In this document: in pieces, positions 1 to 64,000 of the stretch
How the letters are laid out: each line of letters opens with the position of its first letter
Numbering within the stretch: position 1 is the first letter of the stretch
The notes under the pieces: model-generated
Told to the model about the DNA's origin: nothing
The model's input: the letters and a program-made list of their open reading frames with translations, nothing else
Database searches by the model: none
NCBI GenBank assembly: GCA_002269645.1
Contig: NIVC01000034.1
Location: 62,001-126,000 of the forward strand
DNA length: 64,000 bases
DNA from: Macrostomum lignano
Lineage: Eukaryota
Direction: 5' to 3'
Program-made: the position numbers and the translations under genes

Positions 1-205
1 TTCCTATCAGGCGTCCAATGTCATCTGGCAGGAGTTCTGTCAGTCTAGTTGCTGAATTTCATAGCGCTTGGGTGTCTGGAGGGACGACAGGATCAGACCC
101 TAGTGCTGGTCAATTGTGTCTTCAGTTTGCATTTAGAGTGAAGGATTCGTTCCATTCTTCTAGTGCCAGCGCGGCAAAACTGGTTCTGCTAAAACGCGTC
201 TCTGG
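1..205 (+). CDS. Cluster A alternative exon A0 (5'-truncated by window edge)
   Basis: Encodes ...LCLQFAFRV...LVLLKRVSG, donor GG|gtagg at 206, phase 2 like the other A exons. Confidence 0.8.
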
Positions 206-3200
206 GTAGGAGTTTTTGCATCATGTTTATTCCCGCTTCTTTAGGCGAGCCTTGCCAAGTTTATTGAATTTGATAGCACACCTGTGGTAGCTGAAATTGT
301 AACCGTTTTTTATGTCTTTTTTTCAAATAAGTTACCCACTGCGTTTCGGTTGACTGCTCCTCAAAATTGCCAAATGTTTGCACATGGAGCGACGGTCAAT
401 TCAATCGAGCTGCCAACTGGAAGGTCGCAATTGACTCCAATAGTCGCTGTGCTTCCTATTGCCTCGTTCCAAATAAGATTAGGTCTCAAGCGATGACGTC
501 ATCACGTAGCTCTTCGGCACAGGCTTACACTGGAAGCTTTCTTAGTGGCTGGATTGTCGCTGAAGAGTCAAGACAGAATCCAATGTGTCTGCAATTCAAT
601 TACAAGTTTGTTCTAGCAGAGCCAGTAATATCCAAGCCTGGATTGCAACTGGCTTTGTTAAAGCGTACATTTGGGTATGTTTTTGGATTAAATTGGAGCA
701 ACGAGTCTTATTAATCAATTTTTAGCTTGATAAAAAATGCATCAAGTTTAATTAGTATATGTAAAGCATCTAGAACTCGTAAATGCCCTCTTATAGCCGT
801 CTCAATTGATTGCTCATCGACCTCGCCTACTTTTTGCACTTGGAGCGATTCACCTTTTAATCGGGCAGCCAATTGGAAGGCCGCAATCGATCCCAGCGTT
901 CGTAGCGGTGGTAGAAGCGCGTCCTATTGCTTGATTCCAAATAGACCAGTAGCTACAGAAGACACTACTCACAGCGGTAGCTTTCTTAGTAATTGGATAA
1001 CCAAAACGAAAGAATCCGGTTCGCCAGAGCAGCAGATGTGTGTTCAGTTTGCGTACAAGTTTATTGGTTCGCCAATGACTAGAATGCATCTGGCTCTGTT
1101 AAAGCGTTCATATGGGTAAGGTCTAAAACCTGTCAGGTAAAAGTGAGCTTTTTACAGTAGAGTTTCTTTGAGCAACGAGTCCTTGTGTATGCTGCTTTTT
1201 CATTTTTGCTATAGGTACGTTTGTACTTGTTTTATTGCGTTATAGTGACATGTCTTGCCTCTTCGATTAATTGCTCGTCCAATTCGCCTATGCTCTGCTC
1301 GTGGAGCGATTATCCATTCAATCGAGCCGCTAATTGGAAGGCAACAATCGATTCTAATAGTCGTTCGTCCTCTTATTGTTTAATTCCTAATGCGGCTTTG
1401 GTGATGCCTATTAATGCAGCGTCTGAACAAGGATTTGCGGCCAGCTTTATTAGCGGTTGGATCGCTGGAAAAAACCAACGCTCGATGTGCTTGCAGTTTG
1501 CGTATAAATTTTTAGTGTCATCTCAATTGCCTGAACGTAGGCAGTCTTCTCTGGCATTATTGAAACGTTCATTTGGGTATGCTTTTATTTCAACTGATGC
1601 GATAAAAAAATGAGTACAAAAAGGTTCTGCTGCCCCCATAGATTAAAAAATTTCGTCAGGAGCGATGCATTGAAAAGCCTTAAAATGCGTCGTATGTTTG
1701 GTCATGAAGCTTTACTCCGGGCCTCTGTGAGACTGTATATTCGGGTGCAACAAAAAACTACTCCGTCTCTTAGAAGTAAAAGTTTTGAGATGGAGCAATG
1801 AGCCTTTATAATGTTAATAGAGTGGAAGTATGATGACGCATGATGCATTTTCTCTGAAAATAATTACTATAGCTACTTCGTCGACACATTTAATTGACTG
1901 CTCATCGAGCTCTCCTATGCTTTGCGCATGGAGCGATGATCCTTACAATCGAGCAGCCAATTGGAAGGTGGCCATCGACCCCAGAACTGGCCACTCGTCC
2001 TACTGCATGATCCCGAATGATCGCGCCGTGTTAGCAGCCACTTCAACACGTCATCAGCAGTTTACTGGCATCTTCCTCAGCAACTGGATTGCTAAGCAAA
2101 ATCTTCAAGCTCAAAGCTCGTCGGCAAGCGAGCATCAGATGTGTCTGCAGTTCTCCTATAGACTAGTTTCAGAATCAGTATCATCTAGTGTACATCTGAC
2201 TCTTCTAAAACGATCTTTTGGGTAGAGTTATAAGTGATTTTTACATTTTTGCATGAGCGTCGTACATAATAGTTCCATGAGTTTAAATGCGAGCCTTGCC
2301 AATACAATAATCAATTAAAGGGTGTAGAATACAAGCCAACTCTAATTCTTTTAAAACAAACACATCCTCACAGAGTCTGTACATGTACATGGCTCTAGAA
2401 TCGATTGCGATTTTTCTAACCAACGCATGTGCCAATATGCCAATGATCCTGCCAACGATCTAGTTGCCTGGCGTTGGACCTCCGTGCAGGTTCCCATGGC
2501 AACGATTCCTACTCGAACAGACGCCGTCTGTCTACTACCAGTAGTAGGCAGTAGAACGCCAGTTGGTCAAGACAGCCTGTCTGGAAAGCTATGGTTTCCA
2601 GGCTGGCTGTCTGCTATTGACCTTGTCAAAGGAGATAGCAGTTCCGCGTCCATGTGCCTAGGGTTCTCTCTGTACTTTACCACAGGAGCTAGTCTTACTC
2701 TATTGAAACGGTCGCGTGGGTATGTTCTTTTACTATGGATCAAGAAGTTTAGAGCGGAAGTGTAAATCTAAATCTTACGTTATTTATTATGTCAGTGATT
2801 TGTAAATAATCGAATCATTATTTAATTTCATTAGTCGCTCTAAGCTTTGGTCTTTAGTTTTTACTGTATCTACATTTGCTTTATTTGCTCAACATTGCGA
2901 ATTAAATTTGTTTGCTTAATTACTTATATAATATTTGATGACCATAGATGTGTACTAACATCATTCGCCTAACTCTAGGAATTAATACTCGTACTTACTG
3001 TAATCTGTGCATTTATTTATAAAAATTTGGCAGCGGGGAAGACTTCAAGGTACCTTGCACCATCGGAGCCTAATTGAAATTTACTTTTTAATTATAATCT
3101 GCCTTTGCTGATTTCCTAAGAGCTAAATAATGTGCGAATTCAAACGGTCTGGTGCAAAGAAATAACGTTAAACGTTTGTTTATTGGCCAATATGCAAGTA

Positions 3201-6200
3201 ATTAACTAATTATCTATGCTCTTTGTAAAGCTTCTTTTTAAATTAGTCATGGTTTTGCGTAAAACTAGGCGTAGTTCATTCTTCCCAACTGCTGATCAAA
3301 CTAGGCGTAGTTCATTCTTCCCAACTGCTGATCAAAAGTAAGAAAAAATGACGGTTTCCAGTACACAGCAGATACCCCCAAATCCTTTTGAAAAAAAGGT
3401 CGTGCATGTCCGGCTCGAAACTCGAAAATGGCTTAGAAGTAAACTCACACTTGTGCAAAAGTGTTACTCTGTGGAAATCTGCTAGCTCGGAAAGCAGTCA
3501 AGCTAATGTTGATGCTACTGAAAGTAGTTCTGCTAGCGGTAGTGGCAGTTGGTCTGGTTGGCGTACAGTTCACGCTAGTATTGTCTCTAGTGCCGACTTC
3601 AAAGTAAGAACTTACACATCTAATGAAGTCTTCTGAAGTGCTGCCCGAAATTATTGTAGTTCAACCCTTTCCAATGTTGCAAAAAGTATTTAGAATCTGT
3701 ATCTTGTCAATTATTTAGGTCCTGCATCTCAGACTCCGAACTGTCAAATGGTCAGAAAGTGATGTCACACCTTTGCAAAAGTGTAGAACTTTGGCGTTCC
3801 AATCAAAAACCAATGCTAAGCAGCTTGTCAAATTGGAATTCAATGCAGCTATCAGTTGGAGTGGAGACAGATTTCAAGGTGATTTTTTTTAAACAAAGAA
3901 TTCTACTTAGCAGAGTACTTAGTAGGTCTTTCCCGCTGTTTGAACTCGAAATTTTCTCTGATTAAACATTTTTTGACACCTGAAGCTACCTCTACCCCAT
4001 TCAGATCTTGCTCGCAGCTTAAAGCAGTTAGGCATGGTGACAAAAAGTTAAGAACATCAAACTGCGACAATTGGGAATTGTGGACATCTGCAGCCGCTAA
4101 TAATGCCCCAGGTGGTAATTGGTTTACCCAAGCTGTTACCATTGAACCAGATACAGATTTCAAGGTTAGACTTAAATCATTAATCCTTTTTATTGTTATC
4201 TTGTTCCCCGCCTGCCAAAGTTCGAGTTTAAGAACATGTTTCTAAAACTTCGATACTACAGTGGATATTTGATATTTCGACAACAAATCCACAAGATCTT
4301 GTACAGTGGCCAGCAATATTAAAATGTCTGGAGCCGAGAAGCGAAAATCTCTCTGCGAAAGTGACGTACTATGGACTAGTGCAGTATCGAACTTGGCTAG
4401 TTGGCGTATAGTGTCTGTAGATTTGCAACAAACTACTGACTTCAAGGTAGAGTACTTGCGCAAATTGCCCTACTTTTAGCTTCCCTGCTGTCAATTTGAG
4501 GACAAGTTTAAATAATGTCTAAATAAGTAGATTTAACTAATTACTAAATCCTTCCAACTCCGCAATATTTATCATAGTTCATGCACAGTGAAAAAGCCAA
4601 AAGAAAGAAAGTTCAGTCTGCACATGTGTCGCAACGAAGATGTATGGACTTCGTCAGCTATTAGGGATAGAGTGACAGCTGCTGGTGAATGGAGAACTAT
4701 TTCGGTTGATCTGAAATCTAATACAGATTTCAAGGTAAACTTTCTTATTGTTCCCTGAGTCTTCCCTCTGCCAAAGCTACTCGTTTTTTCGCAGCTTTAC
4801 TATAAGTGGAAAATTAGTTTTTTGCATTCCCCATAATGAATATAGATCTTGTGTTTCAACGGAAAAGAAAAGAGCCGGTCAGGAAGTGGCGGGACATTAT
4901 TGGTATGAGGCAGTCTAAATTCAATTCTCGATATATACTACTAGAAATTAGTTTTCACTGAGAAATTATTGGTTCAATAATCTATTTCTAGTGAAAATAT
5001 TAAGCTATGGAAAACAGCAGCGCTATATGGACAGCAGTGGACTCCAGTGTCAGTTGACATAGTTACTGGACAAGATTTTAAGGTAAATTATGCATCGTTT
5101 GAAGTCTTCTCCGTGCATGCACTTTTAAAAACGCAGGTCTATGGCGATGATAATCCCAAATAAATAGGGTTGAACCGCTATTTTCGCAGCTCTTGCACAC
5201 AAAAAGTTCGCAAGGAGATGGGCGCCGACTTCAAGTCTGTAGTATGCGATAATCGAGTGGTGTGGAGCTCCGATGCTGCGCTTTATAGCGCCTCTACCCG
5301 CACTTGGTCTAGTGGAGTTGTTAGTTTACCTACTGGGTCCGATTTTAAGGTATCTTCAAAATGACTTTTTCTGGACATTATTGAACTTTTGCCACTAATC
5401 ATATCGGGACCTTGAAGTTTTCCGTTGCAAATAGTTTTCAGGGTAAAAAAACTGACAGAAAGAATAGCTAAATAGAGATTTTGTTACGATTTTACTTAAA
5501 GATCTTGCAGCCAAGAGAGCAGAAGTGTTCATCAACAGTCGGGCAAGGATTCAAGTCGCTTCTGTGCCACAACGAAGTTGTGTGGCGGTCTGTTACTAGC
5601 ATTGAGGCTGAGCAAAGACAAGTTGGTTCCTCGTGGTTGGTGCAGCACGTTTCTTTAGAACCCGGCTCTGATTTTAAGGTACATTATCATTGCGGTATAT
5701 CATGTTTACAGAAATCCATTGGGATGTCTGGGACACCTTGAAGTCTTTCCTGAAAATTTAAATTTTGTGTTGCACCAGAATCTAGTATTTCTACTACTGT
5801 TTTGTCTACTATTTCAACGTCAGATCTTGTAGTCAAGAAAGTACTAGAGTTCGTCAACGATCGGGCAAAGAGATCAAATCCCTGACTTGTCACAATGAGG
5901 TTGCTTGGCGTTCTGATGCCAGTGATATCGGTTCTGTTAGTCATGCTGGGTCTTGGACGCGCCAGAAAGTTAGCATGGAATCTGGATCGGATTTTAAGGT
6001 ATAGCTTATAGCTTATAACTAAATGATTAATGCCTTCTTAAAGTCTTCCCCTGTATTTCTCAAATATTCTGTAGCTTAATCAAAACTAGAGAACTGCACG
6101 ATTTTGTTCTCAACATTAGATTGTGCTCAACTTCTGAGGATAAAGAAAACGATCGTTATACAAGTCCCCATCTGTGCAAGAATAAACGTTCGCTAATAAT

Positions 6201-9200
6201 AATTTCGGTCGCATTTTAAAGTCTAAATCCTGGTGTTTATATTCGGTATCTCTAGATCTTAGGCATCGGTCTGATTTTAAGGTAAATGAAGCTCTTTCTT
6301 GCTGCCAAGCATAGTATAGGATAGTTAAATTGCCGCTTCTGAACAAAGAAAAAAAGTAAATTTTTTATTTCAGGTCTTGTACTCAAGACCATCGTCAGAA
6401 TGAGGGTCTTAAGTATAATTTTGTCACTTGCGGCAATCAAGTAGTATGGAGCGCCGCTCAGCCTAGTGTAGCTCAATGGCAGTACGCTCAGGTTGCATTG
6501 CAGCATTCGCAAGATTTCAAGGTACTTTTCTCACGGTGCTTCCCCGCTGGTATAAATGTGTTAGTTTAAGATTCAACTTTCTAATATTATTGCATTAATT
6601 TTTTAAAACAATGGTTCAGTTCGTGTCTGCAATCTGATCAAGTTCAATCAGATGGCTTGTTCACATCAGTGACATGTAACAATAAGAAATTATGGTTAGC
6701 CGATCAATCTTTAAGTGGCAAATTCAATGGCTGGTCTATTGTCAATGTCGATTTGACTTCTCGTAGGGACTTTAAGGTAAATTACTAGTAATGGGGATTT
6801 GGAATATTTTTGATTGAAGTCTTCCCTAGCAAGAATTATTTCAGTGCTAAAAATTCTCATATTTTATTTTGGCTTTGGCTTTTTAAAATGCCAGATCTTG
6901 TTCCACTTTGGAGGACCGAGAAAATGGTCGATTTATTAGTGCTCACACGTGCAAAAATGAGCGTATCTGGATTGCACCCAACTTAACTGTAAATCCAAAA
7001 GTCTTTAAACGTTGGCAGCTGGCAACTGTGCCGCTCAGTTTTATCCGAAACTCAGATTTTAAGGTGAAAAGTTTTCCCATTAGCTGCCAATTTTATTATC
7101 GAGTTATTCGATTTTTTATTGAGTAGGGTATTAAAAAAAGCAAAATTATTTTTGCACAGTTCATGCACACAAGACCAGCGAGAAACGATGGGTCAATAGT
7201 ATAACTTTACCACTTGTGGAAATCAGGTTATCTGGAAGTCTGTTGACAGCAGTAGCTTGCTTGTCTGGAGGCGTATTCAAATAAGCTTGCAACAGTTAAA
7301 TGATTTCAAGGTTTCTTTTCGGGTTCTTTGGGCTTTTCATCGACTATCAAATAGACTTCCCCGCTGCTTATACTAAATTGTTCAGCTATATGAAACCGTT
7401 CTGCATTGATATCTCTCATGAATTTTTCTGTAATTGAAAAAAAAACAAATTAGTTCGTGCCAGCAGTCGGATCGGGTCAAATCAGACGGTGTTTTCACAT
7501 CGGTTCTGTGCGATAACAAAAAGTTATGGACCACTGGCGTTACAACTGACTACCCTTTGTCAGCTAGAGCAAGTGGTTGGTCTGTTGTGAATGTAGATCT
7601 GTCTTCTAGGGGAGACTTTAAGGTAACAATATTTAAATAATATTCTTTTGAAACTTGCAAAGTACCTTGAAGTGTCTTTTAACTGCCTAATCAACAGTTA
7701 AATCAAGTGTCCAATAAAAATTATGAAAAACATTTTAGCTCATGTAAACAAGCCAATGAAATTGAAAGAAACGAAATTTTCACTTCGATTTTGTGCAAAA
7801 ACAAGCAGCTTTGGTCAACCGCAAATAGTTCATCTGTTCGAACTTGGCTATCTCCTAGTAGCTACAACTGGGACACCATATCAATTTCTATAAATTCCGA
7901 TAGCGATTTTAAGGTATATACGAGCGTAATTAGCTGTCTTCTTTCCACATAATTACAGATGTTTTGGCAAAAATTCAATCAAAATTTGTTAATCGGTTCA
8001 ATATTTAGAGCGTTACATACAAACAAACAAATCTTAGACATTTAGTATATGTGGATGGATGAATGGGTAGATAGTTTAAGTTTAAAAAACGGCTCCTTTA
8101 GCAAGGTATTTTGAATCAGTCTCCGCCATGAAACTCGATAAAATTCAAGAGTTTATCTATCAGAATTGTTTAATTCATTAAGCGTGGCTAATGATCTTAT
8201 TTAGTTCATGCAGCCAATCTGACGTCAATGACAGTGGTAGAACTCGAACTGCCATGCTGTGTCACAGTGATAAACTTTGGATAAGTCATAAAGATGATTC
8301 AAGTAACAGATGGTCTAGCGTGCAAGTTTCTGTTTCCTCGGGAAATGATTTTAAGGTATTAATAGTGACATTGTTAGTTATAGTATTTTTTAAACATGTG
8401 ATCCTCTTAGCATTCAATAAACCCTTTTAGCCAAGATATATCAAGCATTTAAAAGTTTAGGAAACTTTGGCCGTTTTTTCCTTAAATCGGTCGCATGCAT
8501 ACATACATGCAAACTTGCATAGTATAAGCGATCTGACAAATAATCCATATAGGTAAAGTAGATTTTGCTTTCCTTGTGTCTTCATTTTGCTGCCAATTTT
8601 TAAGTGACTCAACTCACAGCGTAAGCTTGTACTAACATTTAAATTATTTCCATCTCAGTTCGTGCCACCAGACTGAGCGTAGCGAGTCTGGCCAGGTGAA
8701 AACATCTGTCACTTGTGACAATGTAAAAATTTGGTCAACACCCGCGACTGCCGCTCTTAAATCTAAGCTAGCTGGGATACACGGAAAATATTCAGTGTGG
8801 AATCCGGCTCAAGTTACCATAACAACATCGGTAGACTTTAAGGTATTTTTGTTGGAAAGATTATTTTCTAGGGTGTCGTTTCTCGCTGCCAGAACGAATT
8901 CTTAGGCACAGCACATTCAAGGAAGTTTTCTTGTCGAAACCAAGAAAAATAGTGAATTTAACTTGTGCGAGAAAGCTTCCTTTAGTTTTGTGCAACGAAA
9001 TGTTACCAGCGCTATTAAATTTTAGCAATACAAACAAACGACGATAATGCAATCTTAAACTTGTAGTTCTTGCCGTACAGTGGAAGCAAAACAGTTTGGT
9101 GGTAGCGGTGTGTTCTGTCAGAATAGCCCTCTGTGGCAGCAATCTTATTCTAGCAGTGTCTCATTGGATGCCAAATGGGCTACAGCTGTTGTTGATGTAC

Positions 9201-11323
9201 AATCGACTTCTGACTTTAAGGTTGTTGATTGTACGGATTATGTATTACTACTGTAATTTTAAGAATCATATAATGCAAATGTAAGATGCAATAGCCAGAT
9301 ATTTTTTAATTTTCTTGGTACTAGAGTAATTTTTTCACTCTTTCTAGACTGGATAATAACATTCCAATACGAAGCGTATCGTCTAAACACTTAGTTATCT
9401 AAATGTTACAGTTATCTCGGTCAACAAGTCAGGTCAGAAAATTACCATTAAGAGTAGATTCATTAAGTCTACACCGACTTAGTAGTATTTATTGACAAAT
9501 ACGAGCGTAGTTGTACGAGTTCTTTGAAAGAACTTGTTTCAAAATGACTCTAGCTTAACATGTCTTTTCAGAAGTCTTGAATGTAGGAAAGCAAAACAAC
9601 CTGAGGAGAGTTTGTCTCGCAGTTGTCTTCGAATTTTAAGCACACTTGAACCTAAAATATACAAATTCCTCAAGTTTGACACGTAACGTTTTTTTTCCCA
9701 ACACCCCTTTATTAGTGCACTTGCTGCCAAAGAAATCTGATAAATTATTTGAGGGTTGGGGATGTAGTTACGGCCCTAAAAGAATTTTGTTTCTTTGTTT
9801 CTAGCTCCTGCGAACGACGCAATGTTGACTTGGAGACTAAAAAAGCTGGCGTATTCTGGTAATACCGGTTGAGTAATATGATAGAACAATAAATAGTTAT
9901 GAGTGCAACAATAAATTATTCATTAATAACTGCAGCAGTTCTTTGCAAACTTATCATCAATTTTAGTTTGTAATAACTTCGATTCTACGATAAATTACTC
10001 ATTATGATTCCTAAAGAAGCGCTAGTTCGATATTATACTGAATTTAATTAGTAAAAGACTTTTAATAAGTTTTCAATATATTAATTTCTAATTTCTAAAA
10101 TTAATGGCACTAAATTATATTTGCTTGGATCTCTGTTAAATTTTCAGTAGTGCTTCAATTAAGTATTGTGATCGATTCATAACCTAGCAATTTAATAGAA
10201 CGGTTATGTGTTTCAAAAAATGCTGTATTGGTTCAAGTTCCGTTTTGTTAGGTTGAGCTACATATATAGTGTCTCTTAGACTAGTGTATCACTTATCAAA
10301 TCGAACCATTGTTACTCAACCGGCATTGCCTGCTCAGTAAATATCCCCGTTACTGCCTGTACAGCCACAGCAAGACCCTGTGGACATCAAAAAGTAATTT
10401 TGGAAGTAGTGCTATTAGAAAATCTTGGAGTCGGCAAGTTATTGATTTAAGAGATGCCTCGGACTTCAAGGTAAATTTAAATATTAGGAAACACTCAAAT
10501 CCTTATGGAACGATAAAAGAGCATAAAACGAAAATGTTAACTTATTTCTTATTTTATTTTTTAGCTCATTTTCGAAGGTACCATTCCGGCCAACAATCCG
10601 AACGCCCGAATTTGCGTTGACAACATCACGGCTTATCATCGACCGTGTCACCGTGAGTTTTTCAGCGGCTTTTTCCTAAGTATCTTTATAAGATAGTTGA
10701 TTAGGTAATGTAGCAGGTACTGATTTGTACTGATGTAATTGATGTTCTATTTCTTAGAAATCGCCGCCTCAGCCTACGAAGCGTCGATGCGTCGCTGGCT
10801 CGAACCAATGGTATTCATCTTCATTGGCGCCCTCGCCTTCGCCCTGATCATCGCCGTGTCCATCTTTGCCATTCGAGTCAACCGTCGTCGCAGCAAGAAA
10901 TTGTCGCCGGGCAGCAGCGAGGACGGCTCTGCTTCGCCGCAGCGACCGAACCGTCAGCAGCATCACCGACGCCAGCAGGAGGCCATGCTGCTGCACGCTG
11001 AACGTCTCGCCGATGGACCTGCTTCGGGTTCAGCCGCCGTCGGCGCTGTGCCGATCGGCCACGGCCACGGGCCCCGGCGCCCGGCTCCGCCAGTCCCGGC
11101 CGAGCAGCCGAGCCTTGACGAGCTGCTTAGCAACGGACATCGAGCTGCTGCTTCTGCTACCGCTCCGGCCGCCGCTGCTGGTCATAACGATCCGCCGCCT
11201 CGCTACGAGGAAGCCATGGGCCTGGTTGCTTCCGCCGCCGCTGGCAGCAGCTCCGCCTCCGACCAGCTGCCGCCGCCGCATCCGCCTCGACTGAATCGCC
11301 GAAACGGCGGTCACGTGGTTTAA
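1..11323 (+). CDS. MAM-domain single-pass transmembrane receptor with two mutually exclusive exon clusters; 5' end lies outside the window. Model: one A exon + one B exon + 10565..10652 + 10758..11323
   Basis: Joined exons rebuild a MAM fold: CDF..C.W (A5 IDCDFSNQRMCQY), S.WI....CL.F.Y, LW....W..V.L...F, LIFEG...ICVDNIT...C. A hydrophobic helix MVFIFIGALAFALIIAVSIFAI, a basic stop-transfer RVNRRRSKK and a PPPRYEEA motif follow. All junctions are GT-AG with compatible phases (1|A|2|B|0|C1|1|C2). Confidence 0.88.
332..674 (+). CDS. Cluster A alternative exon A1
   Basis: ataag|TT ACC CAC TGC ... VDCSSKLPNVCTWSDGQFNRAANWK...LALLKRTFG|gtatgt; 343 nt (3n+1). Confidence 0.85.
797..1115 (+). CDS. 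Cluster A alternative exon A2
   Basis: ttatag|CC GTC ... IDCSSTSPTFCTWSDSPFNRAANWK...LLKRSYG|gtaagg; 319 nt (3n+1). Confidence 0.85.
1246..1576 (+). CDS. Cluster A alternative exon A3
   Basis: ttatag|TG ACA ... INCSSNSPMLCSWSDYPFNRAANWK...LLKRSFG|gtatgc; 331 nt (3n+1). Confidence 0.85.
1873..2221 (+). CDS. Cluster A alternative exon A4
   Basis: ctatag|CT ACT ... IDCSSSSPMLCAWSDDPYNRAANWK...LLKRSFG|gtagag; 349 nt (3n+1). Confidence 0.85.
2374..2719 (+). CDS. Cluster A alternative exon A5 (divergent, closest to the canonical MAM start)
   Basis: tcacag|AG TCT ... IDCDFSNQRMCQY...MCLGFSLYF...LLKRSRG|gtatgt; 346 nt (3n+1). Confidence 0.85.
3026..3053 (+). promoter_or_regulatory. Cluster B candidate docking site TTTGGCAGCGGGGAAGACTTCAAGGTAC
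   Basis: Single copy between A5 and B1. Its reverse complement GTACCTTGAAGTCTTCCCCGCTGCCAAA matches a motif in the intron before nearly every B exon. Confidence 0.82.
3399..3603 (+). CDS. Cluster B alternative exon B1
   Basis: ag|G TCG TGC: SCMSGSKLENG...HLCKSVTLW...W...DFK|gtaaga; 205 nt; purine-rich acceptor. Confidence 0.75.
3719..3878 (+). CDS. Cluster B alternative exon B2
   Basis: SCISDSELSNGQKVMSHLCKSVELW...W...ETDFK|gt; 160 nt. Confidence 0.82.
4005..4164 (+). CDS. Cluster B alternative exon B3
   Basis: SCSQLKAVRHGDKKLRTSNCDNWELW...NW...DTDFK|gt; 160 nt. Confidence 0.82.
4296..4446 (+). CDS. Cluster B alternative exon B4
   Basis: SCTVASNIKMSGAEKRKSLCESDVLWTSAVSNLASWRIVSVDLQQTTDFK|gt; 151 nt; not in the ORF track. 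Confidence 0.82.
4578..4734 (+). CDS. Cluster B alternative exon B5
   Basis: SCTVKKPKERKFSLHMCRNEDVWTSS...EWRTISVDLKSNTDFK|gt; 157 nt. Confidence 0.82.
4846..5082 (+). CDS. Cluster B alternative module B6, split into 4846..4902 + 4992..5082
   Basis: SCVSTEKKRAGQEVAGHY-TG|gtatga...tttctag|T-ENIKLW...QW...GQDFK|gt; the intron interrupts the second Cys codon. Confidence 0.75.
5190..5349 (+). CDS. Cluster B alternative exon B7
   Basis: SCTQKVRKEMGADFKSVVCDNRVVW...TW...GSDFK|gt; 160 nt. Confidence 0.82.
5502..5678 (+). pseudogene. Cluster B exon B8 with an apparent 1-nt deletion (pseudo-exon or assembly indel)
   Basis: Starts SCSQESRSVHQQSGK like B9 but is 177 nt (3n); LCHNEVVW...GSDFK is in another frame. 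Confidence 0.7.
5824..5998 (+). CDS. Cluster B alternative exon B9
   Basis: SCSQESTRVRQRSGKEIKSLTCHNEVAW...SW...GSDFK|gt; 175 nt. Confidence 0.82.
6120..6281 (+). pseudogene. Cluster B exon B10, frameshifted pseudo-exon
   Basis: LCSTSEDKENDRYTSPHLCKNK, then the first conserved Trp is missing; SWCLYSVSLDLRHRSDFK is in another frame; 162 nt (3n). Confidence 0.7.
6374..6521 (+). CDS. Cluster B alternative exon B11
   Basis: SCTQDHRQNEGLKYNFVTCGNQVVWSAAQPSVAQWQYAQVALQHSQDFK|gt; 148 nt. Confidence 0.82.
6620..6776 (+). CDS. Cluster B alternative exon B12
   Basis: SCLQSDQVQSDGLFTSVTCNNKKLW...GWSIVNVDLTSRRDFK|gt; 157 nt. Confidence 0.82.
6895..7063 (+). CDS. Cluster B alternative exon B13
   Basis: SCSTLEDRENGRFISAHTCKNERIW...RW...NSDFK|gt; 169 nt. 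Confidence 0.82.
7160..7310 (+). pseudogene. Cluster B exon B14 with an in-frame stop
   Basis: SCTQDQRETMGQ*YNFTTCGNQVIW...NDFK; TAG at 7197-7199 where paralog B11 has AAG; 151 nt. Confidence 0.72.
7454..7622 (+). CDS. Cluster B alternative exon B15
   Basis: SCQQSDRVKSDGVFTSVLCDNKKLW...GWSVVNVDLSSRGDFK|gt; 169 nt. Confidence 0.82.
7739..7913 (+). CDS. Cluster B alternative exon B16
   Basis: SCKQANEIERNEIFTSILCKNKQLW...NW...DSDFK|gt; 175 nt. Confidence 0.82.
8205..8355 (+). CDS. Cluster B alternative exon B17
   Basis: SCSQSDVNDSGRTRTAMLCHSDKLW...RW...GNDFK|gt; 151 nt. Confidence 0.82.
8659..8842 (+). CDS. Cluster B alternative exon B18
   Basis: SCHQTERSESGQVKTSVTCDNVKIW...VW...SVDFK|gt; 184 nt. 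Confidence 0.82.
9067..9220 (+). CDS. Cluster B alternative exon B19
   Basis: SCRTVEAKQFGGSGVFCQNSPLW...KW...TSDFK|gt; 154 nt. Confidence 0.82.
9805..10470 (+). CDS. Cluster B alternative module B20, split into 9805..9858 + 10365..10470
   Basis: SCERRNVDLETKKAGVF-TG|gtaata...gtacag|C-HSKTLW...SW...ASDFK|gt; intron in the same Cys codon as in B6. Confidence 0.78.
10565..10652 (+). CDS. Constant exon, MAM C-terminus
   Basis: ttag|LIFEGTIPANNPNARICVDNITAYHRPCH-C|gtgagt; phase 0 to 1; single copy. Confidence 0.85.
10758..11323 (+). CDS. Constant terminal exon: transmembrane helix and Pro/Ala-rich tail with PPxY
   Basis: cttag|AA ATC; 22-residue hydrophobic stretch, RRRSKK, PPPRYEEA, stop TAA at 11321-11323. 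Confidence 0.85.
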
Positions 11324-13797
11324 TTTAAAGAGTCAGTCAAGTTTTGAATTAGAAACAGAAAAAACGAGAATTAACGTAAAATGCTATGAATACTACTGCT
11401 GCCCGACAACAACTGAAGTGTATAACTATAAATAAGAATTTGAAATATCGTAAATGTAATTTTGAATATTAAATTAGTACACTTTTGAACAATTCAATTT
11501 TAATAGTTCATTTAGAATGCACTTTGTTTTTTGTCGGGTGAGCAGTGCACTAAGAGTGGTAATAAATGAAACAACAATATTTTGTTAAAAATTTCTGGCA
11601 ATAAAGTTCTGTTTCTTTCTGTTTTAACACTAAATGATTCGAAGGTTTTTTAGTAACCGAAGCAAATGCGGAACATTATTCAGTAGTTCATGGATCAACG
11701 GTTTTGTTTGATAAGTTAATTTTTGTTTTACAAAAGTTTGTTTTGTGTTTTTATTCGCCTATACTCTGTTGAATACACTAGTCGATCGTGTTTTCTATCA
11801 TTTTAGATTTAGAAGTTTACCCGTTCGTTTTTGTAGTTGTGTAATTTTTTGTTTCGTTGTTTTAACTCATCAAATTGTAAACAAATCAGATGTTTGTCAA
11901 CTCGTTTTCAATTTCCCCTCGGCAGTCATTTGTTTTAATTTTGAATATTTCTTTTTTTGTTTTTTTATCTGCATGCCAACTTTAACACTGATTTTCTTTA
12001 GAATTTAGTTCATTTTTGTTGTTTATCGTATATGTTTTTCTTCAAAATTCAATTGCACTGCACAGTAAGAATGATATTGTTGACCGTTTTTGTCTGAAAA
12101 TATTTATTGCAATACCTTTATTATATCAGAAAATTTCAGTTGATTTTCGGTTGTGCACAACTAGCTAGTATTTCTTCAGTCAAATTAGATTCTTAGATCC
12201 TCTAGTCAAACTGGCTGTTTACCCTTTTTTGTATTTTTGTCTCTGTTTTGTACTGTATAACAGTAAATAATATGCACTCCTCATAATATATTAATAACTC
12301 CATTGCGTTCACCAATACGTTTTTAGTAACCTGATTCAACAAGAATTGATTCAGCAAATCTGCTTCGAGCGCTCTGTCGACAGTAGAAATTTTCGTTTTT
12401 TTTGTAGTTTCCCTTATTCGTGAAATTAAATACATTTTATGTAGTTTGTTGTTTTGTCATGAAATTATTGTCGCTGTAAAGTTGATAAGTGGCTTAAAAG
12501 TATTTATAAATTTTATTGTGTCTCAGTATACAAAATTGCTAAAACATATGCTGTTAATACTGCTTCAGTATATATTTGTGATTTTTAGCAGTTTAATCTA
12601 CCTTACTCTAGAAATTAATTTTTCTTATTATTGCAATATTGTGTTTTATATTTTTTAAAACTTTTTGCGATTTATATTGTGTTATTATCGATATGCATAT
12701 TTTTGCTAATATACTCTAATCTACTAGCATATTTGTCGAGCGTCTACTAAAACTTTTGTTGGCAAATTTCAATTGTATATTTTTATCCTGGTGTTTGATT
12801 AACCTGAAATTCGTGTCTATTCTCCTATATCTAAATATAATACAATAAATCTCTAATCCACTATACTAAATATTTATGAATAGTTTTATTTAGATATTCG
12901 CTATTCATAGTTACTTTAAAAGGAATTTGTTACTCTATATTATACTATAAAAATTTCATGATATCCAAAAAAACAATTAAGCTTTGCTCGCTTGGCTTAT
13001 CCAATCAGTTAACAATTAGTCGATCCTATTCATTTATAAAGTCTGTCAATTTAAAAATCACATCATTTTGTCAAACTCGTTTCTTTTGTCTGTAAAAAAA
13101 CTTTTTTTGTAAAAAAGTTGCCACATTTAACCAAAAAATTCGATACTTAAGGTATTGCAAAAGCGATTTATGTTTGTTATTTCTTCCTTCGAAACTTCTT
13201 TCTGTCTATCAGCAATTGCGAATTTTAAACCCTTAAAATTTATAACTGTTACTAACTGTTACTGACTGCGCAATAATTTTTAATGTTAGGGTCGTAATCT
13301 TTGAACGAAAAACTATTCAATAAGACAAATATATGCCCTGATCGTTATATCATTTTTCTTCTCAAATAGTGATTTTTCGATTTTCATAATTTTATAATTG
13401 TTTCTATTAGTTTTTCAGTAAAGTTCTTAGAAATATAAGTACTAAGACAAGAGATGATTATTAACATACTGGTTATGGACCGAAATAGCCATCTCTCATG
13501 CTTAAAGTTCCCTGTTTAGATTACGCGCTTAGCTATAAGGAGCCAACCCCTTGTGGGCACGTGTTATCGTCAAGTTACCATGCTATGCGACCCCTCGCGA
13601 GCTAGTACATAAATAGTTCATAGTTCAGTAAATAACTAATTCATTAATTTCTACTAATATAATTCAATAATTCATACTAATTCAAAAAACTAATTCAAAT
13701 AAAAAATTCATAGTTCAGTTGTAGAATTTTTTAATATGAGCTTACTAAATACTTCAAAAATATTGCATTTATTCCAGTAAAACGTAAGCACGTAAGC

Positions 13798-16717
13798 ATG
13801 TCTGCCGAAACAGCGGGAGGCTCCAGCGGCGGTGGCAGCAACAATCTGACCGAATACTTGAAGCGCTACACTGAACCTCTGCCAAAGAAAAAGAAACGCC
13901 GCGTCGATAAGGGCGGTGTTAGCAGCGACGATGGTAGTAAAAAACGTGTTAAAAGACGCGACAAGCGATTAAAACCTGTTATCATAGGTGAAGACTTCGA
14001 AGATGAAGTCGATGAAGAAGAGGAGGCTGCAATAGCTCTGGCCAAGCAGCAGTTGGCTGAATCGGCTGCCGGACGTAAGAAATTATTCAAATCCTCCTTT
14101 CAGACTGTTGCTGGTCCAGACGATGATAATGATTCGGAGTCAAGCGGTTGGCAGATACCCAACAGTAATCTTTCTCTACCACGCAAAGGAAACCGAAAAA
14201 ATGGTAGTCAGTTTTCGCAGCACGGACAGCAAAAACCCGATAGCGACTTGTCGTCACCACGTCGAGGGCAAGGGTCACAAGATTCTGACTTGTCACCACC
14301 GCGCCCGGCACAAGGATCAAAAGATAACGACTTGTCGCCATCACGGCGAACACAAAGACGTCGAGATGATGACTTGTCTCCACCACGTCGAAGGCAAAGA
14401 CCTAGAGACACAGACTTGTCGCCACCACGCCGAGGACAAGGACCTCGAGATGATGACTTGTCGCCTCCTCGCCGTAGCCAAAAACCTCAAGATAATGACT
14501 TATCGCCACCTCGTCGAGGTAGACCTCAAGATGACGACTTATCGCCACCAAGACGAGGACAAAAACGTCAAGATAACGATTTATCGCCACCAAGACGAGG
14601 ACAAAGGCGTCAAGATGACGATTTATCGCCCCCAAGACGAGGACAAAGGCGTCAAGATGACGACTTGTCCCCACCTCGTCAAGGTAGACCTCAAGATGAC
14701 GACTTGTCTCCACCAAGACGAGGACAAAGGCGTCAAGATGACGACTTGTCCCCACCTCGTCAAGGTAGACCTCAAGATGACGACTTGTCTCCACCAAGAC
14801 GAGGACAAAGGCGTCAAGATGACGACTTGTCCCCACCTCGTCAAGGTAGACCTCAAGATGACGACTTGTCTCCACCAAGACGAGGACAAAGGCGTCAAAA
14901 TGACGATTTATCGCCACCAAGACGAGGACAAAGACCTCAAGCTAACGAATTGTCGCCACCGCGAAGGCGACCACAGCAGGACGCTGATTCTTCGCCGACC
15001 CGACGTGGAGACCCAGGTCCCAACCAAGCAAAAGGCGCTTTCGACGAAGACAGCGGTAGCGACGCCGAAGCGAACGCTCTATCGGCTCAGGTGCGCCGAC
15101 GGGCTAAACTGACGCACCCGAGCGAGGTGATGCTGGATGAAGATGACGATGAAAAGTTGGGCAGGTGAGTTATCTTGGTCTCTTAAAATACTTATTTAGC
15201 ATGGATTTTTGGGCATAAGCTCATGGCTTTCAGGGGATCTTTAATACTCGTAGCGCATAAATTGGTTTCAAAGTAAAAAACTGAGGTAAACAAACTATCA
15301 GATTAGTGTGGTAAAACGCCACCAGTACACAGTTGCTACCTATAGCCGTAATGAGGCTTCGATGGATTTTTAGTTCATCCTACAGATCTTAAAAGACTGG
15401 ATTACCCATGCTACTCAAAGTAAGGGTGACCCAGCAACTGAGGATTTGGGAGTCTGGCCCAGCAACTGACACTCTGGGAGGCTGGCCCAGCAACTGACAC
15501 TCTGGGAGGCTGGCCCAGCAACTGAGGATTTGGGAGGCTGGCCCAGCAACTGAGGATTTTGGAGGCTGGCCCAGCAACTGACACTCTGGGAGGCTGGCCC
15601 AGCAACTGACACTCTGGGAGGCTGGCCCAGCAACTGACACTCTGGGAGGCTGGCCCAGCAACTGAGGATTTGGGAGGCTGGCCCAGCAACTGAGGATTTT
15701 GGAGGCTGACCATGTTCCTAAGAAATATTTTTCAGTTATAGTGAGTTCAAATTCCTATCAGATTTGCCATAGAAAGGAGGTTGTCAGGAATGAAATTTCA
15801 AAGTTTGCTGGACTACGTACCAAAATTTATGTTTATATAACAAATCCAAAACATTTATTGTACCTTATTAAAGATATCCAGTAAATAGAATTGTCTAGCG
15901 GAAGCCATAGAACTCGTAGCCAACATTGGTTAGCAAAGGCTGTAGTGGTGGCCTTTCTCATTGTCCTTATCAATTAGTTATGCTTTTTATCAGTAGAAAT
16001 GTTTAGCTACAATAATTGCTGAATACTCCTAGCTATAGAAAATGAGCCAATCCGTAACGCCCCACTAGATACGCTACGGCAATTCGTCGCAAGAAGCAGC
16101 CGGATCCCAGAAAGTCAAAAAAGGCCGCCGAGAAGCCAGAACCAACGCCCGAAGAGTTGGCCAAAGCTGAGGAATTAAAAGCCCAATACGCTCGCTGGGG
16201 CTCCGGCTTGGCCCAGGCTGCGGAACGCGAGCAGCGCGCTGTCGAAGCTCAAATTGAGTCGGCTAAGCCTCTAGCTCGAAGTCGCGATGATGCCGATTTA
16301 GACTCGATGCTGCGAGGCCAACTCCGGGTCGACGATCCCATGGCGGAGTTTCTGCGCGACTCGGAGCGTCGCCGAGCCGAGAAGGCGGCTAAGAAAGCGG
16401 CTAAGAAAGCTTTGAAAAAGAAAAATAAGAAAGAAAAAGAGCGAAAGAAGATCAAACGGGAGCCAGGTGAGAAACTCGGCAGGTTAAGTCGATCGGCTTC
16501 GTCCGCATCGCCGTCGCCGTCGCCGCCCCCGCCGCCCAAGCAGCGGCCTCGCTACGACGGCCCGCCCGGGCCGCCCAATCGATTTGGCATCGAGCCCGGC
16601 TACCGCTGGGACGGCGTCGATCGGAGCACCGGCTTTGAGAAGCGCTACTTTGAATCGATTAATCAGCGTAAAGCGCTTAGCCAGGAAGCTTATAAATGGT
16701 CAACTGAAGATATGTAG
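13798..16717 (+). CDS. BUD13: BUD13/CWC26 RES-complex splicing factor, join(13798..15164,16069..16717)
   Basis: N-terminal EYLKRY, about 19 DxDLSPPRR repeats, C-terminal ARYARWGSG-like segment, KPLARSRDDADLD, DDPM and PPNRFGIEPGYRWDGVDRSTGFEKRYF; phase-2 GT-AG intron. Confidence 0.92.
15330..15880. mobile_element. Dispersed repeat carrying a 28-bp minisatellite (ggcccagcaactgacactctgggaggct), copy 1, in the BUD13 intron
   Basis: Array at about 15420-15710; both flanks (cttaaaagactggatt...ctactcaaagt; aaatatttttcagtta...) recur around the copy near 17 kb. Confidence 0.6.
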
Positions 16718-16939
16718 AGCTTGTTAATAATATAAATAAGAAGTGAGGCGCATTTACTGTGTTTTTTCAATAACTAATTATGTGTGCATGTTTCTAACAT
16801 TATCATGGCTAACATATTCAGTAAACTGTACTAAGCCAATTACGTGCAGCAGTTAATCTACATTTTTTGTCTGTTGGCTTGACTTTTCTTAATTTTCGTT
16901 TTTATATAACGTTAAAATAGACTTGTTTAGTACTAGAGT

Positions 16940-17540
16940 TGCTACCTGACTGTACTTAGGCTTTGCTGGATTTTAAGTTCATTCTACACATCTTAAAAGA
17001 CTGGATTGGCCCATCCGCTACCCATGCTACTCAAAGTGAGGGGTGGCCCAGCAACTGATGCCTTGGAAGGTTGGCCCAGCAACTGACACTCAGGGAGGCT
17101 GGCCCAGCAACTGACACTCTGGGAGGCTGGTCAGGCAACTGACACTCTGGGAGGCTGGCCCAGCAACTGAGACTCTGGGAGGCTGGCCCAGCAGCTGACA
17201 CTCTGGGAGGCTGGTCAGGCAACTGACACTCTGGGAGGCTGGCCCAGCAACTGAGCATCTGGGAGGCTGACCCAGAAACTGAGGATCTGGGAGGCTGGCC
17301 CAGCAACTGTTGATTTTGGCGGCTGGCCCTGTTCCTAGGTTTCTGGTTCTGTTCCTCAGGGACTACTTAAACTAGTTTTTGTTGAGTTGTTGCTTTGAAA
17401 TATTTTTCAGTTATTTTGAGAGCAAAATCCTGTCAAATTATGTTATAGGAAGAAGCTTGAAACCAATAAAATTGTCAAATTTTGCTTGACTCTAAGTAAC
17501 AAAAATTATATTTACTTAAAAATTCCTAAACGTTTGAAGG
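16940..17540. mobile_element. Dispersed repeat carrying the 28-bp minisatellite, copy 2
   Basis: Same unit at about 17045-17330 with homologous flanks. Confidence 0.6.
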
Positions 17541-17608
17541 ATCTAATAAAAGTAAAAAACTAACTAAAGAAACGTGAGTATTTGGTGCTTAGTCTCAATT
17601 GTGCAGCT

Positions 17609-18266
17609 GTCAATCCTGACGTTAATCAACATTAGTATAGCATTTCTCATAGCATCTAATCTCACATGAAACTCGTACTTCCACACGCCGCAAACCATGA
17701 AGCACGTAGTCAGATTTAGTTTTAATATATGAGTTGCAAGTAAATAATATTCCAGAGAGATAATATTTCTAAGTATAAGCTGGCTGAGTTCAGTAGCTGC
17801 TCGTCGACTGAGTCGAAGGCTGCTTGACATCCTCAAACAGCTGCCGCAGTGGTATTGGCGATAAGGTGGCGCAACCGTCAGCACCTTTGCTTGGTTGACA
17901 GAATCGTAGCATCAATGGGAAATCTTTAATCAGATCTTTAGTCAATCCTGACGTTAATCAACATTAGTATAGCATTTCTCATAGCATCTAATCTCACATG
18001 AAACTCGTACTTCCACACGCTGCAAACCATGAAGCACGTAGTCAGATTTAGTTTTAATATATGAGTTGCAAGTAAATAATATTCCAGAGAGATAATATTT
18101 CTAAGTATAAGCTGGCTGAGTTCAGTAGCTGCTCGTCGACTGAGTCGAAGGCTGCTTGACATCCTCAAACAGCTGCCGCAGTGGTATTGGCGATAAGGTG
18201 GCGCAACCGTCAGCACCTTTGCTTGGTTGACAGAATCGTAGCATCAATGGGAAATCTTTAATCAGA
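17609..18266. repeat. 326-bp direct tandem duplication (17609..17934 and 17941..18266)
   Basis: Two near-identical copies separated by tcttta; covers the last codons and 3' flank of the TRP-like gene. Confidence 0.9.
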
Positions 18267-20161
18267 CCCAGTCGCATTATTAAAGTCCGCTTTCTATGGC
18301 ACATAGCCATTAATTGGTGCGCTAAGTACACGGCTAGCAGGGTCTGATGCTCTTTAACGTGCTGACTAATGCAAGAGATATTCAACGATAGCAATGCTAT
18401 AGTGAAGTTCAATAGCGACACGCAGATGAAGAAGTAGAAAAACGGCTGCGCATAAGATATTATTAATAGGCCAGATTCTGAAATAATGTTGACGTTGAAG
18501 AATAGCCGGTACATAGCCACTAGATATCCCAGTGCATTTGTTCCAATTGAGGTTTCGTAAGGCATAGAGAAGTAAGCCATGACAGTGAATAGTATCATCG
18601 GTATGAGTAGCATATAAGCTACAGCCGCCCAATTTTTTAGCGAATAAACCAGATAGAGAAATACACAGCTCCTTGTGGACATTTGAACAGCTGACATTAT
18701 CGCCGAAGTTAGTAGCAAAGATGTTAAAACGAATGTTACAATAGCCAAATTGTAACTGCTAATAGTTGTGACTGTTTGATTGGTAGTTCCATTTGTTCCT
18801 GCTGTTATAATTGTTTCTGAAATGAATGATGCATCATTGATTTGATTAAGTCAATAATTGATTAACAGATAAAAGCTATGGGTCTTACCTTCGTACAAAT
18901 TTGGTAGTACGCAAACTTCCCAGCCGAACAAAAATATGATGTCCAGTATTGCTTGAAAGTAGCACCAGTCGTACAATTTCTTAGAGAGCAATACCTTGCT
19001 AAGCAACAGTTCGACCAGTTTCCGTCCCATTTGTCGTCTCTCCGACGGTAGACACCAAGCGTAGTTGAGTTTGAGGGCGAGTCCAGCTGAAGCTAATATT
19101 AATAGCAGCAGCTGCATCAGATAGCGAGTTATATTAACTAGCCTCAAGGATCTCAATAATCGCTCGGAATTAAGCCAATCTGCTATCTTCTCTTGTTTAG
19201 ATCCGTCGCCTCCAAGCATGCTTGGACCAGAGATGCGAACCGTCGATTCGCTTGTGAAACAATTTTTTGTGTAAATCTTGGCCATGATTGAAGGCACCAG
19301 TATAAGATAAAACAGTCCCCACAGTGTTGGCACCAATGCGGACTGTATTCTCATGATAGTCTTCTTCTGAGTCAAGTCTTTGATTCTGGTTGCCCACTCT
19401 TTTATTATATAGTTATTGTAGAAGTCTAGCTGTTTACTCTTAAACGTATTATTATGATTATTGAACACTTCGTCGGCAAATAGCATCATGGGACTTTTTC
19501 TAAACCGGTCTCCCGACCAGCTGTAGTCGGAGAGATCAACAGTCTCCAGTGTCCACTTGCCCAGCTTGCATCGTTGCACTAAGTGACCAGGCGTGCGTAG
19601 GAAGCTTTTGCTCAAATAGTATCGACTCTTCAATGCGGCATATTCCCACGGTAGATAGCCGTCGCTTTCGTATGCTACTAGTGATGCAAGAAAGCTTGGA
19701 GCATCCTCTTTAAGTGCATCGTAGGTCGCAGCAAAGTGCTGCTCTGCGTGTTCGCCAACTCTGCTGCAACAAAAATCAATCAGTGTAAATAAACTTCGAT
19801 TAAATGTTGGTAGCATTCTTCTACCAATGACTTCGAGATCTTTAACAATTAGCCTAGCAAAATCTAGTTCCTGTGATACAATCAGATCAACAAGTATGTT
19901 CAGTTCGCTCTCTTGTACGTTTAAACTGTCCGCAATTGTCTTGTTGACGTCAAGTTTCAGTCTGTACTGCGACAGGAACTGGAACTTTCTAGGCGGATCC
20001 ATTTTTGTGTAGAGCAATCGCAGATTATCGTAGTCTCCGTTTGTTAAAAAGTTTTGCAGTCGGGCGACTTCTGTTGGCATTTTGGTAGCAGGTTCCACTT
20101 GCGATTGCTCCGTTATTAGTGGCTTGTTGCTGAACAGATCTGTTTTTCCTTTGTCGTTCAT
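18122..20161 (-). CDS. Divergent TRP-family (TRPV-like) cation channel, complement(join(18122..18816,18889..20161)), 655 aa
   Basis: GYLPWEYAA...GKWTLETVDLSD resembles the last-ankyrin/linker region of TRPV; several hydrophobic helices; S6/TRP-box-like FFYFFICVSLLNFTIALLS...LAHQLMAM; phase-1 GT-AG intron keeps frame (1968 nt total). Confidence 0.6.
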
Positions 20162-20595
20162 TATTAACGCCGCGAGTTTTAAAACTACCGCTTGAGTGGG
20201 TTCTTTTATCTCACTTTAGCAGCTTGATCTGAATGCAGTTAAACAAAAGCTAAGCGGAATATAGTCTGGTCTGCCTGCCCGCCTGCGTCTGTTTGCCTCC
20301 CAGTCCGGGGTTAGTTATTCTTCCCTTTTTATTATGCGTCCTGCCGCTGTCGTGGACCAGTTGAGATGGAAACTTAATTAGATTAGATTACTTCCAATTC
20401 CTATTTTATTGACCATAGTAATCTAATCTATGACTTCGTGACCGGAGCTTTATTCTACTGTGTGCTCAACGCGGACCATATCTATTTGCAGTGCCCAGCG
20501 ACTTGATAGCAACTAACTGACTGCGTACAGACAGCGCTTAATGTATTTTTCACTATATTGCATTTCTGAAATAATTCCTCCATGTCGACACATTA

Positions 20596-23125
20596 ATGCC
20601 ACACTACCGGCCTTTAGCAACCAAATTCTTCCAAGCCTCAATTGCCTTAGCAACTAAAAATTCTAGCGCCGAAGTAGTTGCCGTCTGCGTTGCTATGCAA
20701 CACCAACAGCCGCAGCGACGCAATGCTTCAATCGGCGTCGCTAGCGGCAACCAGCGTCATCACCAACAGCAGCAGCATCAACGACGTCGACCACTTCCGC
20801 CGCCGACTGCATCTCACAGCGCCGACAGTTTAACATCCGGCATGCAGCGCTTGTCGGTGTCGAATAGACGGGGACTGACAACCGCCGCGTCGAATTCCGC
20901 AGGTAAAGCCGTCGGCGCCAAACCGACAACGGCGGCGGCGACCAGCGTCAGGCGTCGTACTATTGGCAGCGGTAACGGCGTCGACGGACAGCCTCCTAAA
21001 CCAGGTCAGGTGACCTCTCTAGCCGACGTGGCCAACCTTCTGTCAAACGGTCGCGTCAGCAACATTGTGGTGATGGCTGGTGCGGGAATTTCCACAGCTA
21101 GCGGCATACCGGATTTCCGTACGCCGGGCACCGGGCTCTACGATAATTTGAAACAGTTCAAGATTCCTTATCCTGAGGCTATCTTCGATTTGGATTATTT
21201 CTTTGTTAATCCTAAGCCATTCTTTGCTTTGGCTAAAGAGCTGTACCCGTCTGGAAGGTACCGGCCTAACCTGGTGCACTGCTTCTGTCGTCTGCTGCAC
21301 GATAAAGGGATGCTGTCTAGGTGAGCTGGGCTTGTGTTTGATGTACTGTCTCGTGGGTGAGATTTCAAGGGTGAGATTGGCTGTTTCATGGATGAGATTG
21401 GCTGTCTTATGGGGTGAGATTGGCTGTTTCATGGGTGAGATTGGCTGTTTTATGGGTGAGATTGGCTGTTTTATGGGTGAGATTGGCTGTTTCATGGGTG
21501 AGATTGGCTGTCTTATGGTGAGATTGGCTGTTTCATGGGTGAGATTGGCTGTTTCATGGGTGAGATTGGCTGTTTCATGGGTGAGATTGGCTGTCTATGG
21601 GTGAAATTGGCTGTCTTAGGGTGAGATTGGCTGTTTCATGGGTGAGATTGGCTGTCTTATGGGGTGAGATTGGCTGTTTCATGGATGAGATTGGCTGTTT
21701 CATGGGTGAGATTGGCTGTTTCATGGGTGAGATTGGCTGTTTCATGGGTGTGATTGGCTGTTTCATGGGTGTGATTGGCTGTTTCATGGCTGTCTCATGG
21801 GTGAATTGGCTGTTTCATGGGTGTGATTGGCTGTAACTTCATGTGATACGCTTATTCCATAGGATAAGTAGATCAAATCAATCTCATACATACTATATAT
21901 TTCTAACAAACACTCCAGAGTCTACACTCAGAACATTGACGGCCTGGAGAGACTAGCCGGCATCCCCCCGGAGAAGCTGGTGGAAGCTCACGGCACCTTT
22001 GCCACCGCCACCTGCACTCACTGCTGCCGTCAGCTCCCTGCCGTGTACGTTAGGCCGATGATACTGCAAGGTCAGGTGCCCATCTGCAGCAAGCTGCGCG
22101 GCCAAGGCGTCTGCCCAGGCGTTCTCAAACCCGACATTGTATTCTTTGGCGAAGATTTACCAGCCAGGTTCTGGCACTATTTGAGAGATTTTGCCCACTG
22201 CGATTTGTTGATTGTGCTGGGGACCAGTTTGCAGGTGAGTGCATCTAAGGCATTGCTATTGCAACTGACCCTTATTGCCTAATTGCCTAATTATCTTAAT
22301 GATATCCCCCTAATTACCCTCTCTCCTAATAACATTTTCCCCTAATTGCACTTTCCTTAATTACCCCTAATTAACATCCGCCCTAATTACCCCTTTAATT
22401 ACCTCTAATTAACCCCCCTAATTACCCTCCTCCCTAATTACCCTCTGCCCAAATTACTCACCCTCATAATTTAATTGCCCTCTTCCCTAATTACCCCCCT
22501 TAATTGCCTCACCCTAATTATCTACCCTCAGGTGGAGCCATTCGCAGGCATAGTAGACTCAACTCGCCTAACGGTGCCCCGCCTATTAATAAACCGGGAC
22601 GCAGTCGGCCCATTCCGCGGCGCCAAGCCTCGCCGACCAAACGATCTAGCGGCTACTGGTGATCTTGTTGAACGAGTGCTTGAGTTGGCTAATCTGGCTG
22701 GCTGGTCAGATGAACTCGTGACCTTGTCTGATCGGATTAATCTTGATATTGACGCCTGTCCCGATCCGTTCGAGTCTAATAATAATAATAGTAATAATAG
22801 TCCGACTCCCGCTCAGACTCGTCCGCAGCATCATCTGCCACCGCTGCCTCATGCCAAGCAGCAACCGTCAGCGAAGCCGGCAACTGAATCAACAACTTCG
22901 GTTGCCAATAGCAACAACAATGCCAGACGAGCTTTAGAAGCTGGTAATAATAAATCTGTCATAGCTGCCGCTGTTCGAGTGAAACCCGGCATACCATTGG
23001 TTCAACGGCACAAGCGTTCACAGAGTCAGCAAAGAAGACAGCCGCCTCGCCAACTGTCGACTTCCAGCAGCAGCAGTAGTTCGTGCAGTAGTCCAGATTC
23101 CGATTCGACATCTTCGGGCGATTGA
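20596..23125 (+). CDS. SIRT3: Class I sirtuin NAD-dependent deacylase, SIRT3-like, join(20596..21320,21919..22234,22532..23125)
   Basis: [32 protein letters not shown]...[29 protein letters not shown], two Cys pairs, [14 protein letters not shown]|VEPFA. Confidence 0.88.
21365..21835. repeat. 21-bp minisatellite (gggtgagattggctgtttcat) in SIRT3 intron 1
   Basis: About 20 visible tandem units. Confidence 0.9.
22262..22525. repeat. Degenerate ccctaatta repeat in SIRT3 intron 2
   Basis: Recurrent ctaatta/ccctaatt cores. Confidence 0.7.
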
Positions 23126-23814
23126 ATTTTTTTTAATTGAAGTGCGATTTTTTTAATATCGGGAATTATTTAGCTAGTTAGATGCTGATCGCACTACTTA
23201 TCTATCAGTAGTTAGTAGTATTTAAAGTGGCAAAATATTTCATTCAAGTTAAATTTGTTAGATAGCTTCCTAGATTTACTACTTAATGCCGAATTTTGAG
23301 TATAGTAGTTAAAGAGTATTGTAACAAGCAAATAATTTTAAAGAACACAACAACACTGGTAAATGAAAAATCCTGTTTAAGATTTAAAATTTAATATCGT
23401 TGCCTTTAAATAGTAAATAATAACTTCTTTTGTTTGCTCCTTCTTCCATTTATGCATTTTTCGTGCGCACGTTTTTCTAAATTTATACTACTGTTGAATA
23501 AGTGTACAGTAGTATAAAAAGAATTCAATTTTAGTAGACGTTTGCCTATCTTAAAATAAGATTTAACAATTAACACTTGAGAAATTATATATAGAGCTTC
23601 GTGTTGAACTTTCATTCACCCATCTGACCAAAATTGGTCATATTTGAGTAAGATAACACTGATATTGACAATCTGACTGTTTTCTTCAGTTTAAACTTGT
23701 GTGTCTAACGCGTGCTTTTCACAAAATATTTATGTTTATTTAATAGATACTAGAATAACTAGCTAGATATGTTACTCGCAAGGGTGCTACTCGTTTATCT
23801 TCTCTTTTAGTAAC

Positions 23815-24100
23815 GCAATTTGCCCTTCTTTCCTTACTGCTCTCTCATTGGCTGAGCTAAATTGGGCCTGTCCCCTAGGCTGAGTTTCGTCCGTCTGACT
23901 TTGACCCTCTCTCCTTACTGCTCTCTCATTGGCTGAGCTAATTTGGGCCTGTCCCCTAGGCTGAGTTTCGTCCGTCTGACTTTGACCCTCTCTCCTTACT
24001 GCTCTCTCATTGGCTGAGCTAAATTGGGCCTGTCCCCTAGGCTGAGTTTTGTCCGTCTGACTTTGACCCTCTCTCCTTACTGCTCTCTCATTGGCTAGGC
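23815..24100. repeat. 81-bp tandem repeat, about 3.5 copies
   Basis: ccttactgctctctcattggctgagcta...ctgactttgacc repeated. Confidence 0.88.
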
Positions 24101-24519
24101 CAGATTGGTCGCTCAGCATTGTTACAACTTTAATTGCGAATGACATATCTAAAGTTCGTCTAGTATGTGATATTTATTTTTAACAAAATGATTTCTAATC
24201 AGAGCACGGTTGTTATTTATTAAATTTATAGTCACATGGATTGGTAAATAATTAATAAACGAATGGTTCGACTCTCTCTCGGCCTGTTTTTCGACTTTTA
24301 TTTTCTTTGTTGAACTGCATTCGCAGTTCTTGTTTTGTGTAGAATTTTACATTTATTTTTTATATATAAAATCTACTTGAAATGCATGTACAAGTACACG
24401 GAAATCCTTCCTGGCAGAGCCTTACTTACTTTCTTTGTCCTATCTATAAGGACCAGTTATTTTTTTCTGGCGATTACCAGAAATGTACATACCCAAAGAA
24501 CATCATCTACATATTTGAG

Positions 24520-24700
24520 AGATACCCAATCAGACATCCACTCTTACTGGATAGATAGATACCCAATCAGACACCCACTCTTATCAGATAGATACCCAAT
24601 CAGACACCAACTCTTATCAGAGAGATACCCAATCAGACACCAACTATTATCAGATAGATACCCAATCAGACACCCATAGCCATCAGAAAGATACCCAATT
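24520..24700. repeat. About 30-bp repeat (agatacccaatcagacacc)
   Basis: About 5 tandem units upstream of msrB. Confidence 0.8.
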
Positions 24701-24811
24701 ATAAAAAACCAAATAAAAGTCTCACAATAGTTTTGTCAATCGGATTTATGCCAATATCAGCCAATAAAAATTCCGCCACTGCTGTTCCGGTGCTGCCAGC
24801 TTCTCATCGCG

Positions 24812-26871
24812 ATGAACCTCCTACAGATGGTCACATCGCAACAGTCGGAGAAGCTCGAACGTTTAGCTAAGAAAAGTCCGCCAGTTTGCGTTGCTTCTCC
24901 GACTGCGTCAGCTGTTGTTGGAGCTTCGTCTCCGACGACGCCGTCAGCTAACGGCGGTCAGCAATGCGCGGCGGAATTCAGCGACCCAGATTTGCGAAAC
25001 CGGCTGACGCCAGTGCAGTACGAGGTCACTCAGCTGAGGGGAACAGAGAAGTAAGTATAAGTGGTTTTGATTGGCTGGTATGATTCTGATTGGTTAGAAG
25101 CTCATATCAGTGATTCTGATTGGCTGCGACCTCATTGAAGAGATTTTGATTGGCTCACACCTCAATACAGAGATTATGTTCGGCTGGGATCTCAATACAG
25201 AGATTCTAATTGGCTGAGATATCAATAGAGAGATTCTAATTGGTTGCGGCCTCATTGCAGAGATTTTGATTGGCTCAGACCTCAATACAGAGATTCTGAT
25301 TGGCTGAGATCTCAATACAGAGATTTTGATTGGCTGAGATCTCAAAAAGGTGATTTTGATTGGTTGAGACCTCAATACAGAGATTCTGATTGGCTGAGGT
25401 CTCAATAGAGTAATTCTGATTGGCTGGGATGTCAATAGAGCAGTTCTGATTGGCTGGGATCTCAGTGGAGCAATTCTGATTGGCTGGGATCTCAGTGGAG
25501 CAATTCTGATTGGCTGGGATCTCAGTGGAGCAATTCTGATTGGCTGGGATCTCAGTGGAGCAATTCTGGTTGGCTGGGATGTCAGTGGAGCAATTCTGAT
25601 TGGCTGGTATGTCAATAGAGCAATTCTGATTGGCTCGAAAAGACCTGTAATTATGTAGTAGTTTCGAACTGACGGAGTTTGATTTCAGTGGTCTAAAATT
25701 CCGATTCACCCTAATATTATAATATTTGTTTCAAATCCCCGTTTCTACCCCGCGTTGCTAGGCGCTTCTCCGGTCAGTATCTGCGCGAAAAATCACCCGG
25801 CGTTTACGAGTGCGTTGTCTGCGGCACTGAACTGTTCTCCTCCGGGCACAAATTCGACTCCGGCTGCGGCTGGCCAGCCTTCTATGACGTCATGCACGAT
25901 GGCCGCATCGCCATGGTTAAGGACACCTCGCATGGTTGGTTCTAAATGTGCTTCATGCGTGCAATTTAACATCCATCTCACTCCACATCCACTCGACCAC
26001 TCCACATCCACCCCACTCTCCACATCCACCACTCCACATCCACCCCATTCCACATCCACCTCACTCCACATCTACCACATTCCACATCCACCCTATTCGA
26101 CATCCACCCCACTTCACATCCACCCCACTCCACATCCACCCCACTCCACATCCACCCCACTCCACATCCACTCCAATCCACATCCACTTCACTCCATATC
26201 CACCCCACTCCACATCCACCCCACTCCACATCCACTCCAATCCACATCCACTTCACTCCATATCCACCCCACTCTACATCCACCCCACTTTACATCTACC
26301 ACATTCCACATCCACTCCATTCCACATCCACCCCATTTGACATCCACCTCACTCCACATCCTCTCCATTCCACATTCACTCCACATCCACCTCACTCCAC
26401 ATCCTCTCCATTCCACATTCACTCCACATCCACCTCACTCCACATCCACCTCACTCCACATCCACCTCACTCCACATCCACCTCACTCCACATCTACCTC
26501 ACTCCACATCCACCTCACTCCACATCCACCTCACTCCACATCCACCTCACTCCACATCCACCTCACTCCACATCCACCTCACTCCACATCCACCTCACTC
26601 CACATCCACCTCACTCCACATCCACCTCACTCCACATCCACCTCACTCCACATCCACCCACCAACATCCAACAGGCATGATGCGCTACGAGGTTCGCTGC
26701 GCCAAATGCGGCGCCCACCTCGGTCACGTGTTCGACGACGGGCCCAGGCCGACGGGTCTGCGCTATTGCGTCAACTCGGCTGCGTTAAATTTTTCACCAG
26801 AAAAACCGGCAACAACTCCGACTGAGGCTCAGGTGGACGAGCAGTCGAAAGCGGAACGTCAGGATCTGTAA
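24812..26871 (+). CDS. MSRB: Methionine-R-sulfoxide reductase (zinc-binding, Cys-type MsrB), join(24812..25050,25762..25934,26675..26871)
   Basis: [70 protein letters not shown]; start codon uncertain. Confidence 0.92.
25065..25640. repeat. 30-bp minisatellite (gattctgattggctgagatctcaatacaga) in msrB intron 1
   Basis: About 19 tandem units. Confidence 0.9.
25960..26670. repeat. C/A-rich minisatellite (actccacatccacctc-like) in msrB intron 2
   Basis: Tandem ccacatcc cores up to the acceptor. Confidence 0.9.
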
Positions 26872-27059
26872 TGCTTGGAACTTTTAATATATAATTGCCG
26901 TAGTGCGTTTGTAATTGACAAGCGGTGTTTTCCTGTTGTTTTATTACCCTGCTCTCTACCTGATTATAATTTTGCATCGTGTTTGTCAGCGCTAATTAAT
27001 ATCACACGCTTTCATGGATCACCAAATCTGCTGATATCTGGACTGTGAACTGGACCCAC

Positions 27060-27850
27060 GAACCCTCCTCCAACTGTGCGTCTCTCTCCCCCTAAACACC
27101 CACCCCACCCCCTTTAACTGTTCGCCTCTCTGCCCCTGTACACCCACCACATCCCCTTTAACTGTTCGCCTCTCTGCCCCTGTACACCCACCACACCCCC
27201 TTTAACTGTTCGCCTCTCTGCCCCTGTACACCCACCCACCCCTTTAACTGTTCGCCTCTCTGCCCCTGTACACCCACCACACCCCCTTTAACTGTTCGCC
27301 TCTCTGCCCCTGTACACCCACCACACCCCCTTTAACTGTTCGCCTCTCTGCCCCTGTACACCCACCCACCCCTTTAACTGTTCGCCTCTGCCCCTGTACA
27401 CCCACCACCCCCTTTAACTGTTCGCCTCTGCCCCTGTACACCCACCACACCCCCTTTAACTGTTCGCCTCTCTGCCCCTGTACACCCACCACACCCCTTT
27501 AACTGTTCGCCTCTCTGCCCCTGTACACCCACCCCACCCCTTTAACTGTTCGCCTCTCTGCCCCTGTACACCCACCACACCCCCTTTAACTGTTCGCCTC
27601 TCTGCCCCTGAACACCCACCCCACCCCTTTAACTGTTCGCCTCTCTGCCCCTGTACACCCACCACACCCCCTTTAACTGTTCGCCTCTCTGCCCCTGTAC
27701 ACCCACCCCACCCCTTTAACTGTTCGCCTCTCTGCCCCTGTACACCCACCACACCCCCTTTAACTGTTCGCCTCTCTGCCCCTGAACACCCACCCCACCC
27801 TCCTCCAACTGTGCATCTCTCTCCCTTCATACCCAACCACCCTCCTCCGA
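27060..27850. repeat. About 45-bp minisatellite (tttaactgttcgcctctctgcccctgtacacccaccacacccc)
   Basis: About 16 tandem units. Confidence 0.9.
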
Positions 27851-28679
27851 CTTTCAATAATTATTCATAACAGCTGATAATCAGTGTTTTTCTCTTTACT
27901 TTTTGTTGTACTGTTTGACATTATCACTATATTTCTATATTTATTAACTTTTTGCCCCGCGTTCTTTAATCGTTTTTTACATAGAATTCTACAATCTGCG
28001 ATATCAGAAATAAAATGTTTATATAATTTTTATTTCTCTTTCCTATTTTGTTGTTGTCGCTTTTTCCCTCAGATAATTTTAATACGCTTTCTTCATTTCA
28101 GTAGTATCTATAGATTTTTTGTTATTAGGATAAAATATGTAAATTCTCATTGAGTTGTGCTTTTGATTTTTACATGTAATACCCAAAAAATGCATACTTT
28201 ACGTTGAGTTTAGACTAGCAATCCTTTAGTGTTGAAATACCGGAAAGTATTATTATTGAATTTCAATTAGAAGTTATATCAATATTTAATTCTTGATGTT
28301 CGCATCATTTTATAAACTATTGTAAATTTTAAACACCAAGTTTATAACGCGTTATGTTTATTCTGCATGTGCGTAATATACTACTAGCTTGTACTAATAA
28401 TGATGCTATATAAACCAGTATTTATTTAAGGAAGTTTGAAAATTTATTTAAAATCACCTCTCAGTGCCTGTTGGTTTCTGTGCGTTGAATAATTTAACCA
28501 AACTTATTGTTTAAGTGAAACTGTTTAATTTGTTCTAATAATCACTCACTCACTTTCATCTTTTTCGCTTTTTTGAACCAATGAAATAACAAACTGATAC
28601 TTGATGCCTGTTCGTTACTGCGCTGCGTTGACTATTGAAATTATTAAAGAAAGTTTTTTGTCTTCAAGTTATTCTTTTT

Positions 28680-29470
28680 TAATCTCCACTCTCAAAATCA
28701 CCCCCAAGAATCTCTACTCTCAAAATCAACCCCAAGAATCTCTACTCTCAAAATCGCCCCAAGAATCTCCATTCTCAAAATCGCCCCAGGAATCTCCATT
28801 CTCAAAATCACCCCCAATAATCCCCATTCTCAAAATCGCCCCCAAGAATCTCAGACCTCAAAATCGCCCCTAAGAATCTCCATTCTCAAAATCGCCCAGG
28901 AATCTCCATTCTCAAAATCACCCCCAATAATCCCGATTCTCAAAATCGCCCCCAAGAATCTCCATTCTTAAAATCGCCCCCAAGAATCTCAGACCTCAAA
29001 AATCGCCCAAGAATCTCCATCCTCGAAATCGCCCCAAGAATCTCAAGCCTTAAAAATCGCCCCCAAGAATCTCCACTCTCAAAATCGCCATCAAGAATCT
29101 CAGACCTCAAAAGTCGCCCAAGAATCTCCATTCTCAAAATCGCCCCCAAGAATCTCAGACCTCAAAATCGCCCCCAAGAATCTCCATTCTCAAAATCGCC
29201 ATCAAGAATCTCAGACCTCAAAAGTCGCCCAAGAATCTCCATTCTCAAAATCGCCATCAAGAATCTCAGACCTCAAAATCGCCCCCAAGAATCTCACTTC
29301 TCAAAATCGCCCCAAGAATCTCAAGCCTTAAAAATCGCCCCCAAGAATCTCCGCTCTCAAAATCGCCCCAAGAATCTCAATTCTCAAAATCGCTCTCAAA
29401 AACCTCTACCGTCAAAATAACCCTAAGAATCTCCACCCTCAAAATCGCCCCCAAGAATCTCCATCCTTAA
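28680..29470. repeat. 28-bp minisatellite (ctcaaaatcgcccccaagaatctccatt)
   Basis: Over 25 tandem units. Confidence 0.9.
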
Positions 29471-29694
29471 AAAGTCGTTAATAAGTCTTTAAGACCCCGT
29501 TGGCATTACTGTTACAGAATGCAAGCGAGCAGAGTATAAAATCGTGCTAAATGACTTAGCTAATGTGGCAAATTTTAAGTAGCAATCATATTAGCCTTCA
29601 AAAATTTTCTGTTATATTATCTCTTCGATCTAAAAGCAAAGGTAGTTCAACAGTTCAACAGAGTTTCAGTATCATCTCCATCTGTACGTCAATC

Positions 29695-30795
29695 TTATTG
29701 TCGCATGATGTCAAACAGCAGTTGCAGTTGGGCCGAAGTGAGACTGGCATTGGCCAATGCAAAACCGGACACTGTTCCCATCAGTGAGCTGGTGTATCCG
29801 ATGTGTGTACGGCCGAGACTCAAGCAGTACCTGTTTGGTTCAACTATAAGTCCCACCGGTGAAATGGACAATATGTCAGTCAGAACCGTCTGATCCACCG
29901 AGATGTTCACCTGACTTCCGGGAATGGACGCAGTCAGAGCGATGTTGTGCCAAACAGACGAGTTATTCGACAGAGGAGAATTAAGCGTATTGATTTGAGC
30001 ATTAGGCCTGCTGCCTAGCAACGAGTTGTAGGTCAGCTGCCTTGATGAGGGACTCTCCCAGAGCAGGCCTGTTCGTATAGACAGCATATTGCAGTCCATG
30101 GTTTCAACCAGGGCTTGAACTCCCGGCTTCCGTTTAAGCCTCAGCAGCCACGAGAAGCCTTGAAGCAGACTGCTGGCATAGCCCCGACTGTTGGTTAGCA
30201 GCAGTTCGGAATTCACTCCATCGAATTTTGCTCCTTCTTTGCCCAACTGGACTCCACCAGTGATAGTCAACCTGTTGACATTGTCAGCCTGTTGACAGAT
30301 CAGATTCTCCATTCCGGATTTGCTACTGGAGAACAGCCACAGGCCTAGCAGAGAGCTGCCAATAGCTCCAATATCTTTCACTTGTTTCGCCGATATTGGC
30401 CATCGTACAAAAGCTTGACAATCGCCCTTAGCAACTGTGGAACCGGCTATTGGTGTTAAAAATTTCCGACAGACCGACTGATAGGCGAACAGGCTGCACA
30501 CCCTGGTGAGAGAGTTGAACTGGGCCACTGCTGGCATCTGGGCCGGATGCTCAGTCACTTCTCCGACTCTTAGCCAAGCTGTAGCTTCAGCCAGGCAGTC
30601 CAGGATACTCGAGCTGCGACCAATCGAACTTGTTAGAATGTCATCAGCGTTATCTGGGGCCAGACACTGGCTGCCAGAGTCGGCTCGAAGCCAATTCTGC
30701 TGATTGTTGCCGATGAGTGAAGAACTGCTTGTTTCCAGTTGTCCGAACGAGATTATTAGCAGGGCTAACAATTGCCAACAAGCATTGGTCGCCAT
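29695..30795 (-). CDS. Intronless secreted protein: signal peptide, Cys-containing PAN/apple-like region, LamG/concanavalin-like domain
   Basis: 366-aa ORF; LLALLIISFG signal-like; AKFDGVNSELLL, WHNIALT...VDQ and LSLG...MGTVSGFAL resemble LamG_3; domain calls are by eye. Confidence 0.6.
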   Translation of the reverse strand: MATNACWQLLALLIISFGQLETSSSSLIGNNQQNWLRADSGSQCLAPDNADDILTSSIGRSSSILDCLAEATAWLRVGEVTEHPAQMPAVAQFNSLTRVCSLFAYQSVCRKFLTPIAGSTVAKGDCQAFVRWPISAKQVKDIGAIGSSLLGLWLFSSSKSGMENLICQQADNVNRLTITGGVQLGKEGAKFDGVNSELLLTNSRGYASSLLQGFSWLLRLKRKPGVQALVETMDCNMLSIRTGLLWESPSSRQLTYNSLLGSRPNAQINTLNSPLSNNSSVWHNIALTASIPGSQVNISVDQTVLTDILSISPVGLIVEPNRYCLSLGRTHIGYTSSLMGTVSGFALANASLTSAQLQLLFDIMRQ

Positions 30796-30966
30796 CCTGT
30801 GGTTTGTGGAATTGGAGTTAGAGATCTATATCAAGCTAGGTTCGTCGATTCGGTTGCTAATATCATCAACTCAGTTTTTGCTTTCTGGTGCCCACCGCTT
30901 AACTGCCAAACTATAATTCTTGTTAAGGTGTCACGTGACTTACTTTTAGTCTCCGTTTAAGATTAA

Positions 30967-31270
30967 GGGGTTGCAGCCTAGTGGTCAGAGCGTCGGACTC
31001 ACGACTCGAAGGTCGGGGGTTCGATTCCCGACCCACTCGGAACAATTTATTTCCTTGAGCAAGACACTTAACTCTGCATTGCTTCAGTTCACCCAGCTGT
31101 AAAATGGGTGCCAGCATTAGCTGGGGTAATTGAGGGTGGGTTGATGACACCCCCCAGTCCTTGGACTGAACAGTCGTACGCGTACGCAGCCTTCAGATGC
31201 ACCGCGCAATAGCCCATTAATACGCTCGTAGGGCAGGTGTACGCTCTTAATCAATGGCTTTTATTATTAT
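30967..31270 (+). mobile_element. tRNA-derived SINE with a conserved central core
   Basis: tRNA-like head with A box tagtggtcagagcg and B box ggttcgattcc, then ccttgagcaagacacttaac...cacccagctgtaaaatgggt (resembles V/Meta-type SINE cores) and a (tta)n tail. Confidence 0.75.
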
Positions 31271-32345
31271 CAAGATTTACCAAGTTTACTCTCTCTGCTT
31301 TTTACGTACACAGTGTACTTGGGATTTGAAATCCTTCAACTTATTCTGGGCTTTTCGTTGAAGCTTGAAAAGAACAGTGTTAATTACTTGTAGAAATGAA
31401 CGGAAGGCTCAGATAAGAAGACTGCTTACCAACTTAAACACTTGGGAGTCAAATCCGTCGCAATGAACTGAATGGCACCTGGTTTATCGGCTGAGACATT
31501 GGACTAAGAATTTTCCCAAAACGTCGATAATTTTATAGACGGGGAAGAAAAAAATACGAAAATGAGTTCCGGAAAAAACATTAGTGACAAAGGATTGCAG
31601 GCCCACAAAGCTGAATTAATCTCATTGTCTGATTGTTTGCTAACGGTTGGCAATCGGTAATTAAATTAAACCTCTTTCGTGCTGGCGTGAACATACGAGT
31701 AATGCTCCCAAAAGTTCCCATGGCTTTGGGGCTGAAAAATCCAGCATTTTTTTTAGTCCCAAAACTGTTCAGCTATGCAAACGTCATATTTTTTGTTTAA
31801 ATCGACTTTTAATTTATTGCTTCTTTCTGTCGTTATCACGAAATCAACTATAAATTGAACACAAAAGACATTTCCTATTTGTACAGGAAAAAAATTCAAT
31901 CAAAACGGGGAAATTAGAGAATTGGCGGACACAAATAAAATTAACTGAATCGAGGCACATTGTGTAGAAAATAAATCTTATTAATTTGGCAATCTATAAT
32001 TACAAAAATATGTCATCAATTATTCAGGCTCATACTCTTGGAATAAAAACTTGGCTATACATATGGCTCGAATTATCGATAGAAAGATAACAGAAATAGT
32101 CAATCAGATTGCTAGAACAATTGCTAGTAAAACAGAAGAGAAGCACAGGTTTATGTCATGGTACATGTGCCCTACTTTTGCACTGAGAGATTTAAAATTC
32201 TTAACACAGCGCGAAAGAAAGTGCACTGAACTTGCGTTACTTTTCAATATATCTATTGTTCTAATGATCTCAATAAGATCATTTTGCACAACTTTATAGC
32301 GGCAACTCTCTTTTTCATATTAACTTTAACATCGTTAAAAACAGA

Positions 32346-32744
32346 CAATGGAAACAAAAGTTATGAACAAAAATATAGCAGGATTTCGACCATAGACTTC
32401 AGTAAGTCAACAGAATCTTAGCCGCATTGTGCCCTGTCCTCCGAAAGGTGTAAATCATACTCCTCTGAGCAACAATTGAATGCCCATCCATAATTTTTGG
32501 CGCAGCAAAAGGAGGGAACAAAAAGCAATCAAGCTGACGTTCACTGGGAAATATTCTGCTGCTCTAAAAGTTTTATGGTTCTCCGGGTTTTCCCATAGAT
32601 GTCTCTTTATCACAACAGCCCAATAAAGAACTCTGAGTGCATTCAATCAAAAGTACTTTCGCTACTTTCCGCTAGAGTGTTGACTTACTGTAAACTATGG
32701 CCGAGTTCGTGCTAGATTTTTGCTCGTAACTTTTGTTTCCATTG
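32346..32744. mobile_element. MITE-like element with about 67-bp imperfect inverted repeats
   Basis: 32346-32412 caatggaaacaaaagtta...cagtaagtcaaca versus 32678-32744 tgttgacttactg...taacttttgtttccattg. Confidence 0.65.
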
Positions 32745-33186
32745 TTAAGGCAATGTCAATGTCATTCAAGCAATGACCGCTCATTGTTTTAAATTGATAA
32801 TAAATTAAAGCAATATACCCTGGGATATCATTTTAGAAAACGAACGAGTCTATGAGCGTGAAATAAAATAGTCTATGGTCGCCGGGAGTCGAGTGTCAAT
32901 TTGGCCATTAACCATGTTTTCTCACTTCCAGACAACTCCCCATCATTAATTGAATCATCAGCATGAGAGTTTTAATGAAAGATAACACTACTTTTGGGAC
33001 AGCCCTCGTAGCTTGAGATTGCCCACAAAGCTTCTTATTGTCAAACTACAATTACTGTATAAATCTTCTTACGAGCGTTTTCTACGTAAGGAAGCTCAGA
33101 ATGTCGTTGAACACCGTAGCGGGCATTCTGCATGGATCAGACAAAGCTGTACAGTTAAACAAATTGATCAGCTCACAGCGGCAAAC

Positions 33187-34595
33187 TCAAAGCACCGTGC
33201 AAGTTTTCAAATAATTCGCGGTGGAAGGCGGTCGCTGATCCTCCAGCACGTCCATCTCGCGCATCAGACGCCATTCCTCTTGCACATCGTCGCTGTGAAA
33301 CTTCAGCTTGGACTCCTCCATCAGCTGCTGGATGGAGCCGTTCCGTCCACCGAGCTCTTCTGGCAGCAAAGCCTCGGCTTCTTCTTCACCAATCAATCGG
33401 CGCAGTTTATCGAGATCTTTGCCAACTCGATGCAGCCGGTCTTTCAGCTTCTGCTTGAGCAGCGGGGCGCTTTTGATAAACGCGTAGATAACATCAAAGT
33501 ACAGCGGCTCGTTCAAGTAGATGACGGACTTCACCCTGACGGGAAACGCATCCTGCCAGTTTCTTAGCAAGCTGAACAAAGTTTTCCTGTTCTCAAACAG
33601 TTTGAGTTGCTTTTTACTAATCTGGTTCATGTCCACTATGACCGTGACTCCGCTCGTCTGGCTGTGCGGGTCTACCAGCGCTACGTCAGCTGTCATGTAG
33701 AGTGTGGTGACCAGCTGGTCGAATGGCATCAGGTCTGGGTCCCAATACTGCAGAGCCGACAGGTAGACAGCCTCGCCACTGGCTTTGTAGCCCAGGTGCA
33801 AATGAACGAAAGGCTGTTCAAGGTAGCGAAGCACTCGCTCGTCATCCAATGCCGGATAGTCGAACCAGTGAGGCGAGCCGCGACTTGACTTGCGGATTGT
33901 CACATAGTTGTCCAGCATCATCTGCGCTCGCTCCAGGTCCATCTTTGCCACGCGAAGGAAGCGCAGAAGGAAGTCGTCGTCTTGAGAGAAAATTAAGGAA
34001 TATCAGTCAATCAGAGAAACTCCGTATTTACTATGAACTGGAGCCAAAGCTACTGCAATGATGTGCCAAAGCTACTGCAATGAGGTGCCAAAGCTACTGC
34101 AATGAGGTGCCAAAGCTACTGCAATGAGGTGCCAAAGCTACTGCAATGAGGTGCCAAAGCTACTGCAATGAGGTGCCAAAGCTACTGCAATGAGGCGCCA
34201 AAGCTACTGCAATGAGGTGCCAAAGCTACTGCAATGAGGTGCCAAAGCTACTGCAATGAGGCGCCAAAGCTACTGCAATGAGGTGCCAAAGCTACTGCAA
34301 TGAGGCGCCAAAGCTACTGCAATGAGGCGCCAAAGCTACTGCAATGAGAGGCCAAACGCTAAACGATGAAATGACAATGGGGCGCCAAAGCGAACCGAAT
34401 CCAATTATTAAAGTACGATAACTAGAAGATCATCTCACCATCGCGGCAGATGAGATGCGGCATGCTATCCAGCCACATTCGCAGACTGGCAATACTCTCC
34501 CTGTAGCGCTGGACATCATCCTGATGATGATCTTCGCGGGCAGCAGAGGACGCGCCGTCAGCGTGTAGCTCCGACGTCGGACACCTCTCCGCCAT
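33187..34595 (-). CDS. CRAL-TRIO lipid-binding protein (alpha-tocopherol transfer protein/clavesin-like), complement(join(33187..33980,34439..34595))
   Basis: LRMWLDSMPHL...DDDFLLRFLRVAKMDLERA, GVTVIVDM, WQDAFPVRVKSVIYLNEP, LPEELGG; 951 nt in frame. Confidence 0.9.
34047..34350. repeat. 22-bp minisatellite (gccaaagctactgcaatgaggt) in the CRAL-TRIO intron
   Basis: About 14 near-identical units. Confidence 0.92.
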
Positions 34596-36528
34596 TAAAA
34601 AGTCGATCTCGAGTTCAATAAAGTTTTCAGAAATTTTTTTCCAACCTTAATTCGTAACCTTACTTATCACAGGTTTTGCAACATTTATCACACGACTAGA
34701 CTTTGATTCAACTGGTTGTTAACTCAACTTAATCACCTTTTTTTTCAGACAGCTTGTTCTGTTTTAAATAAACCAACTGCTTTTCTAGTTTCCAGTTTGT
34801 TAGATAAACGAAGACAGTCTTGACTGCCCCTAAATGTAGGTTTTCTTGTGCGTGCTACAGTCCCAGACCTGTGTGAGGTATGAAAAGTTCTACACTCAAC
34901 GTGTACAGCTGTGCAGAGCGAGACCTGTGTGCAGTGAGTGTGCATTGAACGGCTGTAAGGACAAGCAACCAACCCTAGCTGTGTAGATTGTGCAAAACCC
35001 CTCTCGCTTGTATTAACAGTGCAACTCGTGCACACGCTTTACTGGCATGCGTGCGTCCTCTTATTGAACTTTAATGTTAACAAAACTCGTTCTGCATTTA
35101 GTGCATTCTAGCTTGATTTCTGTCATTGGAGAGAGGATATAATTTTGTTCTTTCTAAAATAGCTTAATGGATTTAAGAACTGTTCGATATGGTTTGAAAA
35201 ATTACATGGAAACTGTTAGTTTGTCATTGGCTAAAACATCGATGTGGTTGCTGCCGTCTGCTTCTATAGTCAATCTCTTACATGTCTACTATCAGTGATT
35301 CAATATTGGCGTGTGTCACTAATGGAAACGTTTCGGATAGCTCCATAAACTTTAAATAAACTTATAGACAAAAAGGCGACGCTCAGAAGTACAACGTGTA
35401 CGCGAAAAAAAACTTTGTGTCAAACCTGATCAATCTGTAGAAATTGGTTTCTAGGCAGCCAAACTTGCAAATACTTGTAGACGATATTTGTAGTTGCGGT
35501 AGAGACAATTACAGCTATTCAATGCATCGATATTATTGATCGTACATCTCGTTTAATACAGCCAGCTTAATAACTTGCCTGACTCACCTCTGAAGCATTC
35601 CACCTGCCAAAGCTTAAATTCTCTTTCGCCATACTCGTTTAGTAGCTAAGTTGAATTTTTGTCAATAAATTTCTGACATTCCTTGAGGGCGAAGCGGATG
35701 CAGTAATTTACATTTTTGAAGTACTCTGCGTTGACAATCAAGTGAGCCAGAATTCCAGTCAATTATGAATTTCGCGGGGTCCCAGCTGTTACATACTAAA
35801 AAAAATTTTCAAGCAAGCCTTCTACGAGTACAACATACTTCAACAGTAGAACTACGATGAAGGCGGTAAATTCCCCCCCCCCCTGACAATATTTTTGCTG
35901 CGCCGGAATGGAGCAACGCAGGCACACGAAATTCAAGAACGCGGGCTAACTTTTTTGTTGCGCACTTTCTTAAACAAGAATCAAGTGGCCAGCCCTCCGG
36001 ACCGTCGAGATATTCGACGATTATGCCAGAAGGTCGGATTTTTCCCATAAGCGCCAGTGTATTCAGTGCATCCCTGTGCGCCAATTAGCACTGCGCCTCA
36101 GTGCAGCCTTGCCGATACTCCAAATTTCATCAGCACGTCAATCACATGTGTCTGCATCAGCTCTGACTTCGTTGGTCACTGGCCTTCACCCAGGCGGAGC
36201 TTCTGGACCTTCAACAGGTGGCACCAGGTGACTATGGACAACCTGATGCCACTCTCTCTAGTTTTGCTGGTCAAGCCTCGACAGTGGGCAAACCTCAACT
36301 CCCGGACATCCTCAGCTAGTCTCTCAAGCATTCAGTCATATTCAGCCGTATTCAGTCAAAGAATACTTCAATAATTTCATTCAAAAGTTTATTAATTTTA
36401 GGTTTTCGTTAATCATAATCCAAATGAAAGCACAAAAATAGAGCTCAGTAATTGATACCTAAAACTACATGCGAGCTTAAGAGAAAGAGAGCTTAAGCAA
36501 CAGATAGCAGATCCAGATTCTACTAGAT

Positions 36529-37176
<648 letters not shown>

Positions 37177-37480
37177 TATTAGATAGTACAGAGCAAAATC
37201 CGTAGTATTCTAAAATACATTGAATTAATTATTAAGCGGAATAAATAGAAAGCATTAAACTGGAGCAATGAGCCGTGATACTGATAGTAGTAAAATTATA
37301 AAATCATATTAACATATACTAAATGATATTTTAATACCTAGTGTCATGAACCTTAAATGACAGTTAATTATTTATCCTTCATTTTAATTTTTGCTACTAT
37401 ACTACACTATTTCCTCTTAAAAGTCAATTTTATAGAAATTTCGAAAGAATCAACAAGAAAGCAAAAACATTTTTATTCTT

Positions 37481-40400
37481 TCAAAACTTTAGTAGCAAAT
37501 TCTGCAGCTCTTCGGTGCTCTTCTTCAAGTTTTCAATCTTCTCCTCAACTTCAGCCTTCAACTGCTTCTTGGTCTCCTCGTCAATATCATCGTCATCGAC
37601 GCAGTCCCAGATGTCCTCAGCCATCTGGTTCAGCATGAACGTGATTATGGCTTTGGGAATGCTATTGGCCAGTCTGTTCTCCACGAACCTGATGTAACTG
37701 CGGCACTCTCTGCGCAGAGTTTTCTGCAGAAAATCCGCAGGATCATCGGTAATTGCTTTTAACAACTGCTTGCCCTTATCAAACGCAGGCTTCACAAAAG
37801 GCTTCATAGCTGGAGAAGCGAAAAACTCGGCACCTTCCCGGACTACTGACTCCACGAGTCCCGTCTCTTCTTGTTCTTCCTGTTCCCCTCCTTGAGCTCT
37901 GCGGTTAATAATTGTAACAAAACGTTACGGATTAAAGTAAAAGAAGATGATTAATAATAATGTTATTCAAATATGCAGGAGGGTTGTGATACCCCGAGGT
38001 AAACGCTTGTGGCGACATCGGCCACAACCAACGCCTGAGGCAATTCTGCCCATTCCGTTGACCCCTGAGCACAGACAAGCGGGTCAATAGGGCACGCAGG
38101 CATGCCCTCATACACACGCTCACACAGGGTGCTACAGGGTGCCCCTTGACTGTCAGGTGGTATGTACACTCTCCGTGTAGAGTGTTCTACTTCCCACAAA
38201 AAAATCATAAAAATTGTTAAATGTTGTCTATTCATAGAATGCTACTATAAGTAGACTAATGCAAACATGCGCAGCAAAACTTAAACCGTGAGTCAAGTTG
38301 CTATTTTAACGGAAACTATGAAAAATGTTACTATGTATAACGAACAATGAATCACCTTACCATTTATAACGCAAAAAATAATCATGTCGTCGAGGTATTT
38401 CCTTCAGACCAAGTCAACCGAGACTCGGCTGAGTTCTTGCGGTAAGCCTAACTCATTTGCGCCAGGTCTTAGAGTCGACTCGATATTATTGTTGTGCTTG
38501 AATCTATTTGAGACTCCATTAGTTGTAGCTTCCAGAAGGACTACCCTGATGGCCATTAGAAGACTATCAGTGATTACCGGAGCTATACCTAGAGTGCATT
38601 GAGTCACTGCTACAAGGAGAAGGCTTATTTGAAACCGCAGCGCGGCGCAGGGATCCCCATTGTTGATTCAAAGCTTCTGATTGGTCCGAACTACAGATAC
38701 CGGCCGGAAACGACTTCGTTGAAAGTAAAAAGGAACTTGGACCAGAACAACTAAATCAAGACGTCTAAATTGATTGAGATCGAGAACGCACCGAAAGAGC
38801 TCTACTGATCAAGACTCAAGGTAATAGATACCTTCATTTGATTTCTGGGTTGCTTAGCAGTAGCTAGAAGTGATTGTTCCTTGATTACTAAGAAAGTCTT
38901 GGTAGTAAGGAACACATCATCCGTGTCTTAGTCCCCTGATTGTTGTGAATCCTACGACAACCCACAGGCCAATACACACAAGACTCAAATGAAAAACCGA
39001 TCCAGATGCTTTTACCACTGATCTGCTCTGCCCCTCCATATGTAAAACCTCTTATATATCCACGTAGCTATAAGCTAGAGACTTACCCTTCCTGCTGTTT
39101 TTGAGCTTCGTCTCTGGGGCTCTTGTACTCGTAAACGATCGTCTCCATGCTGACAATCATTTCAATCTTTTTAGACACGTCTCGCCTAAGATTGGGAAGA
39201 TACTCCCTGACCTTGTCGTTAACAAAATTTTCTAACGGTTCGCGATTCTTCAGCTGCTCTTTGACGATGTCTTGAATATGGCTCTGGATGACGCATTCAA
39301 TCTCTCCGATCAGTTGATCAATTATTGGTTTAACAGCATCAATGATGTGCTTCTTGACGATTCGAATTTTAACTGGAAAATAGTTTGGAAGTTTAGTGGT
39401 TTCCCGGCCGAGTTGGTCTTCGCATTCATCCTTGACGATTTTCTTCACTGAAATTTAATAAGTATGGGGACGGATGTTTGCTTATTACAAATAGTATTAA
39501 GAATAGAAAGATTATTAGAGAGGTTTCAGCAGAATGTCTGGCAACATTAGTTAAGTTAGCTTTGTGCATTCACTTCAACAAACTTCAACAAAATTTTTGT
39601 TCACGAGCCTCAATTTTAGTGGCCACGACGAACACAATTGAAGCAGGGCTTCTGTAAAATTATGGTTTCGATATGGCTGCCATGAGGAAACTGCAATGAG
39701 CTTGATCAAAAGCTCCATCCATACAGCGATATGATCATTGTTCAACTCAATAACTTACGGTCATTTATGACGCTTTCAGCAACTTTATTGATCTTCTCGC
39801 CAAAGTTTTGCCACTGCCTTCGGCATGCAGAGTAGAGCTCATTCTTCTCAGATCGATGCGATCCAGTCAGCTGCTCTTCAATCTCCTTGTTCACGTTGCG
39901 AATGAAGCGCTTGAACTCGCGCCCTGCATACTCTTGTTCGGCTGTCAGCTTTTTCAACTCGGTGTCTTCAGCTGTCCACAGTTTCTGAAAAGTAATACAA
40001 GTGTCTTACCCAGTCACTAATTTTACACTTTGGGATCGGCTCTCTATCTTTTGAAACTTCACAATTGCATCATCTCTTCTCTCATCTCTTATCTCCTCCT
40101 TTTTCTTCCATTCCCTCTTCTTTCGTCTCTCACCTGGTCATCCATGAACTATATTCTTTATCTGGCCCTTGAGGTAAAAAAGTTTTCCAATCTCTGTTTT
40201 GTTCGGTAACAGAAAAAGCCTCACCAAAACTCTCGAATGAATTTCTTCTTTTCGTGGCTCCAAAATTCGGAACATATGCTCAGCCAGATAACTTATGAGG
40301 GCATCGACACCGAGGTTGAACTGCGGTTGGCTTCTCCAGAACAGCTGCTCATTGAAGAACTTCTTCTCCTTCTCTGAAGAATATGCGCTGTTCTCAGAGT

Positions 40401-42245
40401 AGCAGTTAACGGCGAAAGCGTGTCTCTCGTTGAGCATATCGGTCACCATCTTCTGCTTGTTGTCTGTTAGATTGTCGCAGTGAGTCAGCACGAAAACGGT
40501 CCGCTTAAACTCGGGGTCCAGCCGGCTTGCAAAGCCAAAACCACGAGAAGCCTCGATGTCGTTGATGGCCTTCAGAACGACAACCATCACCACGTTCGGG
40601 TTGTCCAACTTCTCTCTCAGGGCCGTCATGTTTTCATCATTTTCGTTCATGTCACTGTGATGCAGTTATATTTCAGGGAAACTCAAATTGAAGATATTAG
40701 GCGAATTCATCAATAGGTACTACAATCTAACGAAAATCGTAGTAATATCAGGAATTCCTAACTATAGCAACTACGGTCTAATTGGTAAATAAAAAGAGGA
40801 CGTCGCCTTAAGGATTTAAATAAAACCCGAAGTAAAACTGCGGGCCAACCTGACCGCCATTGATATTTTACTTGTTACCCCAATCAACTAGAATCGTCGA
40901 GACATCACGTTCAGGTAAAACCAAAAGTTTGTGTAGAATCCTAGGATCATTTTAAATCGGACGGAATAGCAATGATTACTTTACATTTTCCTGTTTCATG
41001 TTCATGTCCTTTGTAGTTATCAGAAAATAGTCAGAGAAATCCCATCGCTGTCTAATCTCCAATGATTTGAACTTTGACCATTGTTGGTTTGTATGCGTCC
41101 AGTTACTTCTTTCTGTGTCTACGTGTATATGCCTTCCATGTAACAACTAAGTGATACGAGCTAACCGACGTTCAGCCGTCTTTGTACACAGTTTCTCCGG
41201 TTGGGTCGGAAACTTAGGAATGTTGCTCAAGATTTCAATGCCTAACCTGACGATTCCCTTTACCAATACAACTTTTGCTGCTGTGAATCTCAAGCCAACA
41301 GAATTCATGGGCCCTAATCAAAGATTAGCAGACTTTTGAATTACTTCGGGCGACTCCGAATTTCTATCACAGATCGGGGCGCTTAATATTACTAACTATT
41401 GAGTCAATTCTACTTGACTCTGCTTCAACCCAATGGGCTGATGACCGTTCACAAAGACATGCGGATTATAATTCAACCACTAAGTTTTCTTAGCTGTCTA
41501 TTTTGTCTCTATCAGCAGCAGACGCTTTCATCGCTACATTCTACTGTTAATCAAAAAGGTCAATACCTCTTGAATCCAGGAGCGTCCATCACGGTCAGGT
41601 TCGGACGGGCTGGCCCGCTGATCTTGATGTCGATGACCGCTCTCATTGACACCTGCTGGTCAGGAAAGTGTTCGTCCATGATCTTCTTCAAAGTTGTCGA
41701 AAAGTCCGCTTGGTCGTGCACGTCGGTTGAAGTGCCATCGAATCTGGATTAGTGCGGCACGAGCATGCTTAAATTTCTGTGAATTCTTTCACAAAATTTT
41801 GCATTTTTCGGCTCAGCAAAGAAGCAAGAAATACAATATTTAATCTCTTACTCAATTGTGGCTTGCACCTCAGGCTTTTTTCGAATACGCAGCCTAACCA
41901 GACATTTCGTACAAGTCCGATCACCCTTTGGAAGCTTCACTCCCGCAATCGCCTCGAGGACGGTCGACTTTCCCTCGGATTGGTCGCCGAGCACTACAAT
42001 CTCCGGCAGGTCGATCTCGCTGCCCAGCTTCAGCTTGTCGATGGCATCGAGCAGCAGGACGTACTGTTCGTCGACGCTTTTGAAACTGAACTTGTGCAAA
42101 TTCTGGGGTGGATCTGGGCCTTTAAGGCCACCGCGAGTTGGCGGTGTCTGCTGTTGCTGCTCCTGTTGCTGCTGCTGCTGTCCCTGGCTCTGAGAAGACC
42201 TGCGTCGCGGAAGCAGATCATCCACATCGAGCAAACCTGAATTTC
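37481..42245 (-). CDS. Mx/dynamin-like large GTPase, paralog 1: exons 41852..42245, 41567..41743, 40225..40654, 39759..39984, 39087..39447, 37481..37898; first exon not located
   Basis: LPEIVVLGDQSEGKSTVLEAI (G1), PNLTVMDAPG (G3), VLTHCD (G4), GED-like CRSYIRFVENRLANSIPKAI; all introns GT-AG and in phase. Confidence 0.85.
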
Positions 42246-42766
42246 CTACAGAATTCATTCTGACAACAGCTGAAAATTGCAATGTCTGCCGGAAAATTAC
42301 ATTCAGCTCTTTTACTATTACTATTACTTTTACTATTATTTTGATGCAGTAGTTTTCGGTTTCAACTAGGCTTTAGATAAACTCGGGTTTAAATAAGCGA
42401 ACGTCTGCAGTAATGTCTGCCCGAGGCTATAAATAAGTACTTACTCATGACAGCATGGAAAATTCAATTGTAATCTGACCCTAAAATAAAACGGTACTTA
42501 CTTGTCTACTCAGTATTTTCTTTACTAGCCGCGCAGATGTGCAAACTCATAGCCATTTTCAATAGACTGAATATCTCTAGATCTACGAACTTGCCTGTCT
42601 AAGAAAGAGTCTGCAGCTGCACTTTGTGTAATTGTTTAAATGTAGAACTTCGCTTTAGCGAGTACTTACAGAGCGGAAGAGTTCAACGGAAATGTGGGAC
42701 TTGTGCACAAAAAAGGTAATTTGTCAGTTCTTAGGTGGAAAATACAGAGTCTCAGAGACACACTTA

Positions 42767-42848
42767 CAGGGACTACTAAATACTAAGTTCGAACAAAAAC
42801 TGAGTATGGACGTTAGCGTATCCCGTCCCGAGTATTTAGTAGTCCCTG
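42767..42848. mobile_element. 82-bp minimal hAT-type element
   Basis: Perfect 18-bp TIR cagggactactaaatact / agtatttagtagtccctg; flanks cacactta / cacattta (7 of 8 TSD). Confidence 0.72.
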
Positions 42849-45800
42849 CACATTTAGTGGCATTTTTTCTTTCTCTTGTAAATTAAGCAAGCAAGCATTT
42901 AAGCCGTCTAAATGATGAAAATTGCGCAAGGTCTGATCGAGCCTCAAAAACACGTCAATATTAGCGGCTACCAGCATTGATAAGCACTTCAATTGGCACT
43001 GGTTATTGTCAGTCGGTGCTGGCGCCCCTCGCTGTCACCGACCTCCCCTCCAAATCAGCAATCCTATCTACTCCCCTGGCTCTTATTGACAACTAGACGA
43101 TAGACTGGCACTTAATGAGCTATATGATTACTAAGTCAGTTCTTTTTTTCCTTTCAGCTACTCACACCACAAGTTTCTAGTGGGACTATTGCACACCGCT
43201 GTTAGGGAAGCGGGGCAGCATTACCTGTGCAATGATAGATTGTTTTTTATGCACCTGCATGAGTTTACTAATGGCCGAAATTCCAGCGCGCGAACTTTCT
43301 GACCACTGCTCAACAAAGTTACATGCACTACTAATCAACTGCAATGTACATGTACATATCATTACATGTATTTTACACATTGAATAATTTCATAAACGTG
43401 GGTAGGCAGTCATCGAGCAAATGTACATTTAGGATCAACTGACGATTAATAACCAAATAACCAAAATTAATTGCTATTGTGTCTTGAAAGTATTTATGCA
43501 ATTTCATAAAAATCTTGGTAATAAGAACCACTAAAAGTTATTGTTGTATCAGGGCGTAACTTTCGGAAATATTGCGTAACTTCATCCTAATGAGTAAATC
43601 AGTAAATGAGATTCCTTTGTCAGCAGAAAATACGTTTCCACGACTGTCAGAAAGTTTGTTGAAGATTTGTGTTTCTGAGACCGGAGCTATCTCGTGCTGC
43701 CGGATTTCCCGAGAAGCTGAAAAATATAGGTTAGTTTCTTCTGTATTGTATAAGAGTTAGAAATCCGAATTTTTGACCCTAAGTTAAAAGATAAGTAGAA
43801 ATTTATGAAATGCCCAGGCGCTGTGAAGGGCGAGGCAGAAGAGCACAATGGAACCCTTAGATAGCTACTAGAAGGGCAAACAGAAGCAGCTTTAAGATAA
43901 TTAATCAACTGTCAAGTCAATTTGAATGGCCGAATCTAATAAAGCCCCCTTTCCATTCCAGTCAGGTAGCGACACCCCGCCGCAGGCACAATGGCGCCAA
44001 AACCGGCTGGGAGAAGCAAACCGAGCAGCGGCCCGACTAGAGAACAACGAAGCTAAAAAGGCGATCGGCACGCGGCACGCGGCAGATTCTGGCGCACCCT
44101 GAGGGAGAAAACGTGCGGCCCGCCTACAGACCCCTATTCAACCTGAAGCTGCCCAAGAAGGCGAGATCAACCTCAAGTAGCTTGACAACCGAGAGAGAGA
44201 GAAGACTGTTTAATCATCCATGGACAGAGTTAAGAGACGGAAAACGAAGCTCTTTTTCTATAATCTTTCTATCTCAAATTTTATCCAACTCAACACATAG
44301 ATTTGCGAAACCCCGAATAATCTCTAACCCTCACACTTAGCAACCTACTAGAACTAACTAACTTCGTGTACAACAAGGGGACTGAGTCCCAGATTGTTAT
44401 TGCTTAAAACCCCGCGCCGTTGCTAACCACGCGAAGACACCCCACCGGCGGCGGGGGAGGTCAAAAATGCCAATCTGTATAAAGTAGACGCCCATCTCAA
44501 ACTGGAGCGGCGCTTCTTTCTCGCGAGGTTTCAGATCTCAATTCGCTCCATTTGTGTTGGTCTCCGGACTATCCAGTTGGCTCAAATTCAAGCCTTAAAC
44601 CCAATGTTTTGCCTTAAAGTTACGCAGAGCGAAATACTCGTGAGATTCAAATTCAACCTGGATACTAGGAAATCCCGTCAGTTTATACGGTTTTCTCTGG
44701 CGGCCTGATAGAAGATATAAAGAGCTGTAAAAACCTTAGACCGCTAGACCCACAGCAAAGCAAGTGAGAACACCAACCACTTTCAAGCCCCAGAGAATAT
44801 TGCTACCAGCTGCTTTTCTGGACTGCATTATCCATCATCATGCAATCAGTAGGCCGTTCAAAATCATTAAGATCAGATACTAAAAAAATAATTCGTAGTA
44901 TAATCGGCTATAAAATCCCCCGAGCAAAGTTACGCTGAAACGTCAAGTCGAACGCGTCAATCGTGAGCAGCCGGACGGCTCACCAGCTCGGTGGCCAGGG
45001 GCGTCACCATGGATTTTATGGTGGGGAGGTAAAGCCAAGAATTTTGCATGACTAAATTTCTACATTCTTTTGGGAATTGGTATTGGTAGCGCTCATTTTG
45101 GCGCCACAGACACTCATTTTGCCGCCGAATACGATATATCTTGGCGCCCTGAAGCACAATTGTTGATTTCCATTACGGATCACAAGGTGGGACAAAGCAC
45201 TTGGCATGTCCCCCATAGATTTTACCCGAGGGCATGTCCCCCTTGGTGGACAAGCTTATAAAATCTCCAGAAATCCTAATCCAGATAATCTTGAATAGAA
45301 AAAAGCAATAGTTTTCCTGACTATTTGTCATGAGGTAGCTTTCAGGACGTAACTTTTACTACCTCGATTGTCCCATTAATTTTATCTGTATTATTCCTGA
45401 AGAAATCGACCGACAGAAAAGGGTGTCGACAGAAAAGGGTGCGAAAATCTTCCAACATAATATTTTACTGGCTGCTTGCTTAATCCTCAATCTAATGCAA
45501 GTGAACTTGGTCCCATGCAGGGGCTTCCTAGCTCCTGACTCATCGAATGACTCACCCCTTTTCACCTTCGCGCTATTGTTCAAAATCGCTTAGTCTGGCG
45601 TCCGTTTTAACTTCGTATCTTCCCAAACGATTTTAATGCTTCTGTCATGTGACCGTTGCACAACCCTGCTATTTGAGCCGCGTCCTAAGCCCCTTTCTCT
45701 AGGCAATCTAGGCAGGTGACGTCACTTGCTTCTAGGCTACGCCATTCAAGAACAGATCAAGGGCCCACTTTGATCACGTAATCATGCATGTGATTTCTTT

Positions 45801-45869
45801 ATTAGAGATAGGAGACTGAGTGTACCTTGGTGCACTTTAGGCGAAATTGTTACACAACCGGCGAGAGGC

Positions 45870-46010
45870 ATTACTGCCCATACTGCCCATGCTACCCATA
45901 CTGCCGCACATACTGCACATACTGCACATACTCGTACTGCACATACTGCCCATGCTGCCCATACTGCCCATGCTGTCCATACTGCCGATACTGCACATAC
46001 TGCCCATACA
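45870..46010. repeat. 9-bp repeat (catactgcc/catactgca)
   Basis: About 15 degenerate units. Confidence 0.8.
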
Positions 46011-46618
46011 CGGTCATACGCACAGGCACACACTCACACAGGAGTGTACAGCGGCCCTAACTATAGTTATCATTAGGCATGTACACTTCACTGTGCCTTG
46101 CGGGTTTGGTCATCAAGGGGCGTCAATTGCACGAGCAGAGCCCAAGTCGAGATTCCGGTTAGGCCCCAATTTGATGTGACTGCACTTGGAATCGAGCCTG
46201 GGCCCCTGCTACACATCGTTTAATTCCCTCACGGTATAAAAAGCTATTTTGAAAGTAATTTTAAATATTAAGTTTTCTGTCATTTCTAAAAATTATTAGT
46301 GTACTGAGAGAAATTGCCTATGAATAGTAATACAATAGCAATAATAATAATTGATTACACCTGGCTTAATGGCCAGATGTGCAACCGACAGCGTTTTTTG
46401 TGGACCCGTCGCGTTTTTTGGTTTTAGAGAAGCTTTATCCGGTTCCTTTCTGCAACGCAATTTTGGTTGGTTAACCCCGCAGCCAATCCATCTGCTTTTT
46501 CATGAAAGAATTTTCAAAAGTCAATAAAACATTAAGATTGCTTCTGGGCCCTAAGTTTCCACAGCTACAGCTAGCTAGAACCCGAGACAGAAGCCATTGC
46601 CCAAATCCAACCTCCAGA

Positions 46619-47415
46619 ATGTATTGCCAAACAGCTGCGCACTTTCTAGCCCTTCTGCTGCTACTGACTGCCAGTTCACCAGCGGCTTCAGACTTCACCT
46701 TCGAAATCGTGAGTTCCGTAAGCTCATCGATGCCTGTCAGCATGAAATCTGTGACTGGCAGCAGCACCGTGGACTGCTCGGTGAAGTGTGCTCAAACAGC
46801 CGGCTGCATCGGTTTCTCCTGGCTGCAGAGTCTGTGCCAGCTGTTCGACTTGAGCGCCTTCTCTGGCACCTGGCTGAGCTCGCCACCTTGTGAGGTGTTC
46901 AAGAAGATGGAAGAGCCGACAGCTGCTACCAGTAAGGAACGAAACGTCACATGCGCGTTCTGTTTTATCTTAGTCTGGCAAACCTTGAAGCTCATTCACA
47001 ACTCTGGCAACTCATTCCCACAGGTTCTCCGCCCACCAACATAACAAAGTTGAACATTTCCAGCTGCCAGCACAGCAATACCTACCTGAGCTACTACTGC
47101 ACAATCTCTATGGACGGCAACAGGGACCAGACCGTCTACAGCGCCACTGTCCAAGGCATCGGCGAATGGTGGGAGGCGCGGCTGGCCGCTCCAGCTTTCG
47201 TGGCCTACCTCACCATCTACAACCGGCTCTCCAGTGCTAGTTGGCTCAAAAAGTTCAACTTGCTGGTTGATGGCGTTGAGTGCAACCGAGTGGACCTGAC
47301 GGAGTCGTTCTCCATCGCCAACTTCACCTGTAACGCTTTCGGCAGCGCTGTTCGAGTTGTCAATCAGCTGAGCGAACATCTCGTTATCTGCGAAGTTGAG
47401 ATCTACGGTTACTGA
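46619..47415 (+). CDS. Secreted PAN/apple + F-type lectin (fucolectin/F5-8C-like) protein, join(46619..46931,47024..47415)
   Basis: Signal FLALLLLLTAS; CSVKCAQTAGCIGFSW...CQLF (PAN); MDGN...EWWEARL...LTIYNR...C...LVICEVEIYG (F-type lectin fold); phase-1 intron. Confidence 0.8.
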
Positions 47416-49040
47416 GACGTCAAGGTCGTGTCAAATGAATAACGGATCAAATTTATCCCGAAGCTGCAAAGTCTTACTTATTTCTAACGAACTATAAAAC
47501 TGATAAAAAAAGATTTTTACTCGTAAAAAACTCTGCAGATGAATTTGAAATTTTAGACATGTAGAAACTCTTAATTAAATAAGAACTCCAGGCTACTCAG
47601 GGAAAAAATGAAATGCTGGAAGTACCATTTTCGTCATCACGCTTCAAATCAAACAGTTTTGAATAATTAATGCTGCGTCCCGGACCCACCGCTGAGCCAA
47701 AAAGACTCAACGGCTACTCAAGCCCAGTACTGGCGGCTCTCCAGCTTCCAGTAAGAAGTAAAACTCTATTAACGACAACAAAAACGTTTCCAGGGTTCGG
47801 GAAAATTCAAGCTAAGGAGGACAGTGTGGAGAGAATCGGAGAGTTTTCAGCCTCTTTCCTGTATGCTTTGGAAGAAAGCAGCACAATGGAGGTCAGGAAA
47901 AATGGATTGAAATACTTGCAGAGGTCCTCAAACCTGTCAGAAATTTTCTAAAGGCCTGAATTAAAACTGAAGATTTTTGGGGCGTGCTTCGGTTTGAATC
48001 CAGAGAAGCTTAGTTGTTTTTAGAGGTATTAGCTCAGCGTTGTGTACTGAGGCTCTTGGTAGCCTTCCCCTAACCCCCCCTTCAGTTCTGAACCACAGCT
48101 CTCCATTCTTTGGTTGCCTGGTGACTTTTGTCTCCGTCTCCCCTATTGCCGCTCCGTCTGCCCCTTATTTTCGACATTCATTTGTCTTTTTTCTTGAATG
48201 TCCTCTTTGAAAGTTAAATAAACAGTTTCTCCACACTTCTTTTGGTGGTGGGTATTTTGTCACATGTTTAAGCTAAGAACTTAACTTAAGTATCGTTTCT
48301 TCAGTGGTTCTTGGTTCCAGCATGTTTACTCTTATTAGCTTGAGTTTGAATTAACGTCAGTTGCTAAAAATAGAACAACGACTTTATTGCTTTGAATTAT
48401 GAGCGTAGTCTGGCCAAGAGATTCTAAATCTAGCAACTGGAATGACAGCTAAAGTAGCGCTGAGGACTTTTTTTATACAAGATGAGGCTTATTTTTATAC
48501 AAGATGAGGCTTACTGCGATTGCCAGACATAGGATTTGTTTGCCGCATCAAATTGGATTGCCGCACTAACAAGAATCAGCTTCCTTCGCCTTATTTTGTC
48601 TTAGCCTGTAAGCACTAATATGCCAGAGTGACTTTCCTAAAGCCAAGTCTCTGCGTCCTCTGCAGAAGTTTTGCAAGATACAATATTTTTATCCCCCACT
48701 TGGGCCGGGCCAAATAAATGGCTCCACCAATAGAAAAGCAAGATTCATTTATCTTGCCCGGCCAAATAAATGGCTAAACCAATAGAAAAGAGCCATTCAT
48801 TTATTTGGCCGGGCCAGGTAAATGACGCAACTTTTGACATAGACATGTATTTTGAGTTACAAATGAACGAGCATCAAACGATGGAACGAGCAATGTTTTG
48901 AACAAAAACGGAGATTAAGTCTAATTAGATGTCATTGAAATGTATATAAACGCTTATTGTTGTTAATCGAAGTTAATTAAATTAATTAATTAATGATCAA
49001 TTAAAGTGGATGCTGATTCTGTTAGTCTCACCGCATATTT

Positions 49041-49300
49041 CTAGTCGCATCTTCTTTTTGGGGGTCGCAGTGTCAACGGCAGACGTTGAGACGGCATCAG
49101 GCGGAGCTGTAGGCCAGGTGTTGTTGTCGCTACTCCAGACGTCATCCTGAGCGTCTCGCTGATCATTCTCTGTTGGTCTACGCGGACGGACACTCCAATG
49201 TACTTCTCCACGGCGGTGCTGCTATGCCCCGTTACACGGCATCTATCGGCGCGCTGCATGCCGGATTCGTGCAGCCGGGTGGCGCATGTTGTAAGCACGC
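49041..49300 (-). pseudogene. Tyrosine-recombinase C-terminal fragment, Crypton/DUF3504-like
   Basis: TTCATRLHESG....CRVTGHSSTAVEKY...QQRMISETL matches the HxxRxTxATRL...TGHxS...Y pattern; the upstream catalytic half was not found. Confidence 0.5.
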
Positions 49301-50394
49301 CTATAGATAACACACGTTGTATGCATCAGTCAGCGCCCCATTAGTTTCACTTCAGGCAAGAATTAGTACAGAAAGTTTTCACTTGTGCCATAGACTACGA
49401 TTTAATACGCTAGCTGAGTGAGTGTGGGACATGCGCCGTTTTTGGCTGCGAGTCAAGCAGATCCAGAAAAACGCTAGATGTGTCCACTCTAGAATGTCGG
49501 TTTCGCCCATAGCTATACACGAGCGTAATAAAAACACTAGGTAGGTCACTCGCCTATTTCATGATTTAGCCACTTAATTTCAATCGAGCGTTTGTATAGA
49601 GTTTTTTTAGATAATATTTGTGCACCAATTAAAGTGTTATTTTTTTTTAGATTATATTGTACATTGAAAAGTTGAAAAGTCTGATATGCCTAGAAGAAAG
49701 TAGGCTATTCAGAAATCGAGCGAAATTGCATTAAGTGACCCAAATAGTGTTTTTAGTATTTGTGGTTTTGCTTCAAGATTGTTCCACTACACTAAAAAAA
49801 GTTTTGTCTCTGCTCTGGCTCTGATGGACCTCTCTCATCACTGAATACCTAGCCGCGAGCTTCTTCATGTTAAGCACAGCACCTTAATTCTCCAACTGGA
49901 CTGTTCAGAGACTAACAGTGTTCTCTTCAACCACCCCGAGCCGATAAGGATCTTCTGATTACATGTAGCTACATATGTGGATTAGTAAGTCGACATGAAT
50001 CTATCAGTGCAACAAAATTCATTCAACTATTTACCATTGGCTAAATCAGTTTGACAATACCTTCCATAAACAAATGTTGTGCAAACACCATTAAAGAGTA
50101 TGTTGCCATTGGATGTCAGTAATAAACATCTGAATGTTGATGTATTTTAGGCTTCCTGTTTACGCGTCCTGCGTGAATGTGTATTATCAAGTCGTCTAAC
50201 ACTACTAGCAGTAAATAAATTTGATTATAGTAATCCTTCGTTTATCTGCTTACATCTCTTTGGCATTGGCTAATGAAAAACGCGAGCCTTTCCAAGGTAT
50301 AAATACACTCATCAAAGGAAACTCCACTCCACCGCGACAACTCCATACTGGCTGAGCTTCGAAATTTTTAACTCGTCTAAAAATCGAACCAAAA

Positions 50395-51323
50395 ATGCTC
50401 GGAAATCAACTAGTTCTACAGGTGTTGCTCATAGCAGCTGCAGTCTCGGCTACCACAGCGGATCGGCCTGTGAAGTTCGAGTCAATCAGCAAGCGGGGCG
50501 TGGCAACTCCTCCAGCGATGGAGTCCTGCTCAGGCTGACCGAGGCTGAAATGCGCCGAGCTTTGCTCGCTGAGGTCGGCCTGTTTCGGATTCAGCTGGCT
50601 GCGGGCTCTGTGCCGGCTGTTCAACTTAACGGCTTTCTACAAATATGACGACTGGGAGAGCGTGGAGCCGGGAGATGTTTACACACGACAGCTTGGTAAG
50701 GTTGCCAAGGGACCGTACGATAATACGTATTTTCTATAAGCATGAAAGATGTCAATAACTATCAGTTGGTAGCGAAAAAGTCGATCCTATCGATCAATGC
50801 ACAGATCCTGCTCACCAAGAGACAGGGGCACCCACCAAGAGACACAGGCGCCCACCAAGAGACAGGGGCACCCACCAAGAGACAGGGGCACCCACCAAGA
50901 GACAGGGGCACCCACCAAGAGACAGGGGCGCCCAACAAGAGACAGAGGCGCCCACCAAGAGACAGGGGCGCCCATCAAGAGACAGGCGCCCACCAAGAGA
51001 CAGGCGCCCACCAAGAGACAGGGGCAACCACCAAGAGACAGGGGCAACCACCAAGAGACAGGGGCGCCCACCAAGAGACAGGCGCCCACCAAGAGACAGG
51101 GGCGCCCACCAAGAGACAGGGGCGCCCACCAAGAGACAGGGGCGCCTACCAAGATGTGCCGTTTCTTGTGTATCTGATTAATATATTTTATTGAATTTGG
51201 CATGGTAAACTTGGTTTACATGTAACTTTGCCATCTCTCCATTGACCAATTGAATTCCTTTCCCGCTGCATTGCAGATGATCCAACAAAGCTCAAGACCG
51301 ACAGTTGCATTCAAAGTTCCAAC
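50395..51323 (+). pseudogene. Disrupted paralog of the PAN + F-type lectin gene (50395..50695, 51277..51323)
   Basis: MLGNQLVLQVLLIAAAVSA signal; CAELCSLRSACFGFSWLRALCRLFNLTAF matches the 46619 gene; TGA at 50536-50538; same phase-1 intron; exon 2 TKLKTDSCIQSSN is cut by a different sequence at 51324. Confidence 0.75.
50808..51150. repeat. About 20-bp minisatellite (caccaagagacaggggcgcc) in the pseudogene intron
   Basis: About 17 units. Confidence 0.9.
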
Positions 51324-51480
51324 TAGGGGTGTTTGGGTCGGCCATTTTTTCGGGGTTCGGGGTTTACCCCGAACCCGGTACCCCTACCCCGAACCCTGAA
51401 CCCCGTCCCGAACATTTCTTCCAACCCCGAACCCCGAACCCGGTACCAAAACCCGACCCGACCCCGAACGTAACCCCGAA
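51324..51480. mobile_element. Probable end of an inserted element (taggggtg...) with ccccgaac repeats
   Basis: Begins exactly where the lectin exon breaks; the other end was not found. Confidence 0.4.
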
Positions 51481-53597
51481 CATTTTCACGCTTATTTTGG
51501 TCAATCATTTTAATAAATTCAGTTTTTAGTTTTCAATTTTTCAGTTTTTAGTTTTGAATTTCAGTTTTTAAATCAGTTTTATACATTGAGATGTGCCTTA
51601 ACAGCTTCAACCACTTAGCCTTGTGGTTTTATTTCCCTTAGCTACTCTACAACTAGGAAAAGAAATATGAAACACTTCTTGCAATGGGATTGGGATTGAG
51701 ATGGAAGGAATACCAAGACCCAATATCTAATAGTAAGATACATGAAAGTTCACAACTAAAATCAGGACCATTTCGTACCTATACTTACAACGAAATTGCT
51801 TTCATAGTAATATTACATCTATGAGTTTATTTAAGCTGCAAAAATAGAGTACAATAAAATTAGATTATACCCTGTAGTGTAGATATCAGTAGAGATAGAA
51901 CTAGAGCGATAAAGAGATAGCACAGATAAAACAATGATACAATGAAACAGGAGAGTTAATCACAAATATATATTTATTTTTACTTTTGACTTCAGTTAAA
52001 ACTTTTACAGCTTGGTTTTCAAAATGATATCACATGAGTTGCGAGTCTAGCGGAGCATTTGAGCATTTTACAAGCAAATAAAAGTAACAAAAAGCTGCAT
52101 ACGAGCGTAATGTGGCTTGCTTGCAGTTTAACTGAATGAGTAGTCGCAGAAATGCAGCGCACGTACATGTACTTCAGTTTCACTCTAGATCTTTCAGCCT
52201 TTAATTCTTTTTTATATAAGTACGAACCAAAGTAACTACATGTATTGGAACTCGTAATCCGGCCCTGTGTACTCATATTATTAAGTTCAACGAACCTACG
52301 ACAAGTACTTTTAGTAGAATTCAGACTCATTATTTACATCAAAATCATATAATTGATGAAGCCGATCTCTTAGCCTTTGACTATAGGTCCTCAGTCTATA
52401 GAAATCGATAACTTAAGCTCTGACCTCCCACTCCTGTCAGCCCCAAAGGTAGCAAAGATGCAGCGAGCAACTGGGTTTTTTTAGCTGATAGAGAACAGAA
52501 ATCGGGTTTCCGACTATGTAGAAGTTGCACTGAACTGACCAGCTAACCAGTGTCTTTTTCCTGTCCATGTCAAAGTCCTAGTCGATTAAAGGAACACTGG
52601 ATCGCATTTACCATGTGAGGACTGGGACGTGTCTTTTAGCAGGGGGGGGGGGTTCTACATGTAGCTAAGTGAACAAAAAGTAAGCTAAAAGGAGTTGGGA
52701 GTCCGGAATTCATTCGAAATACTTAAAATGTGTGTACAGTGTACATTACATCTGTCATTACCGTAATTCCGTCGAGCTCTGTCTGTAATTATGTTGCTTG
52801 ATTTCTGCAGTCGATGAGAGAACAAAATGACAACAAAAAAATAACCTTTAGGGGAAATGAATTCTGTCATTGAATAGAACAGTCTTGAGTACAAATCTCA
52901 AGCGAATGCGATCTAGATTGATCGCAGTTAATTTCAAACCTAGAAAACTTGTCTTCATCAGCAGCAGTGGAACTCTCAATTCTGAATCAGGCTTATATAA
53001 TAATTATCCCAAAGCTAGACAAACAAGACTTTTTTCTGGATCATTCCAAGCAGCGAAAAGGACCGCTTTCCGAAAAGAGGATTGAAGAGTTTCAATCTCC
53101 AGACAATTGAATTAATAAGCGTAGCTACACAAAATAAGTGCTTTACCAACTAATCAAACTTAGTAATTTTAGTCATAATAAGCTAAATATAACCCCAGTG
53201 AGAGGCCAGAGCGAACTTCAGCTTCTCTCGAAGCAAATATAAGGTGAAGTTCTTTAAACATGGCTGTACAAGTGTACTTGAAATAAAAATGATGAACACT
53301 AAAACGGCGTACAACGGTGTGCATATGCGAGCAGTAAAAGAAGTGGTTTTCTAAGGCCAGAGTACGAAGTAGCTTGTACATGTAGAGAAAGAAAAGACTA
53401 AACAAACTAAAAACAAAACGTTAAATAAGCTGTTGCTAGGTTACTAAAACTATTTAATGTTGTATATAGCCAGGCTGCTGCTGCATCTGCGCTTGTAATA
53501 GCAAATAAGAAACAACTTATACACTACTCTTTGTTACTGAGCTACTGAGCTACTGAGCTACTGAGCTAGTTGTGCCTATTGCAACGAATGAAGAAAA

Positions 53598-56500
53598 ATG
53601 GCAGGCGATTCTAACAAAGAAAAAATGGAAGAATTGCTTAAAACTTTAACACGCTCAGGCAACAGCGATCCAGCAGATTTTCCTTCGCGAAATTCATCCA
53701 CCGGCTTACATGGATCCCAAGCCGATGCCAGCTATGGTAAGAAAATCTAAAAAATGCTTGGTAAAAATTAAAGTTTAAATTAAATTATAGGCTTGCAGTT
53801 CGAAAAGTACACAAAACGGTATAAACAGCTATCCGTGTCCATAGCTACGCGATGTACGCAAAAGTATTGTCGTAAAAGCCAACTCATTCTAGTTAATATC
53901 ACTAGTTTTTTTGTTTGACTGCAATATCAAACTGTAATGATTGCTTCTTCCATACATTTCAAGTTTTACTTATCACTCTATCGATGGATTTGTGTGCCAG
54001 TCTGTTGTACAAATACAGAAAATTATTGTACACATAATGGAAAATTATATGTAAAAGAAATGTTTCAGATAAGATTTAAATATAAGTAGTTAATAGTTGC
54101 AATTCAAACTTTGCACTTGCAAAATATTAAAAATATTGCATACTTTTTTGACACAACAGAACTCTCAGTGCCGCCCAGTCCATCTCCAAAGCAACTGGTT
54201 CAAACTTCAAGTCAAATGAGGACAACTAGCCAAAATACTCGCATCCCTCGGGGCTCCGGGAGACAGAAACTTAGTTTGAATGACGTGGGCGAACAGTACG
54301 TCCTGCTTCTCGATGCCATCGACAAGCTGAAGCTGGGCAGCGAGATCGACCTGCCGGAGATTGTCGTGCTCGGCGACCAGTCCGAGGGAAAGTCGACCGT
54401 ACTCGAGGCGATCGCAAAAGTGAAGCTTCCTAAAGGGGAAGGCACCTGTACGAAATGTCTCATCAGGCTAAGTATTCGATGCAAGGATAAAGAACACGCC
54501 ACGATTGAGACGTGAGTGATTTTGTTTCACGACAATTTTGCTGCAATTGCGTGATATTACGTGATAAAATTTACAAAAATTGGAAGTCAATCACGTATTT
54601 ACTTAAACTTTACAACAACAACAAGGCATGAAACCACCAAGGAACAAAATACACTTCATAAACGGGGGGGGGTATCAGATCAGTTTTTCAGTAGCCCCGG
54701 CGCCAGGGGCCATGCATCGTGAGCAGCAGGACTTTCTTCACCGGTCCGAGTCTCCCGTTCGGTCGAAAACTATTTTATTCACTTTGTGTTGGATTGCTGA
54801 AAGTTTCAGATAGGAAGCTTTCTAATTTGAATGGTGAAAGACTGCAGCGGAGCAAATTACAGAAGTTGGTAAAGAGATGCTAGATTGCGCTAAAACGGAG
54901 AGAGGGAATCGTTCGAGAAGTGAAGCCTCTGTCTTGCTTGTACCAGGTAGTTAAGTCGTCCTTGGTTTTAATGTTGGATTTCCCAAAGGTATTTTATCAA
55001 GATAAAATAAGTGAGAAAAGCTCTAACAGTTTGTTAAATTCGGATGGAAAACGTTGCAGCACAGTTACTGTTACTGACTTATTGTCAAAAAAAGTTTTTT
55101 ATAAGCATATTCAGTGTAAACAACAATTTGGTAGAGCTTATGTGTGCATTCATCAAATATTTTTCAGCTTCGACGGAAAATCAATCAACGTGGAATCTCA
55201 AGAGGACTTTTCATCGAAGTTGAAAGACATCATGAACGAAAAGTTCCCAGGACAGAATATTTCTATGAACTCAGTCATCAATATAAGAGTAAGCGGGCCA
55301 GATCGTCCTAATCTGACTGTGGTAGACGCCCCTGGCTTTAAGAGGTACTAAGTATTTAATTTTCTGACAATTGTTGCTGCACAGATTTCATCAGTATAAT
55401 TACACATCCTGTTTGTAATCTGACTCAATCACAGTGACATGAAAGAGGACGACGAAAATACGGTTGCCCTGAGAGAAAAACTAAACAAACCTAACATACT
55501 GATGGTTGTCGTTTTGAAGGCAGTCAACGACATTGATACTTCAAAGGGCTATGACTTTGCAAAGAGGCTTGACCCGGAGTTTAAACGGACCGTGTTTGTG
55601 CTGACTCACTGCGACAACCTTGCGGAGAACAAGCAGCTAAAGGTGCCGGATATGCTAAGAGATAGAGATGCGTTTGCTGTCCATTGCTACTCAAAAACGG
55701 GAAGGTACTCATCTGATGAGGAAACGGATTTCTTCAAGCGGCAATCTTTTTGGCAAAACCAACCGCAATCAAAACTTGGCCTCGATGCGCTCATCAATCA
55801 CCTAGCGGAAAACATGTATCGAATTTTAAGGCCAAGGAAAGAGGAATTTCGTTCAAAACTTTTGGTAAATTCTTTTCTTGCTGAATAAGAAATATGTTAA
55901 TTTATATAGCTTTTTGCAGCCCATTTGGGCTTACGCGCATTGAATTTAATCCAAGATATGTTTGTCAAAGTAATGGAGCTTTTGTCTATGGTAGCAAGGC
56001 TGGCGCAGCGGCATTTAATTTGGTCCAACAAGCATCAATTTGGTCCATTTAGTTCATTTGCAGCTCAGTCCCAGAATTGTGGACCATATGCTAGGCTGTT
56101 GAACAAATGTCATTGGCTTGTGATCGAAGCACTCGACAGAGGTGAACACCCAAAGGACATTGCAAGGTTGCTGAATGTAAAAGAAAAGGTGGTTTACAGC
56201 ATCCAGCAGCGCCTTGAAACTCTGCCGGCAGAGATTGCCTGCGAAAGGGCGGCAATCGCCAAGGAAAGTTGCTCGAGAGCCTCAGGTCCAACTGCTACTT
56301 GATGCAGTGGAGACGAACCCTTTGTTGACATTTCAGAAAATGCAGCAGAAGTTGAGGGAACAGCTCCAGTTGGTTATCAGATTTCGACTATCAGCAGAGC
56401 TCTGGAAAAGCAACTGAAAACTTTTGGTAGAGACGCAGACATTCCAGCGGTGCGCAACAACCTGCAGACGGTTGAGAGAAGGCAAGAGTTCGTCCAATGG

Positions 56501-57361
56501 CTCACGAGTGTTTGGACCAAATGGATGCTTTTTGGACCAAATTAAATGCCGCTGCGCCAGCCTTGCTACCATAGACAAAAGCTCTGTTACATTGGCAAAC
56601 GTATCTTGGATTAAATTAAATGCGCGTAAGCCCAAATGGGCAGCAAAATGCTATATTATCACAGTCCTTTTTTTACTCCAGAACTTGTGGAGAGACGAGG
56701 CCAAAGAGTTGGAAAAGCTTAAAGACGAGAATGATGGTGCTAATTCAGAGTTGAAGAATCTCTTCATTAAACTTAATAAGAAGCTTGAGGAACAACTTAC
56801 CGGCACTTGTCGCAAAAAGAAGAATGAACTCTTCAGTGAGTGCAAGATGAAGTGGAACAAGTTCGAGCAGGATTTAAAGACGATTGCCGAGGAAGTTCTA
56901 GAGCCAAATCATTGTAAGACCTGAAGTTTTATAAGTTGAAACCGTTGCATTCTTAGCTCGCTTTATTTATACTAATTCCGGCCCTGAATCTTTGTCACAC
57001 TTTCAGTGAAGTCTATTCTCGATGAGGAGTGCGAGGATCAAGTTGGCGAAGAGTTCAAAGGCCTGCCACACTATTTCCCTGTCCTAAAAAGAGTCGTCAA
57101 AAAGCACATATTAAAGGCTTTGAAACCGACTATTGAGCGACTTATTAGTGATATCGAATGTATTATTCAAGATCGAATTCAAACTGAAGTGAAAAGGTGC
57201 ATGGCAAGCCATGAGCCACTTGAGAAGTCTATCAATACGATGATTTGCGAATACCTTCCGGTGCTCCGACGGGATGTAGCTAGCAAAATCGATGTCATTA
57301 TGAGCATGGAGGCAGCTTTCTATCAAAGCAGCTTGGACGTCGATGAGGAAGCAAATCAACA
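53598..57361 (+). CDS. Mx/dynamin-like GTPase, paralog 2: exons 53598..53736, 54160..54511, 55168..55344, 55435..55864, 56682..56913, 57007..57361; GED exon not in window
   Basis: GDQSEGKS, PNLTVVDAPG, VLTHCD; the 177-nt and 430-nt exons and all intron phases are the same as in paralog 1. Confidence 0.85.
55905..56655 (+). mobile_element. Internally deleted Tc1/mariner (IS630-like) element in intron 4 of Mx-like paralog 2
   Basis: About 140-bp TIRs (55905-56047, 56514-56655) with TA-rich ends; interior encodes frameshifted HTH-like segments IEALDRGEHPKDIARLLNV, LLDAVETNPLLTF..MQQKL and STISRAL; no DDE domain seen. Confidence 0.8.
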
Positions 57362-57571
57362 GTAAGTTCCTCGTGCAGTACGAATAGGTATTTAGAAAAT
57401 CTGACCAACCTGCTAAACTATCCGAAAACATGTACAAGCGCTTCACAAAATGGGCCCAGAATAACTTTTGAAATGTAAGTACGCTCGCAATTTAAGCAAG
57501 CCTATATGGTTGCGCTGCTACACTACGCTGTATATTACAGCTAGCATAAGCGTGTTGAAATGGGGTGAAAT

Positions 57572-57984
57572 CATGGATGAAGGAATAGAAAGGATCGCTC
57601 ATCTAAAAGCGAGTCTATGGCCAAGGCTTCCTAAAAATTGGGATATTCTCTCCCCCCCCATGAATTTCAGTGGCTAATGGAATTTAATAATAGTCCCCCT
57701 AAGCTCTTACTGGCTGAAGCTTGTACGCGAGGGAAATTCCAAAGTCACGATTAACGTTAGACATCTATTAGTCTCGTAACTGATTTCTTCCTCTGGGCCA
57801 CGACGGCTAAGGGAAAGAAATTAGCGTTTCCCCGAGTAAAAGCTTCAGCCATTAAGAAGTTAGGGTGGACTATTATTAAATTCCAGCATCCAATGAAATT
57901 CATGGGGGGATATCAAAATTTTTAGGAAATCTTGGCCATAGACTTGTTTTCAGATAAGCGATCCATTCTATTCCTTCATCCATG
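57572..57984. mobile_element. Foldback/MITE-like element with about 150-bp inverted arms
   Basis: 57572-57722 versus 57840-57984 (catggatgaaggaataga...gctgaagctt / aagcttcagc...ttccttcatccatg). Confidence 0.7.
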
Positions 57985-58544
57985 GGTGAAACGCACGGCA
58001 GCCGTTCGCTGCAATTGTCTATGGCCGACTTCAATAAGTAAAAAACTCGTATGCATATTAGTATACCTTTTTGCTTCCTATTTGGTTTTACTGCGTCCAA
58101 TTAGGTGCGTTGAAAATAGCCCAGCAGAAGTCATGTTCACCATAGACTAAGAACTGAAGTCACCGAGCAATTTGTTTTTTTTCGCGACCAATTAGGTTTA
58201 TTTCACGTCATGTATGCATTCACTATCCTCTCTCTGTCCACCAGACGGATTTTAGCATATGGTTCTCTCTTTGCTTTAGCTATGCCTTCCAGCTATGGCC
58301 CAAATTGCTCGCAGGTAAAACCAAATTGATTTCTGTTATCTATGGCTTTCTATGGTTTGTCTATGCAGAATCTCTACTACGCTGCCACGTTAGACTGCTG
58401 ACGGCCACGCACCAATTTGAATGATGAAAAAACCAAATAGGAAGCAAAAAGGTATGTTTAGTTATTAATATTTTTATCTCTCAGTGATCGAACACGCAGA
58501 CAAACGGACAAACAGACAAACATCGCGTCAGTTTTTGAGAGATA

Positions 58545-61500
58545 CTAGCAATCTTCGCCCCCCTTTGGGGGACATCTGTATAGAACCTCTGTTCTCTACA
58601 AGTAACAAAAAGATAGCCAAAAAAGGCCTTCACAAAGAAAACAGACAAAATACTCAAAGGAAGTGCAATGCAAAAAGAAATCATCCCAAGAAAGCAAGCA
58701 TCCCCCAGATAGCAAGCATCCCCCAGATAGCAAGCATCCCCCAGATAGCAAGCATCCCCCAGATAGCAAGCATCCCCTACATAGATAGCATCCCCAAATA
58801 GCAAGCATCCACCAGACAATAAGTAGCTAGTGCGACAATTTCCTTAGCATTATAGTGGCTCCTTTAAAATTCGCTTACTTTTATGTTTGAAATTGTGTAA
58901 ATTTTATGTTTGACATGGTGGCTGTTTTATGTTCTACATGGCAACTGTTTTATGTTTGAAACGATGGCTTTTTAATGTCAGACATGGTGGCTCTTTTATG
59001 TTTAACATGGTGGCTCTTTTATGTTTGACATGGTGGCTCTTTAATGTTTAACCTGGTGGCTCTTTTATGTTTGAAACAGTGGCTCTTTTATGTTTGACAC
59101 AGTGGCTCTTTAATGTTCGACAAAGTGGCTATTTAATGTTTCAAAAGGATGCTTTTAAATGTTTGACATGGTGCCTCCTTAATGTTCGAAATGGTGGCTC
59201 TTTAATGTTTGACATAAACACACATATATAATTGACATGGTGGCTCTTAAATGTTCGAAATGGTGGCTCTTTAATGTTCGAGAAAGTGGCTCTTTAATGT
59301 TTTTCATGGTGGCTCTTTTATGTTTGACATGGTGGCTCTTTTATGTTTGACATGGTGGCTCTTTTATGTTTGACATGGTGGCTCTTTTAGGTTTGACATG
59401 GTGGCTCTTAAATGTTTGACATGGTGGCTCCTTAATGTTCGACATGGTGGCTCTTTAATATTCTTCATGTTATAGCTCTTTCATGTTTGACATGGTGGCT
59501 CTTTAATGTTCGAAATGGTGGCTCTTTAATGTTCGAAAAGGTGGCTCTTTAATGTTTGACACAAAGTCACATATATGTTTGACATGGTGGCTCTTAAATG
59601 TTTGACATGGTGGCTCTTTATGTTTGACATGTTGGCTGTTTTATGTTTGACATGTTGGCTCTTTTATGTTTGACATGATGGCTCTTTTAGGTTTGACATG
59701 GTGGCTCTTTTATGCTTGATATGGTGGCTCTTTAATGTTTAGCATGGTGACTTTTAATGTTTGACATGGTGGCTCTTTTATGTTTGACATGGTGGCTCTT
59801 TAATGTTCGCCATGGTGGCTCTTTAATGTTCGCCATGGTGGCTCTTTAGTGTTTGACATGGTGGCTCTTTAATGTTCGACATGGTGGCTCTTTAATGTTT
59901 GACATGGTGGCACTTTTATGTTTGACATGGTGGCTTTTTAATGTTCGCCATGGTGGCTCTTTAAAGTTTGACATGGTGGCACTTTTATGTTTGACATGGA
60001 GTCACGTATACGTTTGACATAGTGTCTCTTCAATGTTTGACATGGTGGCTATTTTGTGTTCGACATGATAGCTCTTTAATGTTTGACATGGTAGCTCTTT
60101 AATGTTCGACATGGTAGCTTTTTAATGTTTGACATGTTGGCTCTTTTATGTTTGACATGATGGCTCTTTTAGGTTTGACATGGTGCCTCTTTTATGCTTG
60201 ATATGGTGGCTCTTTAATGTTTAGCATGGTGACTTTTAATGTTTGACATGGTGGCTCTTTAATGTTCGCCATGGTGGCTCTTTAATGTTCGCCATGGTGG
60301 CTCTTTAATGTTTGACATGGTGGCTCTTTAATGTTTGACATGGTAGCTCTTTAATGTTCGACATGGTAGCTTTTTAATGTTTGACATGGTGGCTCTTTTA
60401 TGTTCGACATGGTAGCTTTTTAATGTTTGACATGGTGGCTCTTTTATGTTTGACATGGTGGCTCTTTACTGTGTGAAATAGTGGCTCTTTAATGTTCTAC
60501 ACGGTAACTCTATTATGTCTGATACGGTGGCTTTTTAATGTCTGACATGGTGGCTCTTTAATGTTTAACTTGGTGGCTCTTTTATGTTTGACACGGCGGC
60601 TCTCTAGTGTTTGACAAAGTGGCTATTTAATGTTCGAAATGGTGGCTCTTTAAAGTTTGACATAAAGTCACATATATGTTTGAGATGGTGGCTCTTAAAT
60701 GTTTGACATGGTGGCTCTTAAATGTTTGACATGGTGGCTCTTTAATGTTCTTCATGGTGGCTCTTTAATATTCTACATGGTGGCTCTTTTATGTTTGACA
60801 TGGTGGCTTTTTAATGTTTGACATGGTGGCTCTTTTATGTTTGACATGGTGGCTCTTTACTGTTTGAAATGGTGGCTCTTTAATGTTCTACATGGTAACT
60901 CTTTTATGTTTGATACGGTGGCTTTTTAATGTCTGACATGGTGGCTCTTTTATGTTTGACATTGTGGCTCTTTAATGTTCTTCATGGTGGCTCTTTAATG
61001 TTCTTCATGGTGGCTCCTTAATATTCTACATGTTGGCTCTTTTATGTTCGACATGGTGGCTGTTTTTTGTTCTACATGGTAACTCTTTTATGTTTGATAC
61101 GGTGGCTTTTTAATGTCTGACATGGTGGCTCTTCTATGTTTAACATGGTGGCTCTTCTATGTTTGACACGGTGGCTCTTTAATTTTCGACAAAGTGGCTA
61201 TTTGATGTTCGAAATGGTGGCTCTTTAAAGTTTGACATAAAGTCACATATATGTTTGACATGGTGGCTCTTAAATGTTTGACATGGTGGCTCTTAAATGT
61301 TTGACATGGGGGCTCTTTAATGTTTGACATGGTGGCTCTTAAATGTTTGACATGGTGGCTCTTAAATGTTAGACGTGGTGGCTTGTTTAGGTTTGACATA
61401 GTGGCTCTTCTATGTTTGAAATGGTGGCTTTTTAATCGTTGACATGGAGTCACGTATATGTTTGACATAGTGCTTATTTTATGTTTGACATGGTAACTCT

Positions 61501-62168
61501 TTTATATTCGAAATGTTGGCTCTATAATGTTCGACATGGTGGCTCTTCGTTGTTTGACATTGCGCTTCTATTATGTTTAGCAGTTTTGTTGTGTTTTTAA
61601 GGTGTTTTGATAAAAAAAATCTTTTTGCACTACTAAGATTCGAACCCAGGTCGCTACATTAGCATTCCAGTCTGTTCGCATCTTGGCTATATCTTTCCAA
61701 TTGGAGAACGTGAATTGTGGCCCTTATAATTCAATTCTTACAGCAAGTCAATTGAAGTAAAAAGTTATGACATAATCAATTTCTCAGTCAGCCAGTATCA
61801 GTCTCAATTTGAGTTAGTAATATTGGTTACGCAATTTAAATCAAGTCGTGTGTGCATTTCTTCGGCACTGTTTTCAACTTGTTGTGATGCAATCTTTATC
61901 ACAATCGGAATTCAGCCAGTCAGTTTTTTCTCTAGCATTCTTACAATGAATTTTAGGTCGAAAGAGCTGCTTGACCTTTGCAAAAAGCAGGTTTTTCGAA
62001 TATTTAATCCCTTTAACATTGAGCAATTTCTTAGCCAAGATGCATGTACCGTCCCAGGAAAATTTCTGATCAAATGGTGCAGGTTTGAAGAAAATCGGTT
62101 GAGCCATTTTTTCTGAAATCTATCGCATACCTACCCACATACAGACAACTCATTTTTAGTATATAGGA
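58545..62168 (-). mobile_element. Non-autonomous Helitron-like element filled with a 23-24-bp satellite, copy 1
   Basis: Minus strand ends with hairpin ccccc-aaa-ggggg, about 10 nt, then CTAG|T at 58545; begins TC at 62168; internal (tttgacatggtggctctttaatg)n at about 58900-61560. Confidence 0.7.
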
Positions 62169-64000
62169 CTAGCAATCTTCGCCCCCCGATGGGGGACATC
62201 TGGATAGAATCTCTGTTCTCTACACGGATCAAAAACACATCCAAATAAAGCCTTCACAAAGACAATATACAAACTGCTCAAATGAAGAGCAATGCGAAAA
62301 GAAAACATCCCAAGACAGCATGCAAGCATCCCCCCCAGATAGTAAGCACCCCCAGATAGCAAGCACCCCCCCCCCATAGCAAGCATCCAATTGATAGCAA
62401 GTATCTATCCTTAAATAGCAAGCATCCACCAGACAATAAGTATCTAGTGCAACAATTTTCTTAGCTTTATGGTGGCTTCTTTATGATTGGCATGACGCTT
62501 CTTTTTACGTTTGTAATTGTCTCTTTTATGTTTGACATGGTGGCTCTTTTATGTTTGGCATGGTGGCTCTTTTATGTTTGACATGGTGGCTCTTTAATGT
62601 TTTACATGGTGGGTCTTTAATGTTCGACATGATGGCTCTTTAATGTTTGACATGGTGGCTCTTTAATGTTTGACCTGGTGGCACTTTACTGTCTGCAATG
62701 ATGGCTCTTTAATGTTTGACATGGAGTCACGTATACGCTTGACATGGTGACTCGTTAATGTTCGACATGGTGGCTCTTTAATGTTTTACATGGTGGCTCT
62801 TTTATGTTCGACATGGTGGCTCTTTAACGTTCGATATGGTGGCTCTTTAATGTTCGACATGGAGTCACATATATGTTAGACATGGTGGCTCTTTAATGTT
62901 GGACATGGTGGCTCTTTAATGTTCGACATGGAGTCACATATATGTTGGACATGGTGGCTCTTTAATGTTGGACATGGTGGCTCTTTAATGTTAGACATGG
63001 TGGCTCTTTAAATTTTTTTCATGGTGGCTCTTAAATGTTTGACATGGTGGCTCTTTATTATTTGACATGGTGGCTCTTTAATGTTTGACATGGTGGTTCT
63101 TTAATGTTCGACATGGTGGCTCTTTAATGTTCGACGTGGTGGCTCTTTAATGTTCGACAAAGTGGCTCCTTTATGTTTGACATGGTGGCTCTTTAATGTT
63201 TGACATGGTGGCTCTTTAATGTTTGACATTGTAGCTCTTAAATGTTCGACATGGTGGTTCTTTTACGTTTGACATGGTGGCTCTTTAATGTTTGACATTG
63301 TAGCTCTTAAATGTTCGACATGGTGGTTCTTTTACGTTTGACATGGTGGCTCTTTAATTTTCGACATGTTGGCTCTTTTATGTTTGACATGGTAGCTCTT
63401 TAATTTTCGACAAAGTGGCTCTTTAATGTTTGACATGGTGGCTCGTTAATGTTTGACATGGTAGCTCTTTAATTTTCGACATGTCAGCTCTTTTATGCTT
63501 GACATGGTAGCTCTTTAATGTTCGAAAAAGTGGTTCTTTATTGTTAGACATGGTGGCTCTTTTATGTTTGACATGGTGGCTTTTTCACGTTCGACGTGGT
63601 GGCTCTTTAAAGTTTGACATGGTGGCTTTTTTATGTTTGACATGGTAGCTCTTTAATGTTCGACATGGTGGCTCTTTTAAGTATGACAAAGTGGCTCTTT
63701 AATTTTTGACATGGTGGCTCTTTAATGTTCGACATGTCGGTTCTTTTACGTTTGACATGGTGGCTGTTTAATGTTCGAAAAAGTGGTTCTTTATTGTTAG
63801 ACATGGTGGCTCTTTTATGCTTGACATGGTGGCTTTTTCACGTTCGACGTGGTGGCTCTTTAAAGCTTGACATAGTGGGTTTTTATGTTTGACATGGTAG
63901 CTTTTTAATGTTCGACATGGTGGCTCTTTTAAGTATGACAAAGTGGCTCTTTAATTTTTGACATGGTGGCTCTTTAATGTTTGACATGGTGGCTCTTTAA
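62169..64000 (-). mobile_element. Helitron-like satellite carrier, copy 2 (runs off the window)
   Basis: Same head (actagcaatcttcgcccccc...gggggacatc), hairpin and CTAG end; satellite from about 62520 to the window end. Confidence 0.7.

What the first reader, a model, noticed from the sequence alone, without database searches (positions are those of the whole stretch)
1..11323. Dscam-like combinatorial receptor: one MAM domain assembled from two arrays of mutually exclusive exons (at least 102 isoforms)
Seen: at least 6 paralogous A exons (all phase 1 to 2, length 3n+1) are followed by 20 paralogous B modules (all phase 2 to 0, intact copies 3n+1), then single-copy exons for the MAM C-terminus, TM helix and tail. 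Joining A to A or B to B always shifts frame, while any A to any B to the constant exon is in frame. The arrays are AAAAAA-BBBB..., not (AB)n, so they cannot encode tandem MAM domains. Known: MAM domains mediate homophilic adhesion and its specificity (RPTPmu, meprin), and large mutually exclusive exon arrays are best known from arthropod Dscam Ig domains. Inference: this is a hypervariable self-recognition or immune receptor with at least 6 x 17 intact combinations. I know of no described MAM-based equivalent, but I cannot search the literature here.
Basis: partly seen in the sequence, partly recalled or inferred. Interest (0 to 1): 0.97.

Follow-up and report, generated by a model that had tools for sequence, protein, structure and literature searches.

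The report
Flatworm MAM receptor with Dscam-like splicing
A flatworm (Macrostomum lignano) membrane-protein gene builds its single MAM adhesion domain from one of 14 alternative 'A' exons and one of 17 usable 'B' exons, apparently chosen by the same RNA docking-site/selector pairing that insects use for Dscam; schistosomes and tapeworms have the same gene layout, and I found no paper that describes it.

Summary
The window is Macrostomum lignano contig NIVC01000034.1. Positions 1-11323 are the 3' part of gene BOX15_Mlig029915g2.

- **Exon arrays.** The A array continues 4.7 kb upstream, giving 14 A exons, six of them in the window. There are 20 B modules: 17 intact and 3 broken.
- **Reading frames.** All 238 one-A/one-B splice products give a single ORF of 388-439 aa: signal peptide, MAM domain (Pfam E 2e-10), TM helix and a tail with a PPxY motif. 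Including two variants or none breaks the frame.
- **Selection mechanism (new).** Each cluster has its own docking site in the intron before it. Every intron before A2-A14 (13/13) and B2-B19 (18/18) carries a complementary selector. Duplex energies are about -31 kcal/mol against -14 to -17 for shuffles, and the pairing is cluster-specific. This is the Dscam exon-6 layout.
- **Conservation.** Orthologous loci in Schistosoma japonicum and Hymenolepis diminuta keep the order A array, then B array. Annotated S. mattheei isoforms combine different A and B variants, never more than one of each.

Ten literature searches found no description. The protein's function is inferred, not shown.

The parts
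1..205 (+). A9 exon, 3' part (exon starts 152 nt upstream of the window)
   Evidence: ORF with CLQF.F...LLKR motif, donor GG|GTAG
241..260 (+). selector for A10 (TTAGGCGAGCCTTGCCAAGT)
   Evidence: pairs with A docking site, dG -32.7
332..674 (+). A10 exon, 343 nt
693..715 (+). selector for A11
   Evidence: dG -29.4
797..1115 (+). A11 exon, 319 nt
1169..1187 (+). selector for A12
   Evidence: dG -27.5
1246..1576 (+). A12 exon, 331 nt
1789..1818 (+). selector for A13
   Evidence: dG -31.2
1873..2221 (+). A13 exon, 349 nt
2286..2303 (+). selector for A14 (AATGCGAGCCTTGCCAAT)
   Evidence: dG -30.2
2374..2719 (+). A14 exon, 346 nt, the most divergent A in the window
3027..3059 (+). B-cluster docking site TTGGCAGCGGGGAAGACTTCAAGGTACCTTGCA, a relic 3' end of a B exon (..GSGEDFK|GT)
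   Evidence: complementary to a selector in all 18 introns before B2-B19; mean dG -32.6 against -17.4 for shuffles; not complementary to inter-A introns
3399..3603 (+). B1 exon, 205 nt
3604..3646 (+). selector for B2
   Evidence: dG -31.2
3719..3878 (+). B2 exon, 160 nt
3909..3941 (+). selector for B3
   Evidence: dG -40.8
4005..4164 (+). B3 exon, 160 nt; the B exon used in the annotated transcript P0001
4196..4219 (+). selector for B4
   Evidence: dG -30.3
4296..4446 (+). B4 exon, 151 nt
4459..4495 (+). selector for B5
   Evidence: dG -35.0
4578..4734 (+). B5 exon, 157 nt
4749..4775 (+). selector for B6
   Evidence: dG -33.2
4846..5082 (+). B6 module, split: 4846-4902 + 4992-5082 (148 nt) with an internal intron at 4903-4991
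   Evidence: splicing GTATGAG..TTTCTAG restores the second Cys codon (TG|T) and the frame
5090..5117 (+). selector for B7
   Evidence: dG -33.2
5190..5349 (+). B7 exon, 160 nt
5405..5429 (+). selector for B8
   Evidence: dG -33.9
5502..5678 (+). B8 module, 177 nt, frameshifted (pseudo-exon or assembly indel)
5724..5774 (+). selector for B9
   Evidence: dG -35.5
5824..5998 (+). B9 exon, 175 nt
6030..6055 (+). selector for B10 (weakest of the 18)
   Evidence: dG -25.4
6120..6281 (+). B10 module, frameshifted, first Cys motif degraded (pseudo-exon)
6286..6309 (+). selector for B11
   Evidence: dG -31.9
6374..6521 (+). B11 exon, 148 nt
6522..6553 (+). selector for B12
   Evidence: dG -30.8
6620..6776 (+). 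B12 exon, 157 nt
6787..6851 (+). selector for B13
   Evidence: dG -30.4
6895..7063 (+). B13 exon, 169 nt
7068..7091 (+). selector for B14 (second weakest)
   Evidence: dG -26.7
7160..7310 (+). B14 module, 151 nt, in-frame TAG at 7197-7199 (pseudo-exon)
7320..7369 (+). selector for B15
   Evidence: dG -35.0
7454..7622 (+). B15 exon, 169 nt
7655..7688 (+). selector for B16
   Evidence: dG -36.6
7739..7913 (+). B16 exon, 175 nt
8100..8127 (+). selector for B17
   Evidence: dG -34.7
8205..8355 (+). B17 exon, 151 nt
8550..8597 (+). selector for B18
   Evidence: dG -32.3
8659..8842 (+). B18 exon, 184 nt
8868..8893 (+). selector for B19
   Evidence: dG -30.0
9067..9220 (+). B19 exon, 154 nt
9705..9731 (+). 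weak selector-like element before B20'
   Evidence: dG -23.7, 74 nt upstream of the 9805 acceptor; weaker than the others
9805..9858 (+). B20' half-exon (SCERRNVDLETKKAGVF + TG of the Cys codon)
   Evidence: acceptor ttgtttctag|, donor TG|GTAATA
10365..10470 (+). B20'' half-exon; with B20' gives 160 nt (3n+1). An alternative unsplit acceptor at 10338 lacks the first Cys
   Evidence: the split model scores 36.0 bits and the unsplit model 25.3 bits against a profile of the other 16 B exons
10565..10652 (+). constant exon C: MAM C-terminus LIFEGTIPANNPNARICVDNITAYHRPC
   Evidence: the most conserved segment across flatworm orthologues
10758..11323 (+). last coding exon: TM helix (10805-10873), basic stop-transfer, tail with PPPRY (11192-11206), stop TAA at 11321-11323

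Best explanation
**The gene.** This is the 3' part of one M. lignano gene for a single-pass membrane protein whose only recognisable extracellular domain is one MAM domain. The domain is encoded in three pieces. The N-terminal ~110 residues come from one of 14 tandem A exons. The next ~50 residues come from one of 20 tandem B modules, 17 of them usable. The last ~29 residues come from a constant exon.

**What is shown.**
- The anatomy, splice phases and frames.
- Both docking sites are complementary to a selector in every variable intron of their own cluster.
- One real transcript carries one A and one B.
- The arrays are conserved in parasitic flatworms, whose annotated isoforms combine A and B variants.

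**What is inferred.** Each pre-mRNA keeps exactly one A and one B through competing RNA base-pairing of the Dscam exon-6 type. One docking site sits in the intron after exon 1, upstream of the window. A second sits in the A14-B1 intron at 3027-3059. Each can pair with only one selector at a time. Selectors lie about 40-100 nt upstream of the acceptor of their variable exon (173 nt for B19). Pairing would loop out the intervening variants and activate the exon just downstream of the paired selector. A1 and B1, which lie in the docking introns, would be the unpaired proximal choices. Mis-spliced products with 0 or 2 variants are frameshifted, carry premature stops and would be removed by nonsense-mediated decay.

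The result would be up to 238 receptors with a common framework and different surface loops. The framework is made of the Cys pairs, the Trp residues and the CLxFxY, LLKR and DFK motifs. All isoforms share the TM helix and a PPxY-bearing tail. The most likely use is isoform-specific cell-surface recognition.
For: **Anatomy and frames**
- Exon coordinates, phases and splice sites.
- 238 of 238 single-A/single-B products are ORFs. 91 of 91 A+A and 135 of 136 B+B double inclusions give a premature stop more than 50 nt upstream of the last exon junction. Skipping either cluster shifts the frame.
- Pfam MAM E 2.4e-10 to 4.7e-7, above the gathering score.

**Docking sites and selectors**
- The 13-mer GCAACGAGCCTTG occurs perfectly four times on the + strand, all in inter-A introns. 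It occurs once on the - strand, in the exon1-A1 intron. With up to 3 mismatches there are 20 matches against 8 +/- 3 in shuffles, and 0 of 100 shuffles reach 20.
- The docking A core against the 13 inter-A introns gives dG -27 to -34 (mean -30.5). Shuffled introns give -13.9, with an sd of the means of 0.7. Against inter-B introns it gives -13.0, which is background.
- The docking B core against the 18 inter-B introns gives -25 to -41 (mean -32.6), against -17.4 for shuffles and -21.1 for inter-A introns.
- Different selectors pair with different, overlapping parts of the docking site.
- Two of the three broken exons have the two weakest selectors.

**Evidence that the exons are used**
- The closest paralogous exons have pS 0.64-0.92 and pN 0.21-0.46. 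Yet all 14 A and 17 B frames are open and the short selectors are kept.
- P0001 is exon1-A1-B3-C-tail. It comes from an annotation built from RNA-seq and transcript assemblies, with no ab initio prediction described (PMC5730564).

**Other flatworms**
- S. japonicum has at least 14 A then at least 15 B segments. H. diminuta has A segments followed by 32 B-type donors, at least 26 of which match the B profile.
- Twenty-one S. mattheei isoforms share the signal peptide and constant part. They use at least 4 A and at least 13 B variants, one B and at most one A each. The same A occurs with 6 different B, and the same B with at least 2 different A.
- The Dicrocoelium pair and the H. diminuta pair each differ only in the B segment, apart from two substitutions in the A segment of the Dicrocoelium pair.
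Against: - No read-level RNA data were available, so only one M. lignano isoform (A1+B3) is documented. Use of the other 13 A and 16 B variants in this species is inferred.
- How the isoform models of the parasite genomes were produced was not checked.
- The 3' half of the B docking site resembles the 3' end and 5' splice site of every B exon. Some B selectors could therefore pair locally with a neighbouring donor instead.
- A1 and B1 have no selector. The B20 selector is weak (dG -23.7).
- Simple k-mer and duplex scans found no clear docking/selector signal in S. japonicum or H. diminuta.
- The structure prediction was uninformative (pLDDT 43), so the placement of variable residues on surface loops is argued from the alignment only.
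- Nothing here bears on binding specificity, expression pattern or function.
Confidence: 0.85

Rival explanations
1. Fossil duplicates. The gene constitutively uses one A and one B (A1 and B3, as annotated). The other copies would be unused relics of tandem exon duplication.
For: Only one M. lignano transcript is annotated. Three B modules are demonstrably broken.
Against: Synonymous sites between even the closest copies are saturated while non-synonymous change is constrained. Despite that, 14 of 14 A and 17 of 20 B frames, their splice sites and their framework residues are intact. Every variant keeps a selector complementary to a single docking site. Orthologues in other flatworms keep the arrays and have annotated isoforms that use many different variants.
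Confidence: 0.04
2. Exclusivity without RNA pairing. Variants would be chosen by splice-site competition or protein regulators, and only frame incompatibility plus nonsense-mediated decay would enforce one-of-each. The conserved intron motifs would be protein-binding sites or duplication remnants.
For: All variant lengths are 3n+1, so decay alone could clean up errors. Both docking sites begin with the same TTTGGCA, which could be a protein site. No selector signal was recovered in two other species.
Against: A motif copied by duplication explains same-strand copies. It does not explain a single reverse-complement copy placed in the intron before each cluster. Pairing is cluster-specific and about 20 sd beyond shuffles. 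Selectors differ in register yet always stay complementary to the docking site.
Confidence: 0.1
3. For the B cluster only: the intronic elements pair locally with the conserved 3' end and 5' splice site of an adjacent B exon (GAYTTYAAG|GTA) and mask that donor. They would not pair with the distant site at 3027-3059.
For: The 3' half of the docking site (GAAGACTTCAAGGTACC) is itself a relic B-exon end. Several selectors contain TTGAAGTC, the complement of B-exon ends.
Against: Many selectors (before B4, B5, B11, B12, B14, B15, B18, B19) pair mainly with the 5' half, TTGGCAGCGGGGAAG. The retained peptide end of B exons (..DFK) does not extend into that half, though its absence from B-exon sequence was not checked at DNA level. 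The A cluster has the same architecture with no resemblance between its docking site and A-exon ends.
Confidence: 0.12
4. Protocadherin- or sDscam-like promoter choice. Each A exon would have its own promoter and leader and be spliced to the downstream exons.
For: Tandem variable 5' exons followed by constant exons resemble clustered protocadherins.
Against: All A exons start at a phase-1 acceptor, and no ATG-plus-signal-peptide ORF precedes any of them. One upstream exon encodes the signal peptide and ends in phase 1. S. mattheei isoforms with different A exons share one signal peptide. The B array is internal and cannot be chosen by a promoter.
Confidence: 0.02

Closest known systems
Arthropod Dscam1 variable exon clusters, especially exon 6 with its docking site and selector sequences (Graveley 2005, from my own knowledge; reviewed in PMC4691838, PMC8791459, PMC6071210, seen here only as search-result titles and abstracts)
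   Same: Several tandem clusters of mutually exclusive exons, each encoding part of one extracellular domain of a single-pass receptor. Clusters are chosen independently and combine. One docking site sits in the intron after the preceding exon, and one selector sits upstream of each variant. Selectors overlap on the docking site.
   Different: The variable domain is MAM, not half-Ig. There is no sequence or domain relationship to Dscam: Pfam finds only MAM. The phylum is Platyhelminthes, not Arthropoda. The repertoire is 238 isoforms, not tens of thousands. Both clusters use the upstream-docking layout. The B docking site is visibly a relic exon end. Isoform-specific homophilic binding is unproven.
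Clustered protocadherins (vertebrates) and chelicerate sDscam (PMC9258826)
   Same: Tens to hundreds of cell-surface isoforms from tandem variable exons joined to constant exons that encode a shared tail. The repertoire size is similar.
   Different: Those systems use promoter choice of whole 5' variable exons. Here the variable exons are internal, there are two arrays, and RNA pairing signatures are present.
MAM-domain adhesion proteins (RPTPmu/kappa, meprin, neuropilin, MDGA)
   Same: A MAM domain next to a TM segment. In RPTPmu/kappa the MAM domain contributes to homophilic specificity (Zondag 1995, reference cited in PMC9258826).
   Different: Those are invariant multi-domain proteins. Here MAM is the only detected ectodomain and it is hypervariable. 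The domain is divergent (about 30-41 bits) and has an extra Cys pair inside the B segment.
Small docking/selector clusters of mutually exclusive exons (14-3-3zeta, Mhc, MRP1, srp in insects; ATE1 in mammals, PMC7797038)
   Same: Competing RNA structures select one exon.
   Different: From my own knowledge, those clusters hold roughly 2-8 exons in housekeeping or structural genes. None is a two-cluster hypervariable receptor.
Known flatworm variation systems (schistosome micro-exon genes, SmPoMuc mucins; from my own knowledge)
   Same: Splicing-based protein variation in flatworms.
   Different: Those are secreted products, varied by cassette micro-exon skipping or recombination. They do not use mutually exclusive arrays inside a folded domain.

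Membership tests
MAM domain (Pfam PF00629) | Profile match above the curated gathering score over most of the domain | tested here: met
   Three spliced A+B+C products score 30.2, 38.1 and 40.9 bits against a cut-off of 26.4. Two of them match profile positions 7-158 of 158 in one stretch; the third matches in two stretches. P0001 carries a precomputed PF00629 hit.
MAM domain (Pfam PF00629) | Beta-sandwich fold | tested here: inconclusive
   The AlphaFold2 model of P0001 has mean pLDDT 43. There is no PDB sequence hit.
Cluster of mutually exclusive spliced exons (criteria of PMC3228551, as given in its title: similar length, same splice phases and frame, sequence homology) | Tandem homologous exons with identical phases and similar length | tested here: met
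   The A exons are 310-391 nt and all phase 1 to 2. The B modules are 148-205 nt and all phase 2 to 0. Mean pairwise identity is 31% with a conserved framework.
Cluster of mutually exclusive spliced exons | Transcripts contain exactly one exon per cluster | tested here: inconclusive
   In M. lignano one RNA-based model has one A and one B. In S. mattheei, 21 annotated isoforms each have one B and at most one A. No read-level data could be examined.
Dscam exon-6-type docking/selector control | A single docking site in the intron flanking the cluster | tested here: met
   The A site is at L001 10146-10168 in the exon1-A1 intron. The B site is at window 3027-3059 in the A14-B1 intron.
Dscam exon-6-type docking/selector control | A selector complementary to the docking site upstream of each variant, all overlapping on the docking site | tested here: met
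   13 of 13 introns before A2-A14 and 18 of 18 before B2-B19 carry one. The signal is cluster-specific and more than 20 sd from shuffles. A1 and B1 have none, and the B20 selector is weak.
Dscam exon-6-type docking/selector control | Pairing is required for exon inclusion (mutations and compensatory mutations) | not testable with these tools
   This needs minigenes or genome editing.
Dscam exon-6-type docking/selector control | Docking and selector elements conserved in related species | tested here: inconclusive
   k-mer and duplex scans in S. japonicum (L002) and H. diminuta (L003) gave only low-complexity signals. The exon1-A1 intron of those loci was not in the fetched DNA.
Dscam / IgSF gene family (homology) | Ig and FNIII domains | tested here: not met
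   Pfam finds only MAM in the ectodomain. An exhaustive HMMER search returns only MAM proteins. The gene works like Dscam but is not a Dscam.
Clustered-protocadherin-type variable exons | Each variable exon has its own promoter, start codon and signal peptide | tested here: not met
   The A exons have phase-1 acceptors, and one shared signal-peptide exon lies upstream.

The most novel reading that the evidence does not exclude
Flatworms, from free-living Macrostomum to schistosomes, flukes, monogeneans and tapeworms, would possess their own cell-identity code. It would be a MAM-domain receptor whose A x B isoforms bind in an isoform-specific, probably homophilic, way and are expressed stochastically per cell. 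It would play the role that Dscam1 plays in arthropods and clustered protocadherins play in vertebrates, for example in neurite self-avoidance or tissue/self recognition. It would be controlled by an independently evolved docking/selector RNA switch. That would be a third independent invention of the molecular-barcode principle, and the first in Lophotrochozoa.
Probability: 0.3. Interest if true: 0.95.

Novelty: new variant of a known kind. Interest (0 to 1): 0.88.

Why it matters
**A new instance outside arthropods.** Large docking/selector-controlled arrays of mutually exclusive exons that diversify a surface receptor are textbook knowledge only for pancrustacean Dscam1. This gene has the same logic but is built on a different fold (MAM), sits in a different superphylum, and apparently dates back at least to the last common ancestor of Macrostomum and the parasitic flatworms. 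It would show that this solution to making many receptors from one gene is convergent rather than an arthropod oddity.

**A tractable test system.** The two clusters are compact (introns of 92-340 nt) and M. lignano has working transgenesis (PMC5730564). That makes it a good system for testing how RNA pairing selects exons. The B docking site is visibly a relic exon end, which fits the duplication model for the origin of competing structures (PMC6071210, abstract only).

**Consequences for annotation and parasitology.** The gene is present in schistosomes, liver flukes and tapeworms, so a variable surface protein of medically important parasites has gone unremarked. Several public gene models for it are wrong: arrays are split into separate genes, or several B exons are fused into one product.

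Tried and rejected
**Searches that gave nothing usable**
- A protein search with the 120-aa constant region returned nothing, not even P0001. This is a limit of the word index.
- P0004 could not be located on a contig. One cluster look-up timed out.
- A PDB sequence search gave no MAM hit.

**Structure**
- AlphaFold2 on P0001 with 10 sequences gave pLDDT 43, so no fold search was run.

**RNA pairing**
- RNAduplex on whole long introns was uninformative because it allows huge loops, and it timed out. One script was lost. I replaced these with short docking cores plus shuffled and cross-cluster controls.
- Looking for selectors and docking sites in S. japonicum inter-A introns and H. diminuta inter-B introns gave only AT-rich or polypyrimidine signals. 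This is inconclusive, not negative.

**Alternatives considered and rejected**
- Tandem MAM domains: there is no (AB)n order, and A-A and B-B joins shift the frame.
- Promoter choice: the A exons have phase-1 acceptors and share one signal-peptide exon.
- Steric exclusion by very short introns: all inter-variant introns are at least 92 nt.
- Chance ORFs: profile hits occur only in the array, on one strand.

**Literature**
- Ten full-text searches found no description of this gene or of docking/selector control in flatworms. Terms included MAM with mutually exclusive, Macrostomum, Schistosoma, flatworm and Platyhelminthes with Dscam, docking site/selector, and the locus name.

Full report
**Identity of the window**

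A spliced test product from the window retrieved one close protein, BOX15_Mlig029915g2 of Macrostomum lignano (P0001, 422 aa). Its locus on contig NIVC01000034.1 (assembly GCA_002269645.1, Mlig_3_7) was fetched as L001. L001 is identical to the window over the whole 21,323-nt overlap, and window position 1 equals L001 14684. The gene spans L001 10001-26006, so the window holds its last 11.3 kb and the first 4.7 kb lie upstream.

**Checking the observation**

Six donors of the form AARCGNNNNNNNGG|GTA mark A-type exons, and twenty-one sites GAYTTYAAR|GT mark B-type ends.

- For each complete A exon in the window there is a pyrimidine-rich AG acceptor in the open frame that gives a 3n+1 length.
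- Most B modules begin at AG|NTCNTGY and are 3n+1 long. The rest were resolved by hand.
- B7 and B16 have ordinary acceptors.
- B6 needs an extra GT..AG intron (4903-4991). Removing it recreates the conserved second Cys codon.
- B8 and B10 are frameshifted, and B14 has an in-frame TAG.
- B20 fits the family best as a split module, 9805-9858 plus 10365-10470. This gives 160 nt and 36.0 bits, against 25.3 bits for the unsplit version, scored with a profile of the other 16 B exons.

Profiles of the A and B peptides hit nothing else in the 64-kb window on either strand. The constant exon 10565-10652 and the last exon 10758-11323 complete the ORF. Spliced A+B+C products match Pfam MAM above the gathering score. 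Two of the three products match over profile positions 7-158 of 158 in one stretch.

**The whole gene**

Upstream of the window, L001 holds a 70-nt first exon (signal peptide, ending in phase 1) and eight more complete A exons plus the start of the ninth. That makes 14 A exons in all. A2 lacks the N-terminal Cys pair.

All introns are GT..AG, and those between variants measure 92-340 nt. All 14 x 17 = 238 one-A/one-B combinations give a single ORF of 388-439 aa. All 91 A+A and 135 of 136 B+B double inclusions create a stop more than 50 nt upstream of the last exon junction. Skipping either cluster shifts the frame.

The variants share on average only 31% amino-acid identity, but they keep a fixed framework: the Cys pairs, the Trp residues, and the CLxFxY, LxLLKR..G, SC..C..LW and DFK motifs. 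Between the closest paralogues synonymous sites are saturated (pS 0.64-0.92) while pN is 0.21-0.46. The copies are therefore old and have been kept as coding sequence.

**How one exon is chosen: the new result**

The introns between A exons share one conserved element, GCAACGAGCCTTG. Shared k-mers there exceed every shuffle. In L001 this 13-mer occurs perfectly four times on the + strand, always in inter-A introns. It occurs once on the - strand, 80 nt into the intron that follows exon 1. None of 100 shuffles reaches the observed number of near-matches.

Folding the docking region against each intron shows a selector before every one of A2-A14. Different selectors use different, overlapping parts of TTTGGCAAGGCTCGTTGCTCCAT.

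The same analysis of the B cluster shows that the 'B fragment' at 3041-3049 is the core of a second docking site, TTGGCAGCGGGGAAGACTTCAAGGTACCTTGCA (3027-3059). It has a selector in all 18 introns before B2-B19.

| Docking core | Against inter-A introns (13) | Against inter-B introns (18) | Shuffled introns of its own cluster |
|---|---|---|---|
| A | mean -30.5 (range -27 to -34) | -13.0 | -13.9 (sd of means 0.7) |
| B | -21.1 | mean -32.6 (range -25 to -41) | -17.4 (sd of means 0.65) |

Values are duplex free energies in kcal/mol. Each docking site pairs only with the introns of its own cluster.

A further detail fits the model. Two of the three broken B exons have the two weakest selectors. 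A1 and B1 lie in the docking introns and have no selector. B20 has only a weak one, at 9705-9731.

This is the arrangement described for the Dscam exon 6 cluster: the docking site follows the preceding exon, and a selector lies upstream of each variant. I infer that it works the same way. Only one selector can occupy the docking site, the loop brings the chosen acceptor to the upstream donor, and frameshift plus nonsense-mediated decay removes errors. The pairing is computed, not demonstrated.

The reading frame through the B docking site ends ..GSGEDFK|GT. It looks like the remnant of a former first B exon. That fits the duplication model for the origin of competing structures (PMC6071210, abstract only).

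**RNA evidence**

The Mlig_3_7 annotation was built from RNA-seq and a de novo transcriptome with StringTie, TACO and TBONE. ORFs were called with TransDecoder, and no ab initio gene prediction is described (PMC5730564). P0001 therefore reflects real RNA. It joins exon 1, A1, B3, C and the last exon, skipping 13 A and 19 B modules. No other M. lignano isoform is in the databases I could search.

**Other flatworms**

An exhaustive HMMER search of 1.8 billion representative proteins found only 24 hits. The best share the constant exon (LILEGTIPAGYPDARICVDNITSYTEPC), a TM helix, a PPPGYDEAIGL motif and a conserved C-terminus. They come from Schistosoma, Heterobilharzia, Trichobilharzia, Dicrocoelium, Opisthorchis, Clonorchis, Hymenolepis, Mesocestoides, Cichlidogyrus and Protopolystoma.

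- **S. japonicum locus (L002).** It carries at least 14 A-type then at least 15 B-type segments on one strand.
- **H. diminuta locus (L003).** It carries A-type segments followed by 32 B-type donors, at least 26 of which match the B profile.
- **S. mattheei isoforms.** Twenty-one annotated isoforms on one chromosome share the signal peptide and constant part. They combine at least 4 A with at least 13 B variants, always one B and at most one A. The same A occurs with six different B, and the same B with at least two different A.
- **Isoform pairs.** Two Dicrocoelium proteins and two H. diminuta proteins each differ only in the B segment, apart from two substitutions in the A segment of the Dicrocoelium pair.

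I did not verify how those annotations were produced. I could not detect docking or selector elements in L002 or L003 with simple scans.

**Comparison with what is known, and novelty**

The gene works like Dscam1 but is not a Dscam, because Pfam finds no Ig or FNIII domains. It is not protocadherin-like either, because the A exons are internal phase-1 exons behind a shared signal-peptide exon.

Ten full-text searches found nothing on MAM-based exon arrays, on this locus, or on docking/selector control in flatworms. I therefore rate it a new variant of a known kind. The absence of a paper in the searchable library is not proof that none exists.

**What is not known**

- The function.
- The binding specificity.
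- The expression pattern.
- Whether exon choice is stochastic.

The self-recognition reading rests only on analogy with Dscam and on the role of MAM in RPTPmu homophilic binding. The structure model was too poor to place the variable residues.

Noticed in passing
window 4903-4991 and 9859-10364; L003 (H. diminuta) e.g. 5986-6179, 17630-17822: Two M. lignano B modules (B6, B20) are split by an intron inside the second Cys codon (TG|gt...ag|Y). At least 10 of the 32 H. diminuta B modules have an upstream micro-exon that ends at the same point (TG of the Cys codon), followed by a short intron. Where the split holds, the alternative unit is a two-exon cassette. I did not resolve whether the intron is ancestral or gained in parallel.
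   Followed up: partly
window 3020-3035 and L001 10140-10155: Both docking sites begin with the same sequence, A(T)TTTGGCA, and many selectors of both clusters end in TGCCAA(A/T/G). This could be a shared protein-binding site or a common origin.
   Followed up: no
window 5502-5678, 6120-6281, 7160-7310: Three B modules are broken: one has a 1-nt frameshift, one a frameshift plus decay, and one a single TAG. The single-base defects in B8 and B14 could be errors or strain variants in this long-read assembly rather than true pseudo-exons.
   Followed up: no
L002 1-7634; P0030 (H. diminuta); P0011 (Cichlidogyrus): Public gene models mishandle the arrays. In S. japonicum, part of the A array is annotated as two separate 'MAM (faint)' genes. 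An old H. diminuta model and a Cichlidogyrus model fuse several B exons into one protein.
   Followed up: partly
window 3262-3336: A perfect 36-nt tandem duplication (2.1 copies) lies in the A14-B1 intron, between the B docking site and B1.
   Followed up: no
window 13798-16717 (+): The next gene downstream is a Bud13 (RES complex splicing factor) homologue (Pfam E 2e-32). Its N-terminal part carries a long 42/81-nt repeat that encodes DLSPPRRGQ-type units.
   Followed up: partly
window 15423-15708 and 17044-17309; 17609-18266: Two arrays of the same 28-nt minisatellite lie about 1.3 kb apart around the Bud13 3' exon. Further along there is a 332-nt unit repeated twice at 99% identity.
   Followed up: no
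window 25969-27812 and 28681-29472: Strongly strand-asymmetric C-rich tandem repeats (16-nt, 44-nt and 28-nt units) give a GC skew of -0.66.
   Followed up: no
window 40138-42282 (-) and 54111-56924 (+): Two paralogous dynamin-like/URGCP-like GTPase genes lie in divergent orientation. They share peptide stretches such as GEQYVLLLDAIDKLKLGSEIDLPEIVVLGDQSEGKSTVLEAIA.
   Followed up: partly
window 58902-64000: More than 5 kb of a 23-nt satellite (TTTAATGTTTGACATGGTGGCTC, over 170 copies) runs to the end of the window.
   Followed up: no
window 20596-23125 (+), 33187-33951 (-): Other neighbours are a SIR2-family deacetylase and a CRAL/TRIO-domain protein. Nothing links them to the MAM gene.
   Followed up: partly

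What the first reader, a model, noticed from the sequence alone, without database searches (positions are those of the whole stretch)
3026..9731. Docking site and selector sequences for cluster B (competing RNA duplexes)
Seen: 3026-3053 TTTGGCAGCGGGGAAGACTTCAAGGTAC has reverse complement GTACCTTGAAGTCTTCCCCGCTGCCAAA. Partial matches lie before B1 (3316-3328), B2 (3624-3645), B3 (3926-3938), B4 (4204-4219), B5 (4480-4494), B6 (4758-4775), B7 (5099-5113), B8 (5409-5428), B9 (5735-5752), B10 (6037-6051), B11 (6287-6308), B12 (6539-6549), B13 (6814-6826), B14 (7069-7090), B15 (7356-7367), B16 (7656-7673), B17 (8111-8128, weak), B18 (8572-8596), B19 (8879-8891) and B20 (9720-9731). Most end 60-90 nt before the acceptor (B19 is about 175 nt). 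Many mismatches are C to T opposite docking-site G, which keeps G-U pairs. Different selectors cover different overlapping halves of the site, and none was seen after the last exon. Known: this is the geometry of the Drosophila Dscam1 exon 6 docking site and selectors. Inference: only one selector can pair at a time, looping out the upstream B exons.
Basis: partly seen in the sequence, partly recalled or inferred. Interest (0 to 1): 0.96.

Follow-up and report, generated by a model that had tools for sequence, protein, structure and literature searches.

The report
Flatworm exon-choice RNA docking system
In a Macrostomum lignano (flatworm) gene for a variable cell-surface protein, one short intron element matches by base-pairing a small element in front of almost every one of 20 alternative exons; this is the layout that lets fruit-fly Dscam1 pick a single exon, and I found no report of it outside arthropods at this scale.

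Summary
The window is Macrostomum lignano contig NIVC01000034.1. It holds a gene for a single-pass membrane protein with one MAM domain, and two adjoining arrays of alternative exons encode that domain: 12 A exons (6 in the window) and 20 B exons.

- **Uniqueness.** Element 3022-3059 lies in the A-B intron. Among all 41-nt windows of the gene it is the single outlier for pairing with the B introns (mean -32.9 against -16.4 +/- 2.8 kcal/mol).
- **Selectors.** 18 of 20 introns beat their own shuffles. B1 and B20 have only short matches, but at the expected position.
- **Position.** Selectors end 47-86 nt before the acceptor, except B19 (175 nt).
- **Exclusivity.** 19 of 20 selectors overlap dock 3038-3040.
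- **Substitutions.** Changes in the selectors favour G-U-preserving transitions (p = 0.003).
- **Second system.** Cluster A has its own, unrelated docking site and selectors with the same geometry. The two systems do not cross-pair.

The mechanism (competing RNA duplexes that select one exon) is inferred, not shown. Sister-species covariation could not be tested.

Three new points emerged. The dock copies a B-exon 3' end plus its 5' splice site. The two-array gene is conserved across flatworms, including Schistosoma and Hymenolepis. No comparable dock was found in those two loci.

The parts
3022..3059 (+). Cluster B docking site (core 3026-3053, TTTGGCAGCGGGGAAGACTTCAAGGTAC). 3041-3051 copies the B-exon 3' end plus GT; 3046-3057 is the palindrome CAAGGTACCTTG.
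   Evidence: Unique outlier in the mock-dock scan. Selector consensus equals its reverse complement at 36 of 37 columns. No stable local fold. Exon-end signature.
3280..3292 (+). B1 selector, upstream copy (TCTTCCCAACTGC), in the 37-nt tandem duplication
   Evidence: not significant on its own
3317..3329 (+). B1 selector, acceptor-proximal copy, 69 nt before the acceptor
3624..3645 (+). B2 selector
   Evidence: dG -31.4, z -3.7, 0/200 shuffles
3910..3938 (+). B3 selector (strongest, spans nearly the whole dock)
   Evidence: dG -40.9, z -6.6
4204..4222 (+). B4 selector (pairs with the 5' half of the dock)
   Evidence: dG -31.2, z -4.3
4473..4497 (+). B5 selector
   Evidence: dG -35.2, z -5.1
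4750..4775 (+). B6 selector
   Evidence: dG -34.1, z -4.6
5099..5116 (+). B7 selector
   Evidence: dG -33.5, z -4.2
5406..5432 (+). B8 selector
   Evidence: dG -34.9, z -5.3
5735..5750 (+). B9 selector (pairs with the 3' half of the dock)
   Evidence: dG -37.5, z -5.9
6037..6051 (+). B10 selector
   Evidence: dG -26.3, z -2.7, 2/200
6287..6308 (+). B11 selector
   Evidence: dG -32.3, z -3.6
6539..6549 (+). B12 selector
   Evidence: dG -30.8, z -3.7
6814..6826 (+). B13 selector
   Evidence: dG -31.3, z -4.0
7069..7094 (+). B14 selector
   Evidence: dG -27.7, z -3.1
7353..7367 (+). B15 selector
   Evidence: dG -35.0, z -4.8
7657..7691 (+). B16 selector
   Evidence: dG -37.1, z -7.7
8101..8126 (+). 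B17 selector (uses the dock 3' flank 3050-3059)
   Evidence: dG -34.7, z -4.6
8572..8601 (+). B18 selector
   Evidence: dG -34.7, z -4.2
8875..8891 (+). B19 selector (175 nt before the acceptor, the positional exception)
   Evidence: dG -31.3, z -3.0
9720..9731 (+). B20 selector (short; pairs only with dock 3026-3034; 73 nt before the acceptor)
   Evidence: Not significant by energy. Cofold gain only -2.4.
3399..9220 (+). B1-B19 variable exons, each coding S-C...C...W...DFK. Coordinates: 3399-3603, 3719-3878, 4005-4164, 4296-4446, 4578-4734, 4846-4902 + 4992-5082 (B6, split), 5190-5349, 5502-5678, 5824-5998, 6120-6281, 6374-6521, 6620-6776, 6895-7063, 7160-7310, 7454-7622, 7739-7913, 8205-8355, 8659-8842, 9067-9220. 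Spliced length is 3n+1 for all except B8 (177 nt) and B10 (162 nt), which are 3n.
   Evidence: B3 is used in the annotated protein P0001. B8, B10 and B14 are defective in this assembly.
9805..10470 (+). B20, split exon (9805-9858 + 10365-10470)
10565..10652 (+). Constant exon (LIFEGTIPANNPNARICVDNITAYHRPCH, end of the MAM domain)
10758..11322 (+). Transmembrane and cytoplasmic exon, up to the stop codon
2374..2719 (+). A12, the last cluster A exon. Its donor is the nearest one upstream of the dock, 306 nt away.
246..269 (+). Cluster A selector for A8. It is complementary to the cluster A dock, which lies outside the window at L001 10145-10172.
694..709 (+). Cluster A selector for A9
1170..1185 (+). 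Cluster A selector for A10
1787..1806 (+). Cluster A selector for A11
2290..2302 (+). Cluster A selector for A12

Best explanation
The element at 3022-3059 is a docking site in the pre-mRNA of a Macrostomum lignano gene for a MAM-domain membrane protein. A 10-35 nt selector lies about 50-85 nt upstream of the acceptor of each B exon and is complementary to overlapping parts of the dock. Nearly all selectors need the same core of the dock (GGGGAAGAC), so only one dock-selector duplex can exist per transcript. That duplex loops out the B exons upstream of the chosen one and brings its acceptor close to the donor of the chosen A exon, so that exon is spliced in.

B exons are 3n+1 nt long, so including two of them shifts the reading frame. 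This backs up exclusivity at the mRNA level. Cluster A is handled in the same way by a separate dock in intron 1.

Shown here: the elements themselves, their complementarity, uniqueness, position, overlap, substitution bias and orthogonality, and the use of exactly one A and one B exon in the annotated transcript. Inferred: that the duplex forms in vivo, that it activates the adjacent acceptor, and that a further mechanism (for example a repressor, as proposed for Dscam1) silences the B exons downstream of the chosen one.
For: - **Per-intron duplexes.** 18 of 20 introns exceed their dinucleotide shuffles.
- **Uniqueness.** The dock is the single outlier among about 1,900 windows of the gene. 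In the 64-kb window, duplexes of -31 kcal/mol or better occur at 15 sites in the cluster and 1 elsewhere on the + strand.
- **Half-site counts.** The two half-site patterns give 7 matches against 0.83 expected and 12 against 2.16 expected.
- **Position.** Selectors keep a fixed distance to the acceptor (47-86 nt) even in long introns, where the distance to the upstream donor is 187-502 nt.
- **Conservation.** The selector is the only conserved segment of introns that otherwise cannot be aligned.
- **Consensus.** The selector consensus equals the reverse complement of the dock at 36 of 37 columns, and 19 of 20 selectors cover dock 3038-3040.
- **Substitution bias.** Transitions that keep G-U pairs number 25 of 208 sites; transitions that break pairs number 7 of 184 (Fisher p = 0.003).
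- **Accessibility.** The dock region has no stable fold of its own (z = -0.27). Dock-selector duplexes survive cofolding with local structure allowed, with a gain of -9 to -33 kcal/mol for B2-B19.
- **Independent replicate.** The cluster A dock and its 11 of 11 selectors have the same geometry, and the two systems are orthogonal: cognate pairs -33.8 and -32.3 kcal/mol, non-cognate -16.1 and -20.9.
- **Transcript evidence.** The annotated protein P0001 is exon 1 + A1 + B3 + constant exons. Annotated isoforms that differ only in the B-like exon exist in S. mattheei, D. dendriticum and H. diminuta.
Against: - There is no experimental or structure-probing evidence.
- Transcript evidence in M. lignano is a single annotated model.
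- No sister-species sequence could be obtained, so conservation and covariation are untested.
- The same scans found no comparable dock or position-consistent selectors in the orthologous loci of Hymenolepis diminuta and Schistosoma japonicum.
- B1 and B20 selectors are weak, and B20 does not overlap the shared core.
- The wobble bias rests mostly on C>T in T-rich introns. C>T against G>A alone gives p = 0.08, and the copies are not independent.
- The selector core contains UCUUC, a pyrimidine motif of the kind bound by PTB-type proteins (from my own knowledge, not tested).
- Pairing alone does not explain why exons downstream of the chosen one are skipped.
Confidence: 0.78

Rival explanations
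1. The conserved intron motif is a binding site for a splicing regulator, for example a pyrimidine-tract binding repressor on GUCUUCCCC that silences each variable exon. The complementary copy at 3022-3059 plays no pairing role.
For: The core shared by 19 of 20 selectors is pyrimidine-rich and contains UCUUC. A repressor is needed in any case to explain the skipping of downstream exons (model described in PMC6071210). No dock was found in the two neodermatan loci, although the exon arrays are conserved there.
Against: A protein site would not explain a unique, full-length reverse complement placed exactly between the two clusters. It would not explain conservation of the non-pyrimidine flanks (ACCTTGAAG and GCTGCCAAA) in different selectors, always in register with the dock. 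It would not explain the excess of pair-preserving changes. Cluster A repeats the same logic with an unrelated sequence.
Confidence: 0.1
2. The selectors mainly pair with the 5' splice sites of B exons, forming local or cross-exon hairpins that mask donors. On this view the dock is only the fossil 3' end of a dead B exon that shares the same sequence.
For: Dock 3041-3051 is an exact copy of the B-exon end signature GAYTTYAARGT. It is the only non-exon match on the + strand in 64 kb, and in frame it reads FGSGEDFK|GT like B7-B9, B15 and B17. Selectors B8, B9 and B16 can pair with several exon ends at -20 to -27 kcal/mol. Many selectors lie only 0-56 nt after the preceding donor.
Against: Every selector pairs with the dock 10-25 kcal/mol better than with its own upstream exon end (mean -30.9 against -9 to -17). 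Half of the selectors (B4, B5, B6, B12, B15, B19, B20) use the 5' half of the dock, which has no counterpart in exon ends. In four of five long introns the selector stays near the acceptor, not the donor. Exon-end windows do not rank high in the mock-dock scan.
Confidence: 0.07
3. The complementarity is a neutral leftover of an inverted duplication, or of DNA-level recombination among the tandem units, and has no function in RNA.
For: Tandem arrays recombine. The B1 selector lies in a recent 37-nt tandem duplication. Three B exons are defective in the assembly, which shows ongoing decay.
Against: The rest of each intron has diverged beyond alignment, while selectors and dock remain matched. 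The strand-specific G-U bias is an RNA signature. A second, independent dock and selector set exists in cluster A.
Confidence: 0.03

Closest known systems
Drosophila Dscam1 exon 6 cluster docking site and selector sequences (Graveley 2005, as summarised in PMC6071210)
   Same: A single docking site lies in the intron upstream of a large tandem array. There is one selector upstream of each variable exon. The selectors are imperfect, cover overlapping parts of the dock and share a core, so pairing is mutually exclusive. The selector is the only conserved part of the introns.
   Different: - The gene is not Dscam: it has one MAM domain and no Ig or FN3 domains.
- The organism is a flatworm, not an arthropod.
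- The array has 20 exons rather than 48.
- The upstream splice partner is itself a variable exon, because clusters A and B abut with no constitutive exon between them.
- The dock copies a variable-exon 3' end plus a 5' splice-site mimic.
- There is no experimental support and no cross-species conservation data.
Downstream-dock systems: Dscam1 exon 4 and 9 clusters, 14-3-3 zeta, Mhc, MRP1 (PMC6071210; PMC4691838)
   Same: Competing RNA duplexes between one dock and several selectors in arrays of duplicated exons.
   Different: In those genes the dock lies downstream of the array. Here both docks lie upstream of their arrays, and no second, downstream dock was detected.
Duplication model for the origin of competing RNA structures (Ivanov and Pervouchine 2018, PMC6071210)
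   Same: The repeated unit is selector plus exon, and a single unduplicated arm (the dock) lies outside the array. This is the outcome that model predicts.
   Different: Here the unduplicated arm looks like the end of a former exon copy, a detail the model does not require.
Two-exon structure-controlled switches in vertebrates, e.g. ATE1 exons 7a/7b (PMC7797038)
   Same: Exon choice is set by competing intronic base pairings outside arthropods.
   Different: Those are two-exon switches with several regulatory elements, not a many-spoke array built around one dock.

Membership tests
Docking-site/selector mutually exclusive splicing (Dscam1 exon 6 type) | Tandem array of homologous alternative exons with the same phase, where joint inclusion breaks the frame | tested here: met
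   There are 20 B exons with the pattern S-C...C...W...DFK. 18 of them are 3n+1 nt long, starting in phase 1 and ending in phase 0; B8 and B10 are 3n and defective.
Docking-site/selector mutually exclusive splicing (Dscam1 exon 6 type) | Exactly one variable exon per mature transcript | tested here: inconclusive
   The only M. lignano model available (P0001) has one A exon and one B exon. Annotated isoform pairs differing only in the B-like exon exist in S. mattheei, D. dendriticum and H. diminuta. No read-level data could be examined.
Docking-site/selector mutually exclusive splicing (Dscam1 exon 6 type) | A single docking site in the intron between the upstream exon and the first variable exon | tested here: met
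   3022-3059 is the unique outlier in the gene and in the window.
Docking-site/selector mutually exclusive splicing (Dscam1 exon 6 type) | A selector complementary to the dock upstream of each variable exon | tested here: met
   18 of 20 are individually significant. B1 and B20 are short, but at the conserved position.
Docking-site/selector mutually exclusive splicing (Dscam1 exon 6 type) | Selectors overlap on the dock so that only one can pair at a time | tested here: met
   19 of 20 cover dock 3038-3040. B20 (dock 3026-3034) is the exception.
Docking-site/selector mutually exclusive splicing (Dscam1 exon 6 type) | Conservation and compensatory change of dock and selectors in related species | not testable with these tools
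   No other Macrostomum genome could be reached. In the distant H. diminuta and S. japonicum loci no comparable dock was found.
Docking-site/selector mutually exclusive splicing (Dscam1 exon 6 type) | Exon choice is altered by disrupting the pairing and restored by compensatory mutations | not testable with these tools
   This needs an experiment.
Dscam gene family | Ig and fibronectin type III domain architecture | tested here: not met
   Pfam finds only a MAM domain (PF00629, 31.7 bits against a cut-off of 26.4). The best solved relative is the meprin alpha MAM region (E = 1.6e-4).
MAM domain proteins (PF00629) | A Pfam MAM match above the gathering score | tested here: met
   UniRef names P0001 and its flatworm relatives 'MAM domain-containing protein'.

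The most novel reading that the evidence does not exclude
Flatworms as a phylum carry a Dscam-like hypervariable surface receptor built on a MAM domain, with two abutting arrays of mutually exclusive exons. Combinations per species, counting intact exons seen here: about 200 in Macrostomum and roughly 190 in S. japonicum. H. diminuta has 32 B units. In Macrostomum, exon choice evolved, independently of arthropods, into two orthogonal docking-site/selector systems. The cluster B dock is an exapted dead-exon end that keeps a 5' splice-site mimic and an in-frame AG...GT 16-nt pseudo-exon. Selectors would then compete between the dock and real 5' splice sites, coupling acceptor activation to donor control in a way not described for Dscam1.
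Probability: 0.2. Interest if true: 0.92.

Novelty: new member of a known kind. Interest (0 to 1): 0.85.

Why it matters
As far as the searched literature shows, large docking-site/selector arrays are described only in arthropod genes, with Dscam1 as the paradigm (searches found no flatworm case). A clean double system of 12 + 20 exons in a spiralian, in an unrelated gene family, would have three consequences.

- **Evolution.** It would show that this RNA-structure solution to "choose one exon of many" evolves repeatedly from tandem duplication.
- **A second test system.** It would offer a compact locus with 100-150 nt introns for testing the mechanism outside Dscam1.
- **A new receptor family.** It points to a previously undescribed family of variable surface receptors conserved across Platyhelminthes, including schistosomes, liver flukes and tapeworms. 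Annotations there currently mis-join the exon arrays. The biological role is open; cell recognition or an immune or host interface are possibilities.

Tried and rejected
- **Local hairpins between selectors and B-exon 5' splice sites as the main partner.** Rejected as the primary explanation. Every selector prefers the dock by 10-25 kcal/mol.
- **A second dock downstream of cluster B or cluster A.** None appeared in the scans.
- **A locally folded, inaccessible dock.** Not supported.
- **Finding paralogous or orthologous Macrostomum loci.** The homology search with the constant region returned nothing. Exact look-ups of two versions of the TM-exon ORF were not on record. Two metagenome scans were empty.
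- **Schistosome genomic DNA.** The S. mattheei and D. dendriticum proteins were not on record. The T. regenti contig has no B exon in the 939 nt upstream of the constant exon.
- **H. diminuta locus L003.** The energy scan gave only generic purine-rich windows. The introns share a motif, GYTTGTTTGATTG, about 100-130 nt before the acceptor, but no complement was found in the locus.
- **S. japonicum locus L004.** The best window (18010, z about -4) has no position-consistent partners, and no shared motif lies within 300 nt of the acceptors.
- **Tandem Repeats Finder.** It does not detect the exon arrays, because the copies are too divergent.
Full report
**Source and gene.** The window is identical (0 mismatches over 21.3 kb) to Macrostomum lignano contig NIVC01000034.1, assembly GCA_002269645.1. 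It begins inside a + strand gene whose annotated product P0001 (BOX15_Mlig029915g2, 422 aa) is a signal peptide, one MAM domain, a transmembrane helix and a cytoplasmic tail. Pfam MAM scores 31.7 bits against a cut-off of 26.4, and the best solved relative is the meprin alpha MAM region.

**Two exon arrays encode the MAM domain.**
- Cluster A encodes the N-terminal half. It has 12 exons, the last six inside the window, ending at 205, 674, 1115, 1576, 2221 and 2719. Each is 3n+1 nt long.
- Cluster B encodes the C-terminal half, with the pattern S-C...C...W...DFK. It has 20 exons between 3399 and 10470. The 18 intact-length ones are 3n+1 nt; B8 (177 nt) and B10 (162 nt) are 3n.
- The two clusters abut, with no constitutive exon between them.
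- A constant exon (10565-10652) and the TM/tail exon (10758-11322) follow.
- P0001 equals exon 1 + A1 + B3 + constant exons, that is, exactly one exon from each array.

- *Shuffle test.* RNAduplex of 3020-3060 against the intron preceding each B exon, with 200 dinucleotide shuffles per intron, gives z = -2.7 to -7.7 for B2-B19 (0-3 of 200 shuffles as good). It gives z = -0.5 for B1 and B20.
- *Position.* Selectors end 47-86 nt before the acceptor in 18 introns. The acceptor-proximal B1 copy ends 69 nt before it, and B19 is the exception at 175 nt. In the long introns before B17, B18, B20 and B1, the selector stays near the acceptor although it is 187-502 nt from the upstream donor. It therefore belongs to the downstream exon.
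- *Conservation.* The rest of each intron cannot be aligned. The only k-mers shared by many introns that are not low-complexity are pieces of the selector.

**The dock is unique.**
- Every 41-nt window (step 6) of window 1-11300 was used as a mock dock against the 19 inter-B introns. The windows at 3019 and 3025 rank first, with a mean of -32.9 kcal/mol. The background is -16.4 +/- 2.8, and the best non-overlapping window is -25.4, in GC-rich coding sequence.
- Across the whole 64-kb window, duplexes of -31 kcal/mol or better occur at 15 places in the B cluster and once elsewhere on the + strand.
- The half-site patterns give 7 matches against 0.83 expected, and 12 against 2.16 expected.
- The dock region has no stable fold of its own (z = -0.27).
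- When the dock region is cofolded with each intron and its flanks, with local structure allowed, the dock-selector duplex persists for B2-B19 with a net gain of -9 to -33 kcal/mol. B20 gains only -2.4.

**Evidence that the constraint is on pairing.**
- The column consensus of the selectors equals the reverse complement of the dock at 36 of 37 positions.
- Selectors are 89% identical to the reverse complement of the dock but 77% identical to each other. This comparison is partly biased, because the alignment was made to the dock.
- 19 of 20 selectors cover dock 3038-3040. Different selectors use the 5' half, the 3' half or both.
- Of 52 mismatches, 23 are C>T. Transitions that keep a G-U pair occur at 25 of 208 sites, and those that break a pair at 7 of 184 (Fisher p = 0.003). 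C>T against G>A alone gives p = 0.08. T-rich intron composition and shared ancestry weaken this test, so I treat it as suggestive.

**Independent replicate in the same gene.** The same scan on cluster A finds a single outlier in intron 1, at L001 10145-10172 (ATTTGGCAAGGCTCGTTGCTCCATTC), about 75 nt after the exon 1 donor. Its mean is -34.8 kcal/mol, against a background of -19.3 +/- 3.2 for the per-window medians. All 11 introns before A2-A12 carry a selector ending 59-87 nt before the acceptor, and none follows the last A exon. The two systems are orthogonal:

| Dock | A introns (kcal/mol) | B introns (kcal/mol) |
|---|---|---|
| Dock A | -33.8 | -16.1 |
| Dock B | -20.9 | -32.3 |

Two unrelated sequences built to the same plan argue strongly against chance or a single protein-binding motif.

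Dock 3041-3051 (GACTTCAAG|GT) is an exact copy of the B-exon end plus donor. The pattern GAYTTYAARGT occurs on the + strand only at the 20 exon ends and in the dock. In frame the dock reads FGSGEDFK|GT, like the ends of B7-B9, B15 and B17, and a stop precedes it at 3020-3022. The dock therefore looks like the surviving 3' end of a dead exon copy.

One consequence is that the 5' halves of selectors are also complementary to real B-exon 5' splice sites. I tested this as a rival. Each selector prefers the dock by 10-25 kcal/mol over its own upstream exon end (means -30.9 against -9 to -17). B8, B9 and B16 can nevertheless reach -20 to -27 kcal/mol with some exon ends. Masking of 5' splice sites is thus not the main explanation, but it could be a secondary layer.

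**Mechanism.** The best-supported reading is the Dscam1 exon 6 model as described in PMC6071210. One dock-selector duplex forms per transcript, loops out the upstream B exons and activates the adjacent acceptor. The 3n+1 exon length penalises double inclusion. Everything beyond the sequence facts is inference.

**Wider context.** Profile and exhaustive searches find the family only in flatworms. Members come from Schistosoma mansoni, S. japonicum, S. mattheei, S. spindale, Heterobilharzia, Trichobilharzia, Dicrocoelium, Opisthorchis, Clonorchis, Hymenolepis, Hydatigera and two monogeneans.
- Annotated isoform pairs that differ only in the B-like exon exist in S. mattheei, D. dendriticum and H. 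diminuta. Some older models read through several B units.
- The H. diminuta locus (L003) holds 32 B-like units. The S. japonicum locus (L004) holds at least 11 A-like exons and 17 B-like units spread over 40 kb.
- In both species each B unit is split by an intron inside the second Cys codon. M. lignano B6 and B20 are split at the same position.

The two-array gene is therefore ancient in Platyhelminthes. Applying the same dock scans to L003 and L004 gave no comparable outlier and no position-consistent selectors. Conservation of the RNA mechanism outside Macrostomum is unproven, and its absence there was not established either.

**Novelty.** Seven full-text searches found no description of this gene, of mutually exclusive arrays in Macrostomum, or of docking/selector systems in flatworms. 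The library is incomplete. I rate this a new member of a known kind of system: the known mechanism in a new gene family and a new phylum, with two unusual traits, namely abutting clusters and a dock made from an exon end.

Noticed in passing
L001 10145-10172 (outside the window, about 4.5 kb upstream of its start); selectors in the window at 246-269, 694-709, 1170-1185, 1787-1806 and 2290-2302: Cluster A has its own docking site in intron 1 and a selector 59-87 nt before the acceptor of each of A2-A12. The sequence is unrelated to the cluster B system apart from a shared ATTTGGCA start, and the two systems do not cross-pair.
   Followed up: yes
window 3026-3051: The dock reads in frame FGSGEDFK|GT, that is, a B-exon 3' end plus donor. 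With the AG at 3032-3033, the segment 3034-3049 would be a 16-nt (3n+1) in-frame pseudo-exon. Whether it is ever spliced is unknown.
   Followed up: partly
window 3046-3057: A perfect 12-nt palindrome, CAAGGTACCTTG, spans the pseudo-donor of the dock. The sequence just after the dock therefore resembles the start of a selector.
   Followed up: no
window 5502-5678 (B8), 6120-6281 (B10), 7160-7310 (B14): Three B exons look defective in this assembly. B8 is 177 nt long and runs into a stop in the acceptor-defined frame. B10 is degenerate, with stops. B14 has an in-frame TAG. They are either pseudo-exons or assembly errors. B10 and B14 also have some of the weakest selectors.
   Followed up: partly
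window 4903-4991 and 9859-10364; L003 and L004 throughout: B6 and B20 are split by an intron inside the second Cys codon (TG|Y). Every B unit of H. diminuta and S. japonicum is split at the same position. This suggests the intron is ancestral and was lost from most M. lignano copies.
   Followed up: partly
window 3262-3335: A 37-nt tandem duplication upstream of B1 carries the B1 selector, which is therefore present twice.
   Followed up: partly
proteins P0002/P0003, P0008/P0028, P0011/P0031, P0029, P0033: The orthologous gene in parasitic flatworms is annotated either as isoforms differing in one B-like exon or as read-through models that join many B units (H. diminuta P0033, C. sinensis P0029). 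The arrays appear to be mis-annotated in public genomes.
   Followed up: partly
window about 11190-11225; cytoplasmic tails of P0008, P0009, P0011: A cytoplasmic motif PPP[RG]Y[ED]EA[IMV]G (PPxY-like) is conserved from Macrostomum to trematodes and cestodes, although the tails are otherwise unrelated and of low complexity.
   Followed up: no
L003, about 100-130 nt upstream of most a-exon acceptors: H. diminuta introns share the motif GYTTGTTTGATTG at the 5' edge of a polypyrimidine tract about 100 nt long. No complementary partner was found in the locus.
   Followed up: partly
window 13800-16717: The neighbouring + strand gene encodes a Bud13 (RES complex splicing factor) homologue, with Pfam E = 1.7e-32. 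Its coding region contains an 81-nt repeat array at 14245-14960.
   Followed up: partly
window 15423-15708, 17044-17309, 17609-18266, 21363-21789, 25082-29472, 58902-64000: The window holds many satellites. A 28-nt repeat occurs in two places. There is a 332-nt tandem duplication at 99% identity. A 21-nt minisatellite lies inside an intron of the SIR2-family gene. C-rich arrays lie at 25-29 kb. A 23-nt satellite of more than 5 kb runs to the end of the window.
   Followed up: no

Follow-up and report, generated by a model that had tools for sequence, protein, structure and literature searches.

The window analyzed here, a stretch of 64,000 nucleotides of Macrostomum lignano DNA, opens inside the gene BOX15_Mlig029915g2, in which two consecutive arrays of predicted alternative exons, denoted here cluster A and cluster B, are enclosed by constant exons (Table 1). 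The complete gene is contained in the locus L001 (the same contig, gene plus 10-kb flanks), which adds 14.7 kb on the 5' side of the window; positions 1-21323 of the window correspond to L001 14684-36006 at 100% identity, and L001 coordinates equal window coordinates plus 14683. The basis throughout is computational, with one genome. Splicing an A exon, a B exon and the two 3' exons together produced a match to one database protein, P0001 ('hypothetical protein BOX15_Mlig029915g2 [Macrostomum lignano]', 422 aa, carrying PF00629, MAM), which contains a single exon of each array, A1 and B3, with the other 13 A exons skipped. The Pfam PF00629 match across the spliced A, B and constant exons (E = 1.6e-8, 35 bits, with the cut-off at 26.4) covers profile positions 8-158 of 158, and the predicted product is a single-pass membrane protein in which a signal peptide is followed by the one MAM domain, the transmembrane helix and a cytoplasmic tail. 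From M. lignano, protein searches with the constant part returned P0001 only and no other isoforms or paralogues, and no second MAM gene was found within the 64-kb window.

Cluster A comprises 14 homologous exons, with the exon ends spanning L001 10881 to 17402; eight of these exons lie complete on the 5' side of the window, so that the count of A exons, which the original prediction left to the upstream sequence, comes to 14 once that sequence is added. The A exons are 310-391 nt long, and all 14 have a length of 3n+1 and the identical splice phase. Each encodes approximately the first three-fifths of the MAM domain, with the 3' end reading ...LLKR..G followed by gt, and the protein identity between A exons is 30-50%. 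The splice of exon 1, A, B and the constant exon yields an open MAM frame for every A exon (14 of 14). Because the A exons are of 3n+1 length, as are the intact B exons, skipping or double inclusion of an A exon shifts the frame.

Table 1 Features of the BOX15_Mlig029915g2 locus; positions are those of the window unless preceded by L001 or the contig accession. Selector and docking assignments are predictions.
Feature	Position	Strand	Description
Window	NIVC01000034.1:62001-126000	forward	Macrostomum lignano, GCA_002269645.1
Exon 1	L001 10001-10070	+	ATG, signal peptide; ends one base into a codon; sole upstream constant exon
Cluster A docking site	L001 10147-10166 = window -4536 to -4517 = NIVC01000034.1:57464-57483	sense	TTGGCAAGGCTCGTTGCTCC; exact, single copy in the 36-kb locus
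Degenerate selector before A1	L001 10400-10422		GGAGTTAACGAGATTC; 74 nt 5' of acceptor; -17.5 kcal/mol
Variable exon A9, 3' part	1..205	+	Starts at L001 14531 (152 nt before the window); frame ends ...LVLLKRVSG then gt; homologous to other A exons
Selector for A10	243..261 (core 245-258 GCGAGCCTTGCCAA)	+	17 contiguous bp, -29.3 kcal/mol with L001 10144-10162 (5' part of docking site); intron z = -6.8 (200 shuffles)
Variable exon A10	332..674	+	343 nt, 3n+1; about first three-fifths of MAM domain
Selector for A11	693..715 (695-709 GGAGCAACGAGTCTT)	+	16 contiguous bp, -29.4 kcal/mol with L001 10146-10168; intron z = -5.9
Variable exon A11	797..1115	+	319 nt, 3n+1
Selector for A12	1169..1187 (1170-1185 GAGCAACGAGTCCTTG, one-base bulge)	+	12 contiguous bp, 16 with bulge; -27.5 kcal/mol; intron z = -5.3
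Variable exon A12	1246..1576	+	331 nt, 3n+1
Selector for A13	1787..1816 (1792-1806 GGAGCAATGAGCCTT)	+	17-18 contiguous bp, 26 bp total; -35.4 kcal/mol; intron z = -5.9
Variable exon A13	1873..2221	+	349 nt, 3n+1
Selector for A14	2278..2303 (core 2289-2302 GCGAGCCTTGCCAA)	+	14 contiguous bp, -29.2 kcal/mol; intron z = -6.3
Variable exon A14	2374..2719	+	346 nt, 3n+1; last and most divergent A exon
Cluster B docking site	3027..3052	+	TTTGGCAGCGGGGAAGACTTCAAGGT; 307 nt after A14 donor
Cluster B	3399..10470	+	~19 B-type units ending GAYTTYAAG then GT, plus one further degenerate unit; next ~50 MAM residues
Constant exon	10565..10652	+	End of MAM domain (LIFEGTIPANNPNARICVDNITAYHRPCH); identical in P0001
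Last exon	10758..11323	+	Transmembrane helix, cytoplasmic tail, stop codon

The original prediction placed one copy of a short motif in each of the five A-A introns of the window. All five copies are present where they were claimed to be (Table 1) and end 73, 87, 60, 66 and 71 nt before the acceptors at 332, 797, 1246, 1873 and 2374 (taken from the exon mapping), in agreement with the proposed spacing of about 60-90 nt; the distance from the preceding donor varies from 20 to 215 nt among these introns. The 8-mer YGAGYCTT stands as the common core of the copies, except that the copy at 1170-1185 is an inexact match, with a 1-nt insertion. For the whole array, each of the 13 A-A introns, which are 113-296 nt long, contains a sense-strand putative selector located 26-93 nt 5' of the next acceptor; the A10 selector ends ~71-73 nt from its acceptor, and the A13 selector is found at 56-66 nt despite the 296-nt length of its intron.

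Alignment of the A-A introns on the motif gave a mean pairwise identity of 0.73 for the 12-nt core and of 0.28-0.29 for the 30-nt flanks, compared to 0.28 expected from the base composition, and the top k-mers common to the 13 introns are all pieces of the motif. Given that the flanks are at the compositional level while the core is conserved and the exons are 30-50% identical, the A-A introns are randomized except for the motif. The 20-mer consensus (up to 3 mismatches) gave 2 matches against 0 expected and the 12-mer GAGCAAYGAGYC gave 4 against 0.85, whereas the 8-mer core, taken by itself, is about as frequent in the window as chance would have it (11 matches vs 8.7 expected); hence the signal lies in the longer motif and its placement. 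A dispersed repeat family was considered and rejected, no scattered copies of the motif having been found in the window, and an Rfam scan of the gene produced no match, so that the motif does not belong to any known intronic RNA.

The key element of the original prediction was that a complement of the motif, exact or as a close variant, would be located 5' of the window, after the last constant exon and ahead of the first A exon. An exact copy of the predicted 20-mer, TTGGCAAGGCTCGTTGCTCC, was indeed found in intron 1, between exon 1 and A1, 76 nt after the exon 1 donor, 330 nt before A1 and ~4.5 kb 5' of the window, such that a prediction made from sequence only turned out to be exact with respect to both the 20-mer and its location. 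The probability of encountering an exact, pre-specified 20-mer by chance within 14.7 kb is, by simple arithmetic, ~1e-8, and 100 shuffles of L001 gave zero matches to the docking 20-mer with up to 3 mismatches. The usable docking region extends over approximately L001 10142-10172. A candidate local hairpin that would close the docking site (L001 10217-10235) is weak (-14.8 kcal/mol, fold z-score -0.98). Five metagenome matches to the docking 20-mer were dismissed: all come from GC-rich contigs without further similarity, and their number is about that expected by chance. As also claimed originally, no common pairing target exists between the last A exon and B1; none was found near the constant exon either, and no complement of the motif occurs anywhere in the 64-kb window, even when up to 3 mismatches are allowed. 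On these three grounds, a downstream or bidirectional docking site for cluster A was rejected.

RNAduplex pairs the docking region with the 13 A-A introns at -29 to -37 kcal/mol, the partner being the motif every time; each intron outperforms all 200 of its own dinucleotide shuffles (z = -4.2 to -6.9), and the ungapped docking-selector runs are 12-18 bp long, G-U pairs counted. In 31-nt windows, the selectors reach -27 to -35 kcal/mol, compared to -9.9 ± 3.6 kcal/mol for 660 windows located 3' of cluster A. The 9-nt docking core AGGCTCGTT (L001 10153-10161) is covered by runs of at least 10 bp from 12-13 of the 13 introns, and because the selectors overlap on this core, the pairings are predicted to be mutually exclusive. 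The selectors of A10 and A14 retain the 3' half of the 24-nt register and pair with the 5' half of the docking site; those of A11 and A13 retain the 5' half and pair with the 3' half and the flank, and the A13 selector reaches into both docking-site flanks. In the core columns, 85-100% of the selectors are capable of pairing, and the GAG center is invariant. Among the 17 core transitions from the perfect complement, 12 are C-to-T or A-to-G changes that retain a G-U pair; this wobble bias (12 vs 5) is suggestive but not statistically significant.

Strong selectors precede 13 of the 14 A exons, and A1 has only a degenerate one. Outside cluster A, the docking site also pairs with sequences in exon B17 (8670-8700, -30.2) and in the last exon (11094-11130, -27.9). 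Because these two outside coding sequences pair well, a high pairing energy alone is no proof of function; the case for the selectors is built on several features taken together, namely uniqueness, position, the presence of one selector in each intron, one contested core and conservation over a random background.

Cluster B shows a parallel organization. Its putative docking site pairs with the intron before each B exon at -24.6 to -39.6 kcal/mol; for the introns of B2-B18, the energy is -27.7 kcal/mol or better, with the longest ungapped runs of 8-18 bp. The A docking site pairs with B introns at -13 to -22 kcal/mol, as opposed to -29 to -37 kcal/mol with A introns, and the B docking site with A introns at -14 to -28 kcal/mol, as opposed to -25 to -40 kcal/mol with B introns. 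Cross-cluster pairing is weak, and these energies support the originally proposed independence of the two docking systems. The accompanying claim that the A motif is unrelated to the B selector largely survives, with the qualification that both docking sites start with ATTTGGCA and that cross-pairing reaches 11 bp: A selectors ending in TTGCCAA are able to pair with the B docking site over as many as 11 bp, and the strongest cross-talk is that of A10, 11 bp via the shared end TTGCCAA/TTGGCA. A 12-bp run between the A1-A2 intron and the B docking site was put down to chance because it is AT-rich. In their predicted pairing, the A and B systems are effectively, though not absolutely, orthogonal.

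Taken together, these observations lead us to interpret the motif copies as the selectors of cluster A, a set of 14 mutually exclusive exons with the docking site in intron 1, a reading to which we assign a probability of about 0.85. The gene appears to pick one of the 14 A exons by competing RNA pairing of the Dscam1 type. Because all selectors need the same docking core, one selector at a time would pair with the docking site in a given pre-mRNA. The resulting duplex would loop out every A exon upstream of the paired selector and leave the exon 1 donor and one acceptor ~76 + 26-93 nt apart, an ordinary intron size in this gene, and the A exon behind that acceptor would then be used. A transcript with no A exon, or with two, would be out of frame and would presumably be degraded. 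A1, which is closest to the docking site, is probably the default choice. Cluster B would be chosen likewise, through its own docking site at 3027-3052, and given the separate docking sites and the low cross-pairing, the two choices would multiply, so that the single MAM domain would be built as 14 x about 17-18 combinations.

In Dscam1 exon 6, the downstream variants are held silent by a general repressor. The silencing of A exons downstream of the chosen one is not accounted for by the docking/selector model, and no second pairing system was found.

The A exons are clearly tandem duplicates, and published models derive selectors from duplication of one arm of an intronic stem-loop (PMC6071210). 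Thus, the motif might be an inert relic that was copied with each duplicated exon and is still awaiting decay. As history, the duplication origin of the motif is probably true. Inertness, however, is hard to reconcile with a core that is still at 0.73 identity between flanks at the random level (0.28-0.29 vs 0.28) and exons at 30-50% protein identity, and leaves unaccounted for both the exact reverse complement of the consensus, present as a single copy in intron 1, and the constant acceptor spacing in introns of 113-296 nt; we regard it as extremely improbable. That constant position 5' of each acceptor would also be natural for a splicing-factor binding site, an enhancer or silencer for which RNA pairing is irrelevant; the invariant GAG center could suit protein binding, and the known docking/selector systems also need proteins, for example, hrp36 (PMC6071210). 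Yet a protein site is expected to recur in the same sense, whereas intron 1 carries the antisense of the consensus; furthermore, the selectors keep different parts of the register (the 3' half in A10 and A14, the 5' half in A11 and A13), all still complementary to the docking site, and the substitutions lean to G-U-compatible changes. We therefore consider a pure protein site highly unlikely.

It is also conceivable that the pairing is real but plays another role, for example, in setting the balance between A1 and the rest of the exons or in sequestering the exon 1 donor to slow splicing. A1 lacks a strong selector and is the exon used in the sole annotated mRNA, exon B17 and the last exon contain selector-like sequences, and the selector model leaves the silencing of downstream exons unexplained, all of which would be compatible with such a role. 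Nevertheless, the arrangement of one acceptor-proximal selector per intron and one contested core is the layout of Dscam1 exon 6 activation (PMC6071210), and a general brake on splicing would not require 13 conserved copies. This possibility appears unlikely to us, and competitive selection of a single A exon remains the preferred interpretation.

Other flatworms have homologues of the gene product. A profile of the 14 spliced variants, which likewise brought up no further M. lignano isoform, identified MAM proteins in Schistosoma mattheei, S. margrebowiei, Heterobilharzia americana, Trichobilharzia regenti and Protopolystoma xenopodis, with these homologues matched over the B/constant part only. 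Two S. mattheei models are identical in the constant part and differ in their initial B-type exons, and the 10 kb on the 5' side of the constant exon in S. margrebowiei (locus L007) contain at least four B-like exon ends (..DYK or ..DFK then gt). This S. margrebowiei stretch, which falls short of any A cluster, contains no recognizable selector motif. The gene family, with its predicted alternative B-type exons, has homologues in schistosomes.

To our knowledge, in-depth descriptions of large docking-site/selector arrays are confined to arthropod Dscam1 and a small number of insect genes. Combining the results described above, one arrives at a broader reading in which flatworms independently evolved a Dscam1-like generator of diversity, with two RNA-governed clusters, ~250 isoforms and a family reaching schistosomes and other parasitic flatworms; we give this joint reading an even chance. 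If true, then, as far as the searched literature goes, no multi-cluster docking/selector system would have been described before from outside the arthropods, and none that diversifies a MAM domain. A clean two-cluster case in a flatworm would mean that the RNA-pairing solution to the task of choosing exactly one exon arose more than once. It would also point to a hypervariable MAM receptor on flatworm cells that has so far escaped description and that could serve self-recognition, adhesion or immunity. Because the system is unusually compact (introns of 113-296 nt and a docking site of 20-30 nt) and M. lignano can be made transgenic, the mechanism should be easier to dissect than that of Dscam1.

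Under the Graveley model for Dscam1 exon 6, a docking-selector duplex loops out the upstream variants and activates one exon (PMC6071210). Cluster A resembles this system, which is known from Drosophila and other pancrustaceans (PMC6071210), in having a single docking site just after the upstream constitutive exon and one selector 5' of each variable exon, all contesting the same docking nucleotides; in both cases, what the variable exons contribute is a portion of an extracellular domain involved in recognition. The differences are substantial as well. The two systems belong to different phyla, Platyhelminthes and Arthropoda, and their sequences are unrelated; the flatworm product is a small single-pass protein with one MAM domain rather than a receptor of the Ig superfamily; the array consists of 14 exons as opposed to about 48, with very short introns (113-296 nt), and its first exon lacks a strong selector. 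Furthermore, Dscam1 exon 6 comes with an hrp36-like repressor, a locus control region and experiments, whereas the flatworm cluster is known from sequence alone.

Competing-structure clusters include Dscam1 exons 4, 6, 9 and 17 as well as those in 14-3-3zeta, Mhc, MRP1 and srp (PMC6071210). As in the four Dscam1 clusters, each cluster of the flatworm gene has its own docking/selector set. Unlike Dscam1 exons 4 and 9, where docking is downstream (PMC6071210), both flatworm docking sites are upstream of their clusters; in addition, the two flatworm clusters encode consecutive pieces of one domain and their docking sites share the 5' octamer ATTTGGCA, which sets them apart from multi-cluster Dscam1. 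With insect 14-3-3zeta, Mhc, MRP1 and srp, the flatworm gene shares the competition of intronic complements for one partner, with mutually exclusive exons as the predicted outcome; in those genes, however, docking is downstream or pairing is bidirectional, usually with 2-5 exons, whereas no bidirectional set was found in the flatworm. The pattern of cluster A is the same as that in the duplication model of Ivanov and Pervouchine (PMC6071210), under which the selector travels with the duplicated exon and the docking arm stays single, and the degenerate A1 selector fits this model, too. The model describes an origin rather than a family, and the flatworm lineage and gene are new to it. A full-text literature search yielded no account of the gene, nor any of flatworm splicing by docking sites and selectors. 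In every sequence-level feature, the layout of cluster A is that of the docking/selector class of the Dscam1 exon 6 type, and, as far as the searched literature goes, this predicted membership extends the class to a new phylum and a new protein family.

The sequence of the B docking site, the intronic element complementary to the selectors that precede the B exons, looks like a relic of a B exon end together with its 5' splice site: positions 3023-3052 of the window read ..GEDFK|gt, and the internal GACTTCAAG|GT is identical to genuine B exon ends. Because of this match, the complementarity of the B selectors that contain ACCTTGAAGT extends to the 5' splice-site regions of B exons and could add a layer of local masking there. 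The docking sites of the two clusters of alternative exons, A and B, both open with the octamer ATTTGGCA (A, 10145-10152 of L001, the fetched locus including the upstream flank; B, window 3025-3032), and up to 11 bp are possible between the B docking site and the A selectors with a TTGCCAA end, those of A10 and A14. The octamer and the cross-pairing may reflect a common origin, a shared protein site, or chance.

In each cluster, the weakest selector is that of the first exon, A1 or B1. The weak B1 selector CTTCCCAACTGCTG is doubled by a 36-nt tandem duplication (window 3262-3336; 2.1 copies, 100% identity), and the duplicated selector lies about 65-100 nt upstream of the likely B1 acceptor (3398). 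Weak selectors at these positions are consistent with proximal exons requiring little help or, alternatively, with usage being balanced.

Sequences resembling either partner of the A pairing also occur within exons. In the last exon, which encodes the cytoplasmic tail, and in B17, coding sequences resemble A selectors and are predicted to pair with the A docking site, and GAGCAGCCGAGCCTTGAC, in the last exon, nearly copies the A6 selector GAGCAACGAGCCTTGAC; the likeness in the last exon and B17 is possibly due to chance in GC-rich coding sequence. The docking core recurs in exon A5 as a 10-nt copy in the sense orientation, AAGGCTCGTT (L001 12861-12870), and the W-S-D codons ATGGAGCGAYGA, conserved in several A exons, can pair in runs of 10-12 bp with the docking site's 3' half.

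The units of cluster B are non-uniform (window 6120-6281, 7160-7310, 5502-5678, 4846-5082 and 9805-10470): one is degenerate and carries stop codons, B13 contains an in-frame TAG, B8 loses its reading frame when started at the canonical acceptor, and an additional intron interrupts both B6 and B19, which nevertheless stay open.

Features of the locus and its homologues (window coordinates unless L001 or L007 is named)
Feature	Position or identifier	Property
A1 selector	L001 10400-10422, upstream of window	-17.5 kcal/mol
B1 selector	3279-3333	split short helices only
B selectors with ACCTTGAAGT	5409, 5735, 7662	
Degenerate B unit	6120-6281	stop codons
A-selector-like coding sequence, exon B17	8670-8700	-30.2 kcal/mol with A docking site
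A-selector-like coding sequence, last exon	11094-11130	-27.9 kcal/mol with A docking site
W-S-D codons ATGGAGCGAYGA in A exons	384-395, 1301-1312, 1928-1939	
Homologues, Schistosoma mattheei	protein models P0002/P0003	alternative B-type exons
Homologue, S. margrebowiei	locus L007: 911, 1957, 5535, 7621	alternative B-type exons

The protein product of the next downstream gene (window 13800-15170) contains tandem repeats encoded by 42/81-nt units, the ..DDLSPPRRGQ.. units lying at 14245-14960. Satellite-like tandem repeats are abundant in the remaining window (15423-15708, 17044-17309, 21363-29472 and 58902-64000); for example, a 28-nt tandem unit lies on both sides of the region at about 16-17 kb, C-rich arrays of 16- to 44-nt units at 26-29.5 kb account for the pronounced GC skew, and more than 200 copies of a 23-nt unit extend from 58.9 kb to the end of the window.

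Homologous MAM/transmembrane genes of schistosomes and other parasitic flatworms contain several alternative B-type exons 5' of a constant exon, LILEGTIPAGYPDARICVDNITSY, which is highly conserved. The hypervariable architecture is probably old within flatworms.

Follow-up and report, generated by a model that had tools for sequence, protein, structure and literature searches.

A 36-base element (ATTTGGCAGCGGGGAAGACTTCAAGGTACCTTGCAC, positions 3025 to 3060 on the plus strand), lying in the intron that separates the last A exon from the first B exon of a Macrostomum lignano gene, is very probably a docking site through which one of 20 alternative B exons is chosen. The element is complementary to a sequence, here called the selector, upstream of each B acceptor; there is one selector per B unit, and the pairings are mutually exclusive. 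We infer that such pairing influences splicing, determines which B exon is used, keeps the B exons mutually exclusive, and leaves unused a short exon-like unit contained in the docking element. Our best reading of the whole, in which the element is a docking site of the Dscam exon 6 type, its 3′ half shares ancestry with the B repeat unit, and the micro-exon-like unit is a by-product, has in our estimation a probability of roughly 0.6.

The probable docking element and its candidate selectors

The window, that is, the whole stretch of DNA analyzed, is 64,000 nucleotides long, and over 21,323 nt it showed no mismatch to M. lignano NIVC01000034.1. The host gene, BOX15_Mlig029915g2, encodes a membrane protein with one MAM domain, to which the 14 A exons and the 20 B exons contribute one exon each, together with a constant C exon; the annotated gene product, the sole protein on record, uses B3, C, and the transmembrane exon of the window. 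The Pfam MAM profile (PF00629) was matched with 38.4 bits, relative to a curated cut-off of 26.4 (E = 1.4e-9, profile positions 7–158 of 158), and a PDB profile search gave the meprin MAM domain as a weak match (E = 0.34). All features described here are on the plus strand. Positions 1 to 2719 contain the final six A exons (A9, partial, to 205; A10, 332–674; A11, 797–1115; A12, 1246–1576; A13, 1873–2221; A14, 2374–2719). The array of 20 B units extends from 3399 to 10470 and consists of B1 (3399–3603), B2 (3719–3878), B3 (4005–4164), B4 (4296–4446), B5 (4578–4734), B6 (4846–4902 plus 4992–5082), B7 (5190–5349), B8 (5516–5678), B9 (5824–5998), B10 (a pseudo-exon, ~6106–6281), B11 (6374–6521), B12 (6620–6776), B13 (6895–7063), B14 (a pseudo-exon, ~7160–7310), B15 (7454–7622), B16 (7739–7913), B17 (8205–8355), B18 (8659–8842), B19 (9067–9220), and B20 (9805–9858 plus 10365–10470). 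The constant C exon (LIFEGTIPANNPNARICVDNITAYHRPCH, 10565–10652) and the transmembrane and cytoplasmic exon (10758–11324), with the stop codon at its end, follow. Eighteen of the 20 B units are intact, each totaling 148 to 205 nt and all of length 3n+1; they start with G-S-C (G-E-Q-K-C in B8) and finish with D-F-K/GT, where the slash marks the splice junction. The two decayed units, B10 with a frameshift and B14 with an in-frame stop, are full-length and keep the DFK/GT end. Direct splicing of A to C, with B skipped, leads to a frameshift into stops.

Candidate selectors were present for every B unit (20/20), and all of them overlap the docking core GGGGAAGAC. The B1 selector (TCTTCCCAACTGCTGA) occurs in two copies, 3280–3295 and 3316–3331, within a perfect 36-nt tandem duplication at 3262–3336. 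The others are located at 3603–3653 (B2, core 3624–3634), 3909–3941 (B3, core 3924–3940), 4196–4220 (B4), 4459–4498 (B5, core 4480–4497), 4749–4776 (B6), 5090–5117 (B7, core 5098–5114), 5405–5439 (B8), 5721–5767 (B9, core 5735–5752), 6030–6066 (B10), 6286–6310 (B11), 6539–6553 (B12), 6814–6852 (B13), 7068–7097 (B14), 7353–7369 (B15), 7655–7688 (B16, including CAAAGTACCTTG), 8100–8127 (B17), 8585–8603 (B18), 8868–8894 (B19), and 9720–9731 (B20). The duplexes that they are predicted to form with the docking site are 16 to 30 bp long. As the selectors belong to tandemly duplicated units, their likeness to one another is expected anyway, and the functional argument is drawn solely from the fact that all of them are complementary to one unique element upstream. 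The full docking element is present in a single copy in the window, and the other antisense matches in the cluster are 11- to 12-nt exon ends only. The docking site showed no significant self-fold.

Duplex formation with the docking site was predicted for 120-nt windows, one preceding each of the 20 B acceptors; the mean energy was −34.0 kcal/mol, as compared to means of −21.0 kcal/mol for the corresponding A-acceptor windows and −21.1 kcal/mol (sd 4.9) for 300 random windows. The difference between the B windows and the controls was highly significant (Mann–Whitney p = 1e-12), and 14 of the 20 B windows fell under the 1st percentile of the random ones; the selectors of B1, B10, and B20 were weak, that of B20 being the weakest. 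An ungapped complementarity scan with a score of at least 26 gave 12 matches in the 7.5-kb array, all of them intronic and on the plus strand, and 2 matches in the remaining 56 kb of that strand. No selector was observed in the last intron, between B20 and C. The distance from selector to next acceptor was constant, at 40 to 85 nt for 19 of the 20 (the outlier, B19, has 173 nt), whereas the distance to the previous donor ranged from 1 to ~500 nt.

The A cluster is of the same design. A motif search located the A docking site, a unique element in intron 1 that perfectly complements a motif of the GAGCAACGAGCCTTG type. Of the 13 introns separating A exons, 9 contained this motif in a scan; in the other four, and before A1 in intron 1, weaker variants could be recognized by eye. 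RNAduplex comparison of whole A introns with the 300-nt A/B intron was uninformative, since everything paired with everything.

We propose that in the pre-mRNA the docking site would pair with one selector at a time, and that this pairing would loop out the intervening B units and bring the donor of the A exon beside the acceptor of the chosen B exon. Complementarity to GACTTCAAGGTA is shared by about half of the selectors, which could therefore also pair with, and mask, real B 5′ splice sites. The docking bases TACCTTG are complementary to YAAG/GTA as well, about 9 to 10 of the 20 selectors cover the half of the docking site that is exon-like, and a local hairpin between a unit's own exon end and the following selector is predicted for five to six B units (B1, B6, B8, B9, B15). 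These properties would suit a functional mimicry, with the docking site acting as a decoy for exon ends that competes selectors off the B 5′ splice sites and with its likeness to them kept by selection. We regard this explanation as unlikely, however, since selector position follows the downstream acceptor and not the upstream donor, the remaining half of the selectors pair solely with the docking site's 5′ half, which is not exon-like, and the local duplexes reach at most 11 bp as compared with 16 to 30 bp for those with the docking site. Moreover, a masked donor on the chosen exon would be expected to impede its splicing to C. Hairpins masking 5′ splice sites, considered by themselves, were downgraded on account of the selector position and of the small number of units concerned.

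A copy of a B-exon end within the probable docking element

Bases 3030 to 3057 read gcag/C GGG GAA GAC TTC AAG/gtaccttg, as the first-pass annotation had reported. It had also stated that the 16-nt unit ends in the same way as the B exons, and the 3′ end of this unit does fit the B-exon end motif exactly; positions 3041 to 3052 are an exact copy of a B-exon end together with its 5′ splice site (GACTTCAAG/GTA). The motif GAYTTYAARGT is present in 21 copies on the plus strand, those of the 20 B exon ends and that of the docking site, and in one copy on the minus strand, within the B9 selector, which thus carries it on its reverse complement; by our own arithmetic, ~0.1 copy per strand would be expected by chance. 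That chance alone explains the element, which would then be unrelated to the B exons and no docking site, is, we think, very improbable, given the pairing statistics (p = 1e-12), the confinement of the 11-nt motif on the plus strand to B exon ends and the docking site, and the parallel design in the A cluster. The palindrome noticed in the same place is real: caaggtaccttg at 3046–3057 is its own reverse complement, a perfect 12-nt palindrome (CAAGGTACCTTG), and with up to one mismatch it was found elsewhere in the B16 selector only. Because we calculate that ~16 perfect 12-nt palindromes would occur by chance in 64 kb, the palindrome alone is a weak signal.

How far the resemblance to B exons extends bears on the origin of the element. 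A profile of the whole B unit matched the docking site over 3028 to 3059 only, corresponding to the last ~22 nt of the exon and 10 nt of the intron (E = 0.007–0.011 in 2–8 kb), and no B-exon homology was seen with it upstream of 3028. Significant similarity to B exons covers just ~12 to 13 nt (aGAYTTYAAG/GTA). At positions −27 to −10 the docking site agreed with B exons at 5.4 of 18 positions; random sequence gave 4.5 of 18 (sd 1.9) and B exons compared among themselves gave 6.3 of 18. Translation through the AG yields S-G-E-D-F-K, which resembles the B ends SGSDFK, PGSDFK, and SGNDFK, a likeness that is suggestive only. The array contained no intermediate truncated B remnants. A decay series leading from an intact unit through a half unit to the docking relic was withdrawn, as B6 and B20 are intact units with an intron that splits the Cys codon.

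The proposal that the docking site arose from a decayed B exon is favored by the exact copy of exon end and 5′ splice site; its weak point is that similarity past ~13 nt is no better than random, and for this reason we consider descent of the docking site from such a relic only plausible. It is most likely that the 3′ half of the docking site shares ancestry with the B repeat unit, which could have come about by two routes: this half may be what is left of a B unit that stood at the array's 5′ edge, or it may be a selector copied in inverted orientation, one that had formerly paired with an exon end. By the second route the element would have the same function and another origin: part of an intron segment bearing a selector, and not a B exon, would have been duplicated in inverted orientation. 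An ancestral selector complementary to an exon end would explain the exon-end look, and it would fit that the docking site has in its 5′ half (TTTGGCAGCGGGG) complementarity to selectors yet no likeness to B exons and that B-exon homology is lacking upstream of 3028. On the other hand, no flanking inverted homology was seen past the paired core, and from one species this model and the relic model are indistinguishable; we would give the inverted duplication only a small share of the probability.

The 16-nt unit as a candidate micro-exon

As the first-pass annotation had noted, positions 3034 to 3049 form an in-frame unit of 16 nt (3n+1) between an AG and a GT. The gcag lies at 3030–3033, its AG at 3032–3033, and the gt at 3050–3051; splicing from A13 through this unit to 10565 would stay in frame, giving the translation ...LLKRSFG-GEDFK-LIFEGT.... 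As a micro-exon it is a sequence pattern only. The junctions that its use would create are predicted to read [A-exon end]...TTTGG/CGGGGAAGACTTCAAG and GAAGACTTCAAG/CTCATTTTCGAAGG. A TACTAAC sequence lies ~73 nt upstream of the AG of the unit, with another AG between them.

The annotation had gone on to suggest that the docking site might also serve as a default micro-exon: in the absence of any selector pairing, A would be spliced to 3034–3049 and on to C, generating an in-frame isoform that lacks B, and pairing would hide the AG or the GT. The unit keeps the frame, whereas plain skipping of B shifts it. Its 3′ and 5′ splice-site scores (3.7 and 7.8 bits with position weight matrices) stand at the 37th and 40th percentiles of the 32 real sites of the gene, and just two other in-frame pseudo-exons of up to 60 nt in the B region attain both scores. 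Once an AG is present, the prior chance of being in frame is 1 in 3, which makes the frame a weak sign, and scores as high are reached by 17% of decoy AGs and 2.3% of decoy GTs. The two further in-frame pseudo-exons are simply the 3′-terminal 19 nt of B10 and of B20, so that what the score picks up is the exon-end motif. The docking site of the A cluster has no AG..GT unit, and the B-less product would be without four invariant residues (two Cys and two Trp) and without the MAM-domain strand W..V.L, which precedes DFK. No B-less product was found in a collection of 5.8 billion proteins, and a structure prediction aimed at the B-less domain gave a poor model (pLDDT 44) that was discarded. With ordinary splice scores, no counterpart in the A docking site, and a product devoid of conserved core residues, the default micro-exon found no positive support, and we judge it very unlikely. 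The claim that its splice sites are hidden whenever a selector pairs holds only roughly: the AG or the GT lies within most of the predicted duplexes, with the AG paired in 16 of 20, the GT in 13 of 20, and both in 10 of 20.

The docking-site reading would account for the AG..16 nt..GT unit as a by-product of ancestry and of the constraint to pair, unused as an exon. The unit is part of the paired core and would become inaccessible shortly after transcription of the first selectors, ~250 nt downstream; as two B1 selector copies lie ~250 to 300 nt downstream, the unpaired state needed for micro-exon use would probably be short-lived. If, against these odds, the default micro-exon did exist, one element would both pick among 20 variable exons and by default yield a B-less receptor in place of a frameshifted transcript.

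Significance and relation to known systems

The origin of docking sites is an open question in mutually exclusive splicing, for which the current model is purely intronic. An exact copy of an exon end with its 5′ splice site would document directly, at the sequence level, that such sites can be born either of a repeat unit that was truncated or of a stem that formerly masked the splice site. The wider context matters more than this origin: a docking/selector system of Dscam scale, with 14 × 20 choices in one MAM domain, appears to be present outside the arthropods, in a flatworm. As M. lignano is amenable to transgenesis, the model is testable. A literature search revealed no published description of a flatworm docking/selector system or of a MAM exon array. 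Orthologous B arrays occur in trematodes and a cestode, where the exon ends read DYK/GT (trematodes) and DFQ/GT (cestodes), and the loci retrieved stop short of the 5′ edge of the arrays, the contigs of P. xenopodis and T. regenti being too short; a search for docking and selector elements gave no shared 10-mers in the introns of O. viverrini, and no hub of inverted repeats in the cestode locus.

A docking site and selector sequences were reportedly described by Graveley in 2005 for the exon 6 cluster of Dscam1 in arthropods. As in that system (reviewed in PMC6071210, PMC8791459, and PMC12962786), here a tandem array of homologous alternative exons is preceded, in the intron before it, by a single docking site, one selector lies upstream of each variable exon, a common docking core allows a single pairing at once, and skipping of the cluster leads to a frameshift. 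Unlike Dscam1, the host is a flatworm and not an arthropod, the product has a single MAM domain and not Ig domains, two clusters (14 A and 20 B exons) make one domain, and the arrangement is known here from sequence alone. Compared with pseudo-exons in mutually exclusive arrays, such as the full-length B10 and B14, the docking site retains ~31 nt at most. Like micro-exons of the neuronal type, which are cassettes of 3 to 27 nt, the 16-nt unit has a flanking AG and GT and keeps the frame; unlike them, it lies within an RNA element predicted to be strongly paired, and would replace, not extend, a 50-residue core segment. A docking site that copies the end of a variable exon and its 5′ splice site is not described for Dscam in the three reviews cited above. 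According to the model of Ivanov and Pervouchine 2018 (PMC6071210), tandem duplication of an exon with its flanking intron copies one arm of a stem, producing the selectors, and the unduplicated arm becomes the docking site, both arms being intronic. In contrast, the docking arm described here resembles an exon end with its 5′ splice site, which suggests either that the ancestral stem included a splice site or that the arm derives from a truncated first unit.

Alternative exons of a MAM-domain gene

Macrostomum lignano is a free-living flatworm, and over its first 21,323 bases the window matched the M. lignano contig NIVC01000034.1 with full identity. The host gene is BOX15_Mlig029915g2, whose annotated product, the 422-aa protein P0001, uses exon B3, exon C and the transmembrane exon of the window. 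There are 14 alternative A exons, each ending in ...LLKRxxG/gt (the slash marks the splice site) and the last six lying inside the window, 20 alternative B units (3399 to 10470), a constant C exon (10565 to 10652) and, after it, a transmembrane and cytoplasmic exon (10758 to 11324). The spliced A+B+C product matched the Pfam MAM domain with an E value of 1.4e-9, above the curated cut-off, and a single MAM domain is put together from one A exon, one B unit and the C exon. B units start with ag/N TCN TGY (...EQKC in B8) and end with GAYTTYAAR/gt; 18 of the 20 are intact. The other two are pseudo-exons, B10 (about 6106 to 6281) having a frameshift and B14 (about 7160 to 7310) an in-frame stop; both still keep the selector, acceptor and DFK/GT end, and if chosen would give non-productive mRNAs. 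A first impression that B6 (4846 to 5082) and B20 (9805 to 10470) were half-decayed was rejected, as both are intact and are split inside the second Cys codon by introns of 89 and 506 nt, respectively.

Clusters A and B are each predicted to have a docking site upstream and a selector for every exon. The whole gene (window 1 to 11324 together with 10002 to 26006 of L001, the M. lignano locus extending upstream of the window) appears to be a hypervariable receptor with Dscam-like architecture in a flatworm; our literature searches found no paper on a flatworm docking/selector system or a MAM exon array. The rest of the window holds many satellites, for example 14245 to 14960 (42/81-nt coding-like repeats), 25082 to 29472 (with strongly C-rich arrays at 25969 to 27812, GC skew −0.66) and 58902 to 64000, which is filled by a 23-nt repeat.

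Predicted pairing of docking sites with selectors

Bases 3022 to 3062 were paired by RNAduplex with the 120 nt upstream of each B acceptor (n = 20), and the controls were equivalent 120-nt stretches upstream of A acceptors and 300 random windows from the remainder of the window. The mean duplex energy for B acceptors was −34.0 kcal/mol, relative to −21.0 for A acceptors and −21.1 (sd 4.9) for random windows; the B energies gave a Mann-Whitney p of 1e-12, and 14 of the 20 fell below the random first percentile. An ungapped complement scan (score of at least 26) found 12 matches in the 7.5-kb array, all of them intronic and on the + strand, and two in the other 56 kb of that strand. The distance from selector end to the next acceptor was 40 to 85 nt in 19 of 20 units (173 nt for B19), whereas the distance to the preceding donor varied from 1 to about 500 nt, and the intron that follows B20 had no selector. 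We therefore assign each selector to the exon that follows it, matching the arrangement of Dscam exon 6. All selectors overlapped the core GGGGAAGAC, beyond which about half run on into the site's 5′ half (TTTGGCAGCGGGG) and about half into its 3′ half (GACTTCAAGGTACCTTGC). No significant intrinsic fold was predicted for the docking region (z −0.46). Complementarity and layout thus strongly support, in silico, the action of 3025 to 3060, in the intron between the last A exon and the first B exon, as a docking site, and we infer that docking/selector pairing affects splicing.

The B1 selector is doubled by a perfect 36-nt tandem duplication at 3262 to 3336 (2.1 copies, 100% identical), which looks like a very recent event and may bias choice towards B1. 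The start of the C exon (10565 to 10590), CTCATTTTCGAAGGTACCATT, is similar to the docking bases TTCAAGGTACCTT, with which it could pair over 8 bp via a common GGTACC palindrome; this resemblance may be a mere coding coincidence (F-E-G-T).

The A docking site, TTTGGCAAGGCTCGTTGCTCC, lies in intron 1 about 80 nt past exon 1 (L001 10148 to 10170), about 4.5 kb before the window begins; this unique element is perfectly complementary to the A selector consensus GAGCAACGAGCCTTG. Of the 13 introns that separate A exons, 9 gave scan matches to this motif, and for the other four, as for intron 1 ahead of A1, inspection by eye showed weaker variants; within the window A selectors lie at 696 to 710, 1170 to 1184 and 1793 to 1807, with weaker ones near 247 to 266 and 2286 to 2305. 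The 8-mer ATTTGGCA opens both docking sites (window 3025 to 3032; L001 10146 to 10153), ATTTGG/gt is the end of several A exons, and TGCCAA is a frequent selector end in both clusters. These likenesses may stem from a common origin, from a site for protein binding or from chance.

An exon-end copy and the proposed micro-exon

The first-pass annotation had described the B docking site as a mimic of a B-exon 3′ end, and the reading gcag/C GGG GAA GAC TTC AAG/gtaccttg was borne out at 3030 to 3057, as was the palindrome at 3046 to 3057, where caaggtaccttg is its own reverse complement. On the + strand the motif GAYTTYAARGT has 21 copies, 20 of them closing the B units and one lying in the docking site; the − strand has a single copy, within the B9 selector, relative to a chance expectation by our own arithmetic of about 0.1 per strand. 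The exon-end copy is real and beyond chance. Such a copy could make the docking site a decoy for B 5′ splice sites, by way of the selectors that cover its exon-like half; these are also able to pair with the real B 5′ splice sites, and local hairpins of exon end and selector are predicted in five or six units. However, selector position follows the downstream acceptor, half of the selectors leave the exon-like half untouched, and masking the donor of the chosen exon would be counter-productive.

Within the docking site, bases 3034 to 3049 had been proposed to form a default B-null micro-exon. The unit is indeed 16 nt (3n+1) and in frame, for which the prior is 1 in 3: splicing from A through 3034–3049 to 10565 gives ...LLKRSFG-GEDFK-LIFEGT..., whereas joining A directly to C puts translation out of frame and into stop codons. 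Scored with position weight matrices derived from the gene's 32 real splice sites, the AG ranked at the 37th percentile among real acceptors and was equalled by 17% of decoy AGs; the GT ranked at the 40th percentile among real donors and was equalled by 2.3% of decoy GTs. Among AG..GT units of the B region that are in frame and no longer than 60 nt, just three had both scores, and as the other two are the last 19 nt of B10 and of B20, the splice-site score mirrors the exon-end motif. The idea that selector pairing hides these splice sites held in part, the AG being paired in 16, the GT in 13 and both in 10 of the 20 predicted duplexes. A B-less product would be without two Cys and two Trp that are invariant, and without the W..V.L segment, which aligned, in a weak match (E 0.34), to NWKIAHVVL directly before KFRYLFQGT of the meprin MAM domain. 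MAM domains have a beta-sandwich fold, and by analogy with it the B-less protein would probably not fold. The A docking site has no likeness to an A exon end and no AG..GT unit that could be a counterpart. The default-exon role is unsupported, and we consider it very unlikely that the micro-exon is spliced in this way.

Relatives and the origin of the docking site

A profile search and a subsequent query with the Trichobilharzia protein recovered this gene from Protopolystoma, Trichobilharzia, Schistosoma margrebowiei, Heterobilharzia, Opisthorchis viverrini and cestodes. B-type exons numbered at least four in S. margrebowiei (L004 903 to 7621, upstream of the C exon, ending DYK/gt or DFK/gt), six in O. 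viverrini (L005 341 to 7182) and at least 13 in a cestode (L006, Logan SRR22558388, 542 to 7560, ending DFQ/gt); each of these three loci stops short of the 5′ edge of the array. Orthologous arrays thus exist in trematodes and a cestode, so that the B array is older than the Macrostomorpha/Neodermata split. Every B unit in O. viverrini and the cestode is divided into two exons by a micro-intron of about 30 nt, at the position of the intron in B6 and B20, which was either ancestral and retained in these two or lost in the other 18. In the last intron of O. viverrini, from B array to C exon, CTTGTAGTC (L005 9172 to 9191) complements the B exon end GACTACAAG exactly, and could be a downstream docking element pairing with exon ends.

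A decayed B exon had been suggested as the source of the M. lignano B docking site. Such an origin is plausible but unproven; identity to B exons upstream of the motif was 5.4/18, relative to 4.5/18 for random sequence and 6.3/18 between B exons. A whole-B-unit profile matched the docking region only at 3028 to 3059 (E about 0.01), and the B array held no further truncated remnant. Reading through the AG gives F-G-S-G-E-D-F-K, which recalls the B ends SGSDFK, PGSDFK and SGNDFK and is only suggestive. Ancestry common to the docking site and the repeat unit is proposed as the simplest account; the site might descend from a first unit now reduced to a relic, or have arisen by inverted copying of a selector whose former partner was an exon end.

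The main value of the finding is as a clue to the origin of docking sites. Shared ancestry here would be a variant of the duplication model put forward by Ivanov and Pervouchine (PMC6071210), where the ancestral stem has two intronic arms. The host gene is itself noteworthy, and a docking site with an exon-end copy is a new variant within a known type of system.
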